From: Candidatus Rariloculaceae bacterium
GTDB taxonomy: Bacteria > Pseudomonadota > Gammaproteobacteria > Steroidobacterales > Rariloculaceae
NCBI GenBank assembly: GCA_965204155.1
Contig: OZ241971.1
Coordinates: 2,304,100 to 2,368,099, forward strand
Length of the DNA: 64,000 nt
Direction: 5' to 3'
In this document: positions 1 through 64,000 of the stretch, piece after piece
Numbering within the stretch: the stretch's first letter is position 1
How the letters are laid out: each line of letters opens with the position of its first letter
Translations under genes and position numbers: made by a program
The notes under the pieces: generated by a model
The model's database searches: none
What the model was told of the DNA's origin: nothing
The model's input: the letters and a program-made list of their open reading frames with translations, nothing else

Positions 1-663
1 ATCGGCACGCCGGAGTACTGGCTGGCGCTGGGCGGGTTCTTCTCGGCGCTGGAACCGATCCCGCTGGTGGCCATGGTGGTGCACGCCGTCTACGACGCGG
101 GCCGGCACGGCTTCCGGAGCAACAACCACCCCGCGCTGGCATGGCTCATCGCGCACGCGTTCGGGAATTTCCTGGGCGCAGGCGTGTGGGGATTCATGCA
201 GACGCTGCCGCAGATCAACCTCTATACCCACGGCACCCAGTGGTCGTCGTCGCACGGCCACCTGGCGTTCTTCGGCGCCTATGCGACCATCGTCATCGCC
301 TTCATCTACATCGCCCTGCAGAAATGGCGCGGCGACGTGTGGATGTCGGCCGACCTGCCCGACCGGGGCTGGAAGTGGAAGTGGTCGCTGGGGCTGCAGT
401 GCGTCGGGGTAATGGGCATGACCATGGCCATGCTCATCGCCGGCTACGAGCAGGCATTCGTCGAACGGGCCATGGGCGGCTCCACCTGGCAGGCGTACTT
501 CGAGGGCCAGACACAGCCCTGGTTCATCCAGGCGATGTACTGGCGCATGGTATTCGGCGTGGTGATGACGGCGGGTATGCTGATCCTGTTCTGGGATCTG
601 CTGACCATCGGCCGGAACGAGACCCGGCCGGCGAAGGATGTGCATGCACTGGATGAGGCGTAG
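1..663 (+). CDS. norB: Nitric-oxide reductase large subunit (NorB, heme-copper oxidase subunit I family), C-terminal part; 5-prime end lies outside the window
   Basis: Frame 1 is open from nt 1 (IGTPEYWLALGGFFSALEPIPLV...) to TAG 661-663. Hydrophobic helices and SSHGHLAFFGAYA / GNFLGAGVWGF motifs are typical of the NorB C-terminus. Confidence 0.8.
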   Translation: MGTPEYWLALGGFFSALEPIPLVAMVVHAVYDAGRHGFRSNNHPALAWLIAHAFGNFLGAGVWGFMQTLPQINLYTHGTQWSSSHGHLAFFGAYATIVIAFIYIALQKWRGDVWMSADLPDRGWKWKWSLGLQCVGVMGMTMAMLIAGYEQAFVERAMGGSTWQAYFEGQTQPWFIQAMYWRMVFGVVMTAGMLILFWDLLTIGRNETRPAKDVHALDEA

Positions 664-765
664 GCGCCGGATGACGCGGATGCACCGGGCGGCGTGCGTG
701 CATCGGGCAACGTGATTGCACCGGACTGTAAGCAGGCGGAAGCGATCCAGACTGGAGGTAAGACG

Positions 766-1080
766 ATGAAGCGTGGTTTGGTACTGATTTTCGTCGTGAT
801 GACGGCGGGCGCAACAACCGCCTGGGCCGAGGGCGATGCGGAGCGCGGGCAGTCAATGGCGGCGCTGTGTTCCGCCTGCCACGGACCCGACGGCGTCAGC
901 GTCAACCCCCTCTGGCCCAGCCTCGCCGGCCAGCAGGAGCTTTACCTGGTCAACTCGATCAAGGCGTACCGGGACGGGGTGCGCGAGGATGTCTCCATGC
1001 AGCCGTTCGTCGCCACACTCTCCGATCAGGATGTGGAAGACCTGGCCGCGTATTACGCCTCCCTGACCCCGTGTCCCTAG
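766..1080 (+). CDS. Class I monoheme c-type cytochrome (c-553/c-551-like), periplasmic
   Basis: ATG 766 is preceded by GGAGG (754-758). Signal peptide MKRGLVLIFVVMTAGATTAWA, single CSACH heme-binding motif, distal Met context (SMQPF). Confidence 0.8.
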   Translation: MKRGLVLIFVVMTAGATTAWAEGDAERGQSMAALCSACHGPDGVSVNPLWPSLAGQQELYLVNSIKAYRDGVREDVSMQPFVATLSDQDVEDLAAYYASLTPCP

Positions 1081-1907
1081 GGCTTTCGCGCCAGCGCCCA
1101 ACCCCATCCCATGGCGGCCACGGCGCCGGGCTGTTCCTTCCAGCGGTCCAGTTCGCGCCGCCAATTGTCGAACTCCCGCCGCTCGGCCAGTCCGCGTTGG
1201 ACAGCGGCATCCACGGTTTCCGGTGAACAGAACCAGCCGGTGGCGAAGCCGTGAAAGAACGCGGTGTCTTCGGGCAGGCCGAAGAACTCGAACTCGGCTC
1301 CGGCCTCGACGTCCGCAAATCCCGCCTCGAGTAGTTTCCGCTTCAACTCTCTGCCCATCTGCGGGTGGCCGCCGTTGGCCGAGAGCAGGTCCGCGAACAG
1401 GTCCCACCCGCTGTTCAGCGGATCGCCCCCCGGCTCGAAGAAACACGACGCGCAGATGACCTCCCGGCAGGCGAGCAGCCCGCCGGGCTTGAGCACGCGC
1501 CTGATTTCGGCCAGCACCGCGGCCGTGTCGGGCACGTGCATGAGCACGGCGTGGCAGTGCGCGACGTCGAACGCATCGTCCTCGAAGGACAGCGCCGTCA
1601 CATCGCCGGTACTCACCTCCATGTTGCCGTGTCCGCCGGCGCTTGCGGCGGCCCGGGCCAGTTCGATTTGGGAGGATTCCATGTCGATGCCGTGCAAGGC
1701 GCCGGGCTTCACCGCATCCGCGAGGCCCACCGAGATCGTGCCTGGACCGCAGCCGAAATCCAGCAGCGTCTGGCCCGGTCGCAGGTGGGGCAGCAGGTAC
1801 GCCGCGCTGGTCGTTGCGCTGCGCCGATTGAGCAACTGCAGGAACTCCTCGCTGTATCCCATCGTGTAGGTGGTTGCGGACGTGTCGCTGCCGTCGGAAT
1901 CTCTCAT
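1077..1907 (-). CDS. Class I SAM-dependent methyltransferase
   Basis: 276-aa ORF with motif I LLDFGCGPGTISVGLA and post-I/II motifs (GIDMESSQ, VLKPGGLL). Its stop overlaps the cytochrome c stop (CTAG, 1077-1080). The start could instead be Met16 (1862). Confidence 0.8.
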   Translation of the reverse strand: MRDSDGSDTSATTYTMGYSEEFLQLLNRRSATTSAAYLLPHLRPGQTLLDFGCGPGTISVGLADAVKPGALHGIDMESSQIELARAAASAGGHGNMEVSTGDVTALSFEDDAFDVAHCHAVLMHVPDTAAVLAEIRRVLKPGGLLACREVICASCFFEPGGDPLNSGWDLFADLLSANGGHPQMGRELKRKLLEAGFADVEAGAEFEFFGLPEDTAFFHGFATGWFCSPETVDAAVQRGLAERREFDNWRRELDRWKEQPGAVAAMGWGWALARKP

Positions 1908-2113
1908 GTCGCCTCCCTGTGCGTTGGTGCGCGCGCATTATGGCCGCACACGCCGCAGCGCGCCAATCGCCACGCCCGTGTCGAGCCAGGCTTCGTGCGC
2001 GACAGCCGGCGACATTCACCCGGCGACCTCCGCCGAAATCGCAAGTCCTGCCCGAAGACCGATTGATTTTTCCGGAATGTGACCACTAACCCGGTAACAA
2101 CCCTTCTCACAGG

Positions 2114-3142
2114 ATGACGACAATGACGGACAAACTGTTTCGAATGGCGATCGTATTGCTCTCGGCCGCAGCCCTGGCAGGCTGCGCCGGGGAGGGCGGC
2201 AGTGAGGGACCGGAAGGGCCGGAAGGTTCCGGCGGCGACGGACCGGAGGGGATCGAAGGCGGCAGCGGGAGCGCGCCCGCGCCGTTCGTGAGCTCGGGCA
2301 TCTCCCGCGGCACGTTCCAGTCCATCTCCCTGGACCCGGACGAGAGTTTCGCCGGGCTGCTGCACGACACCGAGGTGGCGGTGTACTACGACCCGGTGCT
2401 GGAACTGTTCACCGGACGGCTTCGCAACGAGGCGACAGAGGCGGTGTGCGACGTCAGCGTGACGGTCACGCTGGACGGCTACCGCACGGTCAACACGAGC
2501 TACTCGGGACGCCCGTTCGTGCTGGACGGGCTGGCGCAGTACCAGCGGGGCACGTTCGAGTTTCCGGTGCCGGGCACCAGCTTCGGCAACTGGACGGTGG
2601 CGGCCGAGACCTACGGGTGCACGTCCGCGCCCGGGCCCGTGGCCGGCGGCGGTGAAGGCGGCGAAAGCGGCGGCGAGGGCAGTGAGGGCGGCGGCGGCGA
2701 GGGCTCCGGCGGCGAGCACGGCGGGTCGGGCGGCGGCGGCGAGGGCGGCGGTGAACATGGCGGTTCGGGCGGCGAGGGCGGCGGCGAACACGGCGGATCG
2801 GGCGAAGGCTCCGGCGAAGGCGGGGGCGAGAGCGGCGACGAAACCAGCCCGCCGATCCCCATCAACCAGCCCGTCGCCGGACGGTTCCTGAACCAGGACT
2901 ACCGGTTCGCATATGATGCCCTGCATGGCGTGTTTCGGGGCACCGTGATGAATCCCACCGACGCGTTCGTATGCGAGTCCCGCACCGAGATCCACCTGGG
3001 GTCGGGCGGCACGGTGATCGAACTCGGCCCGACCATGCCGGTGAACCTTCCGCCCGGCGGCATGCTCAAAATAGTGATGTCGGCCGACGGCTACGTGCTC
3101 GACATGTACACGCTGCATCCCGAATCCACGCCGTGCCAGTGA
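2114..3142 (+). CDS. Bilobed lipoprotein with central Gly/Glu/His-rich repeat linker (unknown family)
   Basis: Lipobox LSAAALAGC. Two related lobes (FTGRLRNEATEAVCDVSVTVTLDG vs FRGTVMNPTDAFVCESRTEIHLGSG), each ending in a Cys. They are separated by GGEGSEGGGGEGSGGEHGGSGGGGEGGGEHGGSGGEGGGEHGGSG (about nt 2640-2840). Confidence 0.7.
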   Translation: MTTMTDKLFRMAIVLLSAAALAGCAGEGGSEGPEGPEGSGGDGPEGIEGGSGSAPAPFVSSGISRGTFQSISLDPDESFAGLLHDTEVAVYYDPVLELFTGRLRNEATEAVCDVSVTVTLDGYRTVNTSYSGRPFVLDGLAQYQRGTFEFPVPGTSFGNWTVAAETYGCTSAPGPVAGGGEGGESGGEGSEGGGGEGSGGEHGGSGGGGEGGGEHGGSGGEGGGEHGGSGEGSGEGGGESGDETSPPIPINQPVAGRFLNQDYRFAYDALHGVFRGTVMNPTDAFVCESRTEIHLGSGGTVIELGPTMPVNLPPGGMLKIVMSADGYVLDMYTLHPESTPCQ

Positions 3143-3180
3143 CGGCGCGGGCCGGGACACAGGATGGCGCAGCGGGGCGC

Positions 3181-3834
3181 GTGGGAACGCGCCCCGCACC
3201 CTGGAACCGACACGTGCACACCGACGACAAACTGCTGGCAACGCGGGTACTGAACGGCGACCGGGCGGCGCTGCGCCGGTTCTTCGACAGCTACTACCCA
3301 CCCACCTACCGCTACTGCCTGCGCCGGGTGTCGCCGCAGGACGCCGAGGAACTGGCCACCGACGCCCTGCGCCACGCCATCCGGCGGCTCGACGGCTACC
3401 GCGGCGAGGCGCGGCTGCTCACCTGGATCCACGGCATCGCGCGCAAGCTGCTGGCGTCGCATTTCAGGCGGACCGCGCGGCATCGCAAGGTCGTGTACAT
3501 AGACGACAACGAGCGCGTGCGCGCGCAGGTCGAAGCAATGGCGGCCGACCCGGGCGAATCGCCCGAGTACGCGCACGAGCTTCGCGAGCGCCAGGACCTG
3601 GTGCACCGGATGCTGGACCGCCTGCCGGTGGACTACGGGCAGGTGCTGGAATGGAAGTACATCGAGGGATTGAGCGTGGAGGAGATCGCCGGGCGGCTTC
3701 AGACCACCGCCGTCTCCGTCCAGTCCAGGCTGGCTCGCGCGCGCCGATCCTTCAGGCAATGTTTCGAGAACCCGGGCCGCGATCCCGCAGGGGCACTGGC
3801 CGCGTCCGGGTTCACCGGCGGAGAAAACCCATGA
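3181..3834 (+). CDS. ECF-type RNA polymerase sigma-70 family factor (FecI-like)
   Basis: Region 2 (LRRFFDSYYPPTYRYCLRRV, DAEELATDAL) and region 4 HTH (LEWKYIEGLSVEEIAGRLQTTAVSVQSRLARAR). GTG start at 3181 or 3214. The stop overlaps the next ATG (ATGA at 3831-3834). Confidence 0.85.
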   Translation: MGTRPAPWNRHVHTDDKLLATRVLNGDRAALRRFFDSYYPPTYRYCLRRVSPQDAEELATDALRHAIRRLDGYRGEARLLTWIHGIARKLLASHFRRTARHRKVVYIDDNERVRAQVEAMAADPGESPEYAHELRERQDLVHRMLDRLPVDYGQVLEWKYIEGLSVEEIAGRLQTTAVSVQSRLARARRSFRQCFENPGRDPAGALAASGFTGGENP

Positions 3835-4853
3835 ACGAACCGCACACCGAAGACGAGATCATCGAGATGTTTACCGACGTGGAAAGGCGGCCCGAACCGC
3901 CCCAGGAGGCAATGGACCGCGCCTTTGCGGCGGTGGAGGAGGAGTGGGAGTCGGTCGTGTCGCAACGCCGCCGGCGGGTGCAGCGCCGCCGCTGGGCGGT
4001 GGCCGCGGCGGTGCTCGTGGCCGTCGCCGGAACGTTCGCCGGGCTGCGGGTGACGATGGCGCCCGCGCCCACGGCCCTGCTTGTACAGGGCGATGTCGTC
4101 ATCGGCGGCGGCTCGGCGCAGGGCGCCGCGGGCACGGTGCCGGGCGCCGCTGACTCGGCGCTGGCCGCAGCTGACTCCATGCCAGCCGCCGCCGGCACGA
4201 CGCTGGAACTGGACCCGGCCGCCGACATCGTCTCCCGGACCGCCAGCCGGTGGGTATCGGAGACCGGCGTCGACCTGCGCCTCGCTCAGGATTCCCGGGT
4301 GCGGTGGACCCGGTCGGACGAGATCGAGCTTCTCGAGGGGACCGTCTACGTGGCCACCGACGGGGCCGCGGCGTTCGCCGTGGACACCCGGTTCGGCCGC
4401 GTGCTCGACATCGGCACCCGGTACCAGGTGAGAGCGTTCGACGACCGCGTCGAGGTGGCGGTGCGCGAAGGCCGGGTCCAGCTCACGTCCTCGCACGGCG
4501 AAGTGCTGAGCGATGAGGTGGACGAGCTCACGGTGGCGGTCCTTGCGGCCCACGCCGACGGCGTGTTCCGCTTCACCGAAGCGAGCACCGGCCAGCGCTG
4601 GGAGTGGATCCACGAGGCGCCGGCCGGGTACGGCAGCGACGAGCCGCTGGTCCTGTTGCGGGACATCGCGCGGGACCTCGGCAAGCAGTTGCGGTTCCAG
4701 TCCATCGGCGTGGAAGCCTCGCTGGCGCCGGTGCGCGTGGACGGGGACTTTACCGGCATGGCGCCCCTGGACGCCTTGCAAATCCTCGCCGCAGCGACCA
4801 GCATTCGGTGGCAGGACGAGGGCGACGCGATACTCGTCGACCTCACCCCGTAA
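3831..4853 (+). CDS. FecR-family anti-sigma factor / transmembrane sensor
   Basis: Translationally coupled to the sigma gene. One TM segment (WAVAAAVLVAVAGTFAGL) and a periplasmic FecR-like beta domain (VRWTRSDEIELLEGTVYVATDG...FGRVLDIGTRYQV). Confidence 0.8.
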   Translation: MNEPHTEDEIIEMFTDVERRPEPPQEAMDRAFAAVEEEWESVVSQRRRRVQRRRWAVAAAVLVAVAGTFAGLRVTMAPAPTALLVQGDVVIGGGSAQGAAGTVPGAADSALAAADSMPAAAGTTLELDPAADIVSRTASRWVSETGVDLRLAQDSRVRWTRSDEIELLEGTVYVATDGAAAFAVDTRFGRVLDIGTRYQVRAFDDRVEVAVREGRVQLTSSHGEVLSDEVDELTVAVLAAHADGVFRFTEASTGQRWEWIHEAPAGYGSDEPLVLLRDIARDLGKQLRFQSIGVEASLAPVRVDGDFTGMAPLDALQILAAATSIRWQDEGDAILVDLTP

Positions 4854-4900
4854 CTGACCGGTGCAGCGCCGCCCGGCTCGCGCGTTGCCCTGCGGCGTCT

Positions 4901-7255
4901 ATGCAGAGATTCATCGTTCCCGCTGCCTGCCTGCTTGCATGGGCCGCCGCCGTGCAGGGTCAGGCCCGCGACCCCGTCGTCGTCGGCGAACCGGTCCGCG
5001 ACGCCATCGACCGGTTCGGCGAACTCAACATCTTCTCCTCCTCCCGCCTGCTGCCCGGGCGCGCGGTGGTGCGGGTGCTGCCCGACGCCGCAGCCGGGCC
5101 CGTCGAGCAGATCAACTTCCTGCTGGCCCCGTACGGGCTGGTGCTGGAAATGACGGACGACGCCACCGGCTACGTCGCGCGGGCCGAGCTGCCGCCCGCG
5201 ACGGACGACCCAGCGCCGGCCGTGTTGCCGCCCGTGCCGGCGGCTGTCCCCGCGCCGCTGGAGGAGATCGTCGTGCGCGCGCCGTACCGGCTGGAGCGCA
5301 CGCTGCGCCGCACCACGCTGGACTGGCGCCAACTGTCGCAGATCCCCGCCCTGGGCGGCGACGCGCTGCGAAGCCTGCACGTGTTGCCCGGCGTGGCCAC
5401 GGACGGGTATTCGGCGCGCCACCGGATCCGGGGCGGCGATCACAACGAAGTGCTGTACCGGCTCGACGGGGTGACCCAGTTCGAGGCGTTCCATTTCAGC
5501 GACGTGCAGAGCCTGTTCTCGGCGGTGAATTCCAACGTGATCGAATCCGCCGACGTCTACGTCTCCGGCTACCCGGTGCGCTTCGGCACGCGCATGAGCG
5601 GCGTGGTCGACCAGCATCTCGTGGAACCCGAGCGGCCCAGCCACGGCACGGTCGACGTTAACCTGCTGGCGGCCTCGGCCGACCTGCGCGGTTACCAGGG
5701 CAACTGGTCCTGGCTCCTTTCCGGGCGCGTCAGCCTCATCGGAGAATTCGTCGGCTCGCTTCGATCCGGGGACGGGGAGGATATCGACACGCCCACGTTC
5801 GACGACCAGATCGCGCGGCTCGCCTGGAACGACGCCCGCAACGAGTTCGTGCTGGGCGCGATCCGCTCCGACGAGACGCTGGACGTGGAGCGGGAGAGCA
5901 CGGGCGAACGCGGAATCGGGTCGTACCGGGTCGACGACCTCTGGCTGCGGTGGAGTCACGGGTTCGGAAGCGGCGCCGTCATGAGCTGGCAGGCCAGGCG
6001 GTTCGATGCCGCGCGCGCCAGGCGGGGCACGCTGGAACGGGAATTCGACGCCGCGCGCGCCAGGGAGGGCACGCTGGAAAGCGAATTCGATGCCGCGCGC
6101 GTCGGGGAGGGCACGCTGGAGGGCGAATTCGACGCTGGCGGGCGCCTGAGCGCCTCGCGGGAATTCGCCATCGCCTCCCTTGCCAACGAGTGGCGCTGGT
6201 CCACGGGCCGCGCCACCGACTGGCGTGCGGGCTGGACGCTCGCGAACCACTCCGCGGACTACACCGCCGCCTTCGATGCCGCCTACGGCCCGCTCGCCCG
6301 GCCCGTCCAGGCGGCCGCCTCACGCTCGCGCGCCCTGTCCGTCGTCGAGTCGGGCCGAAGCCGCCACGCGTACGTATCTGCGTCCCGGGCACTGGGCGGC
6401 GGCGTCACGGCAACCGCGGGGCTGCGCCACGACGATCAGGACATCGCGGAGGTGGACGCCGGTGCGTGGAGCGCCCGCGCTGCGCTCCAGTGGCGCCTCT
6501 CGGAGCGCTGGACGGCGGACCTGGACGTGGGGCGCTATAGCCAGCAGCAGTTCCTGCACGAAGTGCAGATCGACGACGGCCTGACGCGCCTGGAACCGCC
6601 GCAGAACGCCGACCAGGTCAACCTGGGAGTGCAGTGGGACGGCGGCGGCGGCCTGCGCCTCCGGGCCGACGTCTTCGCCCGCCGCATCCCCGACCCCTGG
6701 ACGCGGTTCGACAACCTCTACAACCGCCTCGTGCTGCTGCCGGAGCTGCACGGCGACCGCTACCGCATCGCCTCCGACGAGGCCCGCATCCGCGGCGCGG
6801 AGTTCGCCGCCACCCGGACGGCGGGCGATCTCTCCTGGAGCCTGAGCTACACCATCAGCAGCGCCGAGGAACGCGTCGGCGGGGTGTGGCGCCCACGTTC
6901 CTGGGACCAGCCGCACGCCGTCAAGACGGGGCTGGCCTGGAACGGCCGCGCCTGGCGAATCGGCGCGTTCGCCACCTGGCGCTCGGGCTGGCCGGTGACG
7001 GCGCCGGTGACCGACCCGGCGCAACTCCCGTGGAGCCTGAACGGCGACCGGCTGCCCGCCTACGCCTCGGTGGACGTGAACGTCCGGCGCGTGCGCGAAA
7101 CGGCCCGCGGCGTGTTCGAGGTGTACCTGGACATCACCAACCTGACCAACAGGAACAACGTCTCCGGCTACCTGTACGGGGAGGACTTCACCCGCGAAGG
7201 CGCCCGCTCACTGCCGATCATCCCGTCGCTGGGCCTGACCTGGCGCTGGCGGTAG
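4901..7255 (+). CDS. TonB-dependent receptor/transducer with N-terminal STN signalling domain
   Basis: Signal peptide MQRFIVPAACLLAWAAAVQG. STN-like segment (VRDAIDRFGELNIFSSSRLLPGR...YGLVLEM), plug (RIRGGDHNEVLYRLDGV), barrel with terminal ...SLGLTWRW. Confidence 0.85.
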   Translation: MQRFIVPAACLLAWAAAVQGQARDPVVVGEPVRDAIDRFGELNIFSSSRLLPGRAVVRVLPDAAAGPVEQINFLLAPYGLVLEMTDDATGYVARAELPPATDDPAPAVLPPVPAAVPAPLEEIVVRAPYRLERTLRRTTLDWRQLSQIPALGGDALRSLHVLPGVATDGYSARHRIRGGDHNEVLYRLDGVTQFEAFHFSDVQSLFSAVNSNVIESADVYVSGYPVRFGTRMSGVVDQHLVEPERPSHGTVDVNLLAASADLRGYQGNWSWLLSGRVSLIGEFVGSLRSGDGEDIDTPTFDDQIARLAWNDARNEFVLGAIRSDETLDVERESTGERGIGSYRVDDLWLRWSHGFGSGAVMSWQARRFDAARARRGTLEREFDAARAREGTLESEFDAARVGEGTLEGEFDAGGRLSASREFAIASLANEWRWSTGRATDWRAGWTLANHSADYTAAFDAAYGPLARPVQAAASRSRALSVVESGRSRHAYVSASRALGGGVTATAGLRHDDQDIAEVDAGAWSARAALQWRLSERWTADLDVGRYSQQQFLHEVQIDDGLTRLEPPQNADQVNLGVQWDGGGGLRLRADVFARRIPDPWTRFDNLYNRLVLLPELHGDRYRIASDEARIRGAEFAATRTAGDLSWSLSYTISSAEERVGGVWRPRSWDQPHAVKTGLAWNGRAWRIGAFATWRSGWPVTAPVTDPAQLPWSLNGDRLPAYASVDVNVRRVRETARGVFEVYLDITNLTNRNNVSGYLYGEDFTREGARSLPIIPSLGLTWRWR
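6002..6140 (+). repeat. In-frame 42-nt tandem repeat (3.3 units, FDAARAxxGTLExE) inside the TonB-dependent receptor
   Basis: Units at 6002-6043, 6044-6085 and 6086-6127, plus a partial unit; near-identical at DNA level. Confidence 0.85.
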
Positions 7256-7304
7256 GCGCCGGGTCGCGAACGGCTTCGACCCATCGCCCTTTCTTTCGAA
7301 GCCC

Positions 7305-10300
7305 CTACGGGCTTTCAGTCGACGGCACGTTGACAGGCTCGATGGACAACGGGGTGCCCTGAGCATCGAGAATCGCCAGAAACACGGGAGGGCGTTCGGG
7401 CGCCGGCACGCGCACCGCCCAGGCCCGAAGGGGTTCCCCGTGCGTGGTGGTCATCAACGCCATCGGTTCCCGGTAGATTTCCTGCCAGTTTGCGTCCAGA
7501 AGAGTGAAGAAGTACTCCCCGCCGGTGCCTGGCGGCCGCGGCGGTTGCGTGCTGGCGTCGATCCGCATGATCGACCACAGGCCAAATTCGTCGAAGGCGC
7601 CCGTGAATGCAATGCTCGGACGGGAAGCGTCCGTAGACTCGGCCTCCGCCTGCAGGGGCGCCTGCGCAACGGAAAAGGCCGCGGGGGCGGTCGCGGACTG
7701 CGCGGCGTACGGGGCCGCAAGAGTGGTCATCGATGGTGAAACTCCTGAGCCCGGGCCGATTTCGAGGCTCGGCCCGACACGCTCCGGGGTTTCGGGTTGT
7801 TCCGTGACGCCCAACCGGTGATCCACCATCTTGTTGTAGTTGTAGTCCGAAACGAATATCGGGCTGCAATAGCTCATCACGTCGCGATAGGGAATATCGG
7901 CTTCCGCATGGGCGAACTCGTCCCGGCTGCCGATCCAACCCCTGCGCGGGCCGATCCCGGCACCCTCATAGGGGAAGCCGCCGTCTATCGGTTCGGTTTC
8001 CCCGCAATTGCCCGGCGCATGGATCAGGCCAAGATTGTGGCCGATTTCGTGCGCATGCGTGCCCCTGCCGCAGAACTCGCGCTCCGGCCGGCAGCGCTCG
8101 TTGAAGGCGCCGCTGACGGCTACTTTCTCCGGCGCATATGCGAGTCCGCGAAATCCCAGTGTGAGTTCATCGGTGGACATCAACCCATGGTAGTACTCGT
8201 TTTCGCCTGCTTCGGCATTCCACCGGTGCAGCAGTTCATTCAGCGCGGTCTGCGTGCTCAATTCCTTGTTTGAATCGCCCAGATTCCGGCCCGACAGGTC
8301 CAGCAGGCGTCCGACCTGCGCCCGGTAGTCTCCGATCGGCAGCAGGTCACCGATGACCGCCATGTAGGTGTCGGTGTCGATGCCGGGGGGGTCGCCGGAG
8401 AACACGATGGGCACGAACGTCACGTCGAAAACCGGCACCGCATGCCCGTCCATCGTCAAGGTGGCCATATTGTCCGTTTCGTCGGTTTCCTCGAGCCGGT
8501 TGTAGGGGTCGATTGCAAGAATGGCCCGATGGCCGGCATCGGCCCAGGCGGCCGGAAATTCGAAGACGTACTCCGTTTCCCACAATCCGCTGGAGGAATT
8601 GCCCGGCACGGAAACGATCTGCGGACCCTGAACAAGTTCGGCTCCCGCTGCCCACGCCCGGCCGTCGGCGTCGTTCAGGCTGACGGACAACTCCGGCATC
8701 GGGTCGGGACTTTCGCTGCCGATTCGCACCGCCACCGTCGTCGCCCGATGCAACAGCGCCTTTGTGTGATCCGAAGCGCTTCCTTCTCCCGTGCCCGGCC
8801 CGCCGCCGGCCGCCTGCGATTCGTCGAGTTCCCACTGCCACACCATCGGGCCCTGAAACAGTTCCATGGCGACGATACGGGCATTCAGGTCCGCCAGGTC
8901 GGCGTCCGGATCGCTTGTCCAGTTGGCGCCCAACGCCAGCAACATTCCCGTCATCGCCCGGTAATCCGCCGCCGCCGCCGCATGCAGCGGGGTGATGCCG
9001 CGATCGTCAGGAGCACCGGGATTCGCTCCGGCCTCAATCAATGCCGCTACCGACGCCAGGGTTGAACGAACAAGCGGTAACCGATAGTCGCGACTCGCGG
9101 CCCGATGCAATGCGGTTCGGCCACGGGAGTCTCGCGCCTCAACGTCCGCTCCCGCTCTGACCAATGCCGCAATCATGGGTGCCTGGCCCTCGCGCGCCGC
9201 TATGTGCAACGCGGTCAGTTCGCCGGCGTTTCGCGCCTCGAGGTCCGCCCCCGCCGCCGCCAACGCCGCAATCATCGCTGCGTTATCCAGCCGAACCGCC
9301 CGATGCAACGGCGTGTCGACGGACTCGGCGCGTGCGTCGAGGTCCGCCCCGGCTTCGACAAGCGCGGACAACGCGGCCAATCCAGCCGAATCGTCCCACC
9401 AGATTGCATGATGCAGCGCGGTCCAGCCCCTGTCGTCGCGCGCGTTCGGGTCCAGGCCTGCTTCCACGAGCGCCGCCGGATCCGGATTGTCTGCCGCCAG
9501 CGCCAGTACAGCCGCGAAGGTGCCGTTCTGCGCTTCCGCCAGCTCCACTACCGCCGCCATGTTGCTCGCCTCTGACGCCACCATCAACGCGGTCCATCCA
9601 TTACGGTCACGTGCCTGAAGGTCCGCGCCCGCATCCACCAGCGCGGCCAGCGCGGCCGATGCAGCCGAAAGGTCCGAATTTGCCGCCGCCGCAAAATGCA
9701 ACGCGTTCCGGCCCCAGAAATCGTTGCGTGCTTCAAGGTCCGCGCCCGCCTCCGCCAGCGCTGCGATCGCCTCCGCGTTGTAGGTTGACGGAGGTGCGTT
9801 TGCGCCAGATCTGCGCGTGGCCCCCGCTGCCAGCAGCAACGGCGTGTAGCCGTCAATGTCGAGCGCATCGGGATCCGCCCCGGCTGCAGCCAGTGCGGCG
9901 ATCAGTCCCGGACTGTTCGCCCGCGCCGCCGCATGCAACGCCGTGTAGTCGAACGCGTCGCGTGCATTCGGGTTGCTCACGTTCCCGCCCGCATGCGCTT
10001 CCACCAGCGCCGTCATCAGCGCCGCGCTTCCCCCCGGCGCGAGCTGCAACGCGCTGTAGCCTTCATCGTCGAGCGCGTTGGGGTCCGCCCCGGCCTCCAG
10101 CAGCACGGCGGTCGCCGCCCCCGCCGCCAGCGGACTACCCACCGCATCGCTGCCCGCCGCGGCATGCAATGCCGTGCGGCCGGAATTGTTGCGCGCGTTC
10201 GGATCCGCTCCGGCTGCCAGCAACGCCCTGACCGTCCCCGGTTTGTCCCGCTCTGCCGCGAGGTGCAGGAGGGAATCGCCGCCATTGTCGCGTGTCTCGA

Positions 10301-18298: not shown

Positions 18299-18760
18299 GG
18301 GTCCCGGCCAGCGGGCGCTCGCCCGTCAAGGGACAGCGAAAACGCCCGCCGGACCAATCGGCCCTAGTGCCAGACCTTCAACCCCGCACTCGCGTATTCG
18401 GCAGACGCTGAGGCGACTCGCGTCAGGGGCATTTGCCGGGCTCCACCAGGTAGACAAACCCGACATTGAACGTCTTCTGCGAATCGCTTGCTGAAGGAAT
18501 TCTTGGTCTCAGGGCCGCGATGATCGTAAGCGGTTAGCCGACCCCACCTTCCTTTCGCTGAGCCAAAGAGGTTGTATGACTCCTTTTGTCTAGGGAGTTG
18601 TTCGATGAGGGATCCTGATGTGGACGCCTCGGCCCATGCCGACGCCTTCTGGGGGTGGGGGCAGTCCGAAGCGGAGGAGCTGTGCGGTCAGTAAGGATTT
18701 CGGCGCCCCGTCCGCCGCGGTCCGTTTCTCAACAGTTTATCCACAGATTGTCCCTTCGCA

Positions 18761-19900
18761 TCACCGAAGAAACCAGAGACTGATCCCGTCCTTGATTCGT
18801 TGCCAGAGCCCCGCTTCGGCCACATCGGTCAGCGCCACCAGCGGCAGCTCGGCCAGGTCTTCGCCGTTCATCGAAATCGTGACCGATCCCAGCAGCGTGC
18901 CCGCTTCGATGGGTGCGGTCAGGTCTTCTTCCACCGTCGTATCCGACACGAGGGAGTCGTAGCGTCCCTTGGGAATCGTCAGGTAGTGGTCCTCCGTAAC
19001 GCCCAGCGACACCGACTCGGTTTCCCCCTTCCACACCCGCGCCGTGGTGACCTCGTCACCCTCGGAGAACAACCTGTAGGTCTCGAAGAACCGGAAACCG
19101 TAGTTCAGCAGTGCCTGGCTGTCGTTGGCCCTCGCCTCGGCGCTGTGGGAACCCATGACTACGGACACCAGCCGCATGCCGGAGCGTTCCGCTGACGTCA
19201 CCAGGCAGTAGCCGGCCGCCTCGGTGTAACCCGTTTTCAGGCCATCCACGGACTCATCGCGCCACAGCAGCGAGTTGCGGTTGAACTGTTCGATTTCGTT
19301 GTAGGTGAATTCCCGCTGGGAATACCAGGCGTAGTACTCGGGAAATTCGGCGATGATCGCCCGCGCAATCGTGGCGGCATCCCGGGCAGTCATGTAGTGC
19401 TCCGCATCCGGCAGACCGGTGCTGTTGCGGAACGAACTGTTTTCCATGCCCAGTTGTTCCGCATAGAAGTTCATCAGATCGGCGAACACCTCCTCCGTTC
19501 CCGCGACGTGCTCCGCCAGGGCCACGCTCGCATCGTTGCCCGACTGAACGATCATTCCCTGCAGGAGATCCTCAACGGAAACGGTTGTGCCTGCCTGGAT
19601 GAACGTTCTCGATCCCTCCGTGCCCCAGGCCCTTTCGCTGACCCGGACCTCGTCGTCCAGGCCGATCAACTCATCCCCGAGCGCCTTGAAGACCGTATAC
19701 GCGGTCATCAGCTTGGTCAGGCTGGCCGGATCCAGAATTTCGTCCGGATTGCTCTCGACGACAACGTCGCCGGTGGCGTGATCGATGAGAATGTAGCTCT
19801 TCGCGCCCAGTTGCGGCGCTGCGGGAATGGGGACTTCCTGGGCCTGGAGCGCCGGAGAGAACGCGAGGGTGAAGGCGGTCAGCATCCAGGTTCGGAGCAT
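18761..19900 (-). CDS. dacC: Serine-type D-Ala-D-Ala carboxypeptidase (PBP5/6 family)
   Basis: SLTKLMT (SxxK), SGND (SxN) and KTGYT (KTG) motifs, plus the C-terminal PBP5_C beta domain. ATG 19900 is preceded by AGGAGG. Signal peptide MLRTWMLTAFTLAFSPALQA. Confidence 0.9.
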   Translation of the reverse strand: MLRTWMLTAFTLAFSPALQAQEVPIPAAPQLGAKSYILIDHATGDVVVESNPDEILDPASLTKLMTAYTVFKALGDELIGLDDEVRVSERAWGTEGSRTFIQAGTTVSVEDLLQGMIVQSGNDASVALAEHVAGTEEVFADLMNFYAEQLGMENSSFRNSTGLPDAEHYMTARDAATIARAIIAEFPEYYAWYSQREFTYNEIEQFNRNSLLWRDESVDGLKTGYTEAAGYCLVTSAERSGMRLVSVVMGSHSAEARANDSQALLNYGFRFFETYRLFSEGDEVTTARVWKGETESVSLGVTEDHYLTIPKGRYDSLVSDTTVEEDLTAPIEAGTLLGSVTISMNGEDLAELPLVALTDVAEAGLWQRIKDGISLWFLR

Positions 19901-20057
19901 CGGATTCCTCCTGACAGGCGGCTGGATTGGAATTGTAGCGGGATTCGCGGGCAATTGAACAGCGCGGACTGCCGGTCGGCTGCGCCCACGGGTCGGGCCG
20001 CCCTGTCCCTGATGGTGTAGATTTCCGGGGTCAGGCGGGTGGGCAGGGAGTCAAAGG

Positions 20058-20450
20058 ATGAAACGCGCAATCTGGATCCAGCAGGGGCTGTACGCTGCGT
20101 ACGGTCTGGCGGCCGGCTTTCTGCTGGCATACATCGCGCGCAACGCCTGGCTGTACGGGCTCGACTTGTGGATGGATGGCGCGGCCGCCGCCGCCGTGGT
20201 GGCGATGCTCGCGCATCGGCCGGTGCAGCAATGGGCCTGGGCGGCGATGAAGCGGCGCATTGTACGCCGGGTGTTCGGCCGGTCCCCGCCCACGCCGTTG
20301 CCGGTCTGGGACCGTAACACCGATTACCCGCCGGACTACGTGCTGGCGTGTTGCGGGCTGCTGTTCCAGTCGGCTGCGCCGACCGGGCCGAGCCACGGCA
20401 ACGTGACCTCTCCGATGGAGGAAGGGCAGCGGGTCTGGACGCCCGTGTAG
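20058..20450 (+). CDS. Hypothetical membrane protein
   Basis: 130-aa ORF with two hydrophobic segments and no recognisable family. The call rests only on ORF length and non-shadow-like composition. Confidence 0.35.
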   Translation: MKRAIWIQQGLYAAYGLAAGFLLAYIARNAWLYGLDLWMDGAAAAAVVAMLAHRPVQQWAWAAMKRRIVRRVFGRSPPTPLPVWDRNTDYPPDYVLACCGLLFQSAAPTGPSHGNVTSPMEEGQRVWTPV

Positions 20451-20494
20451 GCGAAGGCGGCGGTCCCGGCGATGGACCCGGCCGCTGAGCGCTG

Positions 20495-20592
20495 CGGCGC
20501 CGCCATCGGCCCGGCCCGTTGCCCGCCGCAGCGTCGCCATCGACCCGGCCCGTTGCCCGCCGCGGCGCCGCCATCGGCCCGGCCGCGGTCGC
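20495..20592. repeat. About 2.8 direct repeats of a 33-34-nt unit (gccgccatcggcccggcccgttgcccgccgc)
   Basis: Read directly; lies immediately 3-prime of the M23 peptidase stop codon (20593-20595, complement). Confidence 0.7.
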
Positions 20593-22053
20593 TCAGTGGA
20601 CGGATGGCGGGGAAGACAGGACCCTGGCATTCAATTCGCTTGTATCGAGCAAGTCCAGCAGGGCCCAGAGCGGTGTCACGGTGTCCTCGAACGTCCTGAA
20701 CTCCTTGTACGGCATGGCGTCGGAGTCGTCGAATATCGCGTTTTGCGGATCGCGATGTTCGTTGTTGACGCGGTACTCGTAGTGCAGATGCGGCCCGGTG
20801 GCGAGTCCGGTCATGCCCACGTAACCGATGGTTTCGCCCTGCATCACGCGATCTCCGACCATGATGTCGGCAAATCGCGACAAGTGCGCGTAAAGCGTCG
20901 TGACATCGCGCCCGTGCTCGAGGATGACCGTACTGCCGTAGCCGTTCATGCCGCCCGCGAACAGGACGGTTCCGTCGCCCGCCGCCCGTACCGGCGTACC
21001 CACGGGGGCCGCGTAGTCCACCCCCCGGTGGGCGCGAATCGTGTTGAGCACGGGATGGCGCCGGTTCGAGCCGTAAACGGAGCTGACCCGCGTGAACTTC
21101 ACCGGTGCACGAAGAAAGGCCTTCTGAACGCTGCGGCCCTCCGGGGTGAAGTAGTCGGGCGCATCACCGCCGTGGGCATAGCGGGCGACACGGTAGCTTC
21201 GGCCGCGATTGACGAATTCGGCGGCCAGTATCGCGCCGTCGCCGATTCTCTCGTCCGCGTTCCACAGTTGCTGATACACCACGCTGAACTCATCGCCCAG
21301 GCGCACGTCATTCACGAAATCGATGTCCCACCGGAATATCTCCGCCATCTGCAGGGTCACCGCATCGGCGAGTCCGGCGGCCTGCGCGGCGCCGAACAGC
21401 GAGTCGCGAATCACGCCCCTGGCGACCGCCGTGCGCCGCTGCAGTTTTCGATCCACGACGTTGACGTCAAAACCGCTATCGTTGCGCTCGATGCGCAACA
21501 TCCTGGATTGGTCGATCGTGCGCTCGAGCGAGCGTAAATGGCCCGCATCGTGGGTCACTACAACGAGGTCTCCGGGGTTCAACAGGCGCAGGTGCGGGGC
21601 GGCTTCCTCCAGCCGGGACAACGAACCGAGATCGCCTATGCTCAAGCCGTGCTGCCGGAACATGCGTTCGAGCGTGTCGCCCCGGGCTACGGTCATCTCC
21701 TCCCGGCCAGAGGGCGCCGGGCTGGTCTCCGGAGCCGGGAGCGGTGCGGCCGCCGTGTTCTGCGGCATGAAATGGATGTCTTCAACCCCTGCGGGCGATG
21801 CGGCAACGTGAACGGGCTCTTCCTGAGAGATAAGCAGGGGGACCGCTACGCCGAGCAACGGAATCAAGGTGCCGCCGGCTATCCACGGGGCGTAACGCCC
21901 CGGTTTGCAGCGGCCCTCGGCGCGACCGTCGCGATCGCCGCGAAACTGAATCTCCAACTGCTCCAATGGCGGTTCCCCCGATGCCGCAATGGCGTATCTC
22001 GACCCGTGAAGGTCCCGGACGCAGACCAAACGGATAGGCCCTGATAAAAACAC
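20593..22053 (-). CDS. M23-family peptidoglycan DD-metalloendopeptidase (MepM/YebA-like)
   Basis: HRGVDYAAPVGTPV...GYGSTVILEH...LYAHLS...TGPHLHYE zinc/LytM motifs and an N-terminal TM segment. The start codon is uncertain. Confidence 0.85.
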   Translation of the reverse strand: MFLSGPIRLVCVRDLHGSRYAIAASGEPPLEQLEIQFRGDRDGRAEGRCKPGRYAPWIAGGTLIPLLGVAVPLLISQEEPVHVAASPAGVEDIHFMPQNTAAAPLPAPETSPAPSGREEMTVARGDTLERMFRQHGLSIGDLGSLSRLEEAAPHLRLLNPGDLVVVTHDAGHLRSLERTIDQSRMLRIERNDSGFDVNVVDRKLQRRTAVARGVIRDSLFGAAQAAGLADAVTLQMAEIFRWDIDFVNDVRLGDEFSVVYQQLWNADERIGDGAILAAEFVNRGRSYRVARYAHGGDAPDYFTPEGRSVQKAFLRAPVKFTRVSSVYGSNRRHPVLNTIRAHRGVDYAAPVGTPVRAAGDGTVLFAGGMNGYGSTVILEHGRDVTTLYAHLSRFADIMVGDRVMQGETIGYVGMTGLATGPHLHYEYRVNNEHRDPQNAIFDDSDAMPYKEFRTFEDTVTPLWALLDLLDTSELNARVLSSPPSVH

Positions 22054-22137
22054 CCTGTATTATAATGGGTTATAGCATATTTATCAAAAAAATGTTAGGA
22101 TTCGGTCCGAAGTCGCACACGCAATGGAGAATCGATC

Positions 22138-22554
22138 ATGCGCCATCTCGCCCGCACATTCGATCAGTTCCTGCAGGCTGGCAGACCGGGTGTTACGGCC
22201 CTGCTGGACGCGCTTCCTGCCGTTACCCGCTCCGCCGATTCGACGAACCGGCCGGCAACTTCGATCAACGGGGCCGCTTTCGGAAACAGGGAGGAGAACA
22301 TTCTGCGCGTGCAGGGCAATGTAGAGCAGGACATCAAGATGGACACTTGTGTCCTGTATATCGAGGAATCCGGGCAGGTCAAAGGCAATATTATTGTCAA
22401 GCGGGCGACGATATGCGGCGCCGTATCGGGTGATATCGAAGCCAGGGAACGGGTTACCGTAAAGTCGACCGGTCACGTTCGGGGTTCGATCACCGCTCCG
22501 CGAATCGCATTGGAAGAAAAGGGAACAATCAACGGCGCGCTGAGCGTCGAATAG
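22138..22554 (+). CDS. Bactofilin (polymer-forming cytoskeletal protein, DUF583)
   Basis: Beta-helical repeat pattern (VQGNVEQDIKMD..LYIEESGQVKGNIIVKRATICGAVSGDIEARERVTVKSTGHVRGSITAPRIALEEKGTINGAL). An AT-rich divergent promoter region lies upstream. Confidence 0.85.
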   Translation: MRHLARTFDQFLQAGRPGVTALLDALPAVTRSADSTNRPATSINGAAFGNREENILRVQGNVEQDIKMDTCVLYIEESGQVKGNIIVKRATICGAVSGDIEARERVTVKSTGHVRGSITAPRIALEEKGTINGALSVE

Positions 22555-22711
22555 CTGAAGAGCGCCTGGCCTGAGTACAGTCCGGCGCGGCCGACTCCGC
22601 GAACGCCGGACAGGGGACGTGCGGCTGCATCTCCGCCTGCCTCCGGCGGCTTCATGGCAGGGTACAATCGGCCGCGAAGTGCGTCTTGCGCGTGCGTGAC
22701 TCCTATTGACG

Positions 22712-23635
22712 ATGAAGACGGCATTTACGACCCTGGCGGCGGTGCTCGCGCTCTCTCTTCCCTTCGGGGCCGGCGCCCAGGACATCAACCAGGGAATCGC
22801 GAAGTTTCAGGGCGGCGACTACGCCGGTGCGCTGGCGGATCTGATGCCGTTCGCCGAACAGGGCAGCGCGACGGCGCAATTCCTGGTCGGCGCGATCTAC
22901 GCCAACGGCGACGGCGTAGTGCGCGACAACCTGGCTGCGGCGGGCTGGATCAGGCGCGCCGCGGAGCAGGAACACGCCTCCGCCCAGTTCAGTCTCGGGA
23001 GGATGTACGAGCAGGGCCGGGGTGTCGACGCGAACGCAGCCGAAGCCGCCAGATGGTACCGGAGGGCTTCGAACCTGGGACATGCGGAGGCGCAGTTCAG
23101 GCTCGGAAGCATGTACGAGATCGGGCTCGGTGTGGCCGTGGATGTCGGCGAAGCGGCGCGACTTTACCGGAGTGCCGCCGAGCAGGACAACGCCGCCGCC
23201 CAGGCAAGCCTCGGGGTTCTGTACACCACCGGCCAGGGCGTCGCACAGCATTTCGGCGATGCGGCAATCTGGTTCCGGCGGGCTGCGGAGCAGGGGCTCG
23301 CCCGGGCGCAGTACAACCTCGGCGTGCTCCTCGCAGACGGAAGGGGCGTGGAACAGGATCTCGATGCCGCTGCAACCTGGTACCGCCGGGCGGCCGTGCA
23401 GGGATTCGCCTCCGCGCAATACGGTCTCGGGGTGATGTACTACAACGGGCAGGGAGTGCCGCAGGATCCGGTGCTGGCCCATGTCTGGGTCAACATGGCG
23501 GCATTCAGCGGCCATGAGACCGCCCCCGGGGTTCGCTACAACATTTCCGAACAGCTCTCCGAGCCGGACCTGGCCCTGGCCGAAGAGATCGCGTCCCGCT
23601 GCCGGCAGCAGGGTTACGAGTATTGCGCAAGATAG
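22712..23635 (+). CDS. Sel1-like repeat (SLR/TPR-family) protein, periplasmic
   Basis: Signal peptide MKTAFTTLAAVLALSLPFGAGA followed by about seven Sel1 units (A..WYR.AAEQG.A.AQ..LG.MY..G.GV). Confidence 0.85.
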   Translation: MKTAFTTLAAVLALSLPFGAGAQDINQGIAKFQGGDYAGALADLMPFAEQGSATAQFLVGAIYANGDGVVRDNLAAAGWIRRAAEQEHASAQFSLGRMYEQGRGVDANAAEAARWYRRASNLGHAEAQFRLGSMYEIGLGVAVDVGEAARLYRSAAEQDNAAAQASLGVLYTTGQGVAQHFGDAAIWFRRAAEQGLARAQYNLGVLLADGRGVEQDLDAAATWYRRAAVQGFASAQYGLGVMYYNGQGVPQDPVLAHVWVNMAAFSGHETAPGVRYNISEQLSEPDLALAEEIASRCRQQGYEYCAR

Positions 23636-23773
23636 TCCACGCAGTCCGGCGTTTGCCGCACGCCGGAGAATCGGGAATTTTCTTCGCGCGGACGATAAAT
23701 CGGGCGTTGTCCATAGTACACTTACGGCCAGGCTCCATCCTGTCCCGGCGGCCCGCAATCAATCGGTACCAGC

Positions 23774-26700
23774 ATGACGATCGCACCCATTTCATCGCGT
23801 AACTCCGTTCGCCTTCTCGTCGCGCTCGGCGGCCTCCTGCTCTGGAGCGGCGCGGTCTTCGGTGAGCGCTACACGGTGCCGCTGCTGGTTGCGGCGGGCA
23901 CGTCGGGCGGGCCCGAGGGAATGCTGCGGATCATCAACGGCGCCGCCGAGCCGGGGATGGTGACGATATACGCCATCGACGATGCCGGCATGCGTTCGGG
24001 CCCGGCCACATTCACGCTGAACGCCTCGGCGGCGGCGGAGTTCACCGCTGCGGAGCTTAAGTCCGGCAACGCGGCCAGGGGTCTGGACGGCGGCATCGGC
24101 GCGGCCGCGGGCGATGTGCGCCTGGTAATCGAGACGGACCTGGACATTGTGCCGCTGCCCTTCGTGCGCGCCGCCGATGGCACGCTGAGCGCGATGAACG
24201 AGACGGTGCGCGCGACGGCGGCGCAGGCGGGCCGGTACCGTTATGACGTGCCGGTGTTCAACCCCGCCGCCGATGCCATGCAGGCGAGCAGGCTGCGCCT
24301 GATCAACCCGGGCAATGCGGCGGCGGCGGTGACGATCGCCGGACTGGACGACGGCGGCGCGGCGGCCTCGGGGGGCGCCGTGACGCTGACGTTGCCGGCC
24401 GGAGGCGCACGGACGCTGACGGCGTGGCAGATGGAGGCAGGCGACGCGGCGCAGGCGGGCCGGCTTGGCGCGCCGGGCCTGGGCAGGTGGCGTCTGACGG
24501 TGACGGCAGACCGCCCGTTGCAGGTGATGAACATCGTGGTGGCCCCGGCGGGGTACTGGAGCAACCTTTCTGCGTCCGCGACCGCGATCACGATCGGGAC
24601 CGAGACCGGAACCGCAATCGAGACCGCGATCACGACCGAGACCGCGACCGGTAGCGGTACCGGGACCGCGACCTGGACCGCAACCGGAACCGCAACCGGA
24701 ACCGCAACCGGGACCACAACCGGAACCGCGATCACGACCGGCACCGCAACCGGCGCGCGGACCCTCCCAACACGGCCCGGCGGAAACGGCGCGCGGACCC
24801 AAAACCAGTCTCCGACGGCGCCGGGTTCGGGCTTCGACGCCACAACCGGGCAACCCGGCGCAGGCGGCACGGCCACTGCGGCAAGCGCAGACGGCACAGC
24901 CACTGCGGCAGGGGCCTTCGGCACGATCACGTCGGCAATCGTCTACGGCATGACCACTGCGGCAGGCGCAGGCGGCACGGTCGCTGCGTCAAACGGCGAT
25001 GGGTCGACCGACGTGGCGCCGAGCTTCGACCTGGACGAGGACAACGGCAGCCCGGAGGGCATCGCGTGGTCCGACGGGCGTTTGCACGTGGTGGACCGCA
25101 GCGCCGACAAGGTGTTTGCCTACGGTGTCGAAGGGTATGCGTACGTGCCCCCGGAGTGGCGCCGCCAGCCCTCGCAGGATTTCGACCTGGACGGGGAAAA
25201 CGCCAATCCCGCGGGCATCGCCTGGTCCGGGGACGCGTTCCACGTGGTGGATTCATCCGACGACAAGGTGTACGTGTACGCATACGGCGGGCAGCGCCGG
25301 CCGGAGGCGGACTTCGAGCTGGACGCCGACAACAGCCGGCCCGGGGGCATCGTCTTGGCAGAGCGGCGGTTCTACGTGGTGGACCGCGGCGAGGACAAGG
25401 CGTTCGCGTACGGGACCGACGGGCAGCGCGACGCGGAGGCGGATTTCGATCTCCGCGACGGCAACGGCAGTCCTTCCGGCGTTACATGGTCCGGTGGCCG
25501 GTTCTACGTGGCCGACGATACCGACGACAAGGTGTACGCTTACGGCGCCGGCGGGGTCCGGGAGGCGGAGTACGATTTCGACCTGCGCGCCGACAACGGC
25601 CGGCCCCTGGGCATCGTCTGGGCGGACGGCCGGTTCCGCGCGCTGGACGCGGTCGAGGACAAGGTCTATGTGTACGCCGCCTCCCCGGTTCCGGGCGGCG
25701 GCGAGCAGATCGTCTACGCGGCCGGCGACACGATCCTCAGCCTTTCTCCCGCCGCGGGCTTCACACTGGACGACGGCGGCTTCGTCGAGAGGCGCGGCTA
25801 CCGCTACACATGCCGGAGCCCGGCAGGTTGCGAGGTCGGCGGCGGGGCCGTGGCGTCGGGCTCGGTCGCGCGAACGCAGGGCGGGGTCGAGGCCACGGAC
25901 GCCGTGCCGGAGTTCGCGGCCGGAAGCGGCCTGGACGACCTCACCGTCCCCGCCGGCGAGCCCATCGACGCGGTGACGCTGCCGGAGGCGAGCGGCGGCG
26001 ACGGCGCGCTGACGTACAGACTGTCTCCGCCGGTGCCGGGACTGAGCTTCGACGCCGCGGAGCGCCGGCTCACCGGCACGCCCACCGTGATCGGAATCTA
26101 CGCCATGACGTACACGGCCGCCGACGAAGACGGCGACCCCGCCACGCTCGACTTCGCCATCACCGTGAAGGAGCCGACGAGCTTCCGCCTGGACGAGGAG
26201 AACGGATGGGGCTGGGGCGTCGTCCGGGCCGGCAGCCTGTTCTACATCGTCGACGATTTCCGCAACAGGGTGTATGCGTACGACGCCGACTGGCAGCGGG
26301 ATTCGTCGGGGGACTTCGCCCTGGACGCCGACAACGGCTGGCCCAGGGGGATCGCCTGGGACGGCACCCGGTTCTATGTCGTCGACCAGATCGATGGCAA
26401 GGTGTACGCGTACGGGGCCGGCGGGCAGCGGGAAGCATCGGCGGACTTCGCCCTGGACGCCGGCAACTCCACGGCCAGGGGCATCGTCTGGGCCGACGGC
26501 CGTTTCCATGTCGTCGACCTCGGCAAGGTGTACGCGTACGGGGCCGGCGGGCAGCGGGAAGCATCGGCGGACTTCGATCTGGACGCCGCCAATCGGGGCC
26601 CGCACGGCATCGCCTGGGACGGCGCCCGGTTCCTGGTCACCGACTACATCGCCGACAAGGTGTTTGCGTACGGGCCCGGCGGGCAGCGGGAAGCGTCGGC

Positions 26701-26815
26701 GGACTTCGTCCTGGAAAGCAAGAACACCTTCAGCGTCGGCATCACCTGGGCGGACGACCGTTTCCATGTCGTGGACCTGATCCGCGACCGGGCGTTCGTG
26801 TACGAGGCCCCCTGA
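23774..26815 (+). CDS. Large secreted repeat protein: 2x unassigned ~115-aa domain, Thr/Gly/Ala low-complexity linker, 5x 44-aa blade-like repeats, Ig-like (He_PIG/cadherin-like) domain, 5x 44-aa repeats
   Basis: Signal peptide LLVALGGLLLWSGAVFG. Repeats follow the pattern DFDLDxxNxxPxGIxWxxGRFxVVDxxxDKVYAYGxxGQR. The Ig-like segment is TLPEASGGDGALTYRLSPPVPGLSFDAAERRLTGTPT. Confidence 0.8.
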   Translation: MTIAPISSRNSVRLLVALGGLLLWSGAVFGERYTVPLLVAAGTSGGPEGMLRIINGAAEPGMVTIYAIDDAGMRSGPATFTLNASAAAEFTAAELKSGNAARGLDGGIGAAAGDVRLVIETDLDIVPLPFVRAADGTLSAMNETVRATAAQAGRYRYDVPVFNPAADAMQASRLRLINPGNAAAAVTIAGLDDGGAAASGGAVTLTLPAGGARTLTAWQMEAGDAAQAGRLGAPGLGRWRLTVTADRPLQVMNIVVAPAGYWSNLSASATAITIGTETGTAIETAITTETATGSGTGTATWTATGTATGTATGTTTGTAITTGTATGARTLPTRPGGNGARTQNQSPTAPGSGFDATTGQPGAGGTATAASADGTATAAGAFGTITSAIVYGMTTAAGAGGTVAASNGDGSTDVAPSFDLDEDNGSPEGIAWSDGRLHVVDRSADKVFAYGVEGYAYVPPEWRRQPSQDFDLDGENANPAGIAWSGDAFHVVDSSDDKVYVYAYGGQRRPEADFELDADNSRPGGIVLAERRFYVVDRGEDKAFAYGTDGQRDAEADFDLRDGNGSPSGVTWSGGRFYVADDTDDKVYAYGAGGVREAEYDFDLRADNGRPLGIVWADGRFRALDAVEDKVYVYAASPVPGGGEQIVYAAGDTILSLSPAAGFTLDDGGFVERRGYRYTCRSPAGCEVGGGAVASGSVARTQGGVEATDAVPEFAAGSGLDDLTVPAGEPIDAVTLPEASGGDGALTYRLSPPVPGLSFDAAERRLTGTPTVIGIYAMTYTAADEDGDPATLDFAITVKEPTSFRLDEENGWGWGVVRAGSLFYIVDDFRNRVYAYDADWQRDSSGDFALDADNGWPRGIAWDGTRFYVVDQIDGKVYAYGAGGQREASADFALDAGNSTARGIVWADGRFHVVDLGKVYAYGAGGQREASADFDLDAANRGPHGIAWDGARFLVTDYIADKVFAYGPGGQREASADFVLESKNTFSVGITWADDRFHVVDLIRDRAFVYEAP
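24590..24770 (+). repeat. Low-complexity ACC-GGN-ACC-GCN hexa/dodecanucleotide run encoding (T-G/T-A)n
   Basis: Encodes TGTETGTAIETAITTETATGSGTGTATWTATGTATGTATGTTTGTAITTGTATG. Confidence 0.8.
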
Positions 26816-26828
26816 GCAAACCCGCCCC

Positions 26829-29800
26829 TCACTCCAGAGGATATTCGTCCACGTAGAGTATCAGGCCGTCGACGCTTTCGAGCACGGTTGCGAGGCGTTG
26901 CGGGTCCGGGGCGCTTTCGATGCCGCCGAGGTTGTCTGAGATCGCCTCCAGGTTGCCGCGGAACTGCGCCAGTTGTTCCGGCGAGAGCCTGGTATCCTGC
27001 TCGGCCAATGCCGTGAGGTAGCCGTTGGTGGCGCTGGCCAGGAAGGCGGAGGACTCCACCAGCCGGCCGGCGTCGCCGAGAATGCGGGCGCTCATGGCGC
27101 GCAGGTTGTGGACGTTCTCGTCGGCCGCGAGGATCAGCACCTGCTCGATGAGCGCCATCGCCTCCGCCGCCAGGCGCCGCGCGTCATCGGCCTGCGCCTC
27201 ATCGGCCTCAAACGCCTCCGCCATGTTGACCCGCCACCCCGCACGCAATCTCACCACCTCCCGGAACCACACATCGGTCGGGATGCTTCCCGCCAGTTCC
27301 CCGTCCAGCGCCGCCAGTGCCGCCCAGTCTTCGGCGGCTTCATGCGCAAGCCCCTCGACCACCGCCGCCGGGGCGCCCTCAAGCGCCGCGGCGATCTCCG
27401 CGATGTCCTCCGGCGCCTCGCCCCGGCTCAGCGCGACGATCCAGTCGCGGACCGCCGCGTAGCGCGCCTGCATGTTCAGCGGGTCGGCCCTGATCGCGTT
27501 GAGGAACGATTCCGGGGCCCGCTCCGCCTGTCCGGTGGCCTGGAACAGCAGCGCGTAGACCTCGAACTGCCTGGAGAAATCGGGAATCGCCGGCGCCATC
27601 GCCGTGCCCCGCGACGTCTGCCCCATGAGTATCAGCCGCCGCGCCAGGTAGCCGTAGTCGATGCCGCCCAACTCGGTGTGGACCCAGCTTCCCGCGGTCA
27701 GCAGCGGATCGTACGGCTCGAACAGCTCCAGCAGCTCTTCGAGATTCAGTCCGTCCCCCCGGGCGTGGCTGCGGGTCGCCATGAGGTTGTTGTCGTCGGT
27801 GCTGATCTCGGCGCGACGGGCGAACGACAGCATGCCCTGCTCGTCGATGGCCAGCGCCGCCACCAGGTCCTCCACGCCGTAGAGGCCGAAGCGGTTGAAG
27901 TGCAGCACGTCGTCGACGAGCGGCCGGCCGGTGCGCGCCAGCCCGAGTTCGACATCCAGCGGCGCGTCGGAGGCCAGGAACATCAGCACCTGCCTCCAGG
28001 GATGGTAGAGCCTGACGTACTCGAACTCCGCCATCAGCGTCGCGGCCAGGGTCCGCAACAGCGCCTCGTCCACGAATTCGGAGTTCATCCACTGCAGGAA
28101 CACGCCGCCGTCGTTGAGGTGGCCCTTGATGTCGGCCGCGAACTCGCGCGTGAACAGGTGCGAGGCGCCGGCGGTCCACGGGTGGGAGGGTTGCGAGACG
28201 ATCGCGTCGTACGACTTGCGGGTCAGCTTCAAAGCATTGCGGGCGTCGTTGATCGCGATACGGAACCGCGGGTCCGCCAGCGGATCGACGGCGCGCATGC
28301 CGGAGAGCCGCCGGTTCGCCTCGATCACTTCCGGTTCCAGCTCGACCACGTCGACGCTTGCCACCGAGGCCGGCACCCCTTCCAACGCCACGCCGCCGCC
28401 GAAGCCCACCACCAGCATGTCGCGGGTGTCGGGGCGCGCGGCCACGGGCAGCGCCGTCAGCCATTTCTGCGTGTCGAGGGTGGGCGGCATTCCCCTGACC
28501 GCGACGGAGGCTTCGGGAAGGCCGTTGGTGCGCAAGTAATAATATGTACCGGAGGCAAGCTGCATCACGGTGGAGGAGCGCCCGACGGCGTAATAGAGTT
28601 CCCGCGGAGGGGCCGGATAGCTGATGTCGAATCCGGAACTGAATACCAACGCCTGGGGCCGGGCCGGGCTGTAGATCGCCAGCACCGCCGCCAGGCCGGC
28701 GCACGCGACCCCCACGGGGACCGGTCTCGGCCTCGCCACGCACGCCGCCGCCCACAGCGCCAGGAAGAAATTGACGGCCACCGCGAACCGGATCGAGCCC
28801 TCGAACCCCAGGCCCGGCACGAGCACGAATCCCGCCAGCACCGCGCCGGCGATGGCGCCCACCGTATTCCAGGCGTAGATGCGCGCCGTGCCGGCCGTGG
28901 CCTCGCTCTCGTCGCGCGCCAGCACGCGCACCGACAATGGCAGCGTGGCGCCGATGAAGATGGTCGCCGGCAGCATCACCGCCACGGCGAACAGCGCCAG
29001 CGTCCAGGTGGTTCTGACGTCGGGAATCAGCAGCCCCATCCAGGCGTAGACCCCGATGGAGAGCACGCCAATGGCCGCCTGCGTGAACGCGAACGCCACC
29101 GCGGCCCGCTCGCGCCGCTCCGCCACCTTGCCCGCCAGGCCGCCGCCCAGCGCGATGCCGGTGAGGAACGCCGCCAGCATCGTGGCGAACGCGTAGATGC
29201 TGCCGCCGATCACATGCGCCAGCATCCGGGTCCAGAGCACCTCGTAGAGAAACGCGTTGGCGCCGGAGACCAGCATGAGCGGCAGCATCCACCCGGGCTG
29301 GGCGCGGAACACGGCCGCGAGCCTTTCCCGGACCGGCTCGGCCCGCCGGAACAGCGGCCGGATGCAGGCATCGGCGAACCCCGGCGGCCCGGCCGCGGCG
29401 CGCGCCCGCCCGGCGCCGTCCGCCTCGCCGGCAACGCTGTCGCGCTGACCCCGCGCCAGCGCCGCCGCGATGACGAACACCAGCGCGTTGACGGCCACGC
29501 CCACCCAGACGGTGCGGTTGAGTCCCAGCGCCGGCAGCAGCACGAAGGCCGCGGCCACCGTGCCGAACACTGCGCCGGCGGTGTTGATGGCATAGAGCAG
29601 GGCCACCCTCGGCCCCACTTCCCGGTCGCTCCGCACGGCATAGCGGATCAGCAACGGCAGCGTGGCGCCCATGAAGCCCGTGGGCACGGCCAGCACCACG
29701 AACGCCACCAGCAGGTAGAAGATCGGCTGGCCGATGGCCGCCGCGTCCGGCGGCGCGGGTTGCCCGCCAAGCATCGCCGCGTAGAGCGCCCGGGCCGCAA

Positions 29801-30257
29801 GCAGCAACAGCGGCACCGCCAGCGCCGACAGGGCGATCCCGGCCTCGAGAAGGCCGTACACCAGCACCGGGCGGGTGACGCGCCCGGCGTAGCGCCCGGC
29901 AACCGCCGAGCCCAGCGCCAGCCCGCCCATGTAGGCGGCCAGCACCGTGGCGACGGCGAGCTCGCTGGTGCCGAACACCAGCGAGAACTGCCGCAGCCAC
30001 GCGGTCTGGTACAACAGCGCCGCGAGGCCCGAAAGGAAGAAGCAGGCAATGACGCCGAAGTACACGAGCCACGGCGGCTGCTCCGGCGGTCCCGCGGGGG
30101 ACGGCGGCGCGGGGGGCGATGGCGCCCCGGACCGGGAAACGCCGCGGCGTTGCCCGCTTGCGCGCGCCGCGCCGCGGCGTTTCCGGGACTTGTGCCGTTT
30201 TCGGGAGTTACGCGACCCCACAATCATGGGTCCTGAAGGATGCCGGGCCGGGATCAT
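26829..30257 (-). CDS. Fused MFS-like membrane domain / spermidine-synthase-like domain protein with long helical C-terminal extension
   Basis: About 12-14 TM helices, then an aminopropyltransferase-like fold (MLVVGFGGGVALEG, VDVVELEPEVIEANRRL, GGVFLQWMN), then ~400 aa of TPR-like helical region. Confidence 0.8.
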   Translation of the reverse strand: MIPARHPSGPMIVGSRNSRKRHKSRKRRGAARASGQRRGVSRSGAPSPPAPPSPAGPPEQPPWLVYFGVIACFFLSGLAALLYQTAWLRQFSLVFGTSELAVATVLAAYMGGLALGSAVAGRYAGRVTRPVLVYGLLEAGIALSALAVPLLLLAARALYAAMLGGQPAPPDAAAIGQPIFYLLVAFVVLAVPTGFMGATLPLLIRYAVRSDREVGPRVALLYAINTAGAVFGTVAAAFVLLPALGLNRTVWVGVAVNALVFVIAAALARGQRDSVAGEADGAGRARAAAGPPGFADACIRPLFRRAEPVRERLAAVFRAQPGWMLPLMLVSGANAFLYEVLWTRMLAHVIGGSIYAFATMLAAFLTGIALGGGLAGKVAERRERAAVAFAFTQAAIGVLSIGVYAWMGLLIPDVRTTWTLALFAVAVMLPATIFIGATLPLSVRVLARDESEATAGTARIYAWNTVGAIAGAVLAGFVLVPGLGFEGSIRFAVAVNFFLALWAAACVARPRPVPVGVACAGLAAVLAIYSPARPQALVFSSGFDISYPAPPRELYYAVGRSSTVMQLASGTYYYLRTNGLPEASVAVRGMPPTLDTQKWLTALPVAARPDTRDMLVVGFGGGVALEGVPASVASVDVVELEPEVIEANRRLSGMRAVDPLADPRFRIAINDARNALKLTRKSYDAIVSQPSHPWTAGASHLFTREFAADIKGHLNDGGVFLQWMNSEFVDEALLRTLAATLMAEFEYVRLYHPWRQVLMFLASDAPLDVELGLARTGRPLVDDVLHFNRFGLYGVEDLVAALAIDEQGMLSFARRAEISTDDNNLMATRSHARGDGLNLEELLELFEPYDPLLTAGSWVHTELGGIDYGYLARRLILMGQTSRGTAMAPAIPDFSRQFEVYALLFQATGQAERAPESFLNAIRADPLNMQARYAAVRDWIVALSRGEAPEDIAEIAAALEGAPAAVVEGLAHEAAEDWAALAALDGELAGSIPTDVWFREVVRLRAGWRVNMAEAFEADEAQADDARRLAAEAMALIEQVLILAADENVHNLRAMSARILGDAGRLVESSAFLASATNGYLTALAEQDTRLSPEQLAQFRGNLEAISDNLGGIESAPDPQRLATVLESVDGLILYVDEYPLE

Positions 30258-30601
30258 AGCATCGCGCCGGCCTGTTTATGGCCGACACATATATAAAGAG
30301 AGGCTCATCCACGCGCAGGTCCCGATGCAAGGCACGCCGACCGCGGCCCCGCTCCCGCCGCGCTCGTGTAGCGCCGGACATCGAGATTTGTTGCGACGAA
30401 CGGGCGAGAATATGGTATGGTCGGCTTAAATCTGTTTCGCCCCGCCGCGAACTTTTATTGTATGCTTGCTTCAATACAAGGAAAAACGGGTCCAAAGCCG
30501 CCTTGCTATTGGGCTGAACCGCCGGGGTCCCCGGACAATTTGCTAGAGGATTCATAGCATTATTGTGGTTGACGGGTGCGAATAAGATTTTTGGAAAATC
30601 C

Positions 30602-30630
30602 TTGTACTAGGGGTTTATACTGGCTAGAAT
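30602..30630 (+). promoter_or_regulatory. Sigma70-like promoter upstream of the first autotransporter gene (-35 TTGTAC, 17-nt spacer, -10 TAGAAT)
   Basis: Hexamers at 30602-30607 and 30625-30630 in an AT-rich stretch about 105 nt upstream of ATG 30737. Sequence match only. Confidence 0.4.
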
Positions 30631-30736
30631 CCCGCCGTAATCGACGGTTTGCGTCGGTGGGAACAATCTGAGGTTGTAAGACGCAGCCAAATCGAGGAAA
30701 TTCGTGATGATTAATGACGCTTTAAAGGGGCATCTG

Positions 30737-33721
30737 ATGAATAGGGGAACGCTCATGATTCTGAAACGTTTGCTGGCGGTAGCCTTGGGCTCGCTGGGGT
30801 TGGGTGCCTTGGCCTCCGGGCCCGCGTTCGGCCAGGCGCCCGGATCGAGCAACATTCCGGCGCCCGACATCTTTGACGACCAGATCACGTGCACGCAGCT
30901 CCTGCCGACCGTGGAAGGGTTCAATTTGCCCAGCACGGTGCCGATGGGCGGCATGACGAGCCCTCTGGACGACCTCATCGGCATGGGCATCAACCAGCTT
31001 GTCGCCGGTGACACGATATTCGACGCTCTCACCGATGGCGCTGCGAAACTCGCGGGCCTCGGCTACGTGATTCCGCCCATGGGCATGAACTGCGGCGCCG
31101 GCGTGGGGATGGGGCCGACGCTCGGTACCATGAACATCGACGGCAACACCGACGGCGACTTTCTGGATGTCGGCGACACGCTCGCCTGGGGCAGCATCCC
31201 GAGGGACGTGGCCAACGGTTATTCGGACTTGCTCGACAAGTACGTGGCCGTCTACGGCGACCCCGGCGGCACGACCGGCGGCACGCTGAGAGCGCTGGAG
31301 GCCGCGCAGAAACTGCTGGACGAGACCGACGCCAGCCTGGAGGCGCTGGTCGATGCGAGGGCGAGGGCGCGCGACGACGCCCAGACGGCGCACAACAAGG
31401 CCCTGGCCGCGTTCAACTCCGCCAACACGGGCCCGATCTACGAGGCCGGCGTGGCGGAGTGGAGGGCGAAGGCCGCGGTATCGCAGTCCATCGCGGACTA
31501 CAACGAGCAGGTCGACAAGACCAACACCGCGCTGACGGCCCTGAACAACCTGCAGTATTCGGAATGGAACGTCGGCGACGAGGCCGCCAATTTCGCGGTG
31601 ACGCAGGGGAATTCCAAGTACGTGCCGCTCGCGAACACCTCGCTCGTCGGCACGGTGGTCACGATCGCCAACGGCATGGGGACCCTTGGTGCTCTCACCG
31701 CACTTGAAACTTACGCCGGCGGGACCACGGCCGCCCCCGTGGCCGGGACGCCGGCGATGGCCGCGACGGGGGTCGGGACCCCGACCGCGATGGCAGCGAC
31801 GGACTCCAGCAGCGCCAACAGCAACTTCACCACGCTGGGCGCACTGATCGTGCCGATGACTGCGACGGATCTCGACAACGATGGCGCGAGCTTCCTGGAA
31901 GCACTGGTACCCACAGCCAGCGCCAACGGTGCCGGCACCAACGACGTCACCACCATCCGAGATAGGGTCATGAACACCAGAATTGCCGCGGCGGCGCTGA
32001 AGAAGGCCGCGGACGAGAACACGAACCCGCGGTTCCAGGACCTCTACGACGAAGCCGCTCGGCGGGCCGCGCTGGAGCAGGAATACTACGACGCCGTGTG
32101 GGCCCGGGTGCTGGCCGACAACACGGATAGCCGCACCGCCCAGCAGAGGCTCCAGTACCTCGACACCAACTCCAATGGCATTAACGAAGCCACCGAGCAG
32201 ACGACAGCCAATATCAACAGCGCCTATGAAGCGAACCCGATCACGATCGCGGCGCGCAACGCCGCCTACAGCACGGAGTCGGGCAAGCGGATGGCTGAAG
32301 AGACATCCCTGAGAGGGCTGGTCGCGCAACGGGAGGCGGCGACCTCGGACGTTGTGGGGCATTTCACCAACGCGCAGTCGTTCTACCAGCAGTTGGTCGA
32401 CCGGCGCCAGGCGCTGAAGAATGCCGCCGACAAGGTGGTGATGGACGCCACGAACCCGTCCGCCGCGCAGACGAAGGCGGCGGCCGATGCAGGGAAGGCG
32501 TTGATGATGGCGCAAGACGAAAAGACCAAGATCGACGCCCTGTTCCCCGCGGAAGCGGACAATCCGGTCGTGGGTCTGGTCTCCGAGCTGCTGAAGACCG
32601 GCGGCGACGATGGCCAGGCGCTGGTGGACGCGATCTCCAGCACCTACGGCGATACGCAGGCCAACAAGGGCGAAATCGATACGCTCAAGAGTCAGCTCAC
32701 CGACGCGGACGGCAACCCGATCGACCTTACGAATCTTGGCGATACCGAAGCGGTCATGCAGAACACCAGCGACATTGAGACGCTGGACGGCCGGGTCACG
32801 GCGAACGAGGACGACATCGGGCAGATCCAGACCGATCTGTACGGGACGACTTCGTCGCAGCATGCCGATGCGTCGGCCTGCGCGGACGGCGCCGGCGGCC
32901 TGGTGAACATCGCCAACTGCGCCGACGCGCGCAGCCGACACAACGAGGAAGACATCGCCGACCTGGGTGGCGATATCGAGGCTCTCGACGGTCGGGTGGG
33001 CGACAACGAGGATGACATCGCGGCCAACACCAAGGCAATCGAGTCCAACGACATGGACATCGCGGCCAACACCGCGGCGATCGAGTCCAATGACATGGAC
33101 ATCGCGGCCAACACCATGGCGATCGAGTCCAACGACATGGACATCGCGGCCAACACCATGGCGATCGAGTCCAACGACATGGACATCGCGGCCAACACCA
33201 TGGCGATCGAGTCCAATGACATGGACATCGCGATGAACGCCGAAGGCATCATGACCAATGCAGGTAACATCATGGCCAATGCCGAAGCCATCGTGGCGGA
33301 AGCGTCGGAGAGAATGGGTGCCGACATGATGCTGGCCGGTGCGATCGAGGAGGCGGTGGCGGCCGGAGCCGCAGCCGACATGGCGCTGAGCGGACGGATC
33401 GGTTCGAATGCCGATGCCATTGCGGCGAACATGAACTCCATCGGTCAGAACGCGAGCGCGATCAGCGACAACCGCAACATGATCGGCGAGCTGAGCGACG
33501 ACCTGGACGTGGTCCGGGCCGGTGTGGCGGCGTCCATGGCGCTGGCGGGCATGCCGGCGGTCAACGGCCGCGGCATTGCCATCGGCGTTGGGTCGTTCGA
33601 CGGTGAGTCTGCCTTTGCGGTGGGCTTCCAGATCCAGGGCGAGCAGGCCTCGTTCAAGGTTGGCGTGACGAGCAGCGGTGGGGCGACGGGCGCCTCCGCA
33701 GGCGTGGGCTTCAACTTCTAG
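30737..33721 (+). CDS. Trimeric autotransporter adhesin-like protein TAA1 (head type A, stalk type 1, YadA-like anchor)
   Basis: Signal peptide MNRGTLMILKRLLAVALGSLGLGALASGPAFG; an AGGGGA Shine-Dalgarno favours the second ATG at 30755. Ala-rich coiled-coil passenger. C-terminal anchor VRAGVAASMALAGMPAVNGRGIAIGVGSFDGESAFAVGFQIQGEQASFKVGVTSSGGATGASAGVGFNF. Confidence 0.85.
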   Translation: MNRGTLMILKRLLAVALGSLGLGALASGPAFGQAPGSSNIPAPDIFDDQITCTQLLPTVEGFNLPSTVPMGGMTSPLDDLIGMGINQLVAGDTIFDALTDGAAKLAGLGYVIPPMGMNCGAGVGMGPTLGTMNIDGNTDGDFLDVGDTLAWGSIPRDVANGYSDLLDKYVAVYGDPGGTTGGTLRALEAAQKLLDETDASLEALVDARARARDDAQTAHNKALAAFNSANTGPIYEAGVAEWRAKAAVSQSIADYNEQVDKTNTALTALNNLQYSEWNVGDEAANFAVTQGNSKYVPLANTSLVGTVVTIANGMGTLGALTALETYAGGTTAAPVAGTPAMAATGVGTPTAMAATDSSSANSNFTTLGALIVPMTATDLDNDGASFLEALVPTASANGAGTNDVTTIRDRVMNTRIAAAALKKAADENTNPRFQDLYDEAARRAALEQEYYDAVWARVLADNTDSRTAQQRLQYLDTNSNGINEATEQTTANINSAYEANPITIAARNAAYSTESGKRMAEETSLRGLVAQREAATSDVVGHFTNAQSFYQQLVDRRQALKNAADKVVMDATNPSAAQTKAAADAGKALMMAQDEKTKIDALFPAEADNPVVGLVSELLKTGGDDGQALVDAISSTYGDTQANKGEIDTLKSQLTDADGNPIDLTNLGDTEAVMQNTSDIETLDGRVTANEDDIGQIQTDLYGTTSSQHADASACADGAGGLVNIANCADARSRHNEEDIADLGGDIEALDGRVGDNEDDIAANTKAIESNDMDIAANTAAIESNDMDIAANTMAIESNDMDIAANTMAIESNDMDIAANTMAIESNDMDIAMNAEGIMTNAGNIMANAEAIVAEASERMGADMMLAGAIEEAVAAGAAADMALSGRIGSNADAIAANMNSIGQNASAISDNRNMIGELSDDLDVVRAGVAASMALAGMPAVNGRGIAIGVGSFDGESAFAVGFQIQGEQASFKVGVTSSGGATGASAGVGFNF
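33017..33229 (+). repeat. Five in-frame 42-nt tandem repeats (IAANTxAIESNDMD) in the TAA1 stalk
   Basis: Read directly; the same block is present in TAA2 and TAA3. Confidence 0.85.
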
Positions 33722-33747
33722 CCCGACACTCGCAAGTCCCAAAACAA

Positions 33748-33780
33748 GCCGGCGGTCCGAGCAATCGGGCCGCCGGTATT
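33748..33780. terminator. Intrinsic terminator hairpin (ccggcggtcc-gagcaatc-gggccgccgg), copy 1 of 5; bidirectional position between convergent genes
   Basis: 10-bp GC stem with one G-U pair. Sits 27 nt after the TAA1 stop and 7 nt before the stop of the convergent ATPase gene. The T-tract is weak here (tatt). Confidence 0.55.
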
Positions 33781-33786
33781 CATATA

Positions 33787-35544
33787 TCAGCCGGCAGTGA
33801 CGGCCTCGCTGCCCACCAGTTCCCAGCCGTGGAACACCAGCGCAAGTCCAATGAAGGCCACGCCCGGAAACTGCCGCCCGAGGCGCTCTTCGGTGAGGTA
33901 GCGCCGCAACTGCCCGGCGGCCTCGCCCCTCAGCGCCTCCAGCCGCGCCCCGTTCGCCGGCTCGCGCCGCTTCAGGTACTTGAGCTCGATCAGGTATCCG
34001 TGGCGCGTGTCCGGGTACCGCGCCAGGTCCGGCTCCAGGGACAGGTCCGCGTAGCCCTTGCCGTATTCGGCCTCGGAACGGAACACGAACCGCTCGCCCA
34101 GGCTCAGGTACGCCGCCAGGAACCCCTGCAACACCTTCTCCCCCGCGATGTAGTCCCGGATGCCGGTGAAACGCTCGATGCGCCCGGCGATCGTCTCGAA
34201 CACCGGCGCCCACTCCCCGCGCAGGGCCATCGCCTTCAACAGCGGCCCCAACTCGAATGCACCCAGCGAAAACAGATCCATATCCTCATACGCGTCGCGC
34301 AGGAAACCGTACAGCAGGTGTCGTACCGTCCGATTCGGGATGCCCAGCGCGGTTTCCTCGCCCACTGCCCCGCGGATGCTCAACAGCCCGAAGAAGTGCA
34401 GCAGCGTGAGGAAGTTGTCGCGCTTGGCCAGGCGCTCCAGCGGGAAGCTGGGCTGCAGCCGGATCTCGGCCCGCTCCTCCCCGGCCAGGTGCCTCAACAG
34501 GTCGAAGTTGCCGTTCAACCGTTTGCCCACCACCAGCAGGTGGCGCAGTTTGGTGTAGTCGATGCGCACATTGACGTCGATCAGGTCGTCCGGCATCGTT
34601 CCCTGCCGGACGGATTGGTTCAGGTAATAGAGCACCATGTCGGTGTTGTACAGGGTAGTTTGCGAGGCCCGCGCGAACCGGTAGCCGTCGTACCACTCCC
34701 GCATAATGTCCAGCGCCTCGTCCACGTCCTGGGCGAACGCGCCCACGTCGCGGTAGCGCTCCAGCACGCCGCGCACCTCGGCCTCGGTGAAGCCCGCCAT
34801 CTCGTTGAAGTGGGGATCGAGGCTGATGTTGTCGCCGATGTTGAAGCCGCTGGTGACGTCGTCCAGCGTGATCGGCGAGACTCCGGTGACGAACAGCCGC
34901 CGCAGCGCGCCCTGCTCGGTCCCCGCCTTCAGCGTGGCGAAGAAGTCGCGGAAAAAACCCGTGCCGTGCGTGAACGACCGGTACGCCTCTTCGCCCTGTT
35001 CGGCCAGGATGGTGTTGGCGAAGTTGTCGTACTCGTCGATCAGCCCGTAAAGCGGGATGCCCTCGTCGACCGCGTGTTCGAACAGGCGCTCAAGCCTCGC
35101 CTCGGCGGATTCGGGCGCGAGGATATGTTCCCGCGCGTTCTCGGGAAACAAGTCCGGATGGCGCCTGACCGAGGCGGCCACCTTGTCGCCGACATGCAGG
35201 TTGAAGTTCTCCTCCAGCCCGTCGAGCGACCGCCTGAACGCCGAGAAATTGAACCGCAGGGTTACGTGGCTGTTGCGTTCCGGCGTAGGGTTCTCGCCGA
35301 TGTGCAGACCGCCGAACAAGGCGTCGAATTCCCCGGCGAAGCGCCGGTCGTAGTAGTGCTCCAGCACCGAGATCCAGCACGACTTGCCGAACCGGCGCGG
35401 GCGGATGAACACGGTAAAGCGGGTCCGCTCCAGTTCCCGAAGGAACCGGGTCTTGTCCACGTACAGATAGCCCTCCCGGCGGATGCTCCGGAAGTCGGCC
35501 AGACCGTAAGGAATGGGAGGGTAATCCACCATGCCGGCAAGCAT
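33787..35544 (-). CDS. AAA-ATPase-like / PD-(D/E)XK nuclease (PDDEXK_9, DUF1703-type) protein, paralog 1
   Basis: N-terminal YGLADFRSIRREGYLYVDKTRF..FIRPRRFGKS (P-loop-like). C-terminal GYADLSLEP...GYLIELKY nuclease-like core. Full-length paralog at 49772-51529. Confidence 0.8.
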   Translation of the reverse strand: MLAGMVDYPPIPYGLADFRSIRREGYLYVDKTRFLRELERTRFTVFIRPRRFGKSCWISVLEHYYDRRFAGEFDALFGGLHIGENPTPERNSHVTLRFNFSAFRRSLDGLEENFNLHVGDKVAASVRRHPDLFPENAREHILAPESAEARLERLFEHAVDEGIPLYGLIDEYDNFANTILAEQGEEAYRSFTHGTGFFRDFFATLKAGTEQGALRRLFVTGVSPITLDDVTSGFNIGDNISLDPHFNEMAGFTEAEVRGVLERYRDVGAFAQDVDEALDIMREWYDGYRFARASQTTLYNTDMVLYYLNQSVRQGTMPDDLIDVNVRIDYTKLRHLLVVGKRLNGNFDLLRHLAGEERAEIRLQPSFPLERLAKRDNFLTLLHFFGLLSIRGAVGEETALGIPNRTVRHLLYGFLRDAYEDMDLFSLGAFELGPLLKAMALRGEWAPVFETIAGRIERFTGIRDYIAGEKVLQGFLAAYLSLGERFVFRSEAEYGKGYADLSLEPDLARYPDTRHGYLIELKYLKRREPANGARLEALRGEAAGQLRRYLTEERLGRQFPGVAFIGLALVFHGWELVGSEAVTAG

Positions 35545-35652
35545 AGCAAAGCGACCGTTGCGGCGGTTACCTGATGACGTTACCGGGACATTAGTCGGGC
35601 CGAGGCGAATCTCTATCCCGGCAAGCAGGAGCTGAAAACTCGTTCGAAAGCG

Positions 35653-36924
35653 TCACGGCCCCAGTGCCGCGATGGGGATGACGGCCACGCCGTCCTCCCG
35701 CAGGTACCCGTAGCCGGCGCTTACGATGACCCCGAGCATCGCCGGCGGTCTCGTATTCTCCGTGTCCAGCCGGTCGCGGAACTTCAATAGCGTTCGTGCG
35801 GCGGCGTCGGTCTGGCCGGCCCCCAGTTTCACCTCGAAGGCGCACCATGCACCATGGCGGTCCTCCACCACCATGTCCACTTCGAGATCGGTGTTGTCCC
35901 GGTAGTGGCAGACGGAGGCATCGCAGGCTCGGGCATACACGCGGAGATCGCGATGAACCAGCGACTCGAACAGGACGCCGAGCAACTTCATGTCGGCCAA
36001 CAGCCGCTCGGGCGTGGCCCCCAGGGCCGCCGCCGCCAGCGATGGATCGGCAAAGTGGCGCTTCGGCGCCAGGCGCAGCCGTGACCTGGAGCGCAGGTGG
36101 GGCGCCCAGGCCGGCTGTTCCTCGTAGACCATCAACCGGCGCAGGGCGTTGAGGTAGCCGCGCACCGTATCTCCGTGCAACGGGCCGTCGCCGCCCCCGG
36201 CATCCGCCGCGATGGCACGGGCGCTGACCGTGGTCGCCACGTTCCGCGCCAGGGAGCGCAGCACCCTGCCCACGTTCACCGGGTCGCGGCGCACGCCGTC
36301 CACGCGGGAAATGTCGACCCGGCGGATCTCCTCCAGGTAGTCCGCGCGGGCGGTCAGGCAGGCGGCGTCGGTGCGTTCCAGGTCGCCGGGCCAACCGCCC
36401 CGGCAGATTTGCACGGCGATTTCCGGCAGCTCTGTACCAGTGTCCGGGCAGCCGCCGAAGCGGCCGTGCAGCAGGCCCCGCATCGAAATTTCACCCGAGG
36501 ACGCGCCGGTTTCCAGCAACGTCATCGGCCGCAGCCGGAGCCTCGATATGCGGCCCGCTCCGGTGTGGCGGGTGATGTCGTCGGCGGGTACGGCGGAGCC
36601 GGTCAGGATGAACTGCCCCTGGCTTTCGCCCCTGGCGACGTTTCGATCGACGGCTCGCCGAACGTGGTTCCAGATTGCCGGCTCGATCTGCCATTCGTCA
36701 ATCAGCCGCGGGCGGTCTCCCGCCAGCACCAGCCGGGGCTCGACGGCCAGCGCCTGGCGGGCGTTGTCGTCCACATCGAGCAGCACCTCGCTGGCCGCGA
36801 CCTGGAGGGCCATGGCGGTCTTGCCGCAGGCTCTGGGACCTTCGATGAGCACGGCCCCGGCAGCCTCCAGTCTGCGGACGAGTTCCGGGTCGCCGATGCG
36901 TGGGCGGTAGTCACTGCCTGACAT
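35653..36924 (-). CDS. AAA+ ATPase (AAA_14 domain) with C-terminal DUF4143
   Basis: Walker A GPRACGKT and Walker B LIDEWQ. C-terminal ..HYRDNTDLEVDMVVE..GAWCAFEVKLG restriction-endonuclease-like motif. Confidence 0.8.
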   Translation of the reverse strand: MSGSDYRPRIGDPELVRRLEAAGAVLIEGPRACGKTAMALQVAASEVLLDVDDNARQALAVEPRLVLAGDRPRLIDEWQIEPAIWNHVRRAVDRNVARGESQGQFILTGSAVPADDITRHTGAGRISRLRLRPMTLLETGASSGEISMRGLLHGRFGGCPDTGTELPEIAVQICRGGWPGDLERTDAACLTARADYLEEIRRVDISRVDGVRRDPVNVGRVLRSLARNVATTVSARAIAADAGGGDGPLHGDTVRGYLNALRRLMVYEEQPAWAPHLRSRSRLRLAPKRHFADPSLAAAALGATPERLLADMKLLGVLFESLVHRDLRVYARACDASVCHYRDNTDLEVDMVVEDRHGAWCAFEVKLGAGQTDAAARTLLKFRDRLDTENTRPPAMLGVIVSAGYGYLREDGVAVIPIAALGP

Positions 36925-37043
36925 GGCCTCGAATCCTCACTGAGCGGGTATTCGCAATGAATTTAACAGGCCATTTGCAACGAATGCAATAGGTCGTTTG
37001 CAACGAATGCAGCAGGGAATTTGCAAAAAAACGTATTGCCCGA

Positions 37044-37487
37044 TCAGCCGCCCGGCGGGCCTGAGGAGAAGTACCAGAACAGCGTCGCGAGCAGTCCCGT
37101 CTGGGTGACCCACCCGGTCAACATCCATCTGGCCAAGCCGACCCTGGCCTTCTCGATCTTGACTTCCAGGTCGGACCTGACCTGCTCGATCTTCAATTCA
37201 AGCTCCAACTTGACTTCCCGGACATCGGACTTGACTTCCCGCAACTCGGCCTGGACCGCGCGGACATCGGCCTGGACTGTGCGAACAGCGGCCTGGACTT
37301 CGCGGACATCGGAATCGGTAGCCAGGATTTCGGACTTGACTGCCAGAACATCGTCCTTGGTGGCCAGGTTGGAGTTGAGCAGATTAACCTGCTCGTCCGC
37401 CAGGGCCTCGGCCTGCGTTTCGGTGAAGCCGCTGGCCGTGAGGTTCTTGACGAACCGGTGGGTGTCGAATGCGATTGCCTCGGACAT
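37044..37487 (-). CDS. DUF1640-family coiled-coil protein with C-terminal TM anchor
   Basis: MSEAIAFDTHRFVKNLTASGFTETQAEALA N-terminus, coiled-coil repeats (DVREVQAAVRTVQADVRAVQAELREVKSDVREVK), TM WMLTGWVTQTGLLATLFWYF. Confidence 0.75.
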   Translation of the reverse strand: MSEAIAFDTHRFVKNLTASGFTETQAEALADEQVNLLNSNLATKDDVLAVKSEILATDSDVREVQAAVRTVQADVRAVQAELREVKSDVREVKLELELKIEQVRSDLEVKIEKARVGLARWMLTGWVTQTGLLATLFWYFSSGPPGG

Positions 37488-37620
37488 GACGCCATCCTAA
37501 CCCCGCCCCGGACCGTCCACAATGCCGCGAATCCGGGCGATTTGGCCAGAAAGTCAGCAAAAACCTTCCTGTTCCGGCATTGCGTTCCCCGAAATGAGCA
37601 GCGGTTATACTTGACCCATG
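37488..37620 (-). repeat. Portable ~133-nt bidirectional promoter/5-prime-UTR module, copy a (full length)
   Basis: Near-identical to 39038-39170. Partial copies at 38644-38663 and 48518-48584. Bounded by ATG codons on both strands. Confidence 0.6.
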
Positions 37621-37675
37621 GCCCGGGTACCGCATTCCCGGCGGAGCACTTGAGACGTTGTATCGGCGAGGAGCC

Positions 37676-37915
37676 TCAACCCGCCTTACCGCCCATGACG
37701 TAGACTTGTTTGTCACGGGTACACTCTGCCGCAAAGGCGTACATCGCCTGCAATGCCTCCCGCCGAAGCTGGGGGTAATTCTCAAGAAGCCGTTCTTCGG
37801 TCCATCCTTCCGCCAACAACCCAAGCAGCAAATCCACGGAGAGTCGCGTCCCGCGGATTACGGGCTTGCCGACCAGTACGGACGGGTCGCTACGGATGTA
37901 ATCATGCCAATTCAA
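37676..37915 (-). CDS. DUF433-domain protein (antitoxin-like)
   Basis: DPSVLVGKPVIRGTRLSVDLLLGLLAEGWTEERLLENYPQLRREAL. A TTG start at 37915 is assumed. The longer ORF-track N-terminus runs through a repeated junction sequence. Confidence 0.5.
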   Translation of the reverse strand: MNWHDYIRSDPSVLVGKPVIRGTRLSVDLLLGLLAEGWTEERLLENYPQLRREALQAMYAFAAECTRDKQVYVMGGKAG

Positions 37916-38040
37916 CGGATCGCCTTCGACGCGAGAATAGCGGTGCAAGCCTATAGCTGGCCATCTCGACGGGCCGATGCGAGCTGCGAACGCTGCAAGT
38001 ACTATAGTGGCAGGCAGACCCAATTGGAACGGAAAGCGCC

Positions 38041-38370
38041 ATGACCGACCCGCTCATCGAGAGAAACCCGGAAATTCTTGGCGGCACCCCGGTGTTTGCC
38101 GGAACGCGGGTGCCTGTGCGCATTCTGATGGAGCACCTTGAAGCGGGTAACCGGCTCGACGAATTTCTCGACGACTTTCCCACCGTGACACGCGAGCAGG
38201 CTATGTCATTGCTGGAACACGCGGAGGAGGCCATCCGCGATCACGACACCGCTGTGTTCGAGCGGCAGGATGCGGAGGCCTTTCTCGACGCCATCGAGAA
38301 TCCGCCCGCGCCGAACGAACGGCTGCGGGCAGCGCTGGAGGAACACACCCGGCGCGTCGATTCCGGCTAA
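38041..38370 (+). CDS. Chimeric small protein: DUF433 domain fused to the C-terminal tail of a DUF1778/RHH-type antitoxin
   Basis: NPEILGGTPVFAGTRVPVRILMEHLEAGNRLDEFLDDFPTVTREQA, followed by FERQDAEAFLDAIENPPAPNERLRAALEEH. May be a decayed fusion. Confidence 0.45.
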   Translation: MTDPLIERNPEILGGTPVFAGTRVPVRILMEHLEAGNRLDEFLDDFPTVTREQAMSLLEHAEEAIRDHDTAVFERQDAEAFLDAIENPPAPNERLRAALEEHTRRVDSG

Positions 38371-38409
38371 TCGAGCGGCTCAGGTCCGGTCAGCGCCATA
38401 TCTCGGTGC

Positions 38410-38643
38410 TCAGGCCTCCCAGGGCGGGGAGACGGTCAGTGTCTTGCGCAGGTTGTCGCCGGGCTCGACCGGCGAATCGAGCATGGCCTTGAACGCATTG
38501 AATCTCGTCTCGTCCACGTTGAACAGGCGCTGATCGAGGAGCACGTACTCGGCCGCCAACGCCTCGGCCTGCGCCTCGGTGAAGCCGCTGGCCGTGAGGT
38601 TCTTGACCAACCGGTGGGTGTCGAATGTGATTGCCTCGGACAT
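38410..38643 (-). pseudogene. Chimera: first ~30 codons of DUF1640 fused to the last ~45 codons of a tacA (DUF1778) antitoxin
   Basis: MSEAITFDTHRLVKNLTASGFTEAQAEALAAE matches CDS 37044-37487. VLLDQRLFNVDETRFNAFKAMLDSPVEPGDNLRKTLTVSPPWEA matches tacA at 49365-49643. The first 9 codons of tacT (MALTGPEPL) follow at about 38374-38400. Confidence 0.55.
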
Positions 38644-38652
38644 GGCGCCATC

Positions 38653-38919
38653 CTAACCCCGCCAGGGATAAGCCCTGGCGTAGACGACGGCCAGCTCGAC
38701 CTGCGTCTCGGAGAGTCGCGGGTAAGCGTCAAGGATTGCTTCGGCGCTGTCGCCGTTGGCGAGCATGGCGGCAATGTCGTGGACCGGGATGCGGGTTCCC
38801 TTGATGCAGGGGACTCCCGATAGAACGCCCTGGTCGCACACGACCGCATCGCGCGCTCTCTCCAATTCAGAAAGTCCCTCGCTCACCTCACCCTCGATGG
38901 TCCGCAAGTCCACCGACAC
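38653..38919 (-). CDS. DUF433-domain protein, probably 5-prime-truncated relative of the MerR-like/DUF433 protein at 44045-44629
   Basis: GVLSGVPCIKGTRIPVHDIAAMLANGDSAEAILDAYPRLSETQVELAVVYARAYPWRG. A GTG start at 38919 is assumed. Confidence 0.45.
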   Translation of the reverse strand: MSVDLRTIEGEVSEGLSELERARDAVVCDQGVLSGVPCIKGTRIPVHDIAAMLANGDSAEAILDAYPRLSETQVELAVVYARAYPWRG

Positions 38920-39037
38920 GTCGCCCGCGCGGGAGTGCTCGAGACGATAGCGCACGATCCGCCTGCGTTTCGGTGAAATCGCTGGCCATGAGGTTCTTGA
39001 CGAACCGGTGAGTGTTGAATGCGATTGCCTCGAACAT
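38888..39037 (-). pseudogene. DUF1640 N-terminal fragment (about 26 codons) running out of frame into the DUF433 gene
   Basis: MFEAIAFNTHRFVKNLMASDFTETQA, then unrelated sequence and a stop. Preceded by promoter-module copy c. Confidence 0.45.
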
Positions 39038-39170
39038 GACGCCATCCTAACCCCGCCCCGGACCGTCCACAATGCCCCGAATCCAGGCGATTTGGCCAGA
39101 AAGTCAGCAAATGCCTTCCTGTTCCGGCCTTGCGTTCCCGGAAATGAGCAGCGGTTATACTTGACCCATG
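39038..39170 (-). repeat. Portable bidirectional promoter/5-prime-UTR module, copy c (full length)
   Basis: Aligns with 37488-37620 along its whole length with a handful of substitutions. Its distal ATG (39168) starts the plus-strand antitoxin-like ORF. Confidence 0.6.
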
Positions 39171-39380
39171 AAAGCGGTCCCGAAGGTTGATCTGACTGAC
39201 CCGTCCGTGGAGCCCACGGACGAGGAGCTGCACGCGCTGATGCTCGCCGTGCAGCAAAGCGTAATCGCGAGAAAGAAGGCGGCGCACGCCGCATTCCGCC
39301 GTCAGATGGACCGTGCGATTTACGGCCGCGACGGCGTCCCCCCGACCGCGTCCGACGACGTGCATGACACTGACCGCTGA
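39168..39380 (+). CDS. Small antitoxin-like protein upstream of a zeta/AAA-type toxin fragment
   Basis: 70-aa ORF whose stop overlaps the start of the P-loop fragment (ATG 39364). No recognisable family. Confidence 0.4.
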   Translation: MKAVPKVDLTDPSVEPTDEELHALMLAVQQSVIARKKAAHAAFRRQMDRAIYGRDGVPPTASDDVHDTDR

Positions 39381-39513
39381 CGCGCAACCCGTTCTCATCG
39401 TTGTAGCCGGCCCGAACGGCGACGGTAAAACCACCCTCACACGGGAGTTCCTTAATCACGAGTGGATCGAGGGCTGCGTCTACGTCAACCCGGACGAGAT
39501 CGCCGCAGCGTAG
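39364..39513 (+). pseudogene. Zeta-toxin/COG4185-like P-loop kinase, truncated after ~49 codons
   Basis: PVLIVVAGPNGDGKTTLTREFLNHEWIEGCVYVNPDEIA (Walker A), then a premature TAG where the sequence changes to repeat/leader DNA. Confidence 0.5.
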
Positions 39514-39668
39514 TTGAAACATTTTCTCGGCGAGCAGGAGCTGAAAACTCGTTCGCCGGATCAGCCGCCTGCCGCGCACAGTCCCGAAAACTTCGCTCGA
39601 TACGATTCAACGCAAGGACTGCTGCTGTTTTTTCGACGGGTTCCGATGAGTCCGTGCGTCCTGCCCTG

Positions 39669-40000
39669 ACACGCATTCCGGAATCAGTCGGGTCCCGGCC
39701 CGCGCAATCTTTCCGTCCGGCGCGCGCGGTACCCCGATTCCACCCGGAAACCCGATGATTGCTTGCTCCCGGCACTTCATGGCGCAGCCACGAAAGGCCT
39801 TTTTCGATAAAGATATCCGCAAGCAAAACGTAACCGGCAGTCGTCCGAAACCTTCCGATTCGAGCACCGAAACGCCGTTTGCGCCCCGGTGCCGCTCCCA
39901 ACCAATGGAGTCTTTTTCTCAGTTTTAACAAACAGTTAGTGGCGCTCCTCATTCGCCTCGTTGCCATATCCATAACCGCACATCATCCGGCGGTCTCCTG
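39669..40000 (+). promoter_or_regulatory. Conserved ~335-nt non-coding leader upstream of TAA2 (copy 1 of 3)
   Basis: Aligns by eye with 45312-45645 and 51710-52045 (acgcattccggaatcagtcgg...ccataaccgcacatcatccggcggtctcctgATG). No reading frame is conserved between copies. Confidence 0.65.
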
Positions 40001-42934
40001 ATGAATAGGGGAACGCTCATGGTTCTTAAACGATTGATACTAACGGCGCTGGGTGCGCTTGGATTGGGCGCGCTGGCGTCAGGATCTGTGTTTGCCCGGG
40101 AGGGCCAGATTCCAGCGCCCAGGATGCACGCGATGAAAAGGGGAACGCTCATGGTTCTTAAACGTTTACTGGTAACGGCGCTTAGCGCGTTGGGGTTGGG
40201 TGCGCTGGCGGCAGGAACAGCCGTTGCTCAAAATACGCTCGACGACGTCGGTACTCAGATTCCGGCGCCGAGGCTGTATGGCGACATCACGTCGTGCGCT
40301 GGCGGGACACTGCCCACCCCTTCGACCGCGCGACAGGCATCTCAGCGATATAAAGCACTTCTGGACAGGGCGTTCGATTCCGACACCGGTACCGATGGCA
40401 TCCAAATGGATTTCACGCAGAATGCCGCGCGGATTGGCACCAATACCGACGGCGCGCTCGCATCCGAGCGCACCGATATTTTGGCTTTGCTCGATGTCGC
40501 AGCTTGCACCGATCCGGTGGCCTCCAATGTCGCTAGAGCCGGCACCTTGTACGGCAACTACATCAGCGCCAGGAACGCGTATAACCGGTTGGAAGAGCCC
40601 GACGCGGACGATGCGGCGACACGCGATGCGGCGCGGATGAAAAAGGAAGACTTTGGCGGGGATGTCTATGACGCGGTCTACGACCAGCGGGCAAGGCTCA
40701 GTGCAGCCACCAGGGCCATCACGGACTACAACAACCTGGTTGGCGCATATGTAGCAGCCACTGAAACTGTCTCCGCAATGGGAGTGCTTGCAGGGCTGAA
40801 AGTGGGCGATGGCACAAATACGGGGTACGACGCTATCAACATCCGTGCCTCGACAACCCGCGTCACCGACTTTGATGCAAATCCCACTCCGGGCGAAGGC
40901 GAAACAGTTAACGGTCTCGTGAACGCCCAGGTGGCCCCGGTCTACGGCAGCGGCAATACAGCGGGATACCGGTCCATTGCCGGCCACGATGCAGCCGATA
41001 GCGCAACGGAAATCACCGAAACTTTGTTAAGGAACGTCGACGCTCCCGGCTCAAGGGCTGCATTCGATGCCGCTGGCACGCTGCAGCTGCATGAGAGTAA
41101 TACGGGCACGAATGCGTTCACCCGATCTTCCGCGAACATTGTCACGCTCGGCAATATCGCCAACGAGTTGTCCAGGTGGCAGACGGCGGTGAACACATTC
41201 CAAACGGCATACGATGACGCAGTAGAAGCGGGGAACCTCGATACGCGCACCGTGGAAGAAAACTTGAGGAGAGCGAAGCTCGGTCGCGACCACGTCCAGA
41301 GCGAACTTGATCGCCTGACGCGAGTCGTGCGGTCGCAGAACCTACCGATTGCAGAAGGCAGTCGACTCTCAATCGGCTTCGGCGACAACGCTGTGATGTA
41401 CGAAAGCGAACGCGTTCTGGTGGATGCATACTTGAGGGCCCGGGGCGATGTCTTGACAAAGGCAACAGCGGTCCGAACAGCCATCGCGAACCTGGACAAC
41501 GCCAACAAGGCTTTGCAGGGCAAACTGAGCGATGCAGACGCTTACCTTAACCAGTTGGTGACGTTGCGCCGATACGAACTGGCCGAAAGGCAAGCCGAGC
41601 AGGAAGAGGCTGGAGGGGACGACGCGCTGCAGTCCTTCAAAGATGCGGTGACGGATGCCAACAGTGCATTGACGAGGGCCCTCAACAATCAAATGACCCA
41701 CCGGGAACTGACCGGGAATGCGGACAGCACCGCGAAAAATCTTCTCGATGCGCTCCTGGAGCCCAAAATGAAGGCGGGCGAGCGTAATGCCGCGGACGAT
41801 GACGGTTCGGCGTTGCTGACAGCCATATCGGCCGTGGATTCCAAGATCGACACATTGGAAGGCCAGCTCACCGACGCGGACGGCAATCCGATCGATCTGT
41901 CGAATCTTGGCAATGCGGAGGAGATCACGGCGCTGTCGACCGATGTCTCCACGAACACGACGGACATCGAAGGACTCGACGGCCGGGTCACGGCGAACGA
42001 GGGAGACATCGACCAGATCGAGGGAGACATCGACCAGATCAACATGGATCTGTACGGGACGACCTCGTCGCAGCATGCCGATGCGTCGGCCTGCGCGGAA
42101 GGCGCCGGCGGCCTGGTGAACATCGCCAACTGCGCCGACGCGCGCAGCCGGCACAATGAGGAAGACATCGCCGACCTGGGTGGCGATATCGAGGCTCTCG
42201 ACGGTCGGGTGGGCGACAACGAGGATGACATCGCGGCCAACACCAAGGCAATCGAGTCCAACGACATGGACATCGCGGCCAACACCGCGGCGATCGAGTC
42301 CAATGACATGGACATCGCGGCCAACACCATGGCGATCGAGTCCAACGACATGGACATCGCGGCCAACACCATGGCGATCGAGTCCAACGACATAGACATC
42401 GCGGCCAACACCATGGCGATCGAGTCCAACGACATGGACATCGCGATGAACGCCGAAGGCATCATGACCAATGCCGGTAACATCATGGCCAATGCCGAAG
42501 CCATCGTGGCGGAAGCGTCGGAGAGAATGGGTGCCGACATGATGCTGGCCGGTGCGATCGAGGAGGCGGTGGCGGCCGGAGCCGCAGCCGACATGGCGCT
42601 GAGCGGACGGATCGGTTCGAACGCCGATGCCATCGCAGCCAACATGAACTCGATCGGTCAGAACGCGAGCGCGATCAGCGACAACCGCAACATGATCGGC
42701 GAGTTGAGCGACGACCTGGACGTGGTCCGGGCCGGTGTGGCGGCTTCCATGGCGCTGGCCGGCATGCCGGCGGTCAACGGCCGCGGCATCGCCATCGGTG
42801 TCGGCTCGTTTGACGGTGAGTCCGCCTTTGCGGTGGGCTTCCAGATCCAGGGCGAGCAGGCATCGTTCAAGGTTGGCGTGACGAGCAGCGGTGGGGCGAC
42901 CGGCGCCTCCGCAGGCGTGGGCTTCAACTTCTAG
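40001..42934 (+). CDS. Trimeric autotransporter adhesin-like protein TAA2 (head type B, stalk type 1, YadA-like anchor) with duplicated signal-peptide region
   Basis: Two consecutive signal peptides (MNRGTLMVLKRLILTALGALGLGALASGSVFA... and MKRGTLMVLKRLLVTALSALGLGALAAGTAVA from ATG 40133). The C-terminal ~330 aa are nearly identical to TAA1 and TAA3. Confidence 0.85.
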   Translation: MNRGTLMVLKRLILTALGALGLGALASGSVFAREGQIPAPRMHAMKRGTLMVLKRLLVTALSALGLGALAAGTAVAQNTLDDVGTQIPAPRLYGDITSCAGGTLPTPSTARQASQRYKALLDRAFDSDTGTDGIQMDFTQNAARIGTNTDGALASERTDILALLDVAACTDPVASNVARAGTLYGNYISARNAYNRLEEPDADDAATRDAARMKKEDFGGDVYDAVYDQRARLSAATRAITDYNNLVGAYVAATETVSAMGVLAGLKVGDGTNTGYDAINIRASTTRVTDFDANPTPGEGETVNGLVNAQVAPVYGSGNTAGYRSIAGHDAADSATEITETLLRNVDAPGSRAAFDAAGTLQLHESNTGTNAFTRSSANIVTLGNIANELSRWQTAVNTFQTAYDDAVEAGNLDTRTVEENLRRAKLGRDHVQSELDRLTRVVRSQNLPIAEGSRLSIGFGDNAVMYESERVLVDAYLRARGDVLTKATAVRTAIANLDNANKALQGKLSDADAYLNQLVTLRRYELAERQAEQEEAGGDDALQSFKDAVTDANSALTRALNNQMTHRELTGNADSTAKNLLDALLEPKMKAGERNAADDDGSALLTAISAVDSKIDTLEGQLTDADGNPIDLSNLGNAEEITALSTDVSTNTTDIEGLDGRVTANEGDIDQIEGDIDQINMDLYGTTSSQHADASACAEGAGGLVNIANCADARSRHNEEDIADLGGDIEALDGRVGDNEDDIAANTKAIESNDMDIAANTAAIESNDMDIAANTMAIESNDMDIAANTMAIESNDIDIAANTMAIESNDMDIAMNAEGIMTNAGNIMANAEAIVAEASERMGADMMLAGAIEEAVAAGAAADMALSGRIGSNADAIAANMNSIGQNASAISDNRNMIGELSDDLDVVRAGVAASMALAGMPAVNGRGIAIGVGSFDGESAFAVGFQIQGEQASFKVGVTSSGGATGASAGVGFNF
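42230..42442 (+). repeat. Five in-frame 42-nt tandem repeats (IAANTxAIESND[MI]D) in the TAA2 stalk
   Basis: Read directly. Confidence 0.85.
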
Positions 42935-42960
42935 CTCGACACCCGCAAGTCCCAAAACAG

Positions 42961-42997
42961 GCCGGCGGTCCGAGAAATCGGGCCGCCGGTTTCGTTT
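42961..42997 (+). terminator. Intrinsic terminator hairpin plus T-tract, copy 2 of 5
   Basis: gccggcggtcc-gagaaatc-gggccgccggt followed by ttcgttt. Confidence 0.6.
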
Positions 42998-43123
42998 GTG
43001 CCGACTTTCCCGATTTTGACGCGCTGGTTACTGGACAAGCTGGCCGGCGCCTCACCGTCACGCGGCCGGGAGCGTGGACCGCGCCGCGGGTCCAACAGCG
43101 ATGTCGATAGCCTGAATTTTCAG

Positions 43124-43315
43124 TTACGGTATTTTGGTTGGGATTCCTGCTTCCTTCAGGATGGCATTGGCGGTATACCGGCTGCGAATCCTGTCAGGAA
43201 CGGATACTGAAATATCCCCGTTGCTCCAGATGTCGTGGCTTCCTCTGGGTCGGCGTTCTATTTTAAATCCCGCGCCTTTCAGAAGTTTCTTTACGGGCCG
43301 TCCGTAGTCCGCCAC
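43124..43315 (-). CDS. hicA: HicA-family mRNA interferase toxin
   Basis: 63 aa; KKLLKGAGFKIERRPRGSHDIW...IPTKIP matches the HicA dsRBD-like fold signature (GSH). Confidence 0.8.
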   Translation of the reverse strand: MADYGRPVKKLLKGAGFKIERRPRGSHDIWSNGDISVSVPDRIRSRYTANAILKEAGIPTKIP

Positions 43316-43327
43316 CAGCCTGCCCTG

Positions 43328-43624
43328 CTAGGCTGCCTCAAGAAGCCCGCTCACGTCAGCGAAAAGCACTCTCGGGTGGGGTGCCCGTTGGCGGTGGGCT
43401 TGTCCGGATGCCTTCTTGAACTTCACATGAAGCTCGGCGTCGGCAACTTGCTGGTCTGTCAGGCCATGATTGCTCCGTAGCAGCCGTTCGCTAACCAACA
43501 ACAACTCGCTGCACATTTCCCTCAGATCGGTTGTTTCGAGAACAAGGCCGCGAATGTCGTCGCTTGTGGCGGTCATAACGCCATCTGATCCGACTCTTAC
43601 GTCTACGGCAAATTCAAAGCTCAT
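43328..43624 (-). CDS. hicB: HicB-like antitoxin (DUF1902-type N-terminal domain)
   Basis: Sits immediately upstream of hicA (12-nt gap). FAVDVRVGSDGVMTATSDDIRGLVLETTDLREMCSELLLVSERLL resembles the DUF1902/HicB N-domain. Confidence 0.6.
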   Translation of the reverse strand: MSFEFAVDVRVGSDGVMTATSDDIRGLVLETTDLREMCSELLLVSERLLRSNHGLTDQQVADAELHVKFKKASGQAHRQRAPHPRVLFADVSGLLEAA

Positions 43625-43756
43625 CTCTGTTTCCTTACTACTGAAAGGACCATTCCAGTGTCAAAAGTATATCAAGACTGACTATACAAACTTGTAGAGT
43701 GTTTGCCGATCCGCAAATCATCACTCTTGCGGCAGATTCTCCCTTGGGACCGGCAC

Positions 43757-43924
43757 GCAGCGGTCAACGGCTGCGGCATCGCCATCGGTGTTGGATCGTA
43801 CGACGATGAGTCCGCCTTCGCGGTGGGCTTCCAGATCCAGGGCGAGCAGGCCTCGTTCAAGGTTGGCATGACGAGCAGCGGTGGGGAGACCGGCGCCTCC
43901 GCGGGCGTGGGCTTCAACTTCTAG
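43757..43924 (+). pseudogene. Remnant of a fifth autotransporter gene: last ~55 codons of the YadA-like anchor
   Basis: AVNGCGIAIGVGSYDDESAFAVGFQIQGEQASFKVGMTSSGGETGASAGVGFNF plus the downstream spacer and terminator, with no passenger or signal peptide upstream. Confidence 0.8.
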
Positions 43925-43950
43925 CTCGACACTCGCAAGTCCCAAAACAA

Positions 43951-43985
43951 GCCGGCAGTCCGGGCAATCGGGCCGCCGGTTTCAT
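43951..43985 (+). terminator. Intrinsic terminator hairpin, copy 3 of 5 (after the anchor remnant)
   Basis: gccggcagtcc-gggcaatc-gggccgccggt followed by ttcat. Confidence 0.55.
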
Positions 43986-44044
43986 ATTGAAGGTTGCGCG
44001 CAGGGGATCGTCAAATTATATTCGCCCCCAGAGAGGAGAGAATT

Positions 44045-44629
44045 ATGCCCATTACGGCCGACTTGACGATTCGCGAAACCGCTGCGTTGTCAGGAGTGTC
44101 CCTGGCGATGATCGAAAAGGCCGTGGAAACGCGCATCCTTCGACCGGTTGGAGGGCCGCCGCGCTTGCGTGGCGGCTCCATGCGTTACCTTCCCGTGCGC
44201 GCCGTTGTTTATTTCCATGCCCTGAAAGCCGCCAACCTTACCGACCTTCCCTTACGCCACAAACGGTCGATTTGGAGTTGCATGACCCAGCTTGAACCCA
44301 TGAAGCTCAAGACCATTGAATTTACACCGGGCGCGATGCTCGACCTTGAGCGGCTTGCCGCCGAGTCGCTGCGTAAGGCCGAAAAGTACCGGGAGAACCG
44401 CGATCGGTACATCACTTCAAATCCGGATATCCTCGGGGGTACGCCCGTGATCGCCGGAACGAGAATTTCGGTGTATTCGGTTCTGGGACGGCTTCAGGAT
44501 GGCGAAACTGCTGACGACATTTCAATGGACTATCCCAAAATTTCCGAGCAAGCAATTGAAACCGCGGAACTCTATGCAAAAGCTCACCCGCTCCGCGGTC
44601 GCCCATCCGGCAGGCCCTGGCATAACTGA
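44045..44629 (+). CDS. MerR-like HTH / DUF433 two-domain protein (antitoxin-like)
   Basis: AGGAGA Shine-Dalgarno before ATG 44045. N-terminal LTIRETAALSGVSLAMIEKAVE HTH. C-terminal NPDILGGTPVIAGTRISVYSVLGRLQDGETADDISMDYPKISEQAIETAELYAKAHP. Confidence 0.65.
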   Translation: MPITADLTIRETAALSGVSLAMIEKAVETRILRPVGGPPRLRGGSMRYLPVRAVVYFHALKAANLTDLPLRHKRSIWSCMTQLEPMKLKTIEFTPGAMLDLERLAAESLRKAEKYRENRDRYITSNPDILGGTPVIAGTRISVYSVLGRLQDGETADDISMDYPKISEQAIETAELYAKAHPLRGRPSGRPWHN

Positions 44630-44655
44630 GTCTTGATCGAAGCGGAAACCGGGCC

Positions 44656-44799
44656 GTGCGCTTGTTTCTCGATGAGTGTCTATCGCCTAGAGTCGCGCAG
44701 GAGTTGAATGCCGAGGGCGTTCACGTTGTTTTGCATCCTCGCGACTTCGGTGGACTGGGCGCCCCCGATGACGATATCGCTGTCGGCAATGCGCAATGA
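44656..44799 (+). pseudogene. DUF5615 (PIN-like) toxin partner of DUF433, truncated after 47 codons
   Basis: VRLFLDECLSPRVAQELNAEGVHVVLHPRDFGGLGAPDDDI, then a premature TGA. GTG start 27 nt after the DUF433 gene. Confidence 0.45.
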
Positions 44800-44806
44800 G
44801 TAGCGG

Positions 44807-44962
44807 CTATATCCACGACGTGCATGACAATGTCGTCGCCCGCTCCAGCAACGCTATGGCCTGAGCGCGAGTGACCGAAGGGAAGTCGTCGAGAAACTCG
44901 TCAAGTCTGTCGCCAGCCTCAAGATATTCCATCATAAGCGGTGCAAGCCTATTGCTGGCCAT
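44807..44962 (-). pseudogene. DUF433 C-terminal fragment behind a portable 33-nt junction
   Basis: MASNRLAPLMMEYLEAGDRLDEFLDDFPSVTRAQAIALLE aligns with residues 29-60 of CDS 38041-38370. Overlaps the parD stop. Confidence 0.4.
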
Positions 44963-45203
44963 CTCGACGGGCTTTCTCTTTGAAACCGTCGAGCAATTCC
45001 TCCGGCGTCCCGGTTACCCAACCACGTTCTTCGACGGAGCGTTCGGCAGACTTCAGCCGGGTTCGGATTGCTTCTGTCTCCCGCGTCTTGCGGATCAGGT
45101 CGTTGAGTACTTCGCTACGGTTGGAAAACTGCTTTCCGTCAATCTGGGCTTGAATCCACCTCTCGTTCGGTTCGCTGAGCGACAGGTCTACCCGTTCGTC
45201 CAT
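44949..45203 (-). CDS. parD: ParD/CopG-type RHH antitoxin, orphan (no parE)
   Basis: MDERVDLSLSEPNERWIQAQIDGKQFSNRSEVLNDLIRKTRETEAIRTRL matches the ParD pattern (..G.Y.S.SEV.R..LR.L...E). ATG 45203 is preceded by AAGGAA. Confidence 0.6.
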   Translation of the reverse strand: MDERVDLSLSEPNERWIQAQIDGKQFSNRSEVLNDLIRKTRETEAIRTRLKSAERSVEERGWVTGTPEELLDGFKEKARRDGQQ

Positions 45204-45311
45204 TTCCTTTGTCTCTCGTAGATCATTGCCGAGTGTGTTCGATTTTACATCCTCATTCACTAGTGACACTCGGATTGCCAAACGGTCGCAAAGTTGAATT
45301 CAGCGGGCGCC

Positions 45312-45645
45312 CGGCACGCATTCCGGAATCAGTCGGATCCCGGTCCGCGCAGTCTTTCCGACTGGCGCACGGGGTACCCCGGTTCCACCCGGAAACCCGA
45401 TGATTGCTTGCTCCCGGTACTTGATGGCGTGGCCATGAACGGACCTTTTTCGATAGGGATATCCGCAAGCAAAACGTAACCGGCAGTCGTCCGGAACCGT
45501 CCGATTCGAGCACCGAAAGGCCGTTCGGGCTCCGGCGCAGACCCCAACCAATGGAGTTTTTTCTCAGTTTTAACAAACAGTTAGTGGCGCTCCTCATTCG
45601 CCTCGTTGCCATATCCATAACCGCACATCACCCGGCGGTCTCCTG
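45312..45645 (+). promoter_or_regulatory. Conserved non-coding leader upstream of TAA3 (copy 2 of 3)
   Basis: See 39669-40000. Confidence 0.65.
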
Positions 45646-48447
45646 ATGAATAGGGGAACGCTCATGGTTCTTAAACGATTGATAGTAACGGCGCTGGGTG
45701 CGCTTGGATTGGGCGCGCTGGCGTCAGGACCTGTGTTTGCCCAGCAGGGTCAGATTCCGGGACCGAAGTTGTATGGCGACATTTCCTCCTGCGCCGGTGG
45801 GATGTTGCCATCCGCTTCTACCGAGGAGGTGGCAAATATGTCCCTTTTGGGGATGGGCGGTCTTCTGGATCAAGCGTTTGATAGCAGTACTGCCAATGGC
45901 ATCCAAATGGATTACACGCAGGATGCCGCTCAGATTGTCCACGGTACGGATACAACCGTCACCGGTTATGACAGCGATCTTCTGGCGTTGCTCGATCTCA
46001 CCGGCACCGGCATCGATTGCGGCAATCCAGTCGCCAGCAATGTCGATGATGCTCGCCAGATTTACGCCGACTACGTTAGCGCCAAGAGAGCGTTTGAGGC
46101 GTTGGAAGAGCCGGACGCGGACGATAGAGCCACATACAATGCTGCACGAATGAAGAAGGACGACTTCGACGGAGATGTCTTTACCACGGCCTACGACCAG
46201 CAGGCAAGGCTCAACGCAGCCAACAAGGCCATTAGAGACTACAACAAGTTGGCTGGTTCAATGGGTACCCTGGCCACGCTGAAGACCAACCAAGGCAGCG
46301 CCGGCGGGTACGATGCGATCAGTGTCAATGTCACAGAGTCGGGTGGCGCATTATCGGGCCGCATCACAGCTGCCGTTCCTACTGGTGATGACGGTAATGC
46401 TCTGACTGGAGATGATCTGGCCGCCGCTCTCGCCGCCCGGGTGGCCCAAGTCTACGGCAGCGGCAATACAGCGGGATTCCGGGCGCTTGCAAGTAGCGGC
46501 GCTGCTCTCGTCGCGACTGACGGTACCATTAGCGATACCTTTGATGGCGCATTCAATGCTGCCGGCGCGATTCAGTATGCCGTGCCTGACCGCCAGGCTG
46601 GCGCAACCACCACCACACTCGCCAGAGCCTCCTCGTCCATTAACACGTTTGGCGCAATCACCACTGAACTGCAAAGGTGGCAGACAGCGGTGGACGCCGC
46701 ACAAAAGATGGTGGATGCCGCAAAAAAGGCGGGGAACCTCGATACGCGTGCGGAGGAAGAGACCCTGAGACGGGCGACACTAGGCCGCGATCACGTCCAG
46801 GACGAACTCGATCGCCTCACGAGAGTCGTGCGGTCGCAGAACCTTGAAATTCTTGAAGCCAATCGAGTCACGATCTCAACGGATCCCGACACAACCGATG
46901 ACGATGTCGTGTACGACAAGGAACGTGACTTGGTGGATGCATACTTGAGCGCCCGGGGCAACGTCGTGGCTGCGGCAGGCAAAGTCCGTTCCGCCGTCAC
47001 CAACCTGGACAACGCCAACAGGGCATTGCAGTCGAAACTGAAGGATCCGGACAGTTACCTCAATCAGTTGGTGACGTTGCGCCAGTACCAGCAGGCGGCA
47101 GCCATGGCTGCGCAGGAAGAGGCTGGCGGAGACGACGCGCTGCAGTCCTTCAAGGACGCGGTGACGGACGCCGGCAAGGCTTTGGCGGCGGCCAGGGAAC
47201 AGCGAATGGCCCATCAGGACCTGACGGCGAATCCGGAAAGCACGACTAGCAAGTTGCTCAATGCGCTGTTGGAGCCGGAAATGGTCGGCGGCAATGACAA
47301 TCCCGCGGACGATGACGGTCAGGCGCTGCTGAATGCGATTTCCAGCGTGGACTCCGATGTCAGCGCCCTGAAGGGCCAGCTCACCGACGCGGAAGGCAAT
47401 CCGATCGATCTGTCGAATCTTGGCAATGCGGACGAGATCATGGCGCTGACGACCGATGTCTCCACCAACACGACGGACATTGAAGGACTCGACGGTCGGG
47501 TGGCGGCGAACGAGGGAGACATCGACCAGATCAACATGGATCTGGACCAGATCAACACGGATCTCTACGGCACGACCTCGTCGCAGCATGCCGATGCGTC
47601 GGCCTGCGCGGACGGCGCCGGCGGCCTGGTGAACATCGCCAACTGCGCCGACGCACGCAGCCGGCACAACGAGGAAGACATCGCCGACCTGGGTGGCGAT
47701 ATCGAGGCTCTCGACGGCCGGGTAGGCGACAACGAGGATGCCATCGCGGCCAACACCAAGGCAATCGAGTCCAATGACATGGACATCGCGGCCAACACCG
47801 CGGCGATCGAGTCCAACGACATGGATATCGCGGCCAACACCATGGCGATCGAGTCCAACGACATGGACATCGCGGCCAACACCGCGGCGATCGAGTCCAA
47901 CGACATGGATATCGCAGCCAACACCATGGCGATCGAGTCCAACGACATGGACATCGCGATGAACGCCGAAGGCATCATGACCAATGCCGGTAACATCATG
48001 ACCAATGCCGAAGCCATCGTGGCGGAAGCGTCGGAGAGAATGGGTGCCGACATGATGCTGGCCGGTGCGATCGAGGAGGCGGTGGCGGCCGGAGCCGCAG
48101 CCGACATGGCGCTGAGCGGACGGATCGGTTCGAATGCCGATGCCATCGCCGCCAACATGAACTCGATCGGTCAGAACGCGAGCGCGATCAGCGACAACCG
48201 CAACATGATCGGCGAGCTGAGCGACGACCTGGACGTGGTCCGGGCCGGTGTGGCCGCCTCCATGGCCCTGGCGGGAATGCCGGCGGTCAACGGTCGCGGC
48301 ATCGCCATCGGCGTGGGCTCGTTCGACGGTGAGTCCGCCTTTGCGGTGGGCTTCCAGATCCAGGGCGAGCAGGCCTCGTTCAAGGTTGGCGTGACGAGCA
48401 GCGGCGGGGCGACGGGCGCCTCCGCAGGCGTGGGCTTCAACTTCTAG
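45646..48447 (+). CDS. Trimeric autotransporter adhesin-like protein TAA3 (head type B-prime, stalk type 1, YadA-like anchor)
   Basis: Signal peptide MNRGTLMVLKRLIVTALGALGLGALASGPVFA. The N-terminal 600 aa are related to TAA2. The C-terminal ~330 aa are nearly identical to TAA1 and TAA2. Confidence 0.85.
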   Translation: MNRGTLMVLKRLIVTALGALGLGALASGPVFAQQGQIPGPKLYGDISSCAGGMLPSASTEEVANMSLLGMGGLLDQAFDSSTANGIQMDYTQDAAQIVHGTDTTVTGYDSDLLALLDLTGTGIDCGNPVASNVDDARQIYADYVSAKRAFEALEEPDADDRATYNAARMKKDDFDGDVFTTAYDQQARLNAANKAIRDYNKLAGSMGTLATLKTNQGSAGGYDAISVNVTESGGALSGRITAAVPTGDDGNALTGDDLAAALAARVAQVYGSGNTAGFRALASSGAALVATDGTISDTFDGAFNAAGAIQYAVPDRQAGATTTTLARASSSINTFGAITTELQRWQTAVDAAQKMVDAAKKAGNLDTRAEEETLRRATLGRDHVQDELDRLTRVVRSQNLEILEANRVTISTDPDTTDDDVVYDKERDLVDAYLSARGNVVAAAGKVRSAVTNLDNANRALQSKLKDPDSYLNQLVTLRQYQQAAAMAAQEEAGGDDALQSFKDAVTDAGKALAAAREQRMAHQDLTANPESTTSKLLNALLEPEMVGGNDNPADDDGQALLNAISSVDSDVSALKGQLTDAEGNPIDLSNLGNADEIMALTTDVSTNTTDIEGLDGRVAANEGDIDQINMDLDQINTDLYGTTSSQHADASACADGAGGLVNIANCADARSRHNEEDIADLGGDIEALDGRVGDNEDAIAANTKAIESNDMDIAANTAAIESNDMDIAANTMAIESNDMDIAANTAAIESNDMDIAANTMAIESNDMDIAMNAEGIMTNAGNIMTNAEAIVAEASERMGADMMLAGAIEEAVAAGAAADMALSGRIGSNADAIAANMNSIGQNASAISDNRNMIGELSDDLDVVRAGVAASMALAGMPAVNGRGIAIGVGSFDGESAFAVGFQIQGEQASFKVGVTSSGGATGASAGVGFNF
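47743..47955 (+). repeat. Five in-frame 42-nt tandem repeats in the TAA3 stalk
   Basis: Read directly. Confidence 0.85.
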
Positions 48448-48473
48448 CCCGACACTCGCAAGTCCCAAAACAA

Positions 48474-48507
48474 GCCGGCGGTCCGAGCAATCGGGCCGCC
48501 GGTTTCC
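48474..48507 (+). terminator. Intrinsic terminator hairpin, copy 4 of 5
   Basis: gccggcggtcc-gagcaatc-gggccgccggt followed by ttcctt. Confidence 0.6.
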
Positions 48508-48517
48508 TTATGTGCCT

Positions 48518-48584
48518 ACTTTCTGGCCAAATCGCCCGGATTCGAAGCGTTGCCGGCGGTCCGGGGCAGGGTTAGGATGGCCTC
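48518..48584 (+). repeat. Portable promoter/5-prime-UTR module, copy d (proximal 67 nt only, plus-strand orientation)
   Basis: ctttctggccaaatcgcccggattcg...ggttaggatggcctcATGTCCG matches the ATG-proximal half of 37488-37620. It abuts the TAA3 terminator. Confidence 0.55.
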
Positions 48585-48612
48585 ATGTCCGCGGCAGAGG
48601 AGATACCGTCTG

Positions 48613-48816
48613 ATGGCCACGAAAGCCAACCGATCTGGCAGAGAACAGAGAGCGATCGAGAACCTCGCCTCGGCTCTACAGGAGTGCTTTAGTGTTGCCA
48701 GAGAGCAGTCTGAAGCCAGAATTGACGAGAAAATGGGCAAGCAGAACGAAACCCTGCGCCTCATCTGGCGTCAAGTAGGCGGTAGCCGCACAAAGCATCT
48801 CCCAATAGACGACTGA
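48613..48816 (+). CDS. Hypothetical small helical protein
   Basis: 67-aa ORF (MATKANRSGREQRAIENLASALQECFSVAREQSEARIDEKMGKQNETLRLIWRQVGG...) downstream of module copy d, but out of frame with the module ATG at 48585. Confidence 0.3.
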   Translation: MATKANRSGREQRAIENLASALQECFSVAREQSEARIDEKMGKQNETLRLIWRQVGGSRTKHLPIDD

Positions 48817-48856
48817 GACATTTTTCTTGCCGCAGCAGCGTCGGGGGTCCGACGCG

Positions 48857-49354
48857 TCAGAGATCAAGCGTCTTTCGCGCTGCCGACAAGGGTAGAGCCA
48901 GAACAAGAGGATCGAGCGGCGAGGGCATGAAACCCAGGTGCCGATAGAATTTGGCGGCTTCCTCATCGAGCGCATGCACGAGCAAGGCTCTGACTCCAAC
49001 GATTTCCGCCGCCTTCATGGTGCGTAGAATCGCATCGCGCATCAGCGCGCGCGCCATTCCCTGGCCCTGATGAGTCCTGTCAACCGCCAATCGCCCAACC
49101 AGCATGACGGGAATCGGGTCGGGCATGTTTCGGCGAACTCTTCCGGGCGAGTCCTTGCGCGCCACCGAACCGGTGCTGAGGCAATAGTAAGCGACCACCA
49201 CGCCGCGGTCGCAAACGACATAGGTCCGTGAACCGCCCTCGCGTTCGTTTTTCAGGGCGTGCGAGATCAACCATGCATCGAGCGTCGGCTGCCCGCTGTG
49301 GAAACCATCCAGCACATGATCTGCTGCGAGCGGCTCAGGCCCGGTCAGCTCCAT
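48857..49354 (-). CDS. tacT: GNAT-family acetyltransferase toxin (TacT-like)
   Basis: 165 aa. LDGFHSGQPTLDAWL, acetyl-CoA motif VDRTHQGQGMARALMRDAI, C-terminal KFYRHLGF. Sits directly downstream of a DUF1778 antitoxin. Confidence 0.85.
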   Translation of the reverse strand: MELTGPEPLAADHVLDGFHSGQPTLDAWLISHALKNEREGGSRTYVVCDRGVVVAYYCLSTGSVARKDSPGRVRRNMPDPIPVMLVGRLAVDRTHQGQGMARALMRDAILRTMKAAEIVGVRALLVHALDEEAAKFYRHLGFMPSPLDPLVLALPLSAARKTLDL

Positions 49355-49364
49355 GTCCCGGTGC

Positions 49365-49643
49365 TCAGGCCTCCCAGGGCGGGGAGGCGGTCAGTGTCTT
49401 GCGCAGGTTGTCGCCGGACTCGACCGGCGAATCGAGCATGGCCTTGAACGCATTGAATCTCGTCTCGTCCACGTTGAACAGGCGCTGATCCAGCAGCACG
49501 CGCTCGGCCGCTTCGCGCATGGTATCGAGCACAAATTCAGTACGCGACTTGCCCAGGCGGCTGGCCGCGCGATCGATCAGCGCCTTCTGGTCCGGCGAAG
49601 CGCGCAGATGAATGGTTTGCGTATGTAAGGTCCGTTGATGCAT
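49365..49643 (-). CDS. tacA: DUF1778 RHH antitoxin (TacA-like)
   Basis: 92 aa: IHLRASPDQKALIDRAASRLGKSRTEFVLDTMREAAERVLLDQRLFNVDETRFNAFKAMLDSP. ATG at 49643. Confidence 0.8.
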   Translation of the reverse strand: MHQRTLHTQTIHLRASPDQKALIDRAASRLGKSRTEFVLDTMREAAERVLLDQRLFNVDETRFNAFKAMLDSPVESGDNLRKTLTASPPWEA

Positions 49644-49771
49644 GGCTACGGTGTCAGTGTGATGCTGATGTGTATACACTCCATTGATCAGGCTGTCAAC
49701 GAAACTAACATTTTCTCCGCGAAAGCATTCTACGAGAAGTTCGGTTTCGTTGCGCTGCCGGTTTTTGCAAG

Positions 49772-51529
49772 TCAGCCGACAGTGACGGCCTCGGTGCCCA
49801 CCAGCTCCCATCCGTGGAACACCAGCGCAAGTCCAATGAATGCCACGCCCGGAAACTGCCGCCCGAGGCGCTCTTCGGTGAGGTAGCGCCGCAACTGCCC
49901 GGCGGCCTCGCCCCTCAGCGCCTCCAGCCGCGCCCCGTTCGCCGGCTCGCCCCGCTTCAGGTACTTGAGCTCGATCAGGTATCCGTGGCGCGTGTCCGGG
50001 TACCGCGCCAGGTCCGGCTCCAGGGACAGGTCCGCATAGCCCTTGCCGTATTCGGCCTCGGAACGGAACACGAACCGCTCGCCCAGGCTCAGGTACGCCG
50101 CCAGGAACCCCTGCAACACCTTCTCCCCCGCGATGTAGTCCCGGATGCCGGTGAAACGCGCGATGCGCCCGGTGATCGTCTCGAACACCGGCGCCCACTC
50201 CCCCCGCAGGGCCATTGCCTTCAACAGCGGCCCCAACTCGAATGCACCCAGCGAAAACAGATCCATATCCTCGTACGCGTCGCGCAGGAAACCGTACAGC
50301 AGGTGCCGTACCGTCCGGTTCGGGATGCCCAGCGCGGTTTCCTCGCCCACCGCCCCGCGGATGCTCAACAGCCCGAAGAAGTGCAGCAGCGTGAGGAAGT
50401 TGTCGCGCTTGGCCAGGCGCTCCAGCGGGAAGCTGGGCTGCAGCCGGACCTCGGCCCGCTCCTCCCCGGCCAAGTGCCTCAAAAGGTCGAAGTTGCCGTT
50501 CAACTGCTTGCCCACCACCAGCAGGTGGCGCAGTTTGGTGTAGTCGATGCGCACATTGACGTCGATCAGGTCGTCCGGCATCGTTCCCTGCCGGACGGAT
50601 TGCTTCAGGTAATAGAGCACCATGTCGGTGTTGTACAGGGTAGTTTGCGAGGCCCGCGCGAACCGGTAGCCGTCGTACCACTCCCTCATGATGTCCAGCG
50701 CCTCGTCCACGTCCTGGGCGAACGCGCCCACGTCGCGATAGCGCTCCAGCACGCCGCGCACCTCCGCCTCGGTGAAGCCCGCCATCTCGTTGAAGTGGGA
50801 ATCGAGACTGATGTTGTCGCCGATGTTGAAGCCGCTGGTGACGTCGTCCAGCGTGATCGGCGAGACTCCGGTGACGAACAGCCGCCGCAGCGCGCCCTGT
50901 TCGGTTCCCGCTTTCAGCGTGGCGAAAAAATTGCGGTAGAAGCCCCCGCCGTGGGTAAACGTCCGGTACGCCTCTTCGCCCTGTTCGGCCAGGATGGTAT
51001 TGGCGAAGTTGTCGTACTCGTCGATCAGCCCGTACAGGCGAATCCCCCGGCGCCGGGCGAACGCGAACAGCTCCGCCAACTTGCCGTTCACCGACGGCGC
51101 CGCGAGGATCGCCGCGCCGTCGGCCTCCGGAAACAGCTCCGGGTGACACGCCAGAACGTCCCGGAGCACCGTGTGGCAATAGCCTTCGAATTCTCGCTCC
51201 AGGGTGGCGGGCGCAATCTTGAAGGCGGAGAAATTGAATCTCAGCACCACGAAGCTGTTGCGTTCCCCGGTCGGATCGGAACCGATGTCGGTGCCGGCGA
51301 ACAGGGCGTCGAATTCATCGGAGAAGCGCCGGTCGTAGTAGTGCTCCAGCAGCGATATCCAGCAGGACTTTCCGAAACGGCGCGGGCGAATGAACACGGC
51401 AAAATCCACTTCCTCGAGCGGGCGCACGAAGCGGGTCTTGTCCACGTACAGATAGCCCTCGCGGCGGATACGGCGAAAGTCGGCCAAACCGTAGGGGATG
51501 CGGGGGTAATCGGCCATGCGGGCAAGCAT
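49772..51529 (-). CDS. AAA-ATPase-like / PD-(D/E)XK nuclease (PDDEXK_9-type) protein, paralog 2
   Basis: 585 aa, same length as paralog 1. Residues ~165-585 are almost identical to it; residues 1-165 are clearly diverged. Confidence 0.8.
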   Translation of the reverse strand: MLARMADYPRIPYGLADFRRIRREGYLYVDKTRFVRPLEEVDFAVFIRPRRFGKSCWISLLEHYYDRRFSDEFDALFAGTDIGSDPTGERNSFVVLRFNFSAFKIAPATLEREFEGYCHTVLRDVLACHPELFPEADGAAILAAPSVNGKLAELFAFARRRGIRLYGLIDEYDNFANTILAEQGEEAYRTFTHGGGFYRNFFATLKAGTEQGALRRLFVTGVSPITLDDVTSGFNIGDNISLDSHFNEMAGFTEAEVRGVLERYRDVGAFAQDVDEALDIMREWYDGYRFARASQTTLYNTDMVLYYLKQSVRQGTMPDDLIDVNVRIDYTKLRHLLVVGKQLNGNFDLLRHLAGEERAEVRLQPSFPLERLAKRDNFLTLLHFFGLLSIRGAVGEETALGIPNRTVRHLLYGFLRDAYEDMDLFSLGAFELGPLLKAMALRGEWAPVFETITGRIARFTGIRDYIAGEKVLQGFLAAYLSLGERFVFRSEAEYGKGYADLSLEPDLARYPDTRHGYLIELKYLKRGEPANGARLEALRGEAAGQLRRYLTEERLGRQFPGVAFIGLALVFHGWELVGTEAVTVG

Positions 51530-51580
51530 AACAAAGCGGCGTGCCGGGCGAAGCCGGAAAGTAACGAAGCGGGGGACGCG

Positions 51581-51685
51581 GACTGTTTGATCACGGGCGA
51601 TCGCGACCTATTGGTCATGTCGCCGTTTCGCGGCATTCCTATCTTGACTTCAGCCGAATTCCTGTTTTTCGTCGCTGCATCGTGA
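51581..51685 (+). pseudogene. C-terminal fragment of a PIN-domain (PIN_3-like) toxin
   Basis: DCLITGDRDLLVMSPFRGIPILTSAEFL resembles the conserved C-terminus of PIN_3 toxins. No N-terminal part is present. Confidence 0.4.
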
Positions 51686-51709
51686 TGATTGCCGCCGGAA
51701 GCGTTCGCC

Positions 51710-52045
51710 CCGGCACGCATTCCGGAATCAGTCGGGTCCCGGTTCGCGCAGTCTTGCCGTCCGGCGCGCGGGATACCCCGGTTCCACCCGGAAACCCGAT
51801 GATTGCTTGCTCCCGGTACTTGATGGCGTGGCCATGAACGGACCTTTTTCGATAGGGATATCCGCAAGCAATTCGTAACCGCCGATCGTCCGGAACCTTC
51901 CGATTCGAGCACCGAAACGCCGTTTGCATCCCGCTGCCGATCCCAATCAATGGAACATTTTTCTCCGTTATAACAAACAGTTACAGGCGTTCCTCAATTG
52001 CCTCGTTGATTTATCCATAACCGCACATCATCCGGCGGTCTCCTG
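51710..52045 (+). promoter_or_regulatory. Conserved non-coding leader upstream of TAA4 (copy 3 of 3)
   Basis: See 39669-40000. Confidence 0.65.
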
Positions 52046-55000
52046 ATGAATAGGGGAACGCTCATGATTCTGAAACGTATGCTGGCGGTAGCCTTGGGCG
52101 CGCTGGGGTTGGGTGCCTTGGCCTCCGGGCCTGCGTTCGGCCAGGCGCCCGGATCGAGCAACATTCCGGCGCCCAACGTCTTTGACGACCAGATCACGTG
52201 CACGCAGCTCCTGCCGAGCGTGATGGGGAATAATTTGCCGAGCACGGTGCCGATGGGCGGCATGACGAGCCCGCTGGACGACATCATCGGCATGGGCACC
52301 AACTTGCTTGAAGCCGGCGACACCGTCTTTGACGCTGTCACCGATGCCCCCGCGAAACTCGCTGGCCTCGGCTACGTGATTCCGGCCGACAACATGAACT
52401 GCGGCGCCGGCACGACGGGGCCGATGCTCGGTACCATGAACATCGACGCCGACACGAACGGCAGCTTCCTGGATGCCGGCGACACGATAGCCTGGGGTAG
52501 CATCCCGGAGGACGTGGCCGACGGTTACTCGGAATTGCTCACCAAGTTCGTGGCCGTCTACGGCAACCCCGGCGGCACGACCGGCGGCACGCTGAGGGCG
52601 CTGGAGGCCGCGCAGAAACTGGTGGACGGGACCGACACCAGCCTGGAGGCGCTGCTCGAGGCGCGGGTGAGGGCGCGCGACGCCGCCCAGGAGGCGCACA
52701 ACAAGGCCCTGGCCTCGTTCAACGCCGCCTCCAGGGGCCCGATCTACCAGGCCGGCGTGACGGAGTGGAAGGCGAAGGCCGCGGTAACGAAGGGCATCGA
52801 CGACTACAACAAGCAGGTCACCAAGACCAACGAAGTGAAGACGGCCCTGGACGCCATGCAGTATTCGAATTGGGAAGTCGGAGACGAGGCCGCCAATTTC
52901 GCGGTGACGCAGGGGACTTCCAAGTACGTGCCGCTCACGAACACCTCACTCGTCGGCACGGTGGTCACGATCGACGCCATGGGCATGGGGACCCTTGGTG
53001 CTCTCACCGCACTCGAGACTTACACCGGCGGGACCTCGGCCGCCCCCGTGGCCGGGACGGCGGCGATGGCCGCGACGGGAGTCGGGACCGCGGACGCGAT
53101 GGCTGCAACGTCCTCCGACAGCTCCACCAGCAACTTCACCACGCTGGGCGAACTGATCGTGCCGATGACTGCGTCGGATCTCGACGACGATGGCGCGAGC
53201 TTCCTGGAAGCACTGGTACCCACGGTCACTGCTACTAACGCCGCCGGCACCAACGACATTGCCACCATCCGAACGACAGTCGAGAACGTCAGGATTGCCG
53301 CGGCGACGCTGAAGAAGGCCAGGGACGAGAACACGAACCCTCGGTTCCAGGACCTCTACGACGAAGCCTATCGGCGGGCCAATCTGGAGCAGGAGTACTA
53401 CGACGCCCTGTGGTCCCGGGTGCTGGCCGACAACACGGATACGCGTAACGCCCAGCAGAGGCTCCAGTACGTCGACACCAACACCAATGGCATTAACGAG
53501 GCCAGCGAGCAGACGACAGCCAACTTGAATAATGATAGTAATTCTGCCGCTGTTGCCGCCAACTACTATGTAGCGAACCCGGTCACGATCGCGTCGCGCA
53601 ACGCTGCCTACAGCACGGAGTCGGCCAATCGGATGAACGAGGAGTTATCCCTGAGGGGGCTGGTCGCGGCCCGGGAGGCGGCGACCAAGGGCGTTGTGGG
53701 GCAGTTCACCGACGCGCAGTCGTTCTACCAGCAGTTGGTCGACCGGCGCACGGCACTGAAGGCTGCCGCCGACAAGGCGGTAGCGGACGCCACGAACCCG
53801 TCCGCCGCGCAGACGAAGGCGGCGGCCGATGCCGCGAAGGCGTTGATGGCGGCGCAGGACGAAAAGACCAAGATCGACGCCCTGTTCCCCGCGGGGGATG
53901 ACAATCCGGTCGTGGGTCTGGTTTCCGAGCTGCTGAAGACCGGCGGCGACGACGGCCAGGCGCTGGTGGATGCGATCTCCGACACCTACGACGGTACGCA
54001 GGCCAACAAGGGCGCAATCGATGCGCTCAAGGGTCAGCTCACCGACGCGGAAGGCAATCCGATCGATCTAACGAATCTTGGCGATTCCGAAGCGGTCACG
54101 CAGAACACCAGCGACATCGAGACGCTCGACGGCCGGGTCACCACGAACGAGACCGACCTGGACCGAGCTTGGATGGACATTTACGGGACCGAGAGAGGTG
54201 TCGAAGCGCAGCACGAGGACTTGGCTGCCTGTGACGCTGCCGGTATCGCGAATGTCGCCAACTGCGCCAATGCCAGAAGCATCCACAATGCGGATCGCCT
54301 CGACGACGTGGATAGCGATATCGAGGGTCTCGACGGTCGGGTGGGCGACAACGAGGATGACATCGCGACGAACGCCGAGAACATCAAGACCAACACGGCC
54401 GATATCGCGACGAACGCCGAGAACATCAAGACCAACACGGACAACATCGCGACGAACGCCGAGGGCATCATGACCAACGCGGGCAACATCTCGATGAACG
54501 CCGAGGACATCATGACCAACTCGGGCAACATCGCAATGAACGCCGAGGACATCATGACCAACTCGGGCAACATCGCAATGAACGCCGAGGACATCATGAC
54601 CAACACGGGCAACATCTCGATGAACGCCGAGGACATCATGACCAATGCGGGCAACATCGCGACGAACGCCGAGGGCATCATGACCAACGCGGGCGACATC
54701 TCGATGAACGCCGAGGGCATCATGGCCAACGCGGGCAACATCTCGTCGAACAACGGTCGAATCGGCGCGAACGCCATGGCCATCAGCGGACTTGACACTA
54801 GGGTTGGCGCCAACACCGCAGACATCAATGGTTTGCAGGATCAGATGGAAGTGGTGCGCGCCGGTGTGGCCGCCTCCATGGCGCTGGCCGGCATGCCGGC
54901 GGTCAACGGCCGCGGCATCGCCATCGGCGTTGGCTCGTTCGACGGTGAGTCCGCCTTTGCAGTGGGCTTCCAGATCCAGGGCGAGCAGGCCTCGTTCAAG

Positions 55001-55063
55001 GTTGGCGTGACGAGCAGCGGTGGGGCGACGGGCGCCTCCGCGGGCGTGGGCTTCAACTTCTAG
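52046..55063 (+). CDS. Trimeric autotransporter adhesin-like protein TAA4 (head type A-prime, stalk type 2, YadA-like anchor)
   Basis: The N-terminal ~650 aa are about three-quarters identical to TAA1 by eye. Distinct stalk repeats (NAEDIMTNSGNIAM). The last ~75 aa are identical in type to the other anchors. Confidence 0.85.
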   Translation: MNRGTLMILKRMLAVALGALGLGALASGPAFGQAPGSSNIPAPNVFDDQITCTQLLPSVMGNNLPSTVPMGGMTSPLDDIIGMGTNLLEAGDTVFDAVTDAPAKLAGLGYVIPADNMNCGAGTTGPMLGTMNIDADTNGSFLDAGDTIAWGSIPEDVADGYSELLTKFVAVYGNPGGTTGGTLRALEAAQKLVDGTDTSLEALLEARVRARDAAQEAHNKALASFNAASRGPIYQAGVTEWKAKAAVTKGIDDYNKQVTKTNEVKTALDAMQYSNWEVGDEAANFAVTQGTSKYVPLTNTSLVGTVVTIDAMGMGTLGALTALETYTGGTSAAPVAGTAAMAATGVGTADAMAATSSDSSTSNFTTLGELIVPMTASDLDDDGASFLEALVPTVTATNAAGTNDIATIRTTVENVRIAAATLKKARDENTNPRFQDLYDEAYRRANLEQEYYDALWSRVLADNTDTRNAQQRLQYVDTNTNGINEASEQTTANLNNDSNSAAVAANYYVANPVTIASRNAAYSTESANRMNEELSLRGLVAAREAATKGVVGQFTDAQSFYQQLVDRRTALKAAADKAVADATNPSAAQTKAAADAAKALMAAQDEKTKIDALFPAGDDNPVVGLVSELLKTGGDDGQALVDAISDTYDGTQANKGAIDALKGQLTDAEGNPIDLTNLGDSEAVTQNTSDIETLDGRVTTNETDLDRAWMDIYGTERGVEAQHEDLAACDAAGIANVANCANARSIHNADRLDDVDSDIEGLDGRVGDNEDDIATNAENIKTNTADIATNAENIKTNTDNIATNAEGIMTNAGNISMNAEDIMTNSGNIAMNAEDIMTNSGNIAMNAEDIMTNTGNISMNAEDIMTNAGNIATNAEGIMTNAGDISMNAEGIMANAGNISSNNGRIGANAMAISGLDTRVGANTADINGLQDQMEVVRAGVAASMALAGMPAVNGRGIAIGVGSFDGESAFAVGFQIQGEQASFKVGVTSSGGATGASAGVGFNF
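54362..54785 (+). repeat. About ten in-frame 42-nt tandem repeats (xNAE[NGD]I[KM]TN[TAS][AGD][ND]I[AS]) in the TAA4 stalk
   Basis: Read directly; two adjacent units (MNAEDIMTNSGNIA) are identical. Confidence 0.8.
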
Positions 55064-55089
55064 CTCGACACTCGCAAGTCCCAAAACAA

Positions 55090-55124
55090 GCCGGCGGTCC
55101 GAGCAATCGGGCCGCCGGTTTTGC
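55090..55124 (+). terminator. Intrinsic terminator hairpin plus TTTT, copy 5 of 5; target site of the group II intron
   Basis: gccggcggtcc-gagcaatc-gggccgccgg-ttttgca, immediately followed by GTGCG at 55128. Confidence 0.65.
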
Positions 55125-55127
55125 ATG

Positions 55128-57058
55128 GTGCGCCAGGCATGGCGCGTAGCGCCGTGACTGGCGCTGTTCCAGTACACGTGGTGGTGGCTGGATGACTTGG
55201 TGGTGAAAGTCCACTGCTGACCCGGCAAGGGGAACAGCTAGCCGAGGACAAGGGTGTCCACCGCGAGGTGGAATCCGAAGGCAGTCTGCGGGCGCGGCAG
55301 CGCTCACGGCAAAACACTGACCCGACGAACAGGAATCGCATATGAGGCAGTCACGCCGGATGAGAAGGCCATGTTCTTCAAAGTCCGATACTTGCACGGA
55401 AGGTGTGGTTGTAGATGCGGCGGGTATAAGTGGGAAGGTCGCGCGTCTTACCCTGGGAGGTCTGTCGATCGGCTGCGTGGAGCAGCGACCGGTTCCGAGA
55501 GGGGCGGGTTCGGATCGGCAGAAGTCAGCCGACGCCGTAGTAGGTGGCTTACCGGTCGCTGAAGGGCTGAACATGGCATACCGCGAGTAGGCGGTGCGTT
55601 GGATCGAAGTGCGATGACGGCAGAAGCGGAGAGACCGGTGACGGATGTTGAAGGTCGGGCGGAACCCGGCCGGGGCATCGGTTGCGCCGAGCATTTTGAG
55701 ACGGACGCGTCGAGGGCGAAAGCGGAGCCGGCGCTGATGGAGGCCGTCGTTGAGCGGTCGAACATGCAGCGCGCCTATCAACGGGTCGTTCGCAACAAGG
55801 GCGCGGCCGGGGTCGATGGCCTCGGGGTGTCGGAGTTGGGCGATCTGTTGAGGCAACACTGGCCGACGATCAAGGCCAAATTGCTGGCGGGCAGCTACTG
55901 TCCCCAGCCGGTACGTCAGGTGAGCATTCCCAAGCCCAACGGCGGGGAGCGCAAGCTGGGCATACCGACGGTGCTGGACCGGCTCATACAGCAGGCCCTG
56001 CATCAGGTGCTGAGTCCGATCTTCGAACCGACGTTCTCCGAGCACAGTTACGGCTTCCGGCCGGGGCGCAACGCCCACCAAGCGGTACGGGCAGCGCAGC
56101 GACAGGTGCTTGGGGGTCACGGCTGGGTGGTGGATCTGGATCTGGAGAGCTTCTTCGACCGGGTGAACCACGATCTGCTGATGCGACGCGTCGGCGAGAA
56201 GGTCGAGGACCGCCGGGTGCTGAAGCTGATCCGCCGGTACCTGAAGGCGGGGTTGATGATGGACGGGGTTCAAAGCCCACGGCGGGAGGGCACGCCGCAA
56301 GGCGGACCGCTCTCGCCGCTGCTGTCCAACATCCTGCTGACGGGTCTGGACCGCGAGCTGGAAGGACGCGGGCACCGGTTCGTCCGCTATGCCGACGATG
56401 TGGTGATCCACGTCCGGAGCAAGCGGGCGGGCCAGCGTGTGCTTGACAGTATCACGCGGTACGTTAAGACGGCGCTGAAGCTGCGGGTGAGCGAGACCAA
56501 GAGTGCGGTGGCGCGACCGTCGCAACGCACGTTCCTCGGATACCGGATCGATCATCGGGGTGTGTTGTGCATCTCGGTGAAAAGCCGGGTCCGGTTGATC
56601 GGCAAGCTGCGGCAGTTGCTGCGCCGCGCCCGCGGTCGGTCCCTGAGCCATACCATTGAGGTGCTCAATCCGGTGCTGCGCGGGTGGGCGGCTTACTTCA
56701 AGCTGGCCCACTCCAAGACGGCACTGCAGTTCATCGATGGCTGGGTTCGCCGCAAGCTGCGGTGCATCCTGTGGCGGCAGTGGAAACGGCCGTATACGCG
56801 CCAGCGCTACCTGCAGCGCCTTGGGTTACCGGAGCAGCAGGCTTGGAAATCGGCGGTTAACGGGCGGGGGCCTTGGTGGAATGCCGGGGCCTCGCACATG
56901 AACCGAGCGCTGCCGAAAGTTCGCTTTGATCGATGGGGGCTGGTGTCGGTACTGGACACGGTACTGCGGCTCCAGCGTGTTCCATGAACCGCCGTATACG
57001 GACCCGTACGTACGGTGGTGTGGGAGGACGGCTGGGGTGACCCAGCCTCCTACCCGAT
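55128..57058 (+). mobile_element. Group II intron (bacterial class C-like), about 1.93 kb, full length
   Basis: 5-prime GTGCG at 55128. Internal RT/maturase ORF. Domain V-like hairpin ccgccgtat-acggacccgt-ac-gtacggtgg (56990-57019) with a CGC triad. Domain VI-like gggagg..ggctgggg-tga-cccagcc-tcct-A-ccc with a bulged A at 57052. Ends ..gAT at 57058. Confidence 0.75.
55614..56987 (+). CDS. Group II intron-encoded reverse transcriptase/maturase (no endonuclease domain)
   Basis: RT motifs (RQVSIPKPNGGERKLGIPTVLDRLIQQAL, GTPQGGPLSPLLSNILL, RYADDVVIH) and X/maturase domain (LNPVLRGWAAYFKLA). No HNH/En domain at the C-terminus. The ORF track begins at TTG 55599. Confidence 0.9.
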   Translation: MTAEAERPVTDVEGRAEPGRGIGCAEHFETDASRAKAEPALMEAVVERSNMQRAYQRVVRNKGAAGVDGLGVSELGDLLRQHWPTIKAKLLAGSYCPQPVRQVSIPKPNGGERKLGIPTVLDRLIQQALHQVLSPIFEPTFSEHSYGFRPGRNAHQAVRAAQRQVLGGHGWVVDLDLESFFDRVNHDLLMRRVGEKVEDRRVLKLIRRYLKAGLMMDGVQSPRREGTPQGGPLSPLLSNILLTGLDRELEGRGHRFVRYADDVVIHVRSKRAGQRVLDSITRYVKTALKLRVSETKSAVARPSQRTFLGYRIDHRGVLCISVKSRVRLIGKLRQLLRRARGRSLSHTIEVLNPVLRGWAAYFKLAHSKTALQFIDGWVRRKLRCILWRQWKRPYTRQRYLQRLGLPEQQAWKSAVNGRGPWWNAGASHMNRALPKVRFDRWGLVSVLDTVLRLQRVP

Positions 57059-57156
57059 CGCCAATGTTGAGTTTCCGGGCGCAAACGATAGAATTGGACC
57101 ATGACGTGCACGGTGGATTCGGTCACGATGGACGCTTTCATTTCGGGAGAATACAA

Positions 57157-57480
57157 ATGAAAGAGTGGAAGCAGCCCGTGGCGATCCTCACCGTGATGAC
57201 GACGCTGTTCATCGGGCAAGCCACCTTGACGCGCATGGAGTTTTCCGGCCTCCGCGCGGACATGAACGCCGTGCACGATGACCTGCGCGATGAAATCCGG
57301 GCCGTGCGCGACAATCAGGTGGAAATGCAGGGGACCATCGGGGAAATGCAGCGGACCATCGGGGAAATGCAGCGGACCATCGGGGAAATGCAGCGGACCA
57401 TCGGGGAGATACAGCGCAGCCTGGGCCGGATTGAAGGCTACTTGTTCGGCCTGGATGCGGAACCGGCGGATAGCGCCTGA
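57157..57480 (+). CDS. Small single-pass membrane coiled-coil protein with perfect heptad tandem repeats and C-terminal RIEGYLFG
   Basis: GGGAGA Shine-Dalgarno before ATG 57157. MKEWKQ-TM (VAILTVMTTLFIG)-LRADMNAV...(GEMQRTI)x4...LGRIEGYLFG. Paralog of 17807-18298. Confidence 0.65.
   Translation: MKEWKQPVAILTVMTTLFIGQATLTRMEFSGLRADMNAVHDDLRDEIRAVRDNQVEMQGTIGEMQRTIGEMQRTIGEMQRTIGEIQRSLGRIEGYLFGLDAEPADSA
57319..57423 (+). repeat. 21-nt tandem repeat: three perfect units (ggggaaatgcagcggaccatc) flanked by two degenerate units
   Basis: Perfect units at 57340-57360, 57361-57381 and 57382-57402. Confidence 0.9.
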
Positions 57481-57550
57481 CGCGGGGCCGATCCGGTCAG
57501 TCCGGAAGGAAGACCATCGGGTCCACCGGTGTGCCGTTCCGGCGCGATCG

Positions 57551-60500
57551 CTAGTCCGGCCCACCCATGAGGGCCGGTAGCGCTGTGCGCAGCACCGCCA
57601 CGCCCTGAGCGTCCAGGATCGCCACTTCGCGGGCCGGCCGGGGGGGGTTCGGCACCCGCGCCGCCCAACCGGCCTCGGGGCCGTCGCTCAGTGCATCCGC
57701 GGACAACGGCTCCCGGTAGAGTTCGCCGCCGTCCGCGTCGTACAGGACCAGCGTGTAGGCGCCGTCCGGGAAAGGCGCGCGCGGCCCCTTCTCCGTTTCC
57801 TGCGCATGAGTGAGGCTCCATTGGCCGGCGGCGTCGATCCGGCCGGACAGCGCCACGCCGCCGGGGCTCTCCGGTTCCGCCAGGGTCTGGCCCGGGGCCG
57901 GGGCGGGCCCATTTGCCGAACCGGCGGACCCGTCCGCAGCCGCGGCGCCGGCCCTGAATCCGCTGTCGGCAACAACCGGGGTCAGCACCGAGGCGGGGCG
58001 CTGTTGCGGACCGTCCGATTGCCAGAATTCCAGCACCTCCCGATAGTGGTAGTCCGACACGAACTGCAGGGAGCCGCAGTACGACATGACGTCCGCGTAC
58101 TCTTCGTCGTCGTCGGTGACCAGGCGCCGCCAGTTGGCGTCCCAGCCCGGAAGCGGCCCAAGCCCCCCGTCCGGGTAGGGGTAGCGCCGGTTCGGGTAGG
58201 CCACGCCGCATCCGGGCGGATGGCGCAAGTCCTGGTTGTGCCCGAACTCGTGGGGAATCGTGTTGAACTCGGTGAATTCGCTCACTGCCACCCGGCCAGG
58301 CCGGTAGGCGACGCCGCGCCCCCCGGTCCACGGTTCGGCGAAAACGCCGTAGTAGAACTCGTCCGGGTCGGCCTCGGCGTTCCACAGCGCCCGCACCTCG
58401 TTCAGCAGTTGGAACTGATTCGCCGCCTCCGATTCGAGCGGCGCGGCGAGCGTCGCCTCGAAGTCGCCGGCGATGGGCCAGAGCGCGTCGATGCCCCTCA
58501 TCAGCAGGCCGGCATCCAGCGCCGGCGGTTCCTGGCCCGGGAAATACACGGGAACGAAAGTCATGCGCAGGTGCGGTACGGCCACGCCGTACAGGGGAAT
58601 GGGCTCGCCGGCGTTGTCCGCCTCGTCGGTCTCGCGCATGTCGTTGTCCGGATCGATGACATGCACGATGCGATTGCCTGCCTGAAACAGGGAACCCGGC
58701 AGGTCGAACACGTACTCCGTTCGCCACTGCCCGGGCGCAGTGGCCACGGTGACGGGGGGCGCGGCCTCGGCCAGGCGCGCCGCCAGCACTTCGCCGCCAC
58801 TGTCGAGTACGCGGGTCACGACCGGGGGCGGGGCGGCCACCTCGTGGACGATCCGCACCGCCAGCGCAGCCCAGCGGCCCAGCACCGGCTGCTGAACCTC
58901 CACCGCCACGTCCTGCCAGTCCCACTCCCACACCAGCGGTCCCTGATACCAGGCGACCGAGTGATGGGCGGCATTGCCGTTGTCGGCGGGATCGTTCGAC
59001 CAGGTCTGGGGCGGGCGCGGCGGAGGCGCCCCGAGTCCCGTGACCTCATTGCCGTCGTAGAGCACAGCGAAACCGTCCTGCACGGCGCGGTCCCGGAAGG
59101 CCCAGGGCACGGTTCCCGTCAACTGATTGTTGCTCACGTTCAGTTCCCGCAGATCGGCCAGGCTCCCAAGCTCCGCGGGAATCGCGCCGGAGAAACGGTT
59201 GAACGACAGGTCGAGGCTCGTCAGGCGGGCCAGTTGCCCCAGCTCGGCGGGGATGGCGCCGGTGAGGCGATTGTAGGAGAGGTTCAGCGACGTCAATTCG
59301 GTCAACCGGGCCAGTTCCGCCGGAATGGCGCCGCTCAAACTGCCGGGCTCGGTCCGGCTGCCGGCCAGGTCGATGCCGACGACGCGCCCGCCGGCGACTT
59401 CGATTCCTTCCCAGGCATCCAGCATGGCCTGATCTGCGCTACCCCACCGGCGCATCGCATGGTCCTCCGGCAACCCGCCGTCCCGCGCCCAGGTGTTGGC
59501 GATTCCGACCAGCACGCGGCAGTCGCCCACCATCCCCGGACGATTGCCGGGATCGTCGACGTAGCGGCCGTCCGTGCAGCCGCGCAGCGACAGCAGGTCG
59601 CTGGGCAGACCTTCCACGCAGCGGTCGCTGACGCCGTCGCCGTCGGCATCGCCGGCCGCGTCGAAGCAGGCTTCCGGAAAGTGCGCCAGGCTGCGGGACA
59701 TGGAAACGCCGCTCAGGTAGCCGTCGGCGCTCTCCACCAGGTTCATCGCGCGGATGTCCACGTCCGACCGAAGGGCAAACCGCCAGCTACCGCTTCCCTG
59801 GCCGAGGCTTCCGTTCAATCCTTCGGCGCCTTCCTCCAGGGCTGCCGCGTCGAGGGACCGCGACTCGCCGGCCGGCAGCGTGAGCCCAACCGCACCGCCC
59901 GGGGCCGGGGCGCCCTCGTCGTCCCACCCCACGATGGCGATTCCCGCGGCCTCGTCCGAGGGATTGACCAGCCGCAGGCGGCCCCGGGACTGCGTCTCGC
60001 CCGCCGGGTTGAACCAGGGCGCGTAGTGCCGCTGGCCGACCCGCGCCGCCCCGTCGTGAACCGAAGTGGTAAAACCGTCCGGCGTGGTCACATGGACCTG
60101 TACGTGGAGTTGCAGTTCGCTCTCCAGCAGGAGCCGCCAGTCGCCTGCGCCGTCGCCGAGGCCGGCGGGCAGGCCACTGGCCGGGTCGCCGTTCTCCAGG
60201 TCGTTGGAGTCGATGCTCACGGTACGTCCGGCCTCGATATCCAGTGTTACGGGACCGTGGCGCTGCCCGGCGTCGTCGAAGGCGTGGATCCGAACCGATC
60301 CCTCGTCGGAACGGTTCGCGATGCGCAGCACCCCCAGCCGCTGCGGGTCGCCGGCCGGCGGGAACAACGGGACATCCCCATCTGCCGCCCCCGCGGAAGA
60401 CAGGTTCGCCAGGGGACCGGCGGGATTGTCCAGCAGCGTCATGACCTCGATCTCGCCTTGGGCGAACACCAGCAGCCGCCAGTCGCCGTTGCCGTGACCG

Positions 60501-61168
60501 AGCCGACCGCGCAGGAGGCCGGGCTTGCCCTGCTCCAGTTCCAGCGCGTCGACCGTGCGCGCCCCGCCGCCGGGCAGCGTCGTCGAGAGCTGTCCCGGCG
60601 CGAGCCGCCCGGCATCGTCGATGCCGAACAGGACCACCTCGGCGCTTACGTCCGAACCGTTGACGAGCCGCAGTTGCCCGCCGCGCGCGAATGCGGCGCT
60701 CGGCGCGAGCAGCGGAACGATGTGGTAGAACGAACGGCGCGGCACGGTGGCGTCGAGTTCGCCGATGAAGCCCGAGGGCGTGAGCACCCGAACCAGCGGC
60801 TCGATGTCGAGGTCCGTCTCCACGACGAGCCGCCAGTCTCCCTGGCCGCCGCCGATGCCCGTGGCGATCCCCTTCTCCGCGTTGCCCCGCTCCAGGTCCA
60901 TGGAACTGAATTCGATCGCCTGCCCGGCATCCACGAACAGGGTGACCGGCCCGAACGCGGCGCCTGAGTCGTCAATGGCGGTGACGGCCACGTCGCCCGC
61001 CTCGCCGGAATGATTGAGGATGCGCACCACGCCCTGGCGCGGCGCGTCGGATGCCGGCGGCAGCAGCGGTAGATGGTGGGTGGCCGCCGACGCGGCGGAG
61101 CATATGGCGACAAGCATGATCGCCAGGACCGGCGGATACGGGTTCAAGGGTTTACGCCGGGCGGTCAT
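57551..61168 (-). CDS. Secreted multidomain metzincin paralog: 4x unassigned ~115-aa domain - acidic Cys/Asp segment - plant-type LRRs - CARDB-like - HExxHxxxxxH zinc protease - C-terminal beta domain
   Basis: Signal peptide VLAIMLVAICSAASA. LRRs LTELTSLNLSYNRLTGAIPAELGQLARLTSLDLSFNRFSGAIPAELGSLADLRELNVSNNQLTG. RETDEADN motif. IPHEFGHNQDLRH at nt 58220-58252 (complement). Met-turn DVMSY. The C-terminal ~480 aa are colinear with CDS 7305-11606. Confidence 0.85.
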   Translation of the reverse strand: MTARRKPLNPYPPVLAIMLVAICSAASAATHHLPLLPPASDAPRQGVVRILNHSGEAGDVAVTAIDDSGAAFGPVTLFVDAGQAIEFSSMDLERGNAEKGIATGIGGGQGDWRLVVETDLDIEPLVRVLTPSGFIGELDATVPRRSFYHIVPLLAPSAAFARGGQLRLVNGSDVSAEVVLFGIDDAGRLAPGQLSTTLPGGGARTVDALELEQGKPGLLRGRLGHGNGDWRLLVFAQGEIEVMTLLDNPAGPLANLSSAGAADGDVPLFPPAGDPQRLGVLRIANRSDEGSVRIHAFDDAGQRHGPVTLDIEAGRTVSIDSNDLENGDPASGLPAGLGDGAGDWRLLLESELQLHVQVHVTTPDGFTTSVHDGAARVGQRHYAPWFNPAGETQSRGRLRLVNPSDEAAGIAIVGWDDEGAPAPGGAVGLTLPAGESRSLDAAALEEGAEGLNGSLGQGSGSWRFALRSDVDIRAMNLVESADGYLSGVSMSRSLAHFPEACFDAAGDADGDGVSDRCVEGLPSDLLSLRGCTDGRYVDDPGNRPGMVGDCRVLVGIANTWARDGGLPEDHAMRRWGSADQAMLDAWEGIEVAGGRVVGIDLAGSRTEPGSLSGAIPAELARLTELTSLNLSYNRLTGAIPAELGQLARLTSLDLSFNRFSGAIPAELGSLADLRELNVSNNQLTGTVPWAFRDRAVQDGFAVLYDGNEVTGLGAPPPRPPQTWSNDPADNGNAAHHSVAWYQGPLVWEWDWQDVAVEVQQPVLGRWAALAVRIVHEVAAPPPVVTRVLDSGGEVLAARLAEAAPPVTVATAPGQWRTEYVFDLPGSLFQAGNRIVHVIDPDNDMRETDEADNAGEPIPLYGVAVPHLRMTFVPVYFPGQEPPALDAGLLMRGIDALWPIAGDFEATLAAPLESEAANQFQLLNEVRALWNAEADPDEFYYGVFAEPWTGGRGVAYRPGRVAVSEFTEFNTIPHEFGHNQDLRHPPGCGVAYPNRRYPYPDGGLGPLPGWDANWRRLVTDDDEEYADVMSYCGSLQFVSDYHYREVLEFWQSDGPQQRPASVLTPVVADSGFRAGAAAADGSAGSANGPAPAPGQTLAEPESPGGVALSGRIDAAGQWSLTHAQETEKGPRAPFPDGAYTLVLYDADGGELYREPLSADALSDGPEAGWAARVPNPPRPAREVAILDAQGVAVLRTALPALMGGPD

Positions 61169-61209
61169 TCTGTCAGGTCCTCCAACGGGTTCGCCAGCAT
61201 GCCGTTGAG

Positions 61210-64000: not shown

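Follow-up and report, generated by a model that had tools for sequence, protein, structure and literature searches.

Duplicated, integrase-derived upstream DNA of an expanded trimeric autotransporter family in a sponge-associated gammaproteobacterium: a likely DNA-level control region

RESULTS AND DISCUSSION

Upstream module of the TAA genes

The stretch of DNA analyzed here (the window, 64,000 nt) carries four trimeric autotransporter (TAA) genes, TAA1 to TAA4, on the plus strand, and three further paralogs, TAA5 to TAA7, lie outside it on the minus strand, the paralogs being laid out as two opposed blocks. A block of ~335 nt upstream of TAA2, TAA3, and TAA4 was 88 to 92% identical among these genes, and positions 39669-40000, 45314-45645, and 51713-52045 aligned end to end with two 1-nt indels. 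Full-length alignment and genome BLAST thus confirmed the block that an earlier note on this DNA had described as common to the three genes. Its statement that three of four autotransporter genes carry the block holds within the window, but the genome has seven TAA paralogs, and six of them have it. In its full extent the module occupies 39669-40018 (TAA2 copy), 45314-45663 (TAA3 copy), and 51713-52063 (TAA4 copy), all on the plus strand; the TAA2 copy ends 1 base before the second ATG and scored 283 bits with R1, a sequence-only model built from TAA-linked copies. In a whole-genome BLAST search, the TAA2 copy was 91%, 88%, and 92% identical to those of TAA3, TAA4, and TAA5, respectively, the last being a near-identical copy outside the window (genome positions 2378247-2378577, minus strand). 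Besides, the window contains three occurrences of a 25-nt core pattern for which shuffles gave an expectation of 0.00.

The 5' homology edge was sharp in the three window copies, C[C/T]G[G/A]CACGCATTCCGG. The sequence further upstream had been considered unrelated between copies, and this is true of the three in the window, but TAA3 and TAA5 share ~20 nt of extra homology beyond the edge, and the 130 nt preceding the TAA2 copy match those that flank a copy of another species (G001), at ~93% identity when counted in the alignment.

TAA6 and TAA7, just outside the window, carry strongly diverged versions of the same block. This genome contains three deeply diverged leader types, A, B, and C. They are mutually 56 to 61% identical, compared with a baseline of 45 to 48% for unrelated sequences; fourfold-degenerate sites of the anchor were 72 to 89% identical among the paralogs. 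The four type-A copies (TAA2 to TAA5) were 85 to 91% identical, above the synonymous identity of their own anchors. The TAA cassettes are mosaic, with conserved 5' and 3' ends and unalignable heads, and leader type and head type are incongruent among the paralogs. Type A has recently been copied over four neighboring genes with two head types, by duplication or gene conversion.

A search of related genomes for the element, as the earlier note had proposed, recovered ~23 more copies from five congeneric species and a single copy from a neighboring genus. The core of block 7 (see below), scanned against genome_contigs, returned the same sponge "Gammaproteobacteria bacterium" MAGs and chance matches only, and a two-block pattern gave 0 hits in metagenome_contigs. 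TAA1 lacks the module: its upstream region (30440-30737, plus strand), taken as a comparator, showed no similarity to it (45 to 48% identity, that is, baseline) and has sigma-70-like hexamers, in agreement with the earlier assignment of a promoter in place of the block. This TAA1-type upstream was single-copy in eight of the nine genus genomes that have it, was joined to different head types in different species, and was the only upstream type in one genome (G011).

Start junction and conversion scar

The junction GATGAATAGGGGAACGCTCATGGTTCT (40000-40026, plus strand) is found in all seven paralogs, including TAA1, and contains a putative Shine-Dalgarno sequence, AGGGGAA (40007-40013), followed by the probable true start, ATG 40019. 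The leader, previously said to end at the start codon, does reach the first ATG, but conservation continues into GATGAAWAGGGGAACGnnnATG. Because AGGGGAA was invariant even at would-be third codon positions and the 3 nt before the second ATG varied, the second ATG (40019, 45664, and 52064), with AGGGGAA as its Shine-Dalgarno sequence, is more likely to be the start than the first. The last ~20 nt of the module would then supply the Shine-Dalgarno sequence for it.

In TAA2, positions 40001-40132 (plus strand) form a conversion scar, in which a copy of the junction and 44 codons were pasted ahead of the resident start. CACGCG (40127-40132), before the second ATGAAAAGGGG, is the surviving end of an older leader of the G013 type; the G013 leader ends with which the scar was compared read ...TTCACGCGATGAAAAGGGG. 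At the anchor remnant (43750), the sequence "ccggcacgca" was noted as a candidate shared breakpoint and may simply have arisen by divergence from CCGGCATGCC of the anchor itself.

Integrase origin of the distal third

On the minus strand, positions 39669-39775 carry the relic of a P4-type tyrosine integrase, namely its initial ~36 codons, corresponding to the N-terminal half of the Arm DNA-binding domain. The translation from a GTG at 39775 reads VPGASNHRVSGWNRGTARAGRKDCAGRDPTDSGMRV and ends at the GFGVRV motif. R1 matched the 5' coding DNA of the intact integrases L051 (52.7 bits; E, 1e-15) and L045, as well as a complete integrase-TAA (int<->TAA) arrangement in another genus, and Pfam identified Arm-DNA-bind_3, SAM-like, and Phage_integrase domains in those intact integrase open reading frames (ORFs). 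In BLASTP, the relic of the TAA2 copy aligned with residues 57 to 96 of the L051 integrase (15/40 identical; E, 0.005), and the better-preserved G001 relic aligned gaplessly with residues 57 to 96 of an intact integrase (16/37 identical; E, 2e-6). By these comparisons, the distal third is homologous to the Arm DNA-binding N terminus (PF13356) of P4-type integrases. No intact integrase frame with a catalytic domain was present: homology in the window copies stops after ~36 codons, and the frames of other copies are shifted or stopped, so the distal third is a relic and not a gene. The earlier note had observed that minus-strand ORFs change frame between copies and had therefore placed the conservation at the DNA or RNA level; the frames are indeed broken, but the ORF thus dismissed is the remnant of an integrase N terminus.

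A probable further stretch of integrase relic, kept only at TAA2, lies at 39545-39668 (minus strand); the G001 flank matches it at ~93%, and its last 50 nt match the region upstream of TAA6. Its translation, read by eye, hints at continuity with the Arm domain.

These comparisons reveal an ancestor in which a P4-type tyrosine integrase and a TAA gene stood head to head, ~240 nt apart, and this arrangement is still intact in the neighboring genus. The integrase decayed, and each TAA gene duplication also copied the spacer in full and the adjoining ~36 initial codons of the integrase. Thus, dead minus-strand integrase coding sequence makes up the distal ~107 nt of the module, and the proximal ~230 nt are the old divergent spacer. 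In this genome, TAA7 has as neighbors an Arm-less integrase and then a full-length integrase, divergent to TAA7. Of three species, two keep the Arm-less integrase (346 amino acids in this genome, positions 2392488-2393525) as a conserved open frame, and the third has a copy that is cut short (Pfam was run on two of the three).

Conserved blocks and constraint

Short blocks of the module are near-invariant, although the three leader types are near saturation elsewhere, and block-to-block and block-to-ATG distances vary by only 2 to 5 nt in more than 20 copies. Block 1, GCATTCCGGAATC (39673-39685), at the 5' edge, contains the palindrome ATTCCGGAAT and is near-invariant in all full-length copies; intact integrases have CTCCGAAA or CCCCGAAT at this position, and thus the palindrome is specific to the leader lineage. 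Block 1 was rejected as a regulon motif, its 12 further genomic matches sitting in unrelated coding contexts. Block 3, CCCGGAAACCCGATGATTGCTTGC (39743-39766), was delimited from the conservation profile and lies 78 to 85 nt from block 1 and 73 to 76 nt from block 4. An upstream ORF starting at the conserved ATG of block 3 (39755-39928, 57 amino acids) was also discarded, being only 12 amino acids long in TAA3 and TAA4 and 25 in G013.

The most conserved block of the proximal part is block 4, AAAACGTAAC (39825-39834), which is separated from the first ATG by 170 to 175 nt in all copies, that of another genus included. Blocks 5 and 6 make up an imperfect inverted repeat or hairpin, CGTCCGrA-N9-11-TTCGrGC (39841-39866), which, read by eye, was perfect (7 to 8 bp) in several held-out copies and could act as DNA or as RNA. 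Block 7, CTTTTTCTCAGTTTTAACAAACAGTTAG (39912-39939), consists of a T-tract followed by AACA-N5-TTA, of which TTTT..TT..AACA.....TTA is invariant; it is 97 to 99 nt from block 4 and 73 to 77 nt from the first ATG. After the T-tract, TAACAAACAGTTA (39926-39938) fits 12 of 13 positions of the IHF consensus, WATCAANNNNTTR, and is a candidate site by resemblance only. Two small blocks, CCATAACC ... GGCGG (39970-39993), lie between block 7 and the start. Repeated GTAACC motifs were also seen in the module, as a resemblance only.

Among the four type-A copies, 63 sites vary, and these preferred columns that are unconserved in the other types (Mann-Whitney U test, P = 0.007). Divided by part, the avoidance of conserved columns was significant in the proximal part (P = 0.005) and not significant in the distal relic (P = 0.17). 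We infer from these sequence comparisons that purifying selection acts at the DNA level on the proximal ~230 nt. It is rather unlikely that the module is a nonfunctional passenger, a neutral relic carried along by duplication whose similarity merely reflects recency and gene conversion. The distal third, a dead gene fragment in which substitutions did not significantly shun conserved columns, would fit such a passenger, as would the recent or converted state of the four window-type copies; however, the same blocks are kept in types A, B, and C and in five other species that are near saturation outside them, their spacing stays within 2 to 5 nt over 170 nt even in another genus, and recent substitutions in the proximal part avoid the conserved columns.

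Promoter search and transcription

Consensus scans of the three window copies gave 0 hits, which upholds the earlier remark that the leader contains no convincing sigma-70 -35/-10 pair; hexamers were found upstream of TAA1. In a position weight matrix search (16- to 18-nt spacing) of 23 aligned copies, no conserved sigma-70 promoter was detected, the best sense column having a mean of 1.9 bits and only 1 of 23 copies reaching at least 6 bits. Candidates for other sigma factors, sought by eye, were not retained: for sigma-54, the candidate sites GGCACG, at the 5' edge, and TGGCGC, past block 7, were wrongly spaced or not conserved, and for FliA, RpoH, and RpoE/ECF-type factors, AAC-N17-TCCTC and TAACCG-N15-17-TCTGA were too inconsistent to claim. 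The TAA6 copy of the module starts ~45 nt past the TAA7 terminator, and 43 nt separate the TAA5 copy from the ATG of a divergent ATPase gene; thus, the promoter is either inside the module or absent. Among the readings offered earlier, that of a shared regulator-binding region is the one we prefer: the invariant short blocks, the rigid spacing, and the purifying selection on the proximal 230 nt are all consistent with it, but no conserved sigma-70-like pair stands on the sense strand.

In the sponge metatranscriptome X13, where the organism is rare (three contigs at 98% identity), no RNA contig covered leader type A, B, or C or G013-C17 at an identity of at least 80%. At 98% identity, this metatranscriptome contained no RNA of the module or of TAA2 and TAA3, while fragments of TAA1 were present, which implies that genes preceded by the module may be silent and not regulated. 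The TAA1-type upstream was the only upstream type in its RNA contigs, and none of the other RNA runs contained the leader stretch. Two RNA contigs begin right at AGGGGAACG and suggested a transcription start, but another contig stops within this shared word after exactly 31 nt, as expected where a graph with k=31 breaks, and the start was rejected.

Test for a structured RNA

A long structured 5' untranslated region (UTR) had also been suggested. The block would then be cotranscribed with the gene and fold into a regulatory RNA (thermosensor, ligand or protein sensor, or attenuator), possibly through long-range pairing of 5' CGGAAYCA with UGRUUCUG just past the start codon. We regard this as improbable: there was no Rfam match, no robust covariation, and no sense-strand bias, and the window copy had a z-score of -0.16. 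No family of Rfam 15 matched any leader copy, and cmscan of 37000-56000 (E of 1 or less) found nothing but group II intron domains (55257-55567) and, by chance, sX6, all outside the leaders. Covariation, named earlier as a check, was not significant by relatedness-robust measures: double-change pairs numbered 23 against 17.2 in shuffles (reached in 10/500) and further pair types 64 against 62.4 (170/500). In the consensus, 80% of cells were paired against 77% in shuffles. The RNAalifold consensus energy was small and better on the antisense strand than on the sense strand, both for the whole module (-75.8 versus -66.5) and for the proximal part (-26.5 versus -24.2). The minimum free energy (MFE) z-scores of the window copy were -0.16 (sense) and -0.91 (antisense). 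A structure-aware model gained ~15 bits on average over the sequence-only model on held-out copies, a gain that its higher information content accounts for.

Other observations speak for a 5' UTR. Rigid length conservation is also typical of structured RNAs, and RNAalifold predicted the hairpin at 39841-39866, a helix of GUAAC with GUUAC, and a 5'-3' pairing, with a few compensatory changes. In this hairpin (helix 10), 80.7% of cells were paired and three pairs had double changes; some compensatory changes, as well as pairs of the G-U type, would fit folding on the sense strand. One G013 copy folded better than shuffles (z = -2.05), with the long-range pairing contained in its MFE structure, positions 39894-39920 comprise a weak hairpin and, after it, a T-run, and TAA genes with other upstream types were transcribed over at least 240 to 290 nt upstream in the metatranscriptome. 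Against this, one-third of the "RNA" would be antisense to dead coding sequence, and RNA contigs over any leader type were lacking at the 80% identity threshold.

Recombination as an alternative

The module had further been proposed as a homology arm for the exchange of cassettes. This is partly borne out by type A, whose copies exceed the synonymous identity of their anchors, and by the TAA2 scar, but types B and C are unfit as arms with type A because of their identity of only 56 to 61%. In a broader form, the module, the start junction, and the conserved 3' stalk, anchor, and terminator would all be exchange targets for heads or promoters, through homologous gene conversion or the tyrosine recombinases beside TAA7. 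In its strong form, the module-linked genes would be silent and only the gene behind the single TAA1-type promoter expressed, as in Mycoplasma vpma, vsp, or vsa systems.

We consider such a role unlikely. It agrees with the mosaic cassettes, the incongruence of leader and head types, the conversion scar, the opposed gene blocks, the two integrases adjoining TAA7, the single-copy TAA1-type upstream with varied head types across species, its being the only type in RNA, and a module devoid of a sigma-70 promoter; a parallel is documented for vpma (PMC2268961). On the other hand, the more than 20 complete copies all face their gene in one and the same direction, the three types are too diverged for homologous recombination with each other, and the fixed spacing of blocks 4 to 7 would be unexplained. 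The unique TAA1-type upstream is equally explained if TAA1 is the ancestral core gene; one genome (G011) has that upstream only. P4-type integrases usually serve island integration and not switching, which also counts against this alternative. No rearranged junction was seen, though the k=31 DNA contigs break at the 36-nt shared junction and are therefore unable to show one.

Proposed function and implications

Taken together, we give a probability of roughly 55% to the reading that the block is a duplicated, integrase-derived upstream DNA module of an expanded TAA family in a sponge-associated gammaproteobacterium, with its proximal part acting as a DNA-level control region and not as a structured RNA. 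The proximal part would most likely be the promoter/operator region of the paralogs, with short protein-binding blocks whose spacing, both mutual and relative to the start codon, is fixed, and transcription would depend on an activator or an alternative sigma factor. Copies of this control region would most likely be spread and replaced by gene conversion.

In sponge symbionts, which are uncultured, this locus provides a concrete, testable handle on how surface adhesins are varied or controlled. Of its seven mosaic adhesin genes, six stand behind a conserved module and the seventh stands behind a different upstream, the sole one seen in RNA. The dead 5' end of an integrase and its spacer travel with these genes, and the spacer was apparently kept as their upstream region, which illustrates that long "noncoding leaders" can be old coding sequence.

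Comparison with known systems

In Mycoplasma agalactiae, the vpma genes have a conserved 5' UTR and signal peptide, an adjacent xer1 gene, and a unique promoter (PMC2268961). As in vpma and in Mycoplasma bovis vsp, the surface-protein paralogs of the TAA locus share upstream and signal-peptide-coding sequence ahead of variable bodies, and as in vpma, the locus is bordered by a tyrosine recombinase gene and has one distinct upstream with a probable promoter. The TAA locus thus has the multigene family, the conserved 5' region, and the adjacent tyrosine recombinase of vpma/vsp-type loci. It is conceivable, but quite unlikely, that a Gram-negative sponge symbiont has an expression-site system of this kind, in which the gene behind the TAA1 promoter alone would be expressed, modules would mark silent copies, the Arm-less recombinase beside TAA7 would swap promoter and coding sequence by site-specific recombination at the near-invariant ~36-nt start junction or within the module, and the fixed spacing would reflect a recombination complex derived from the attachment-site region of the integrase. 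If true, this would extend expression-site antigenic variation to trimeric autotransporters. However, inversions at a defined 21- to 72-nt 5' UTR site have been shown experimentally for vpma, whereas no rearrangement was observed at the TAA locus. The latter also differs in its P4-type integrases, in a conserved region that is partly dead integrase, and in having three deeply diverged versions of that region.

We know of no conserved integrase-derived upstream module at the vomp and badA loci of Bartonella. Like the TAA locus, Bartonella quintana vomp and Bartonella henselae badA are tandem TAA arrays with similar ends and variable middles, and recombination or deletion within the array changes expression (PMC3430587; Zhang et al. 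2004, cited there). Their regulation is described through other factors.

Invertible promoter switches of the fimS type control type 1 fimbriae in Escherichia coli. Both fimS and the module are elements of ~300 to 350 bp before an adhesin gene, with an IHF-like motif inside and tyrosine recombinases nearby, and the module has fimS-like end repeats, TTCCGGAAYCA ... TGRTTCTGAAA, complementary at 9 of 11 positions. Unlike in fimS, the right arm lies inside coding sequence and is present also at TAA1, which has no module. No inverted form was found, the complete copies in seven genomes having one orientation and the DNA contigs no strand-changing joints. A miniature inverted-repeat (MITE) or invertible element bounded by these repeats was thus rejected, given the coding right arm, its presence at TAA1, and the single orientation.

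The module also resembles the co-duplicated promoters of ordinary paralogs, in which the upstream region travels with the gene, a truncated neighbor is dragged along, and neighboring copies are homogenized by gene conversion. It departs from them in being recognizable and rigidly spaced across species and in another genus after near-saturation elsewhere, and this persistence argues that its proximal part has been kept for a function.

A leader module shared by six of seven adhesin genes

We confirmed that the repeated leader is real. The three leaders at 39669-40000, 45314-45645, and 51713-52045, upstream of the trimeric autotransporter adhesin genes TAA2, TAA3, and TAA4, align end to end, as the earlier note had described, with two 1-base indels. 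They have a sharp shared edge, C[C/T]G[G/A]CACGCATTCCGG, and the sequences 5' of it are unrelated among the copies, also in line with the note. The window contains three occurrences of a 25-nt core pattern (0.00 expected). A BLAST search of the entire genome (a single 5.03-Mb contig, with the window at 2304100-2368099) with the TAA2 copy as query detected the TAA3 copy (91% identity), the TAA4 copy (88%), and a fourth copy beyond the window at 2378247-2378577 on the minus strand (92%). All ORFs downstream of the leaders carry a YadA-type anchor at the C-terminal end. Four autotransporter genes is correct as the number within the window (TAA1 to TAA4, plus strand) but not as the family size, since searching for the start motif ATGAAWAGGGGAACG identified seven full-length paralogs within ~62 kb, with TAA5 to TAA7 on the minus strand just past the window. 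Pairwise BLAST revealed that the paralogs are mosaics having in common the upstream block, ~100 nt of signal-peptide coding sequence, the stalk, the anchor, and the terminator, with heads that are often unalignable. When 520 nt upstream of the seven genes were aligned, TAA6 and TAA7 proved to have strongly diverged versions of the module, and TAA1, as previously claimed, had an unrelated upstream. The module is present in six of the seven paralogs in three versions: type A (TAA2 to TAA5), type B (TAA6), and type C (TAA7).

The matching public contigs belong to "Gammaproteobacteria bacterium" MAGs from sponges, and sponge metagenomes are also the source of the DNA runs containing the stretch. 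Weak BLAST matches in three same-genus genomes each lie immediately 5' of ATGAAWAGGGGAACG. Of the 85 family genomes, 7 were matched by R1, a sequence-only profile built from 11 module copies. The 29 matches comprise 6 here, those in five congeneric species (11, 4, 3, 2, and 2), and a single weak one, full-length, in a different genus. In one relative (G001, locus L019, C1:213000-221000, ~3328-3642), the ORF behind the module copy spans just 104 aa, and this TAA copy may therefore be a truncated or frameshifted one; another, partial module (model positions 194-364) is located ~1 kb upstream of that copy.

Integrase origin of the module

Several R1 matches cover model positions 3-125 only, adjoin no TAA gene, and are flanked by integrase genes. 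The matched segments of G016 (L051) and of G028 (L045), the latter a genome from the other genus, form the 5' ends of intact ORFs with Arm-DNA-bind_3, SAM-like, and Phage_integrase domains. The G028 integrase and a TAA gene are arranged head to head, across a spacer whose full length aligns weakly with the module. The minus-strand reading of the window copy, VPGASNHRVSGWNRGTARAGRKDCAGRDPTDSGMRV, is identical to residues 57 to 96 of the intact G016 protein (VPKTSKRRISSRSVAALRAGPKDYVVWDRDLPGFGVRV) at 15 of 40 positions (E = 0.005), and a better-preserved relic in G001 is identical at 16 of 37 positions without gaps (E = 2e-6). Other copies have frameshifts or stops here. The minus-strand ORF that the earlier note set aside, having seen it change frame between copies, is this integrase relic. 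These observations support well the view that the distal ~107 nt of the module, far from the start codon, is a dead integrase 5' end and that the proximal ~230 nt is an old divergent integrase-TAA spacer. Besides, the 130 nt 5' of the TAA2 copy are ~93% identical to the flank of the G001 copy, as counted from the alignment, and look by eye, in a weak reading, like a further, more decayed Arm-domain stretch. Just 5' of this extended relic ends a truncated P-loop ORF (39366-39513; …VVAGPNGDGKTTLTREFL…), zeta-toxin/AAA-like by eye, one example of the many gene fragments found in the islets that separate cassettes.

Outside the window, two tandem tyrosine integrase genes (genome C1:2392488-2394732; L071 489-2733) adjoin TAA7 in divergent orientation. 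The first is Arm-less (346 aa; SAM-like and catalytic domains), and the second is full-length and P4-type (435 aa). The Arm-less integrase is also open in G006, over 349 aa, and is cut short in G014 (300 aa). No tRNA gene was found within the 4 kb examined near these integrases.

Constraint and probable function of the module

In global alignments, types A, B, and C are 56 to 61% identical to one another, compared with 45 to 48% for the unrelated TAA1 upstream under the same scoring and 72 to 89% for the anchor fourfold-degenerate sites of these genes; the types are therefore old. A weighted conservation profile nevertheless contains short near-invariant blocks: GCATTCCGGAAYC, CCYGGAAAC-CGATGRTTGC, AAACGTAAC, CGTCCGG ... 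TTCGGGC, TTTTTCTC-N-TT-N2-AACA-N5-TTA, CCATAAC, and GGCGG. Across more than 20 copies, that of the other genus among them, two of these proximal blocks (blocks 4 and 7) are 97 to 99 nt apart, and the first ATG follows block 4 by 170 to 175 nt and block 7 by 73 to 77 nt. In an independent test, the 63 columns differing among the four type-A copies are less conserved in all other copies than the 261 unchanged columns (Mann-Whitney U, P = 0.007 overall and 0.005 for the proximal part), with no significant difference within the integrase relic (P = 0.17). We conclude that the proximal spacer is under purifying selection, whereas the distal relic may be merely a passenger. That the entire module is a neutral passenger accords with the relic and not with the spacer, and we regard it as improbable.

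The junction GATGAAWAGGGGAACGnnnATGGTTCT is nearly invariant in every copy, also at would-be synonymous sites of the first-ATG frame (no copy has CGN in place of AGG or GGC in place of GGA), and the 3 bases ahead of the second ATG vary freely. We read AGGGGAA as a putative Shine-Dalgarno sequence of the second ATG (40019, 45664, and 52064), with the first ATG probably being part of the untranslated region.

The suggestion of a long structured 5' UTR was not borne out. An Rfam search gave no match in any leader copy, and RNAalifold, applied to sets of 10 and 16 full-length copies, returned weak consensus structures, with energies of -66.5 kcal/mol (sense) versus -75.8 (antisense) for the whole module and -24.2 versus -26.5 for the proximal 205 nt. 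In the alignment of R1 matches, 80.2% of cells were paired, versus 76.9% in shuffles; the two measures resistant to relatedness, double-change pairs (23 versus 17.2; 10/500 shuffles) and pair types (64 versus 62.4; 170/500), were judged not significant. The window copy was no more stable than its shuffles (z = -0.16 sense and -0.91 antisense), and one G013 copy reached z = -2.05. On copies outside the training set, a model with a GUAAC/GUUAC helix and the 39841-39866 hairpin exceeded a sequence-only model of the same 125 columns by 5 to 24 bits (mean, ~15). This gain is no evidence of a fold, because the extra information content of the structure model (+0.12 bits per position over 123 positions) by itself covers ~15 bits. 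Only the inverted repeat at 39841-39866, which shows a few compensatory changes, could be an element of either DNA or RNA, and a structured UTR appears the least probable of the explanations considered.

In agreement with the earlier note, consensus scans detected no sigma-70-type pair in the leaders of TAA2, TAA3, and TAA4, and a PWM scan over 23 aligned copies found no conserved sense-strand promoter candidate (best column mean, 1.9 bits; 1 of 23 copies at 6 bits). The TAA6 copy starts ~45 nt past the TAA7 terminator, and just 43 nt separate the TAA5 copy from the ATG of an ATPase gene that is divergent to it; any independent transcription of the module-linked genes must therefore use a promoter within the module. 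A shared regulator-binding region, one of the functions proposed, gains from the purifying selection and rigid spacing in the proximal part. We favor, with a probability of roughly 0.55 for the statement as a whole, control at the DNA level by the proximal 230 nt, either independent of sigma-70 or dependent on an activator.

TAA1 upstream region and expression

TAA1, to which the earlier note ascribed a canonical promoter, does have sigma-70-like hexamers upstream, TGGAAA-18-TATACT (30592-30621) and, read by eye, TTGTAC-17-TAGAAT (30604-30634). A sponge metatranscriptome (X13) holds TAA transcripts of relatives. No contig covered leader types A, B, C, or that of G013-C17 at 80% identity; the contigs reaching upstream of the start, by 240 to 290 nt, were TAA1-type or another sequence sharing 30625-30667 with the TAA1 upstream. 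At 98% identity, the 30- to 50-kb region was matched by only three small contigs, all from TAA1 or its upstream (one of 207 nt equals 30472-30678 with 0 differences), and TAA2, TAA3, and the islets between had no match. In a sample where the organism is rare, this thinly points to TAA1 as the expressed paralog. Two contigs starting at AGGGGAACG were rejected as transcription starts and taken as assembly-graph breaks, because a further contig stops exactly 31 nt into that word and DNA contigs (k=31, broken at the 36-nt shared junction) break there too.

The stretch 30586-30720 is 80 to 88% conserved in eight other genus genomes and strong in the metatranscriptome (summed contig depth, 300 to 560). 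Because TAA1-type transcripts reach well upstream of the hexamers, the stretch may act as a long 5' UTR or constitute a separate small RNA. In metagenome X3, other sequences are joined downstream of it.

The TAA1-type upstream occurs in 9 of 17 genus genomes, single-copy in 8 of the 9; as many as 10 TAA starts are present in these genomes. The head type joined to it varies from species to species, and in G014 is the one that here follows types A and B. A unique expression site and an ancestral core gene with a head often replaced by conversion fit this pattern equally well.

Spread of the module and comparison with known systems

Type-A copies are 85 to 91% identical, versus 74 to 84% for synonymous sites of their own anchors, and occur ahead of both head types. 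In TAA2, a type-A module and 44 codons of a TAA3-like gene have been pasted ahead of the resident start, and the paste duplicated the signal peptide (two in succession, 40001-40275). The CACGCG (40127-40132) remaining before the second ATGAAAAGGGG is an older leader end of the type seen in G013, and would mark a gene-conversion or illegitimate-recombination scar. Spread of the module by duplication and conversion is well supported. That recombination is its function, possibly with silent copies and recombinase-driven switching, could draw on this history and on the TAA7 integrases; we consider it unlikely, though somewhat less so than a neutral passenger, and retain the proximal control region as the preferred reading.

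An orphan anchor remnant (43750-43985) opens with CCGGCACGCA, ten bases identical to the module 5' edge, where the intact anchor has CCGGCATGCC; the match may reflect microhomology used in deletion or coincidence. A group II intron (55257-56987; D1-D4 domains by Rfam, 128 and 62 bits) with an ORF carrying RVT_1 and GIIM domains (55599-56987) directly follows the TAA4 terminator. Three paralogous AAA-ATPase_like plus PDDEXK_9 genes (33787-35544, 49772-51529, and L005 10622-12379) are interleaved with the TAA genes; two are divergent neighbors of the TAA4 and TAA5 modules, and G013 has a module fragment (C26) bordered by the end of a similar gene.

A conserved upstream region in a multigene surface-protein family is a known thing; what is unusual here is the pedigree of the module, an integrase relic plus spacer.
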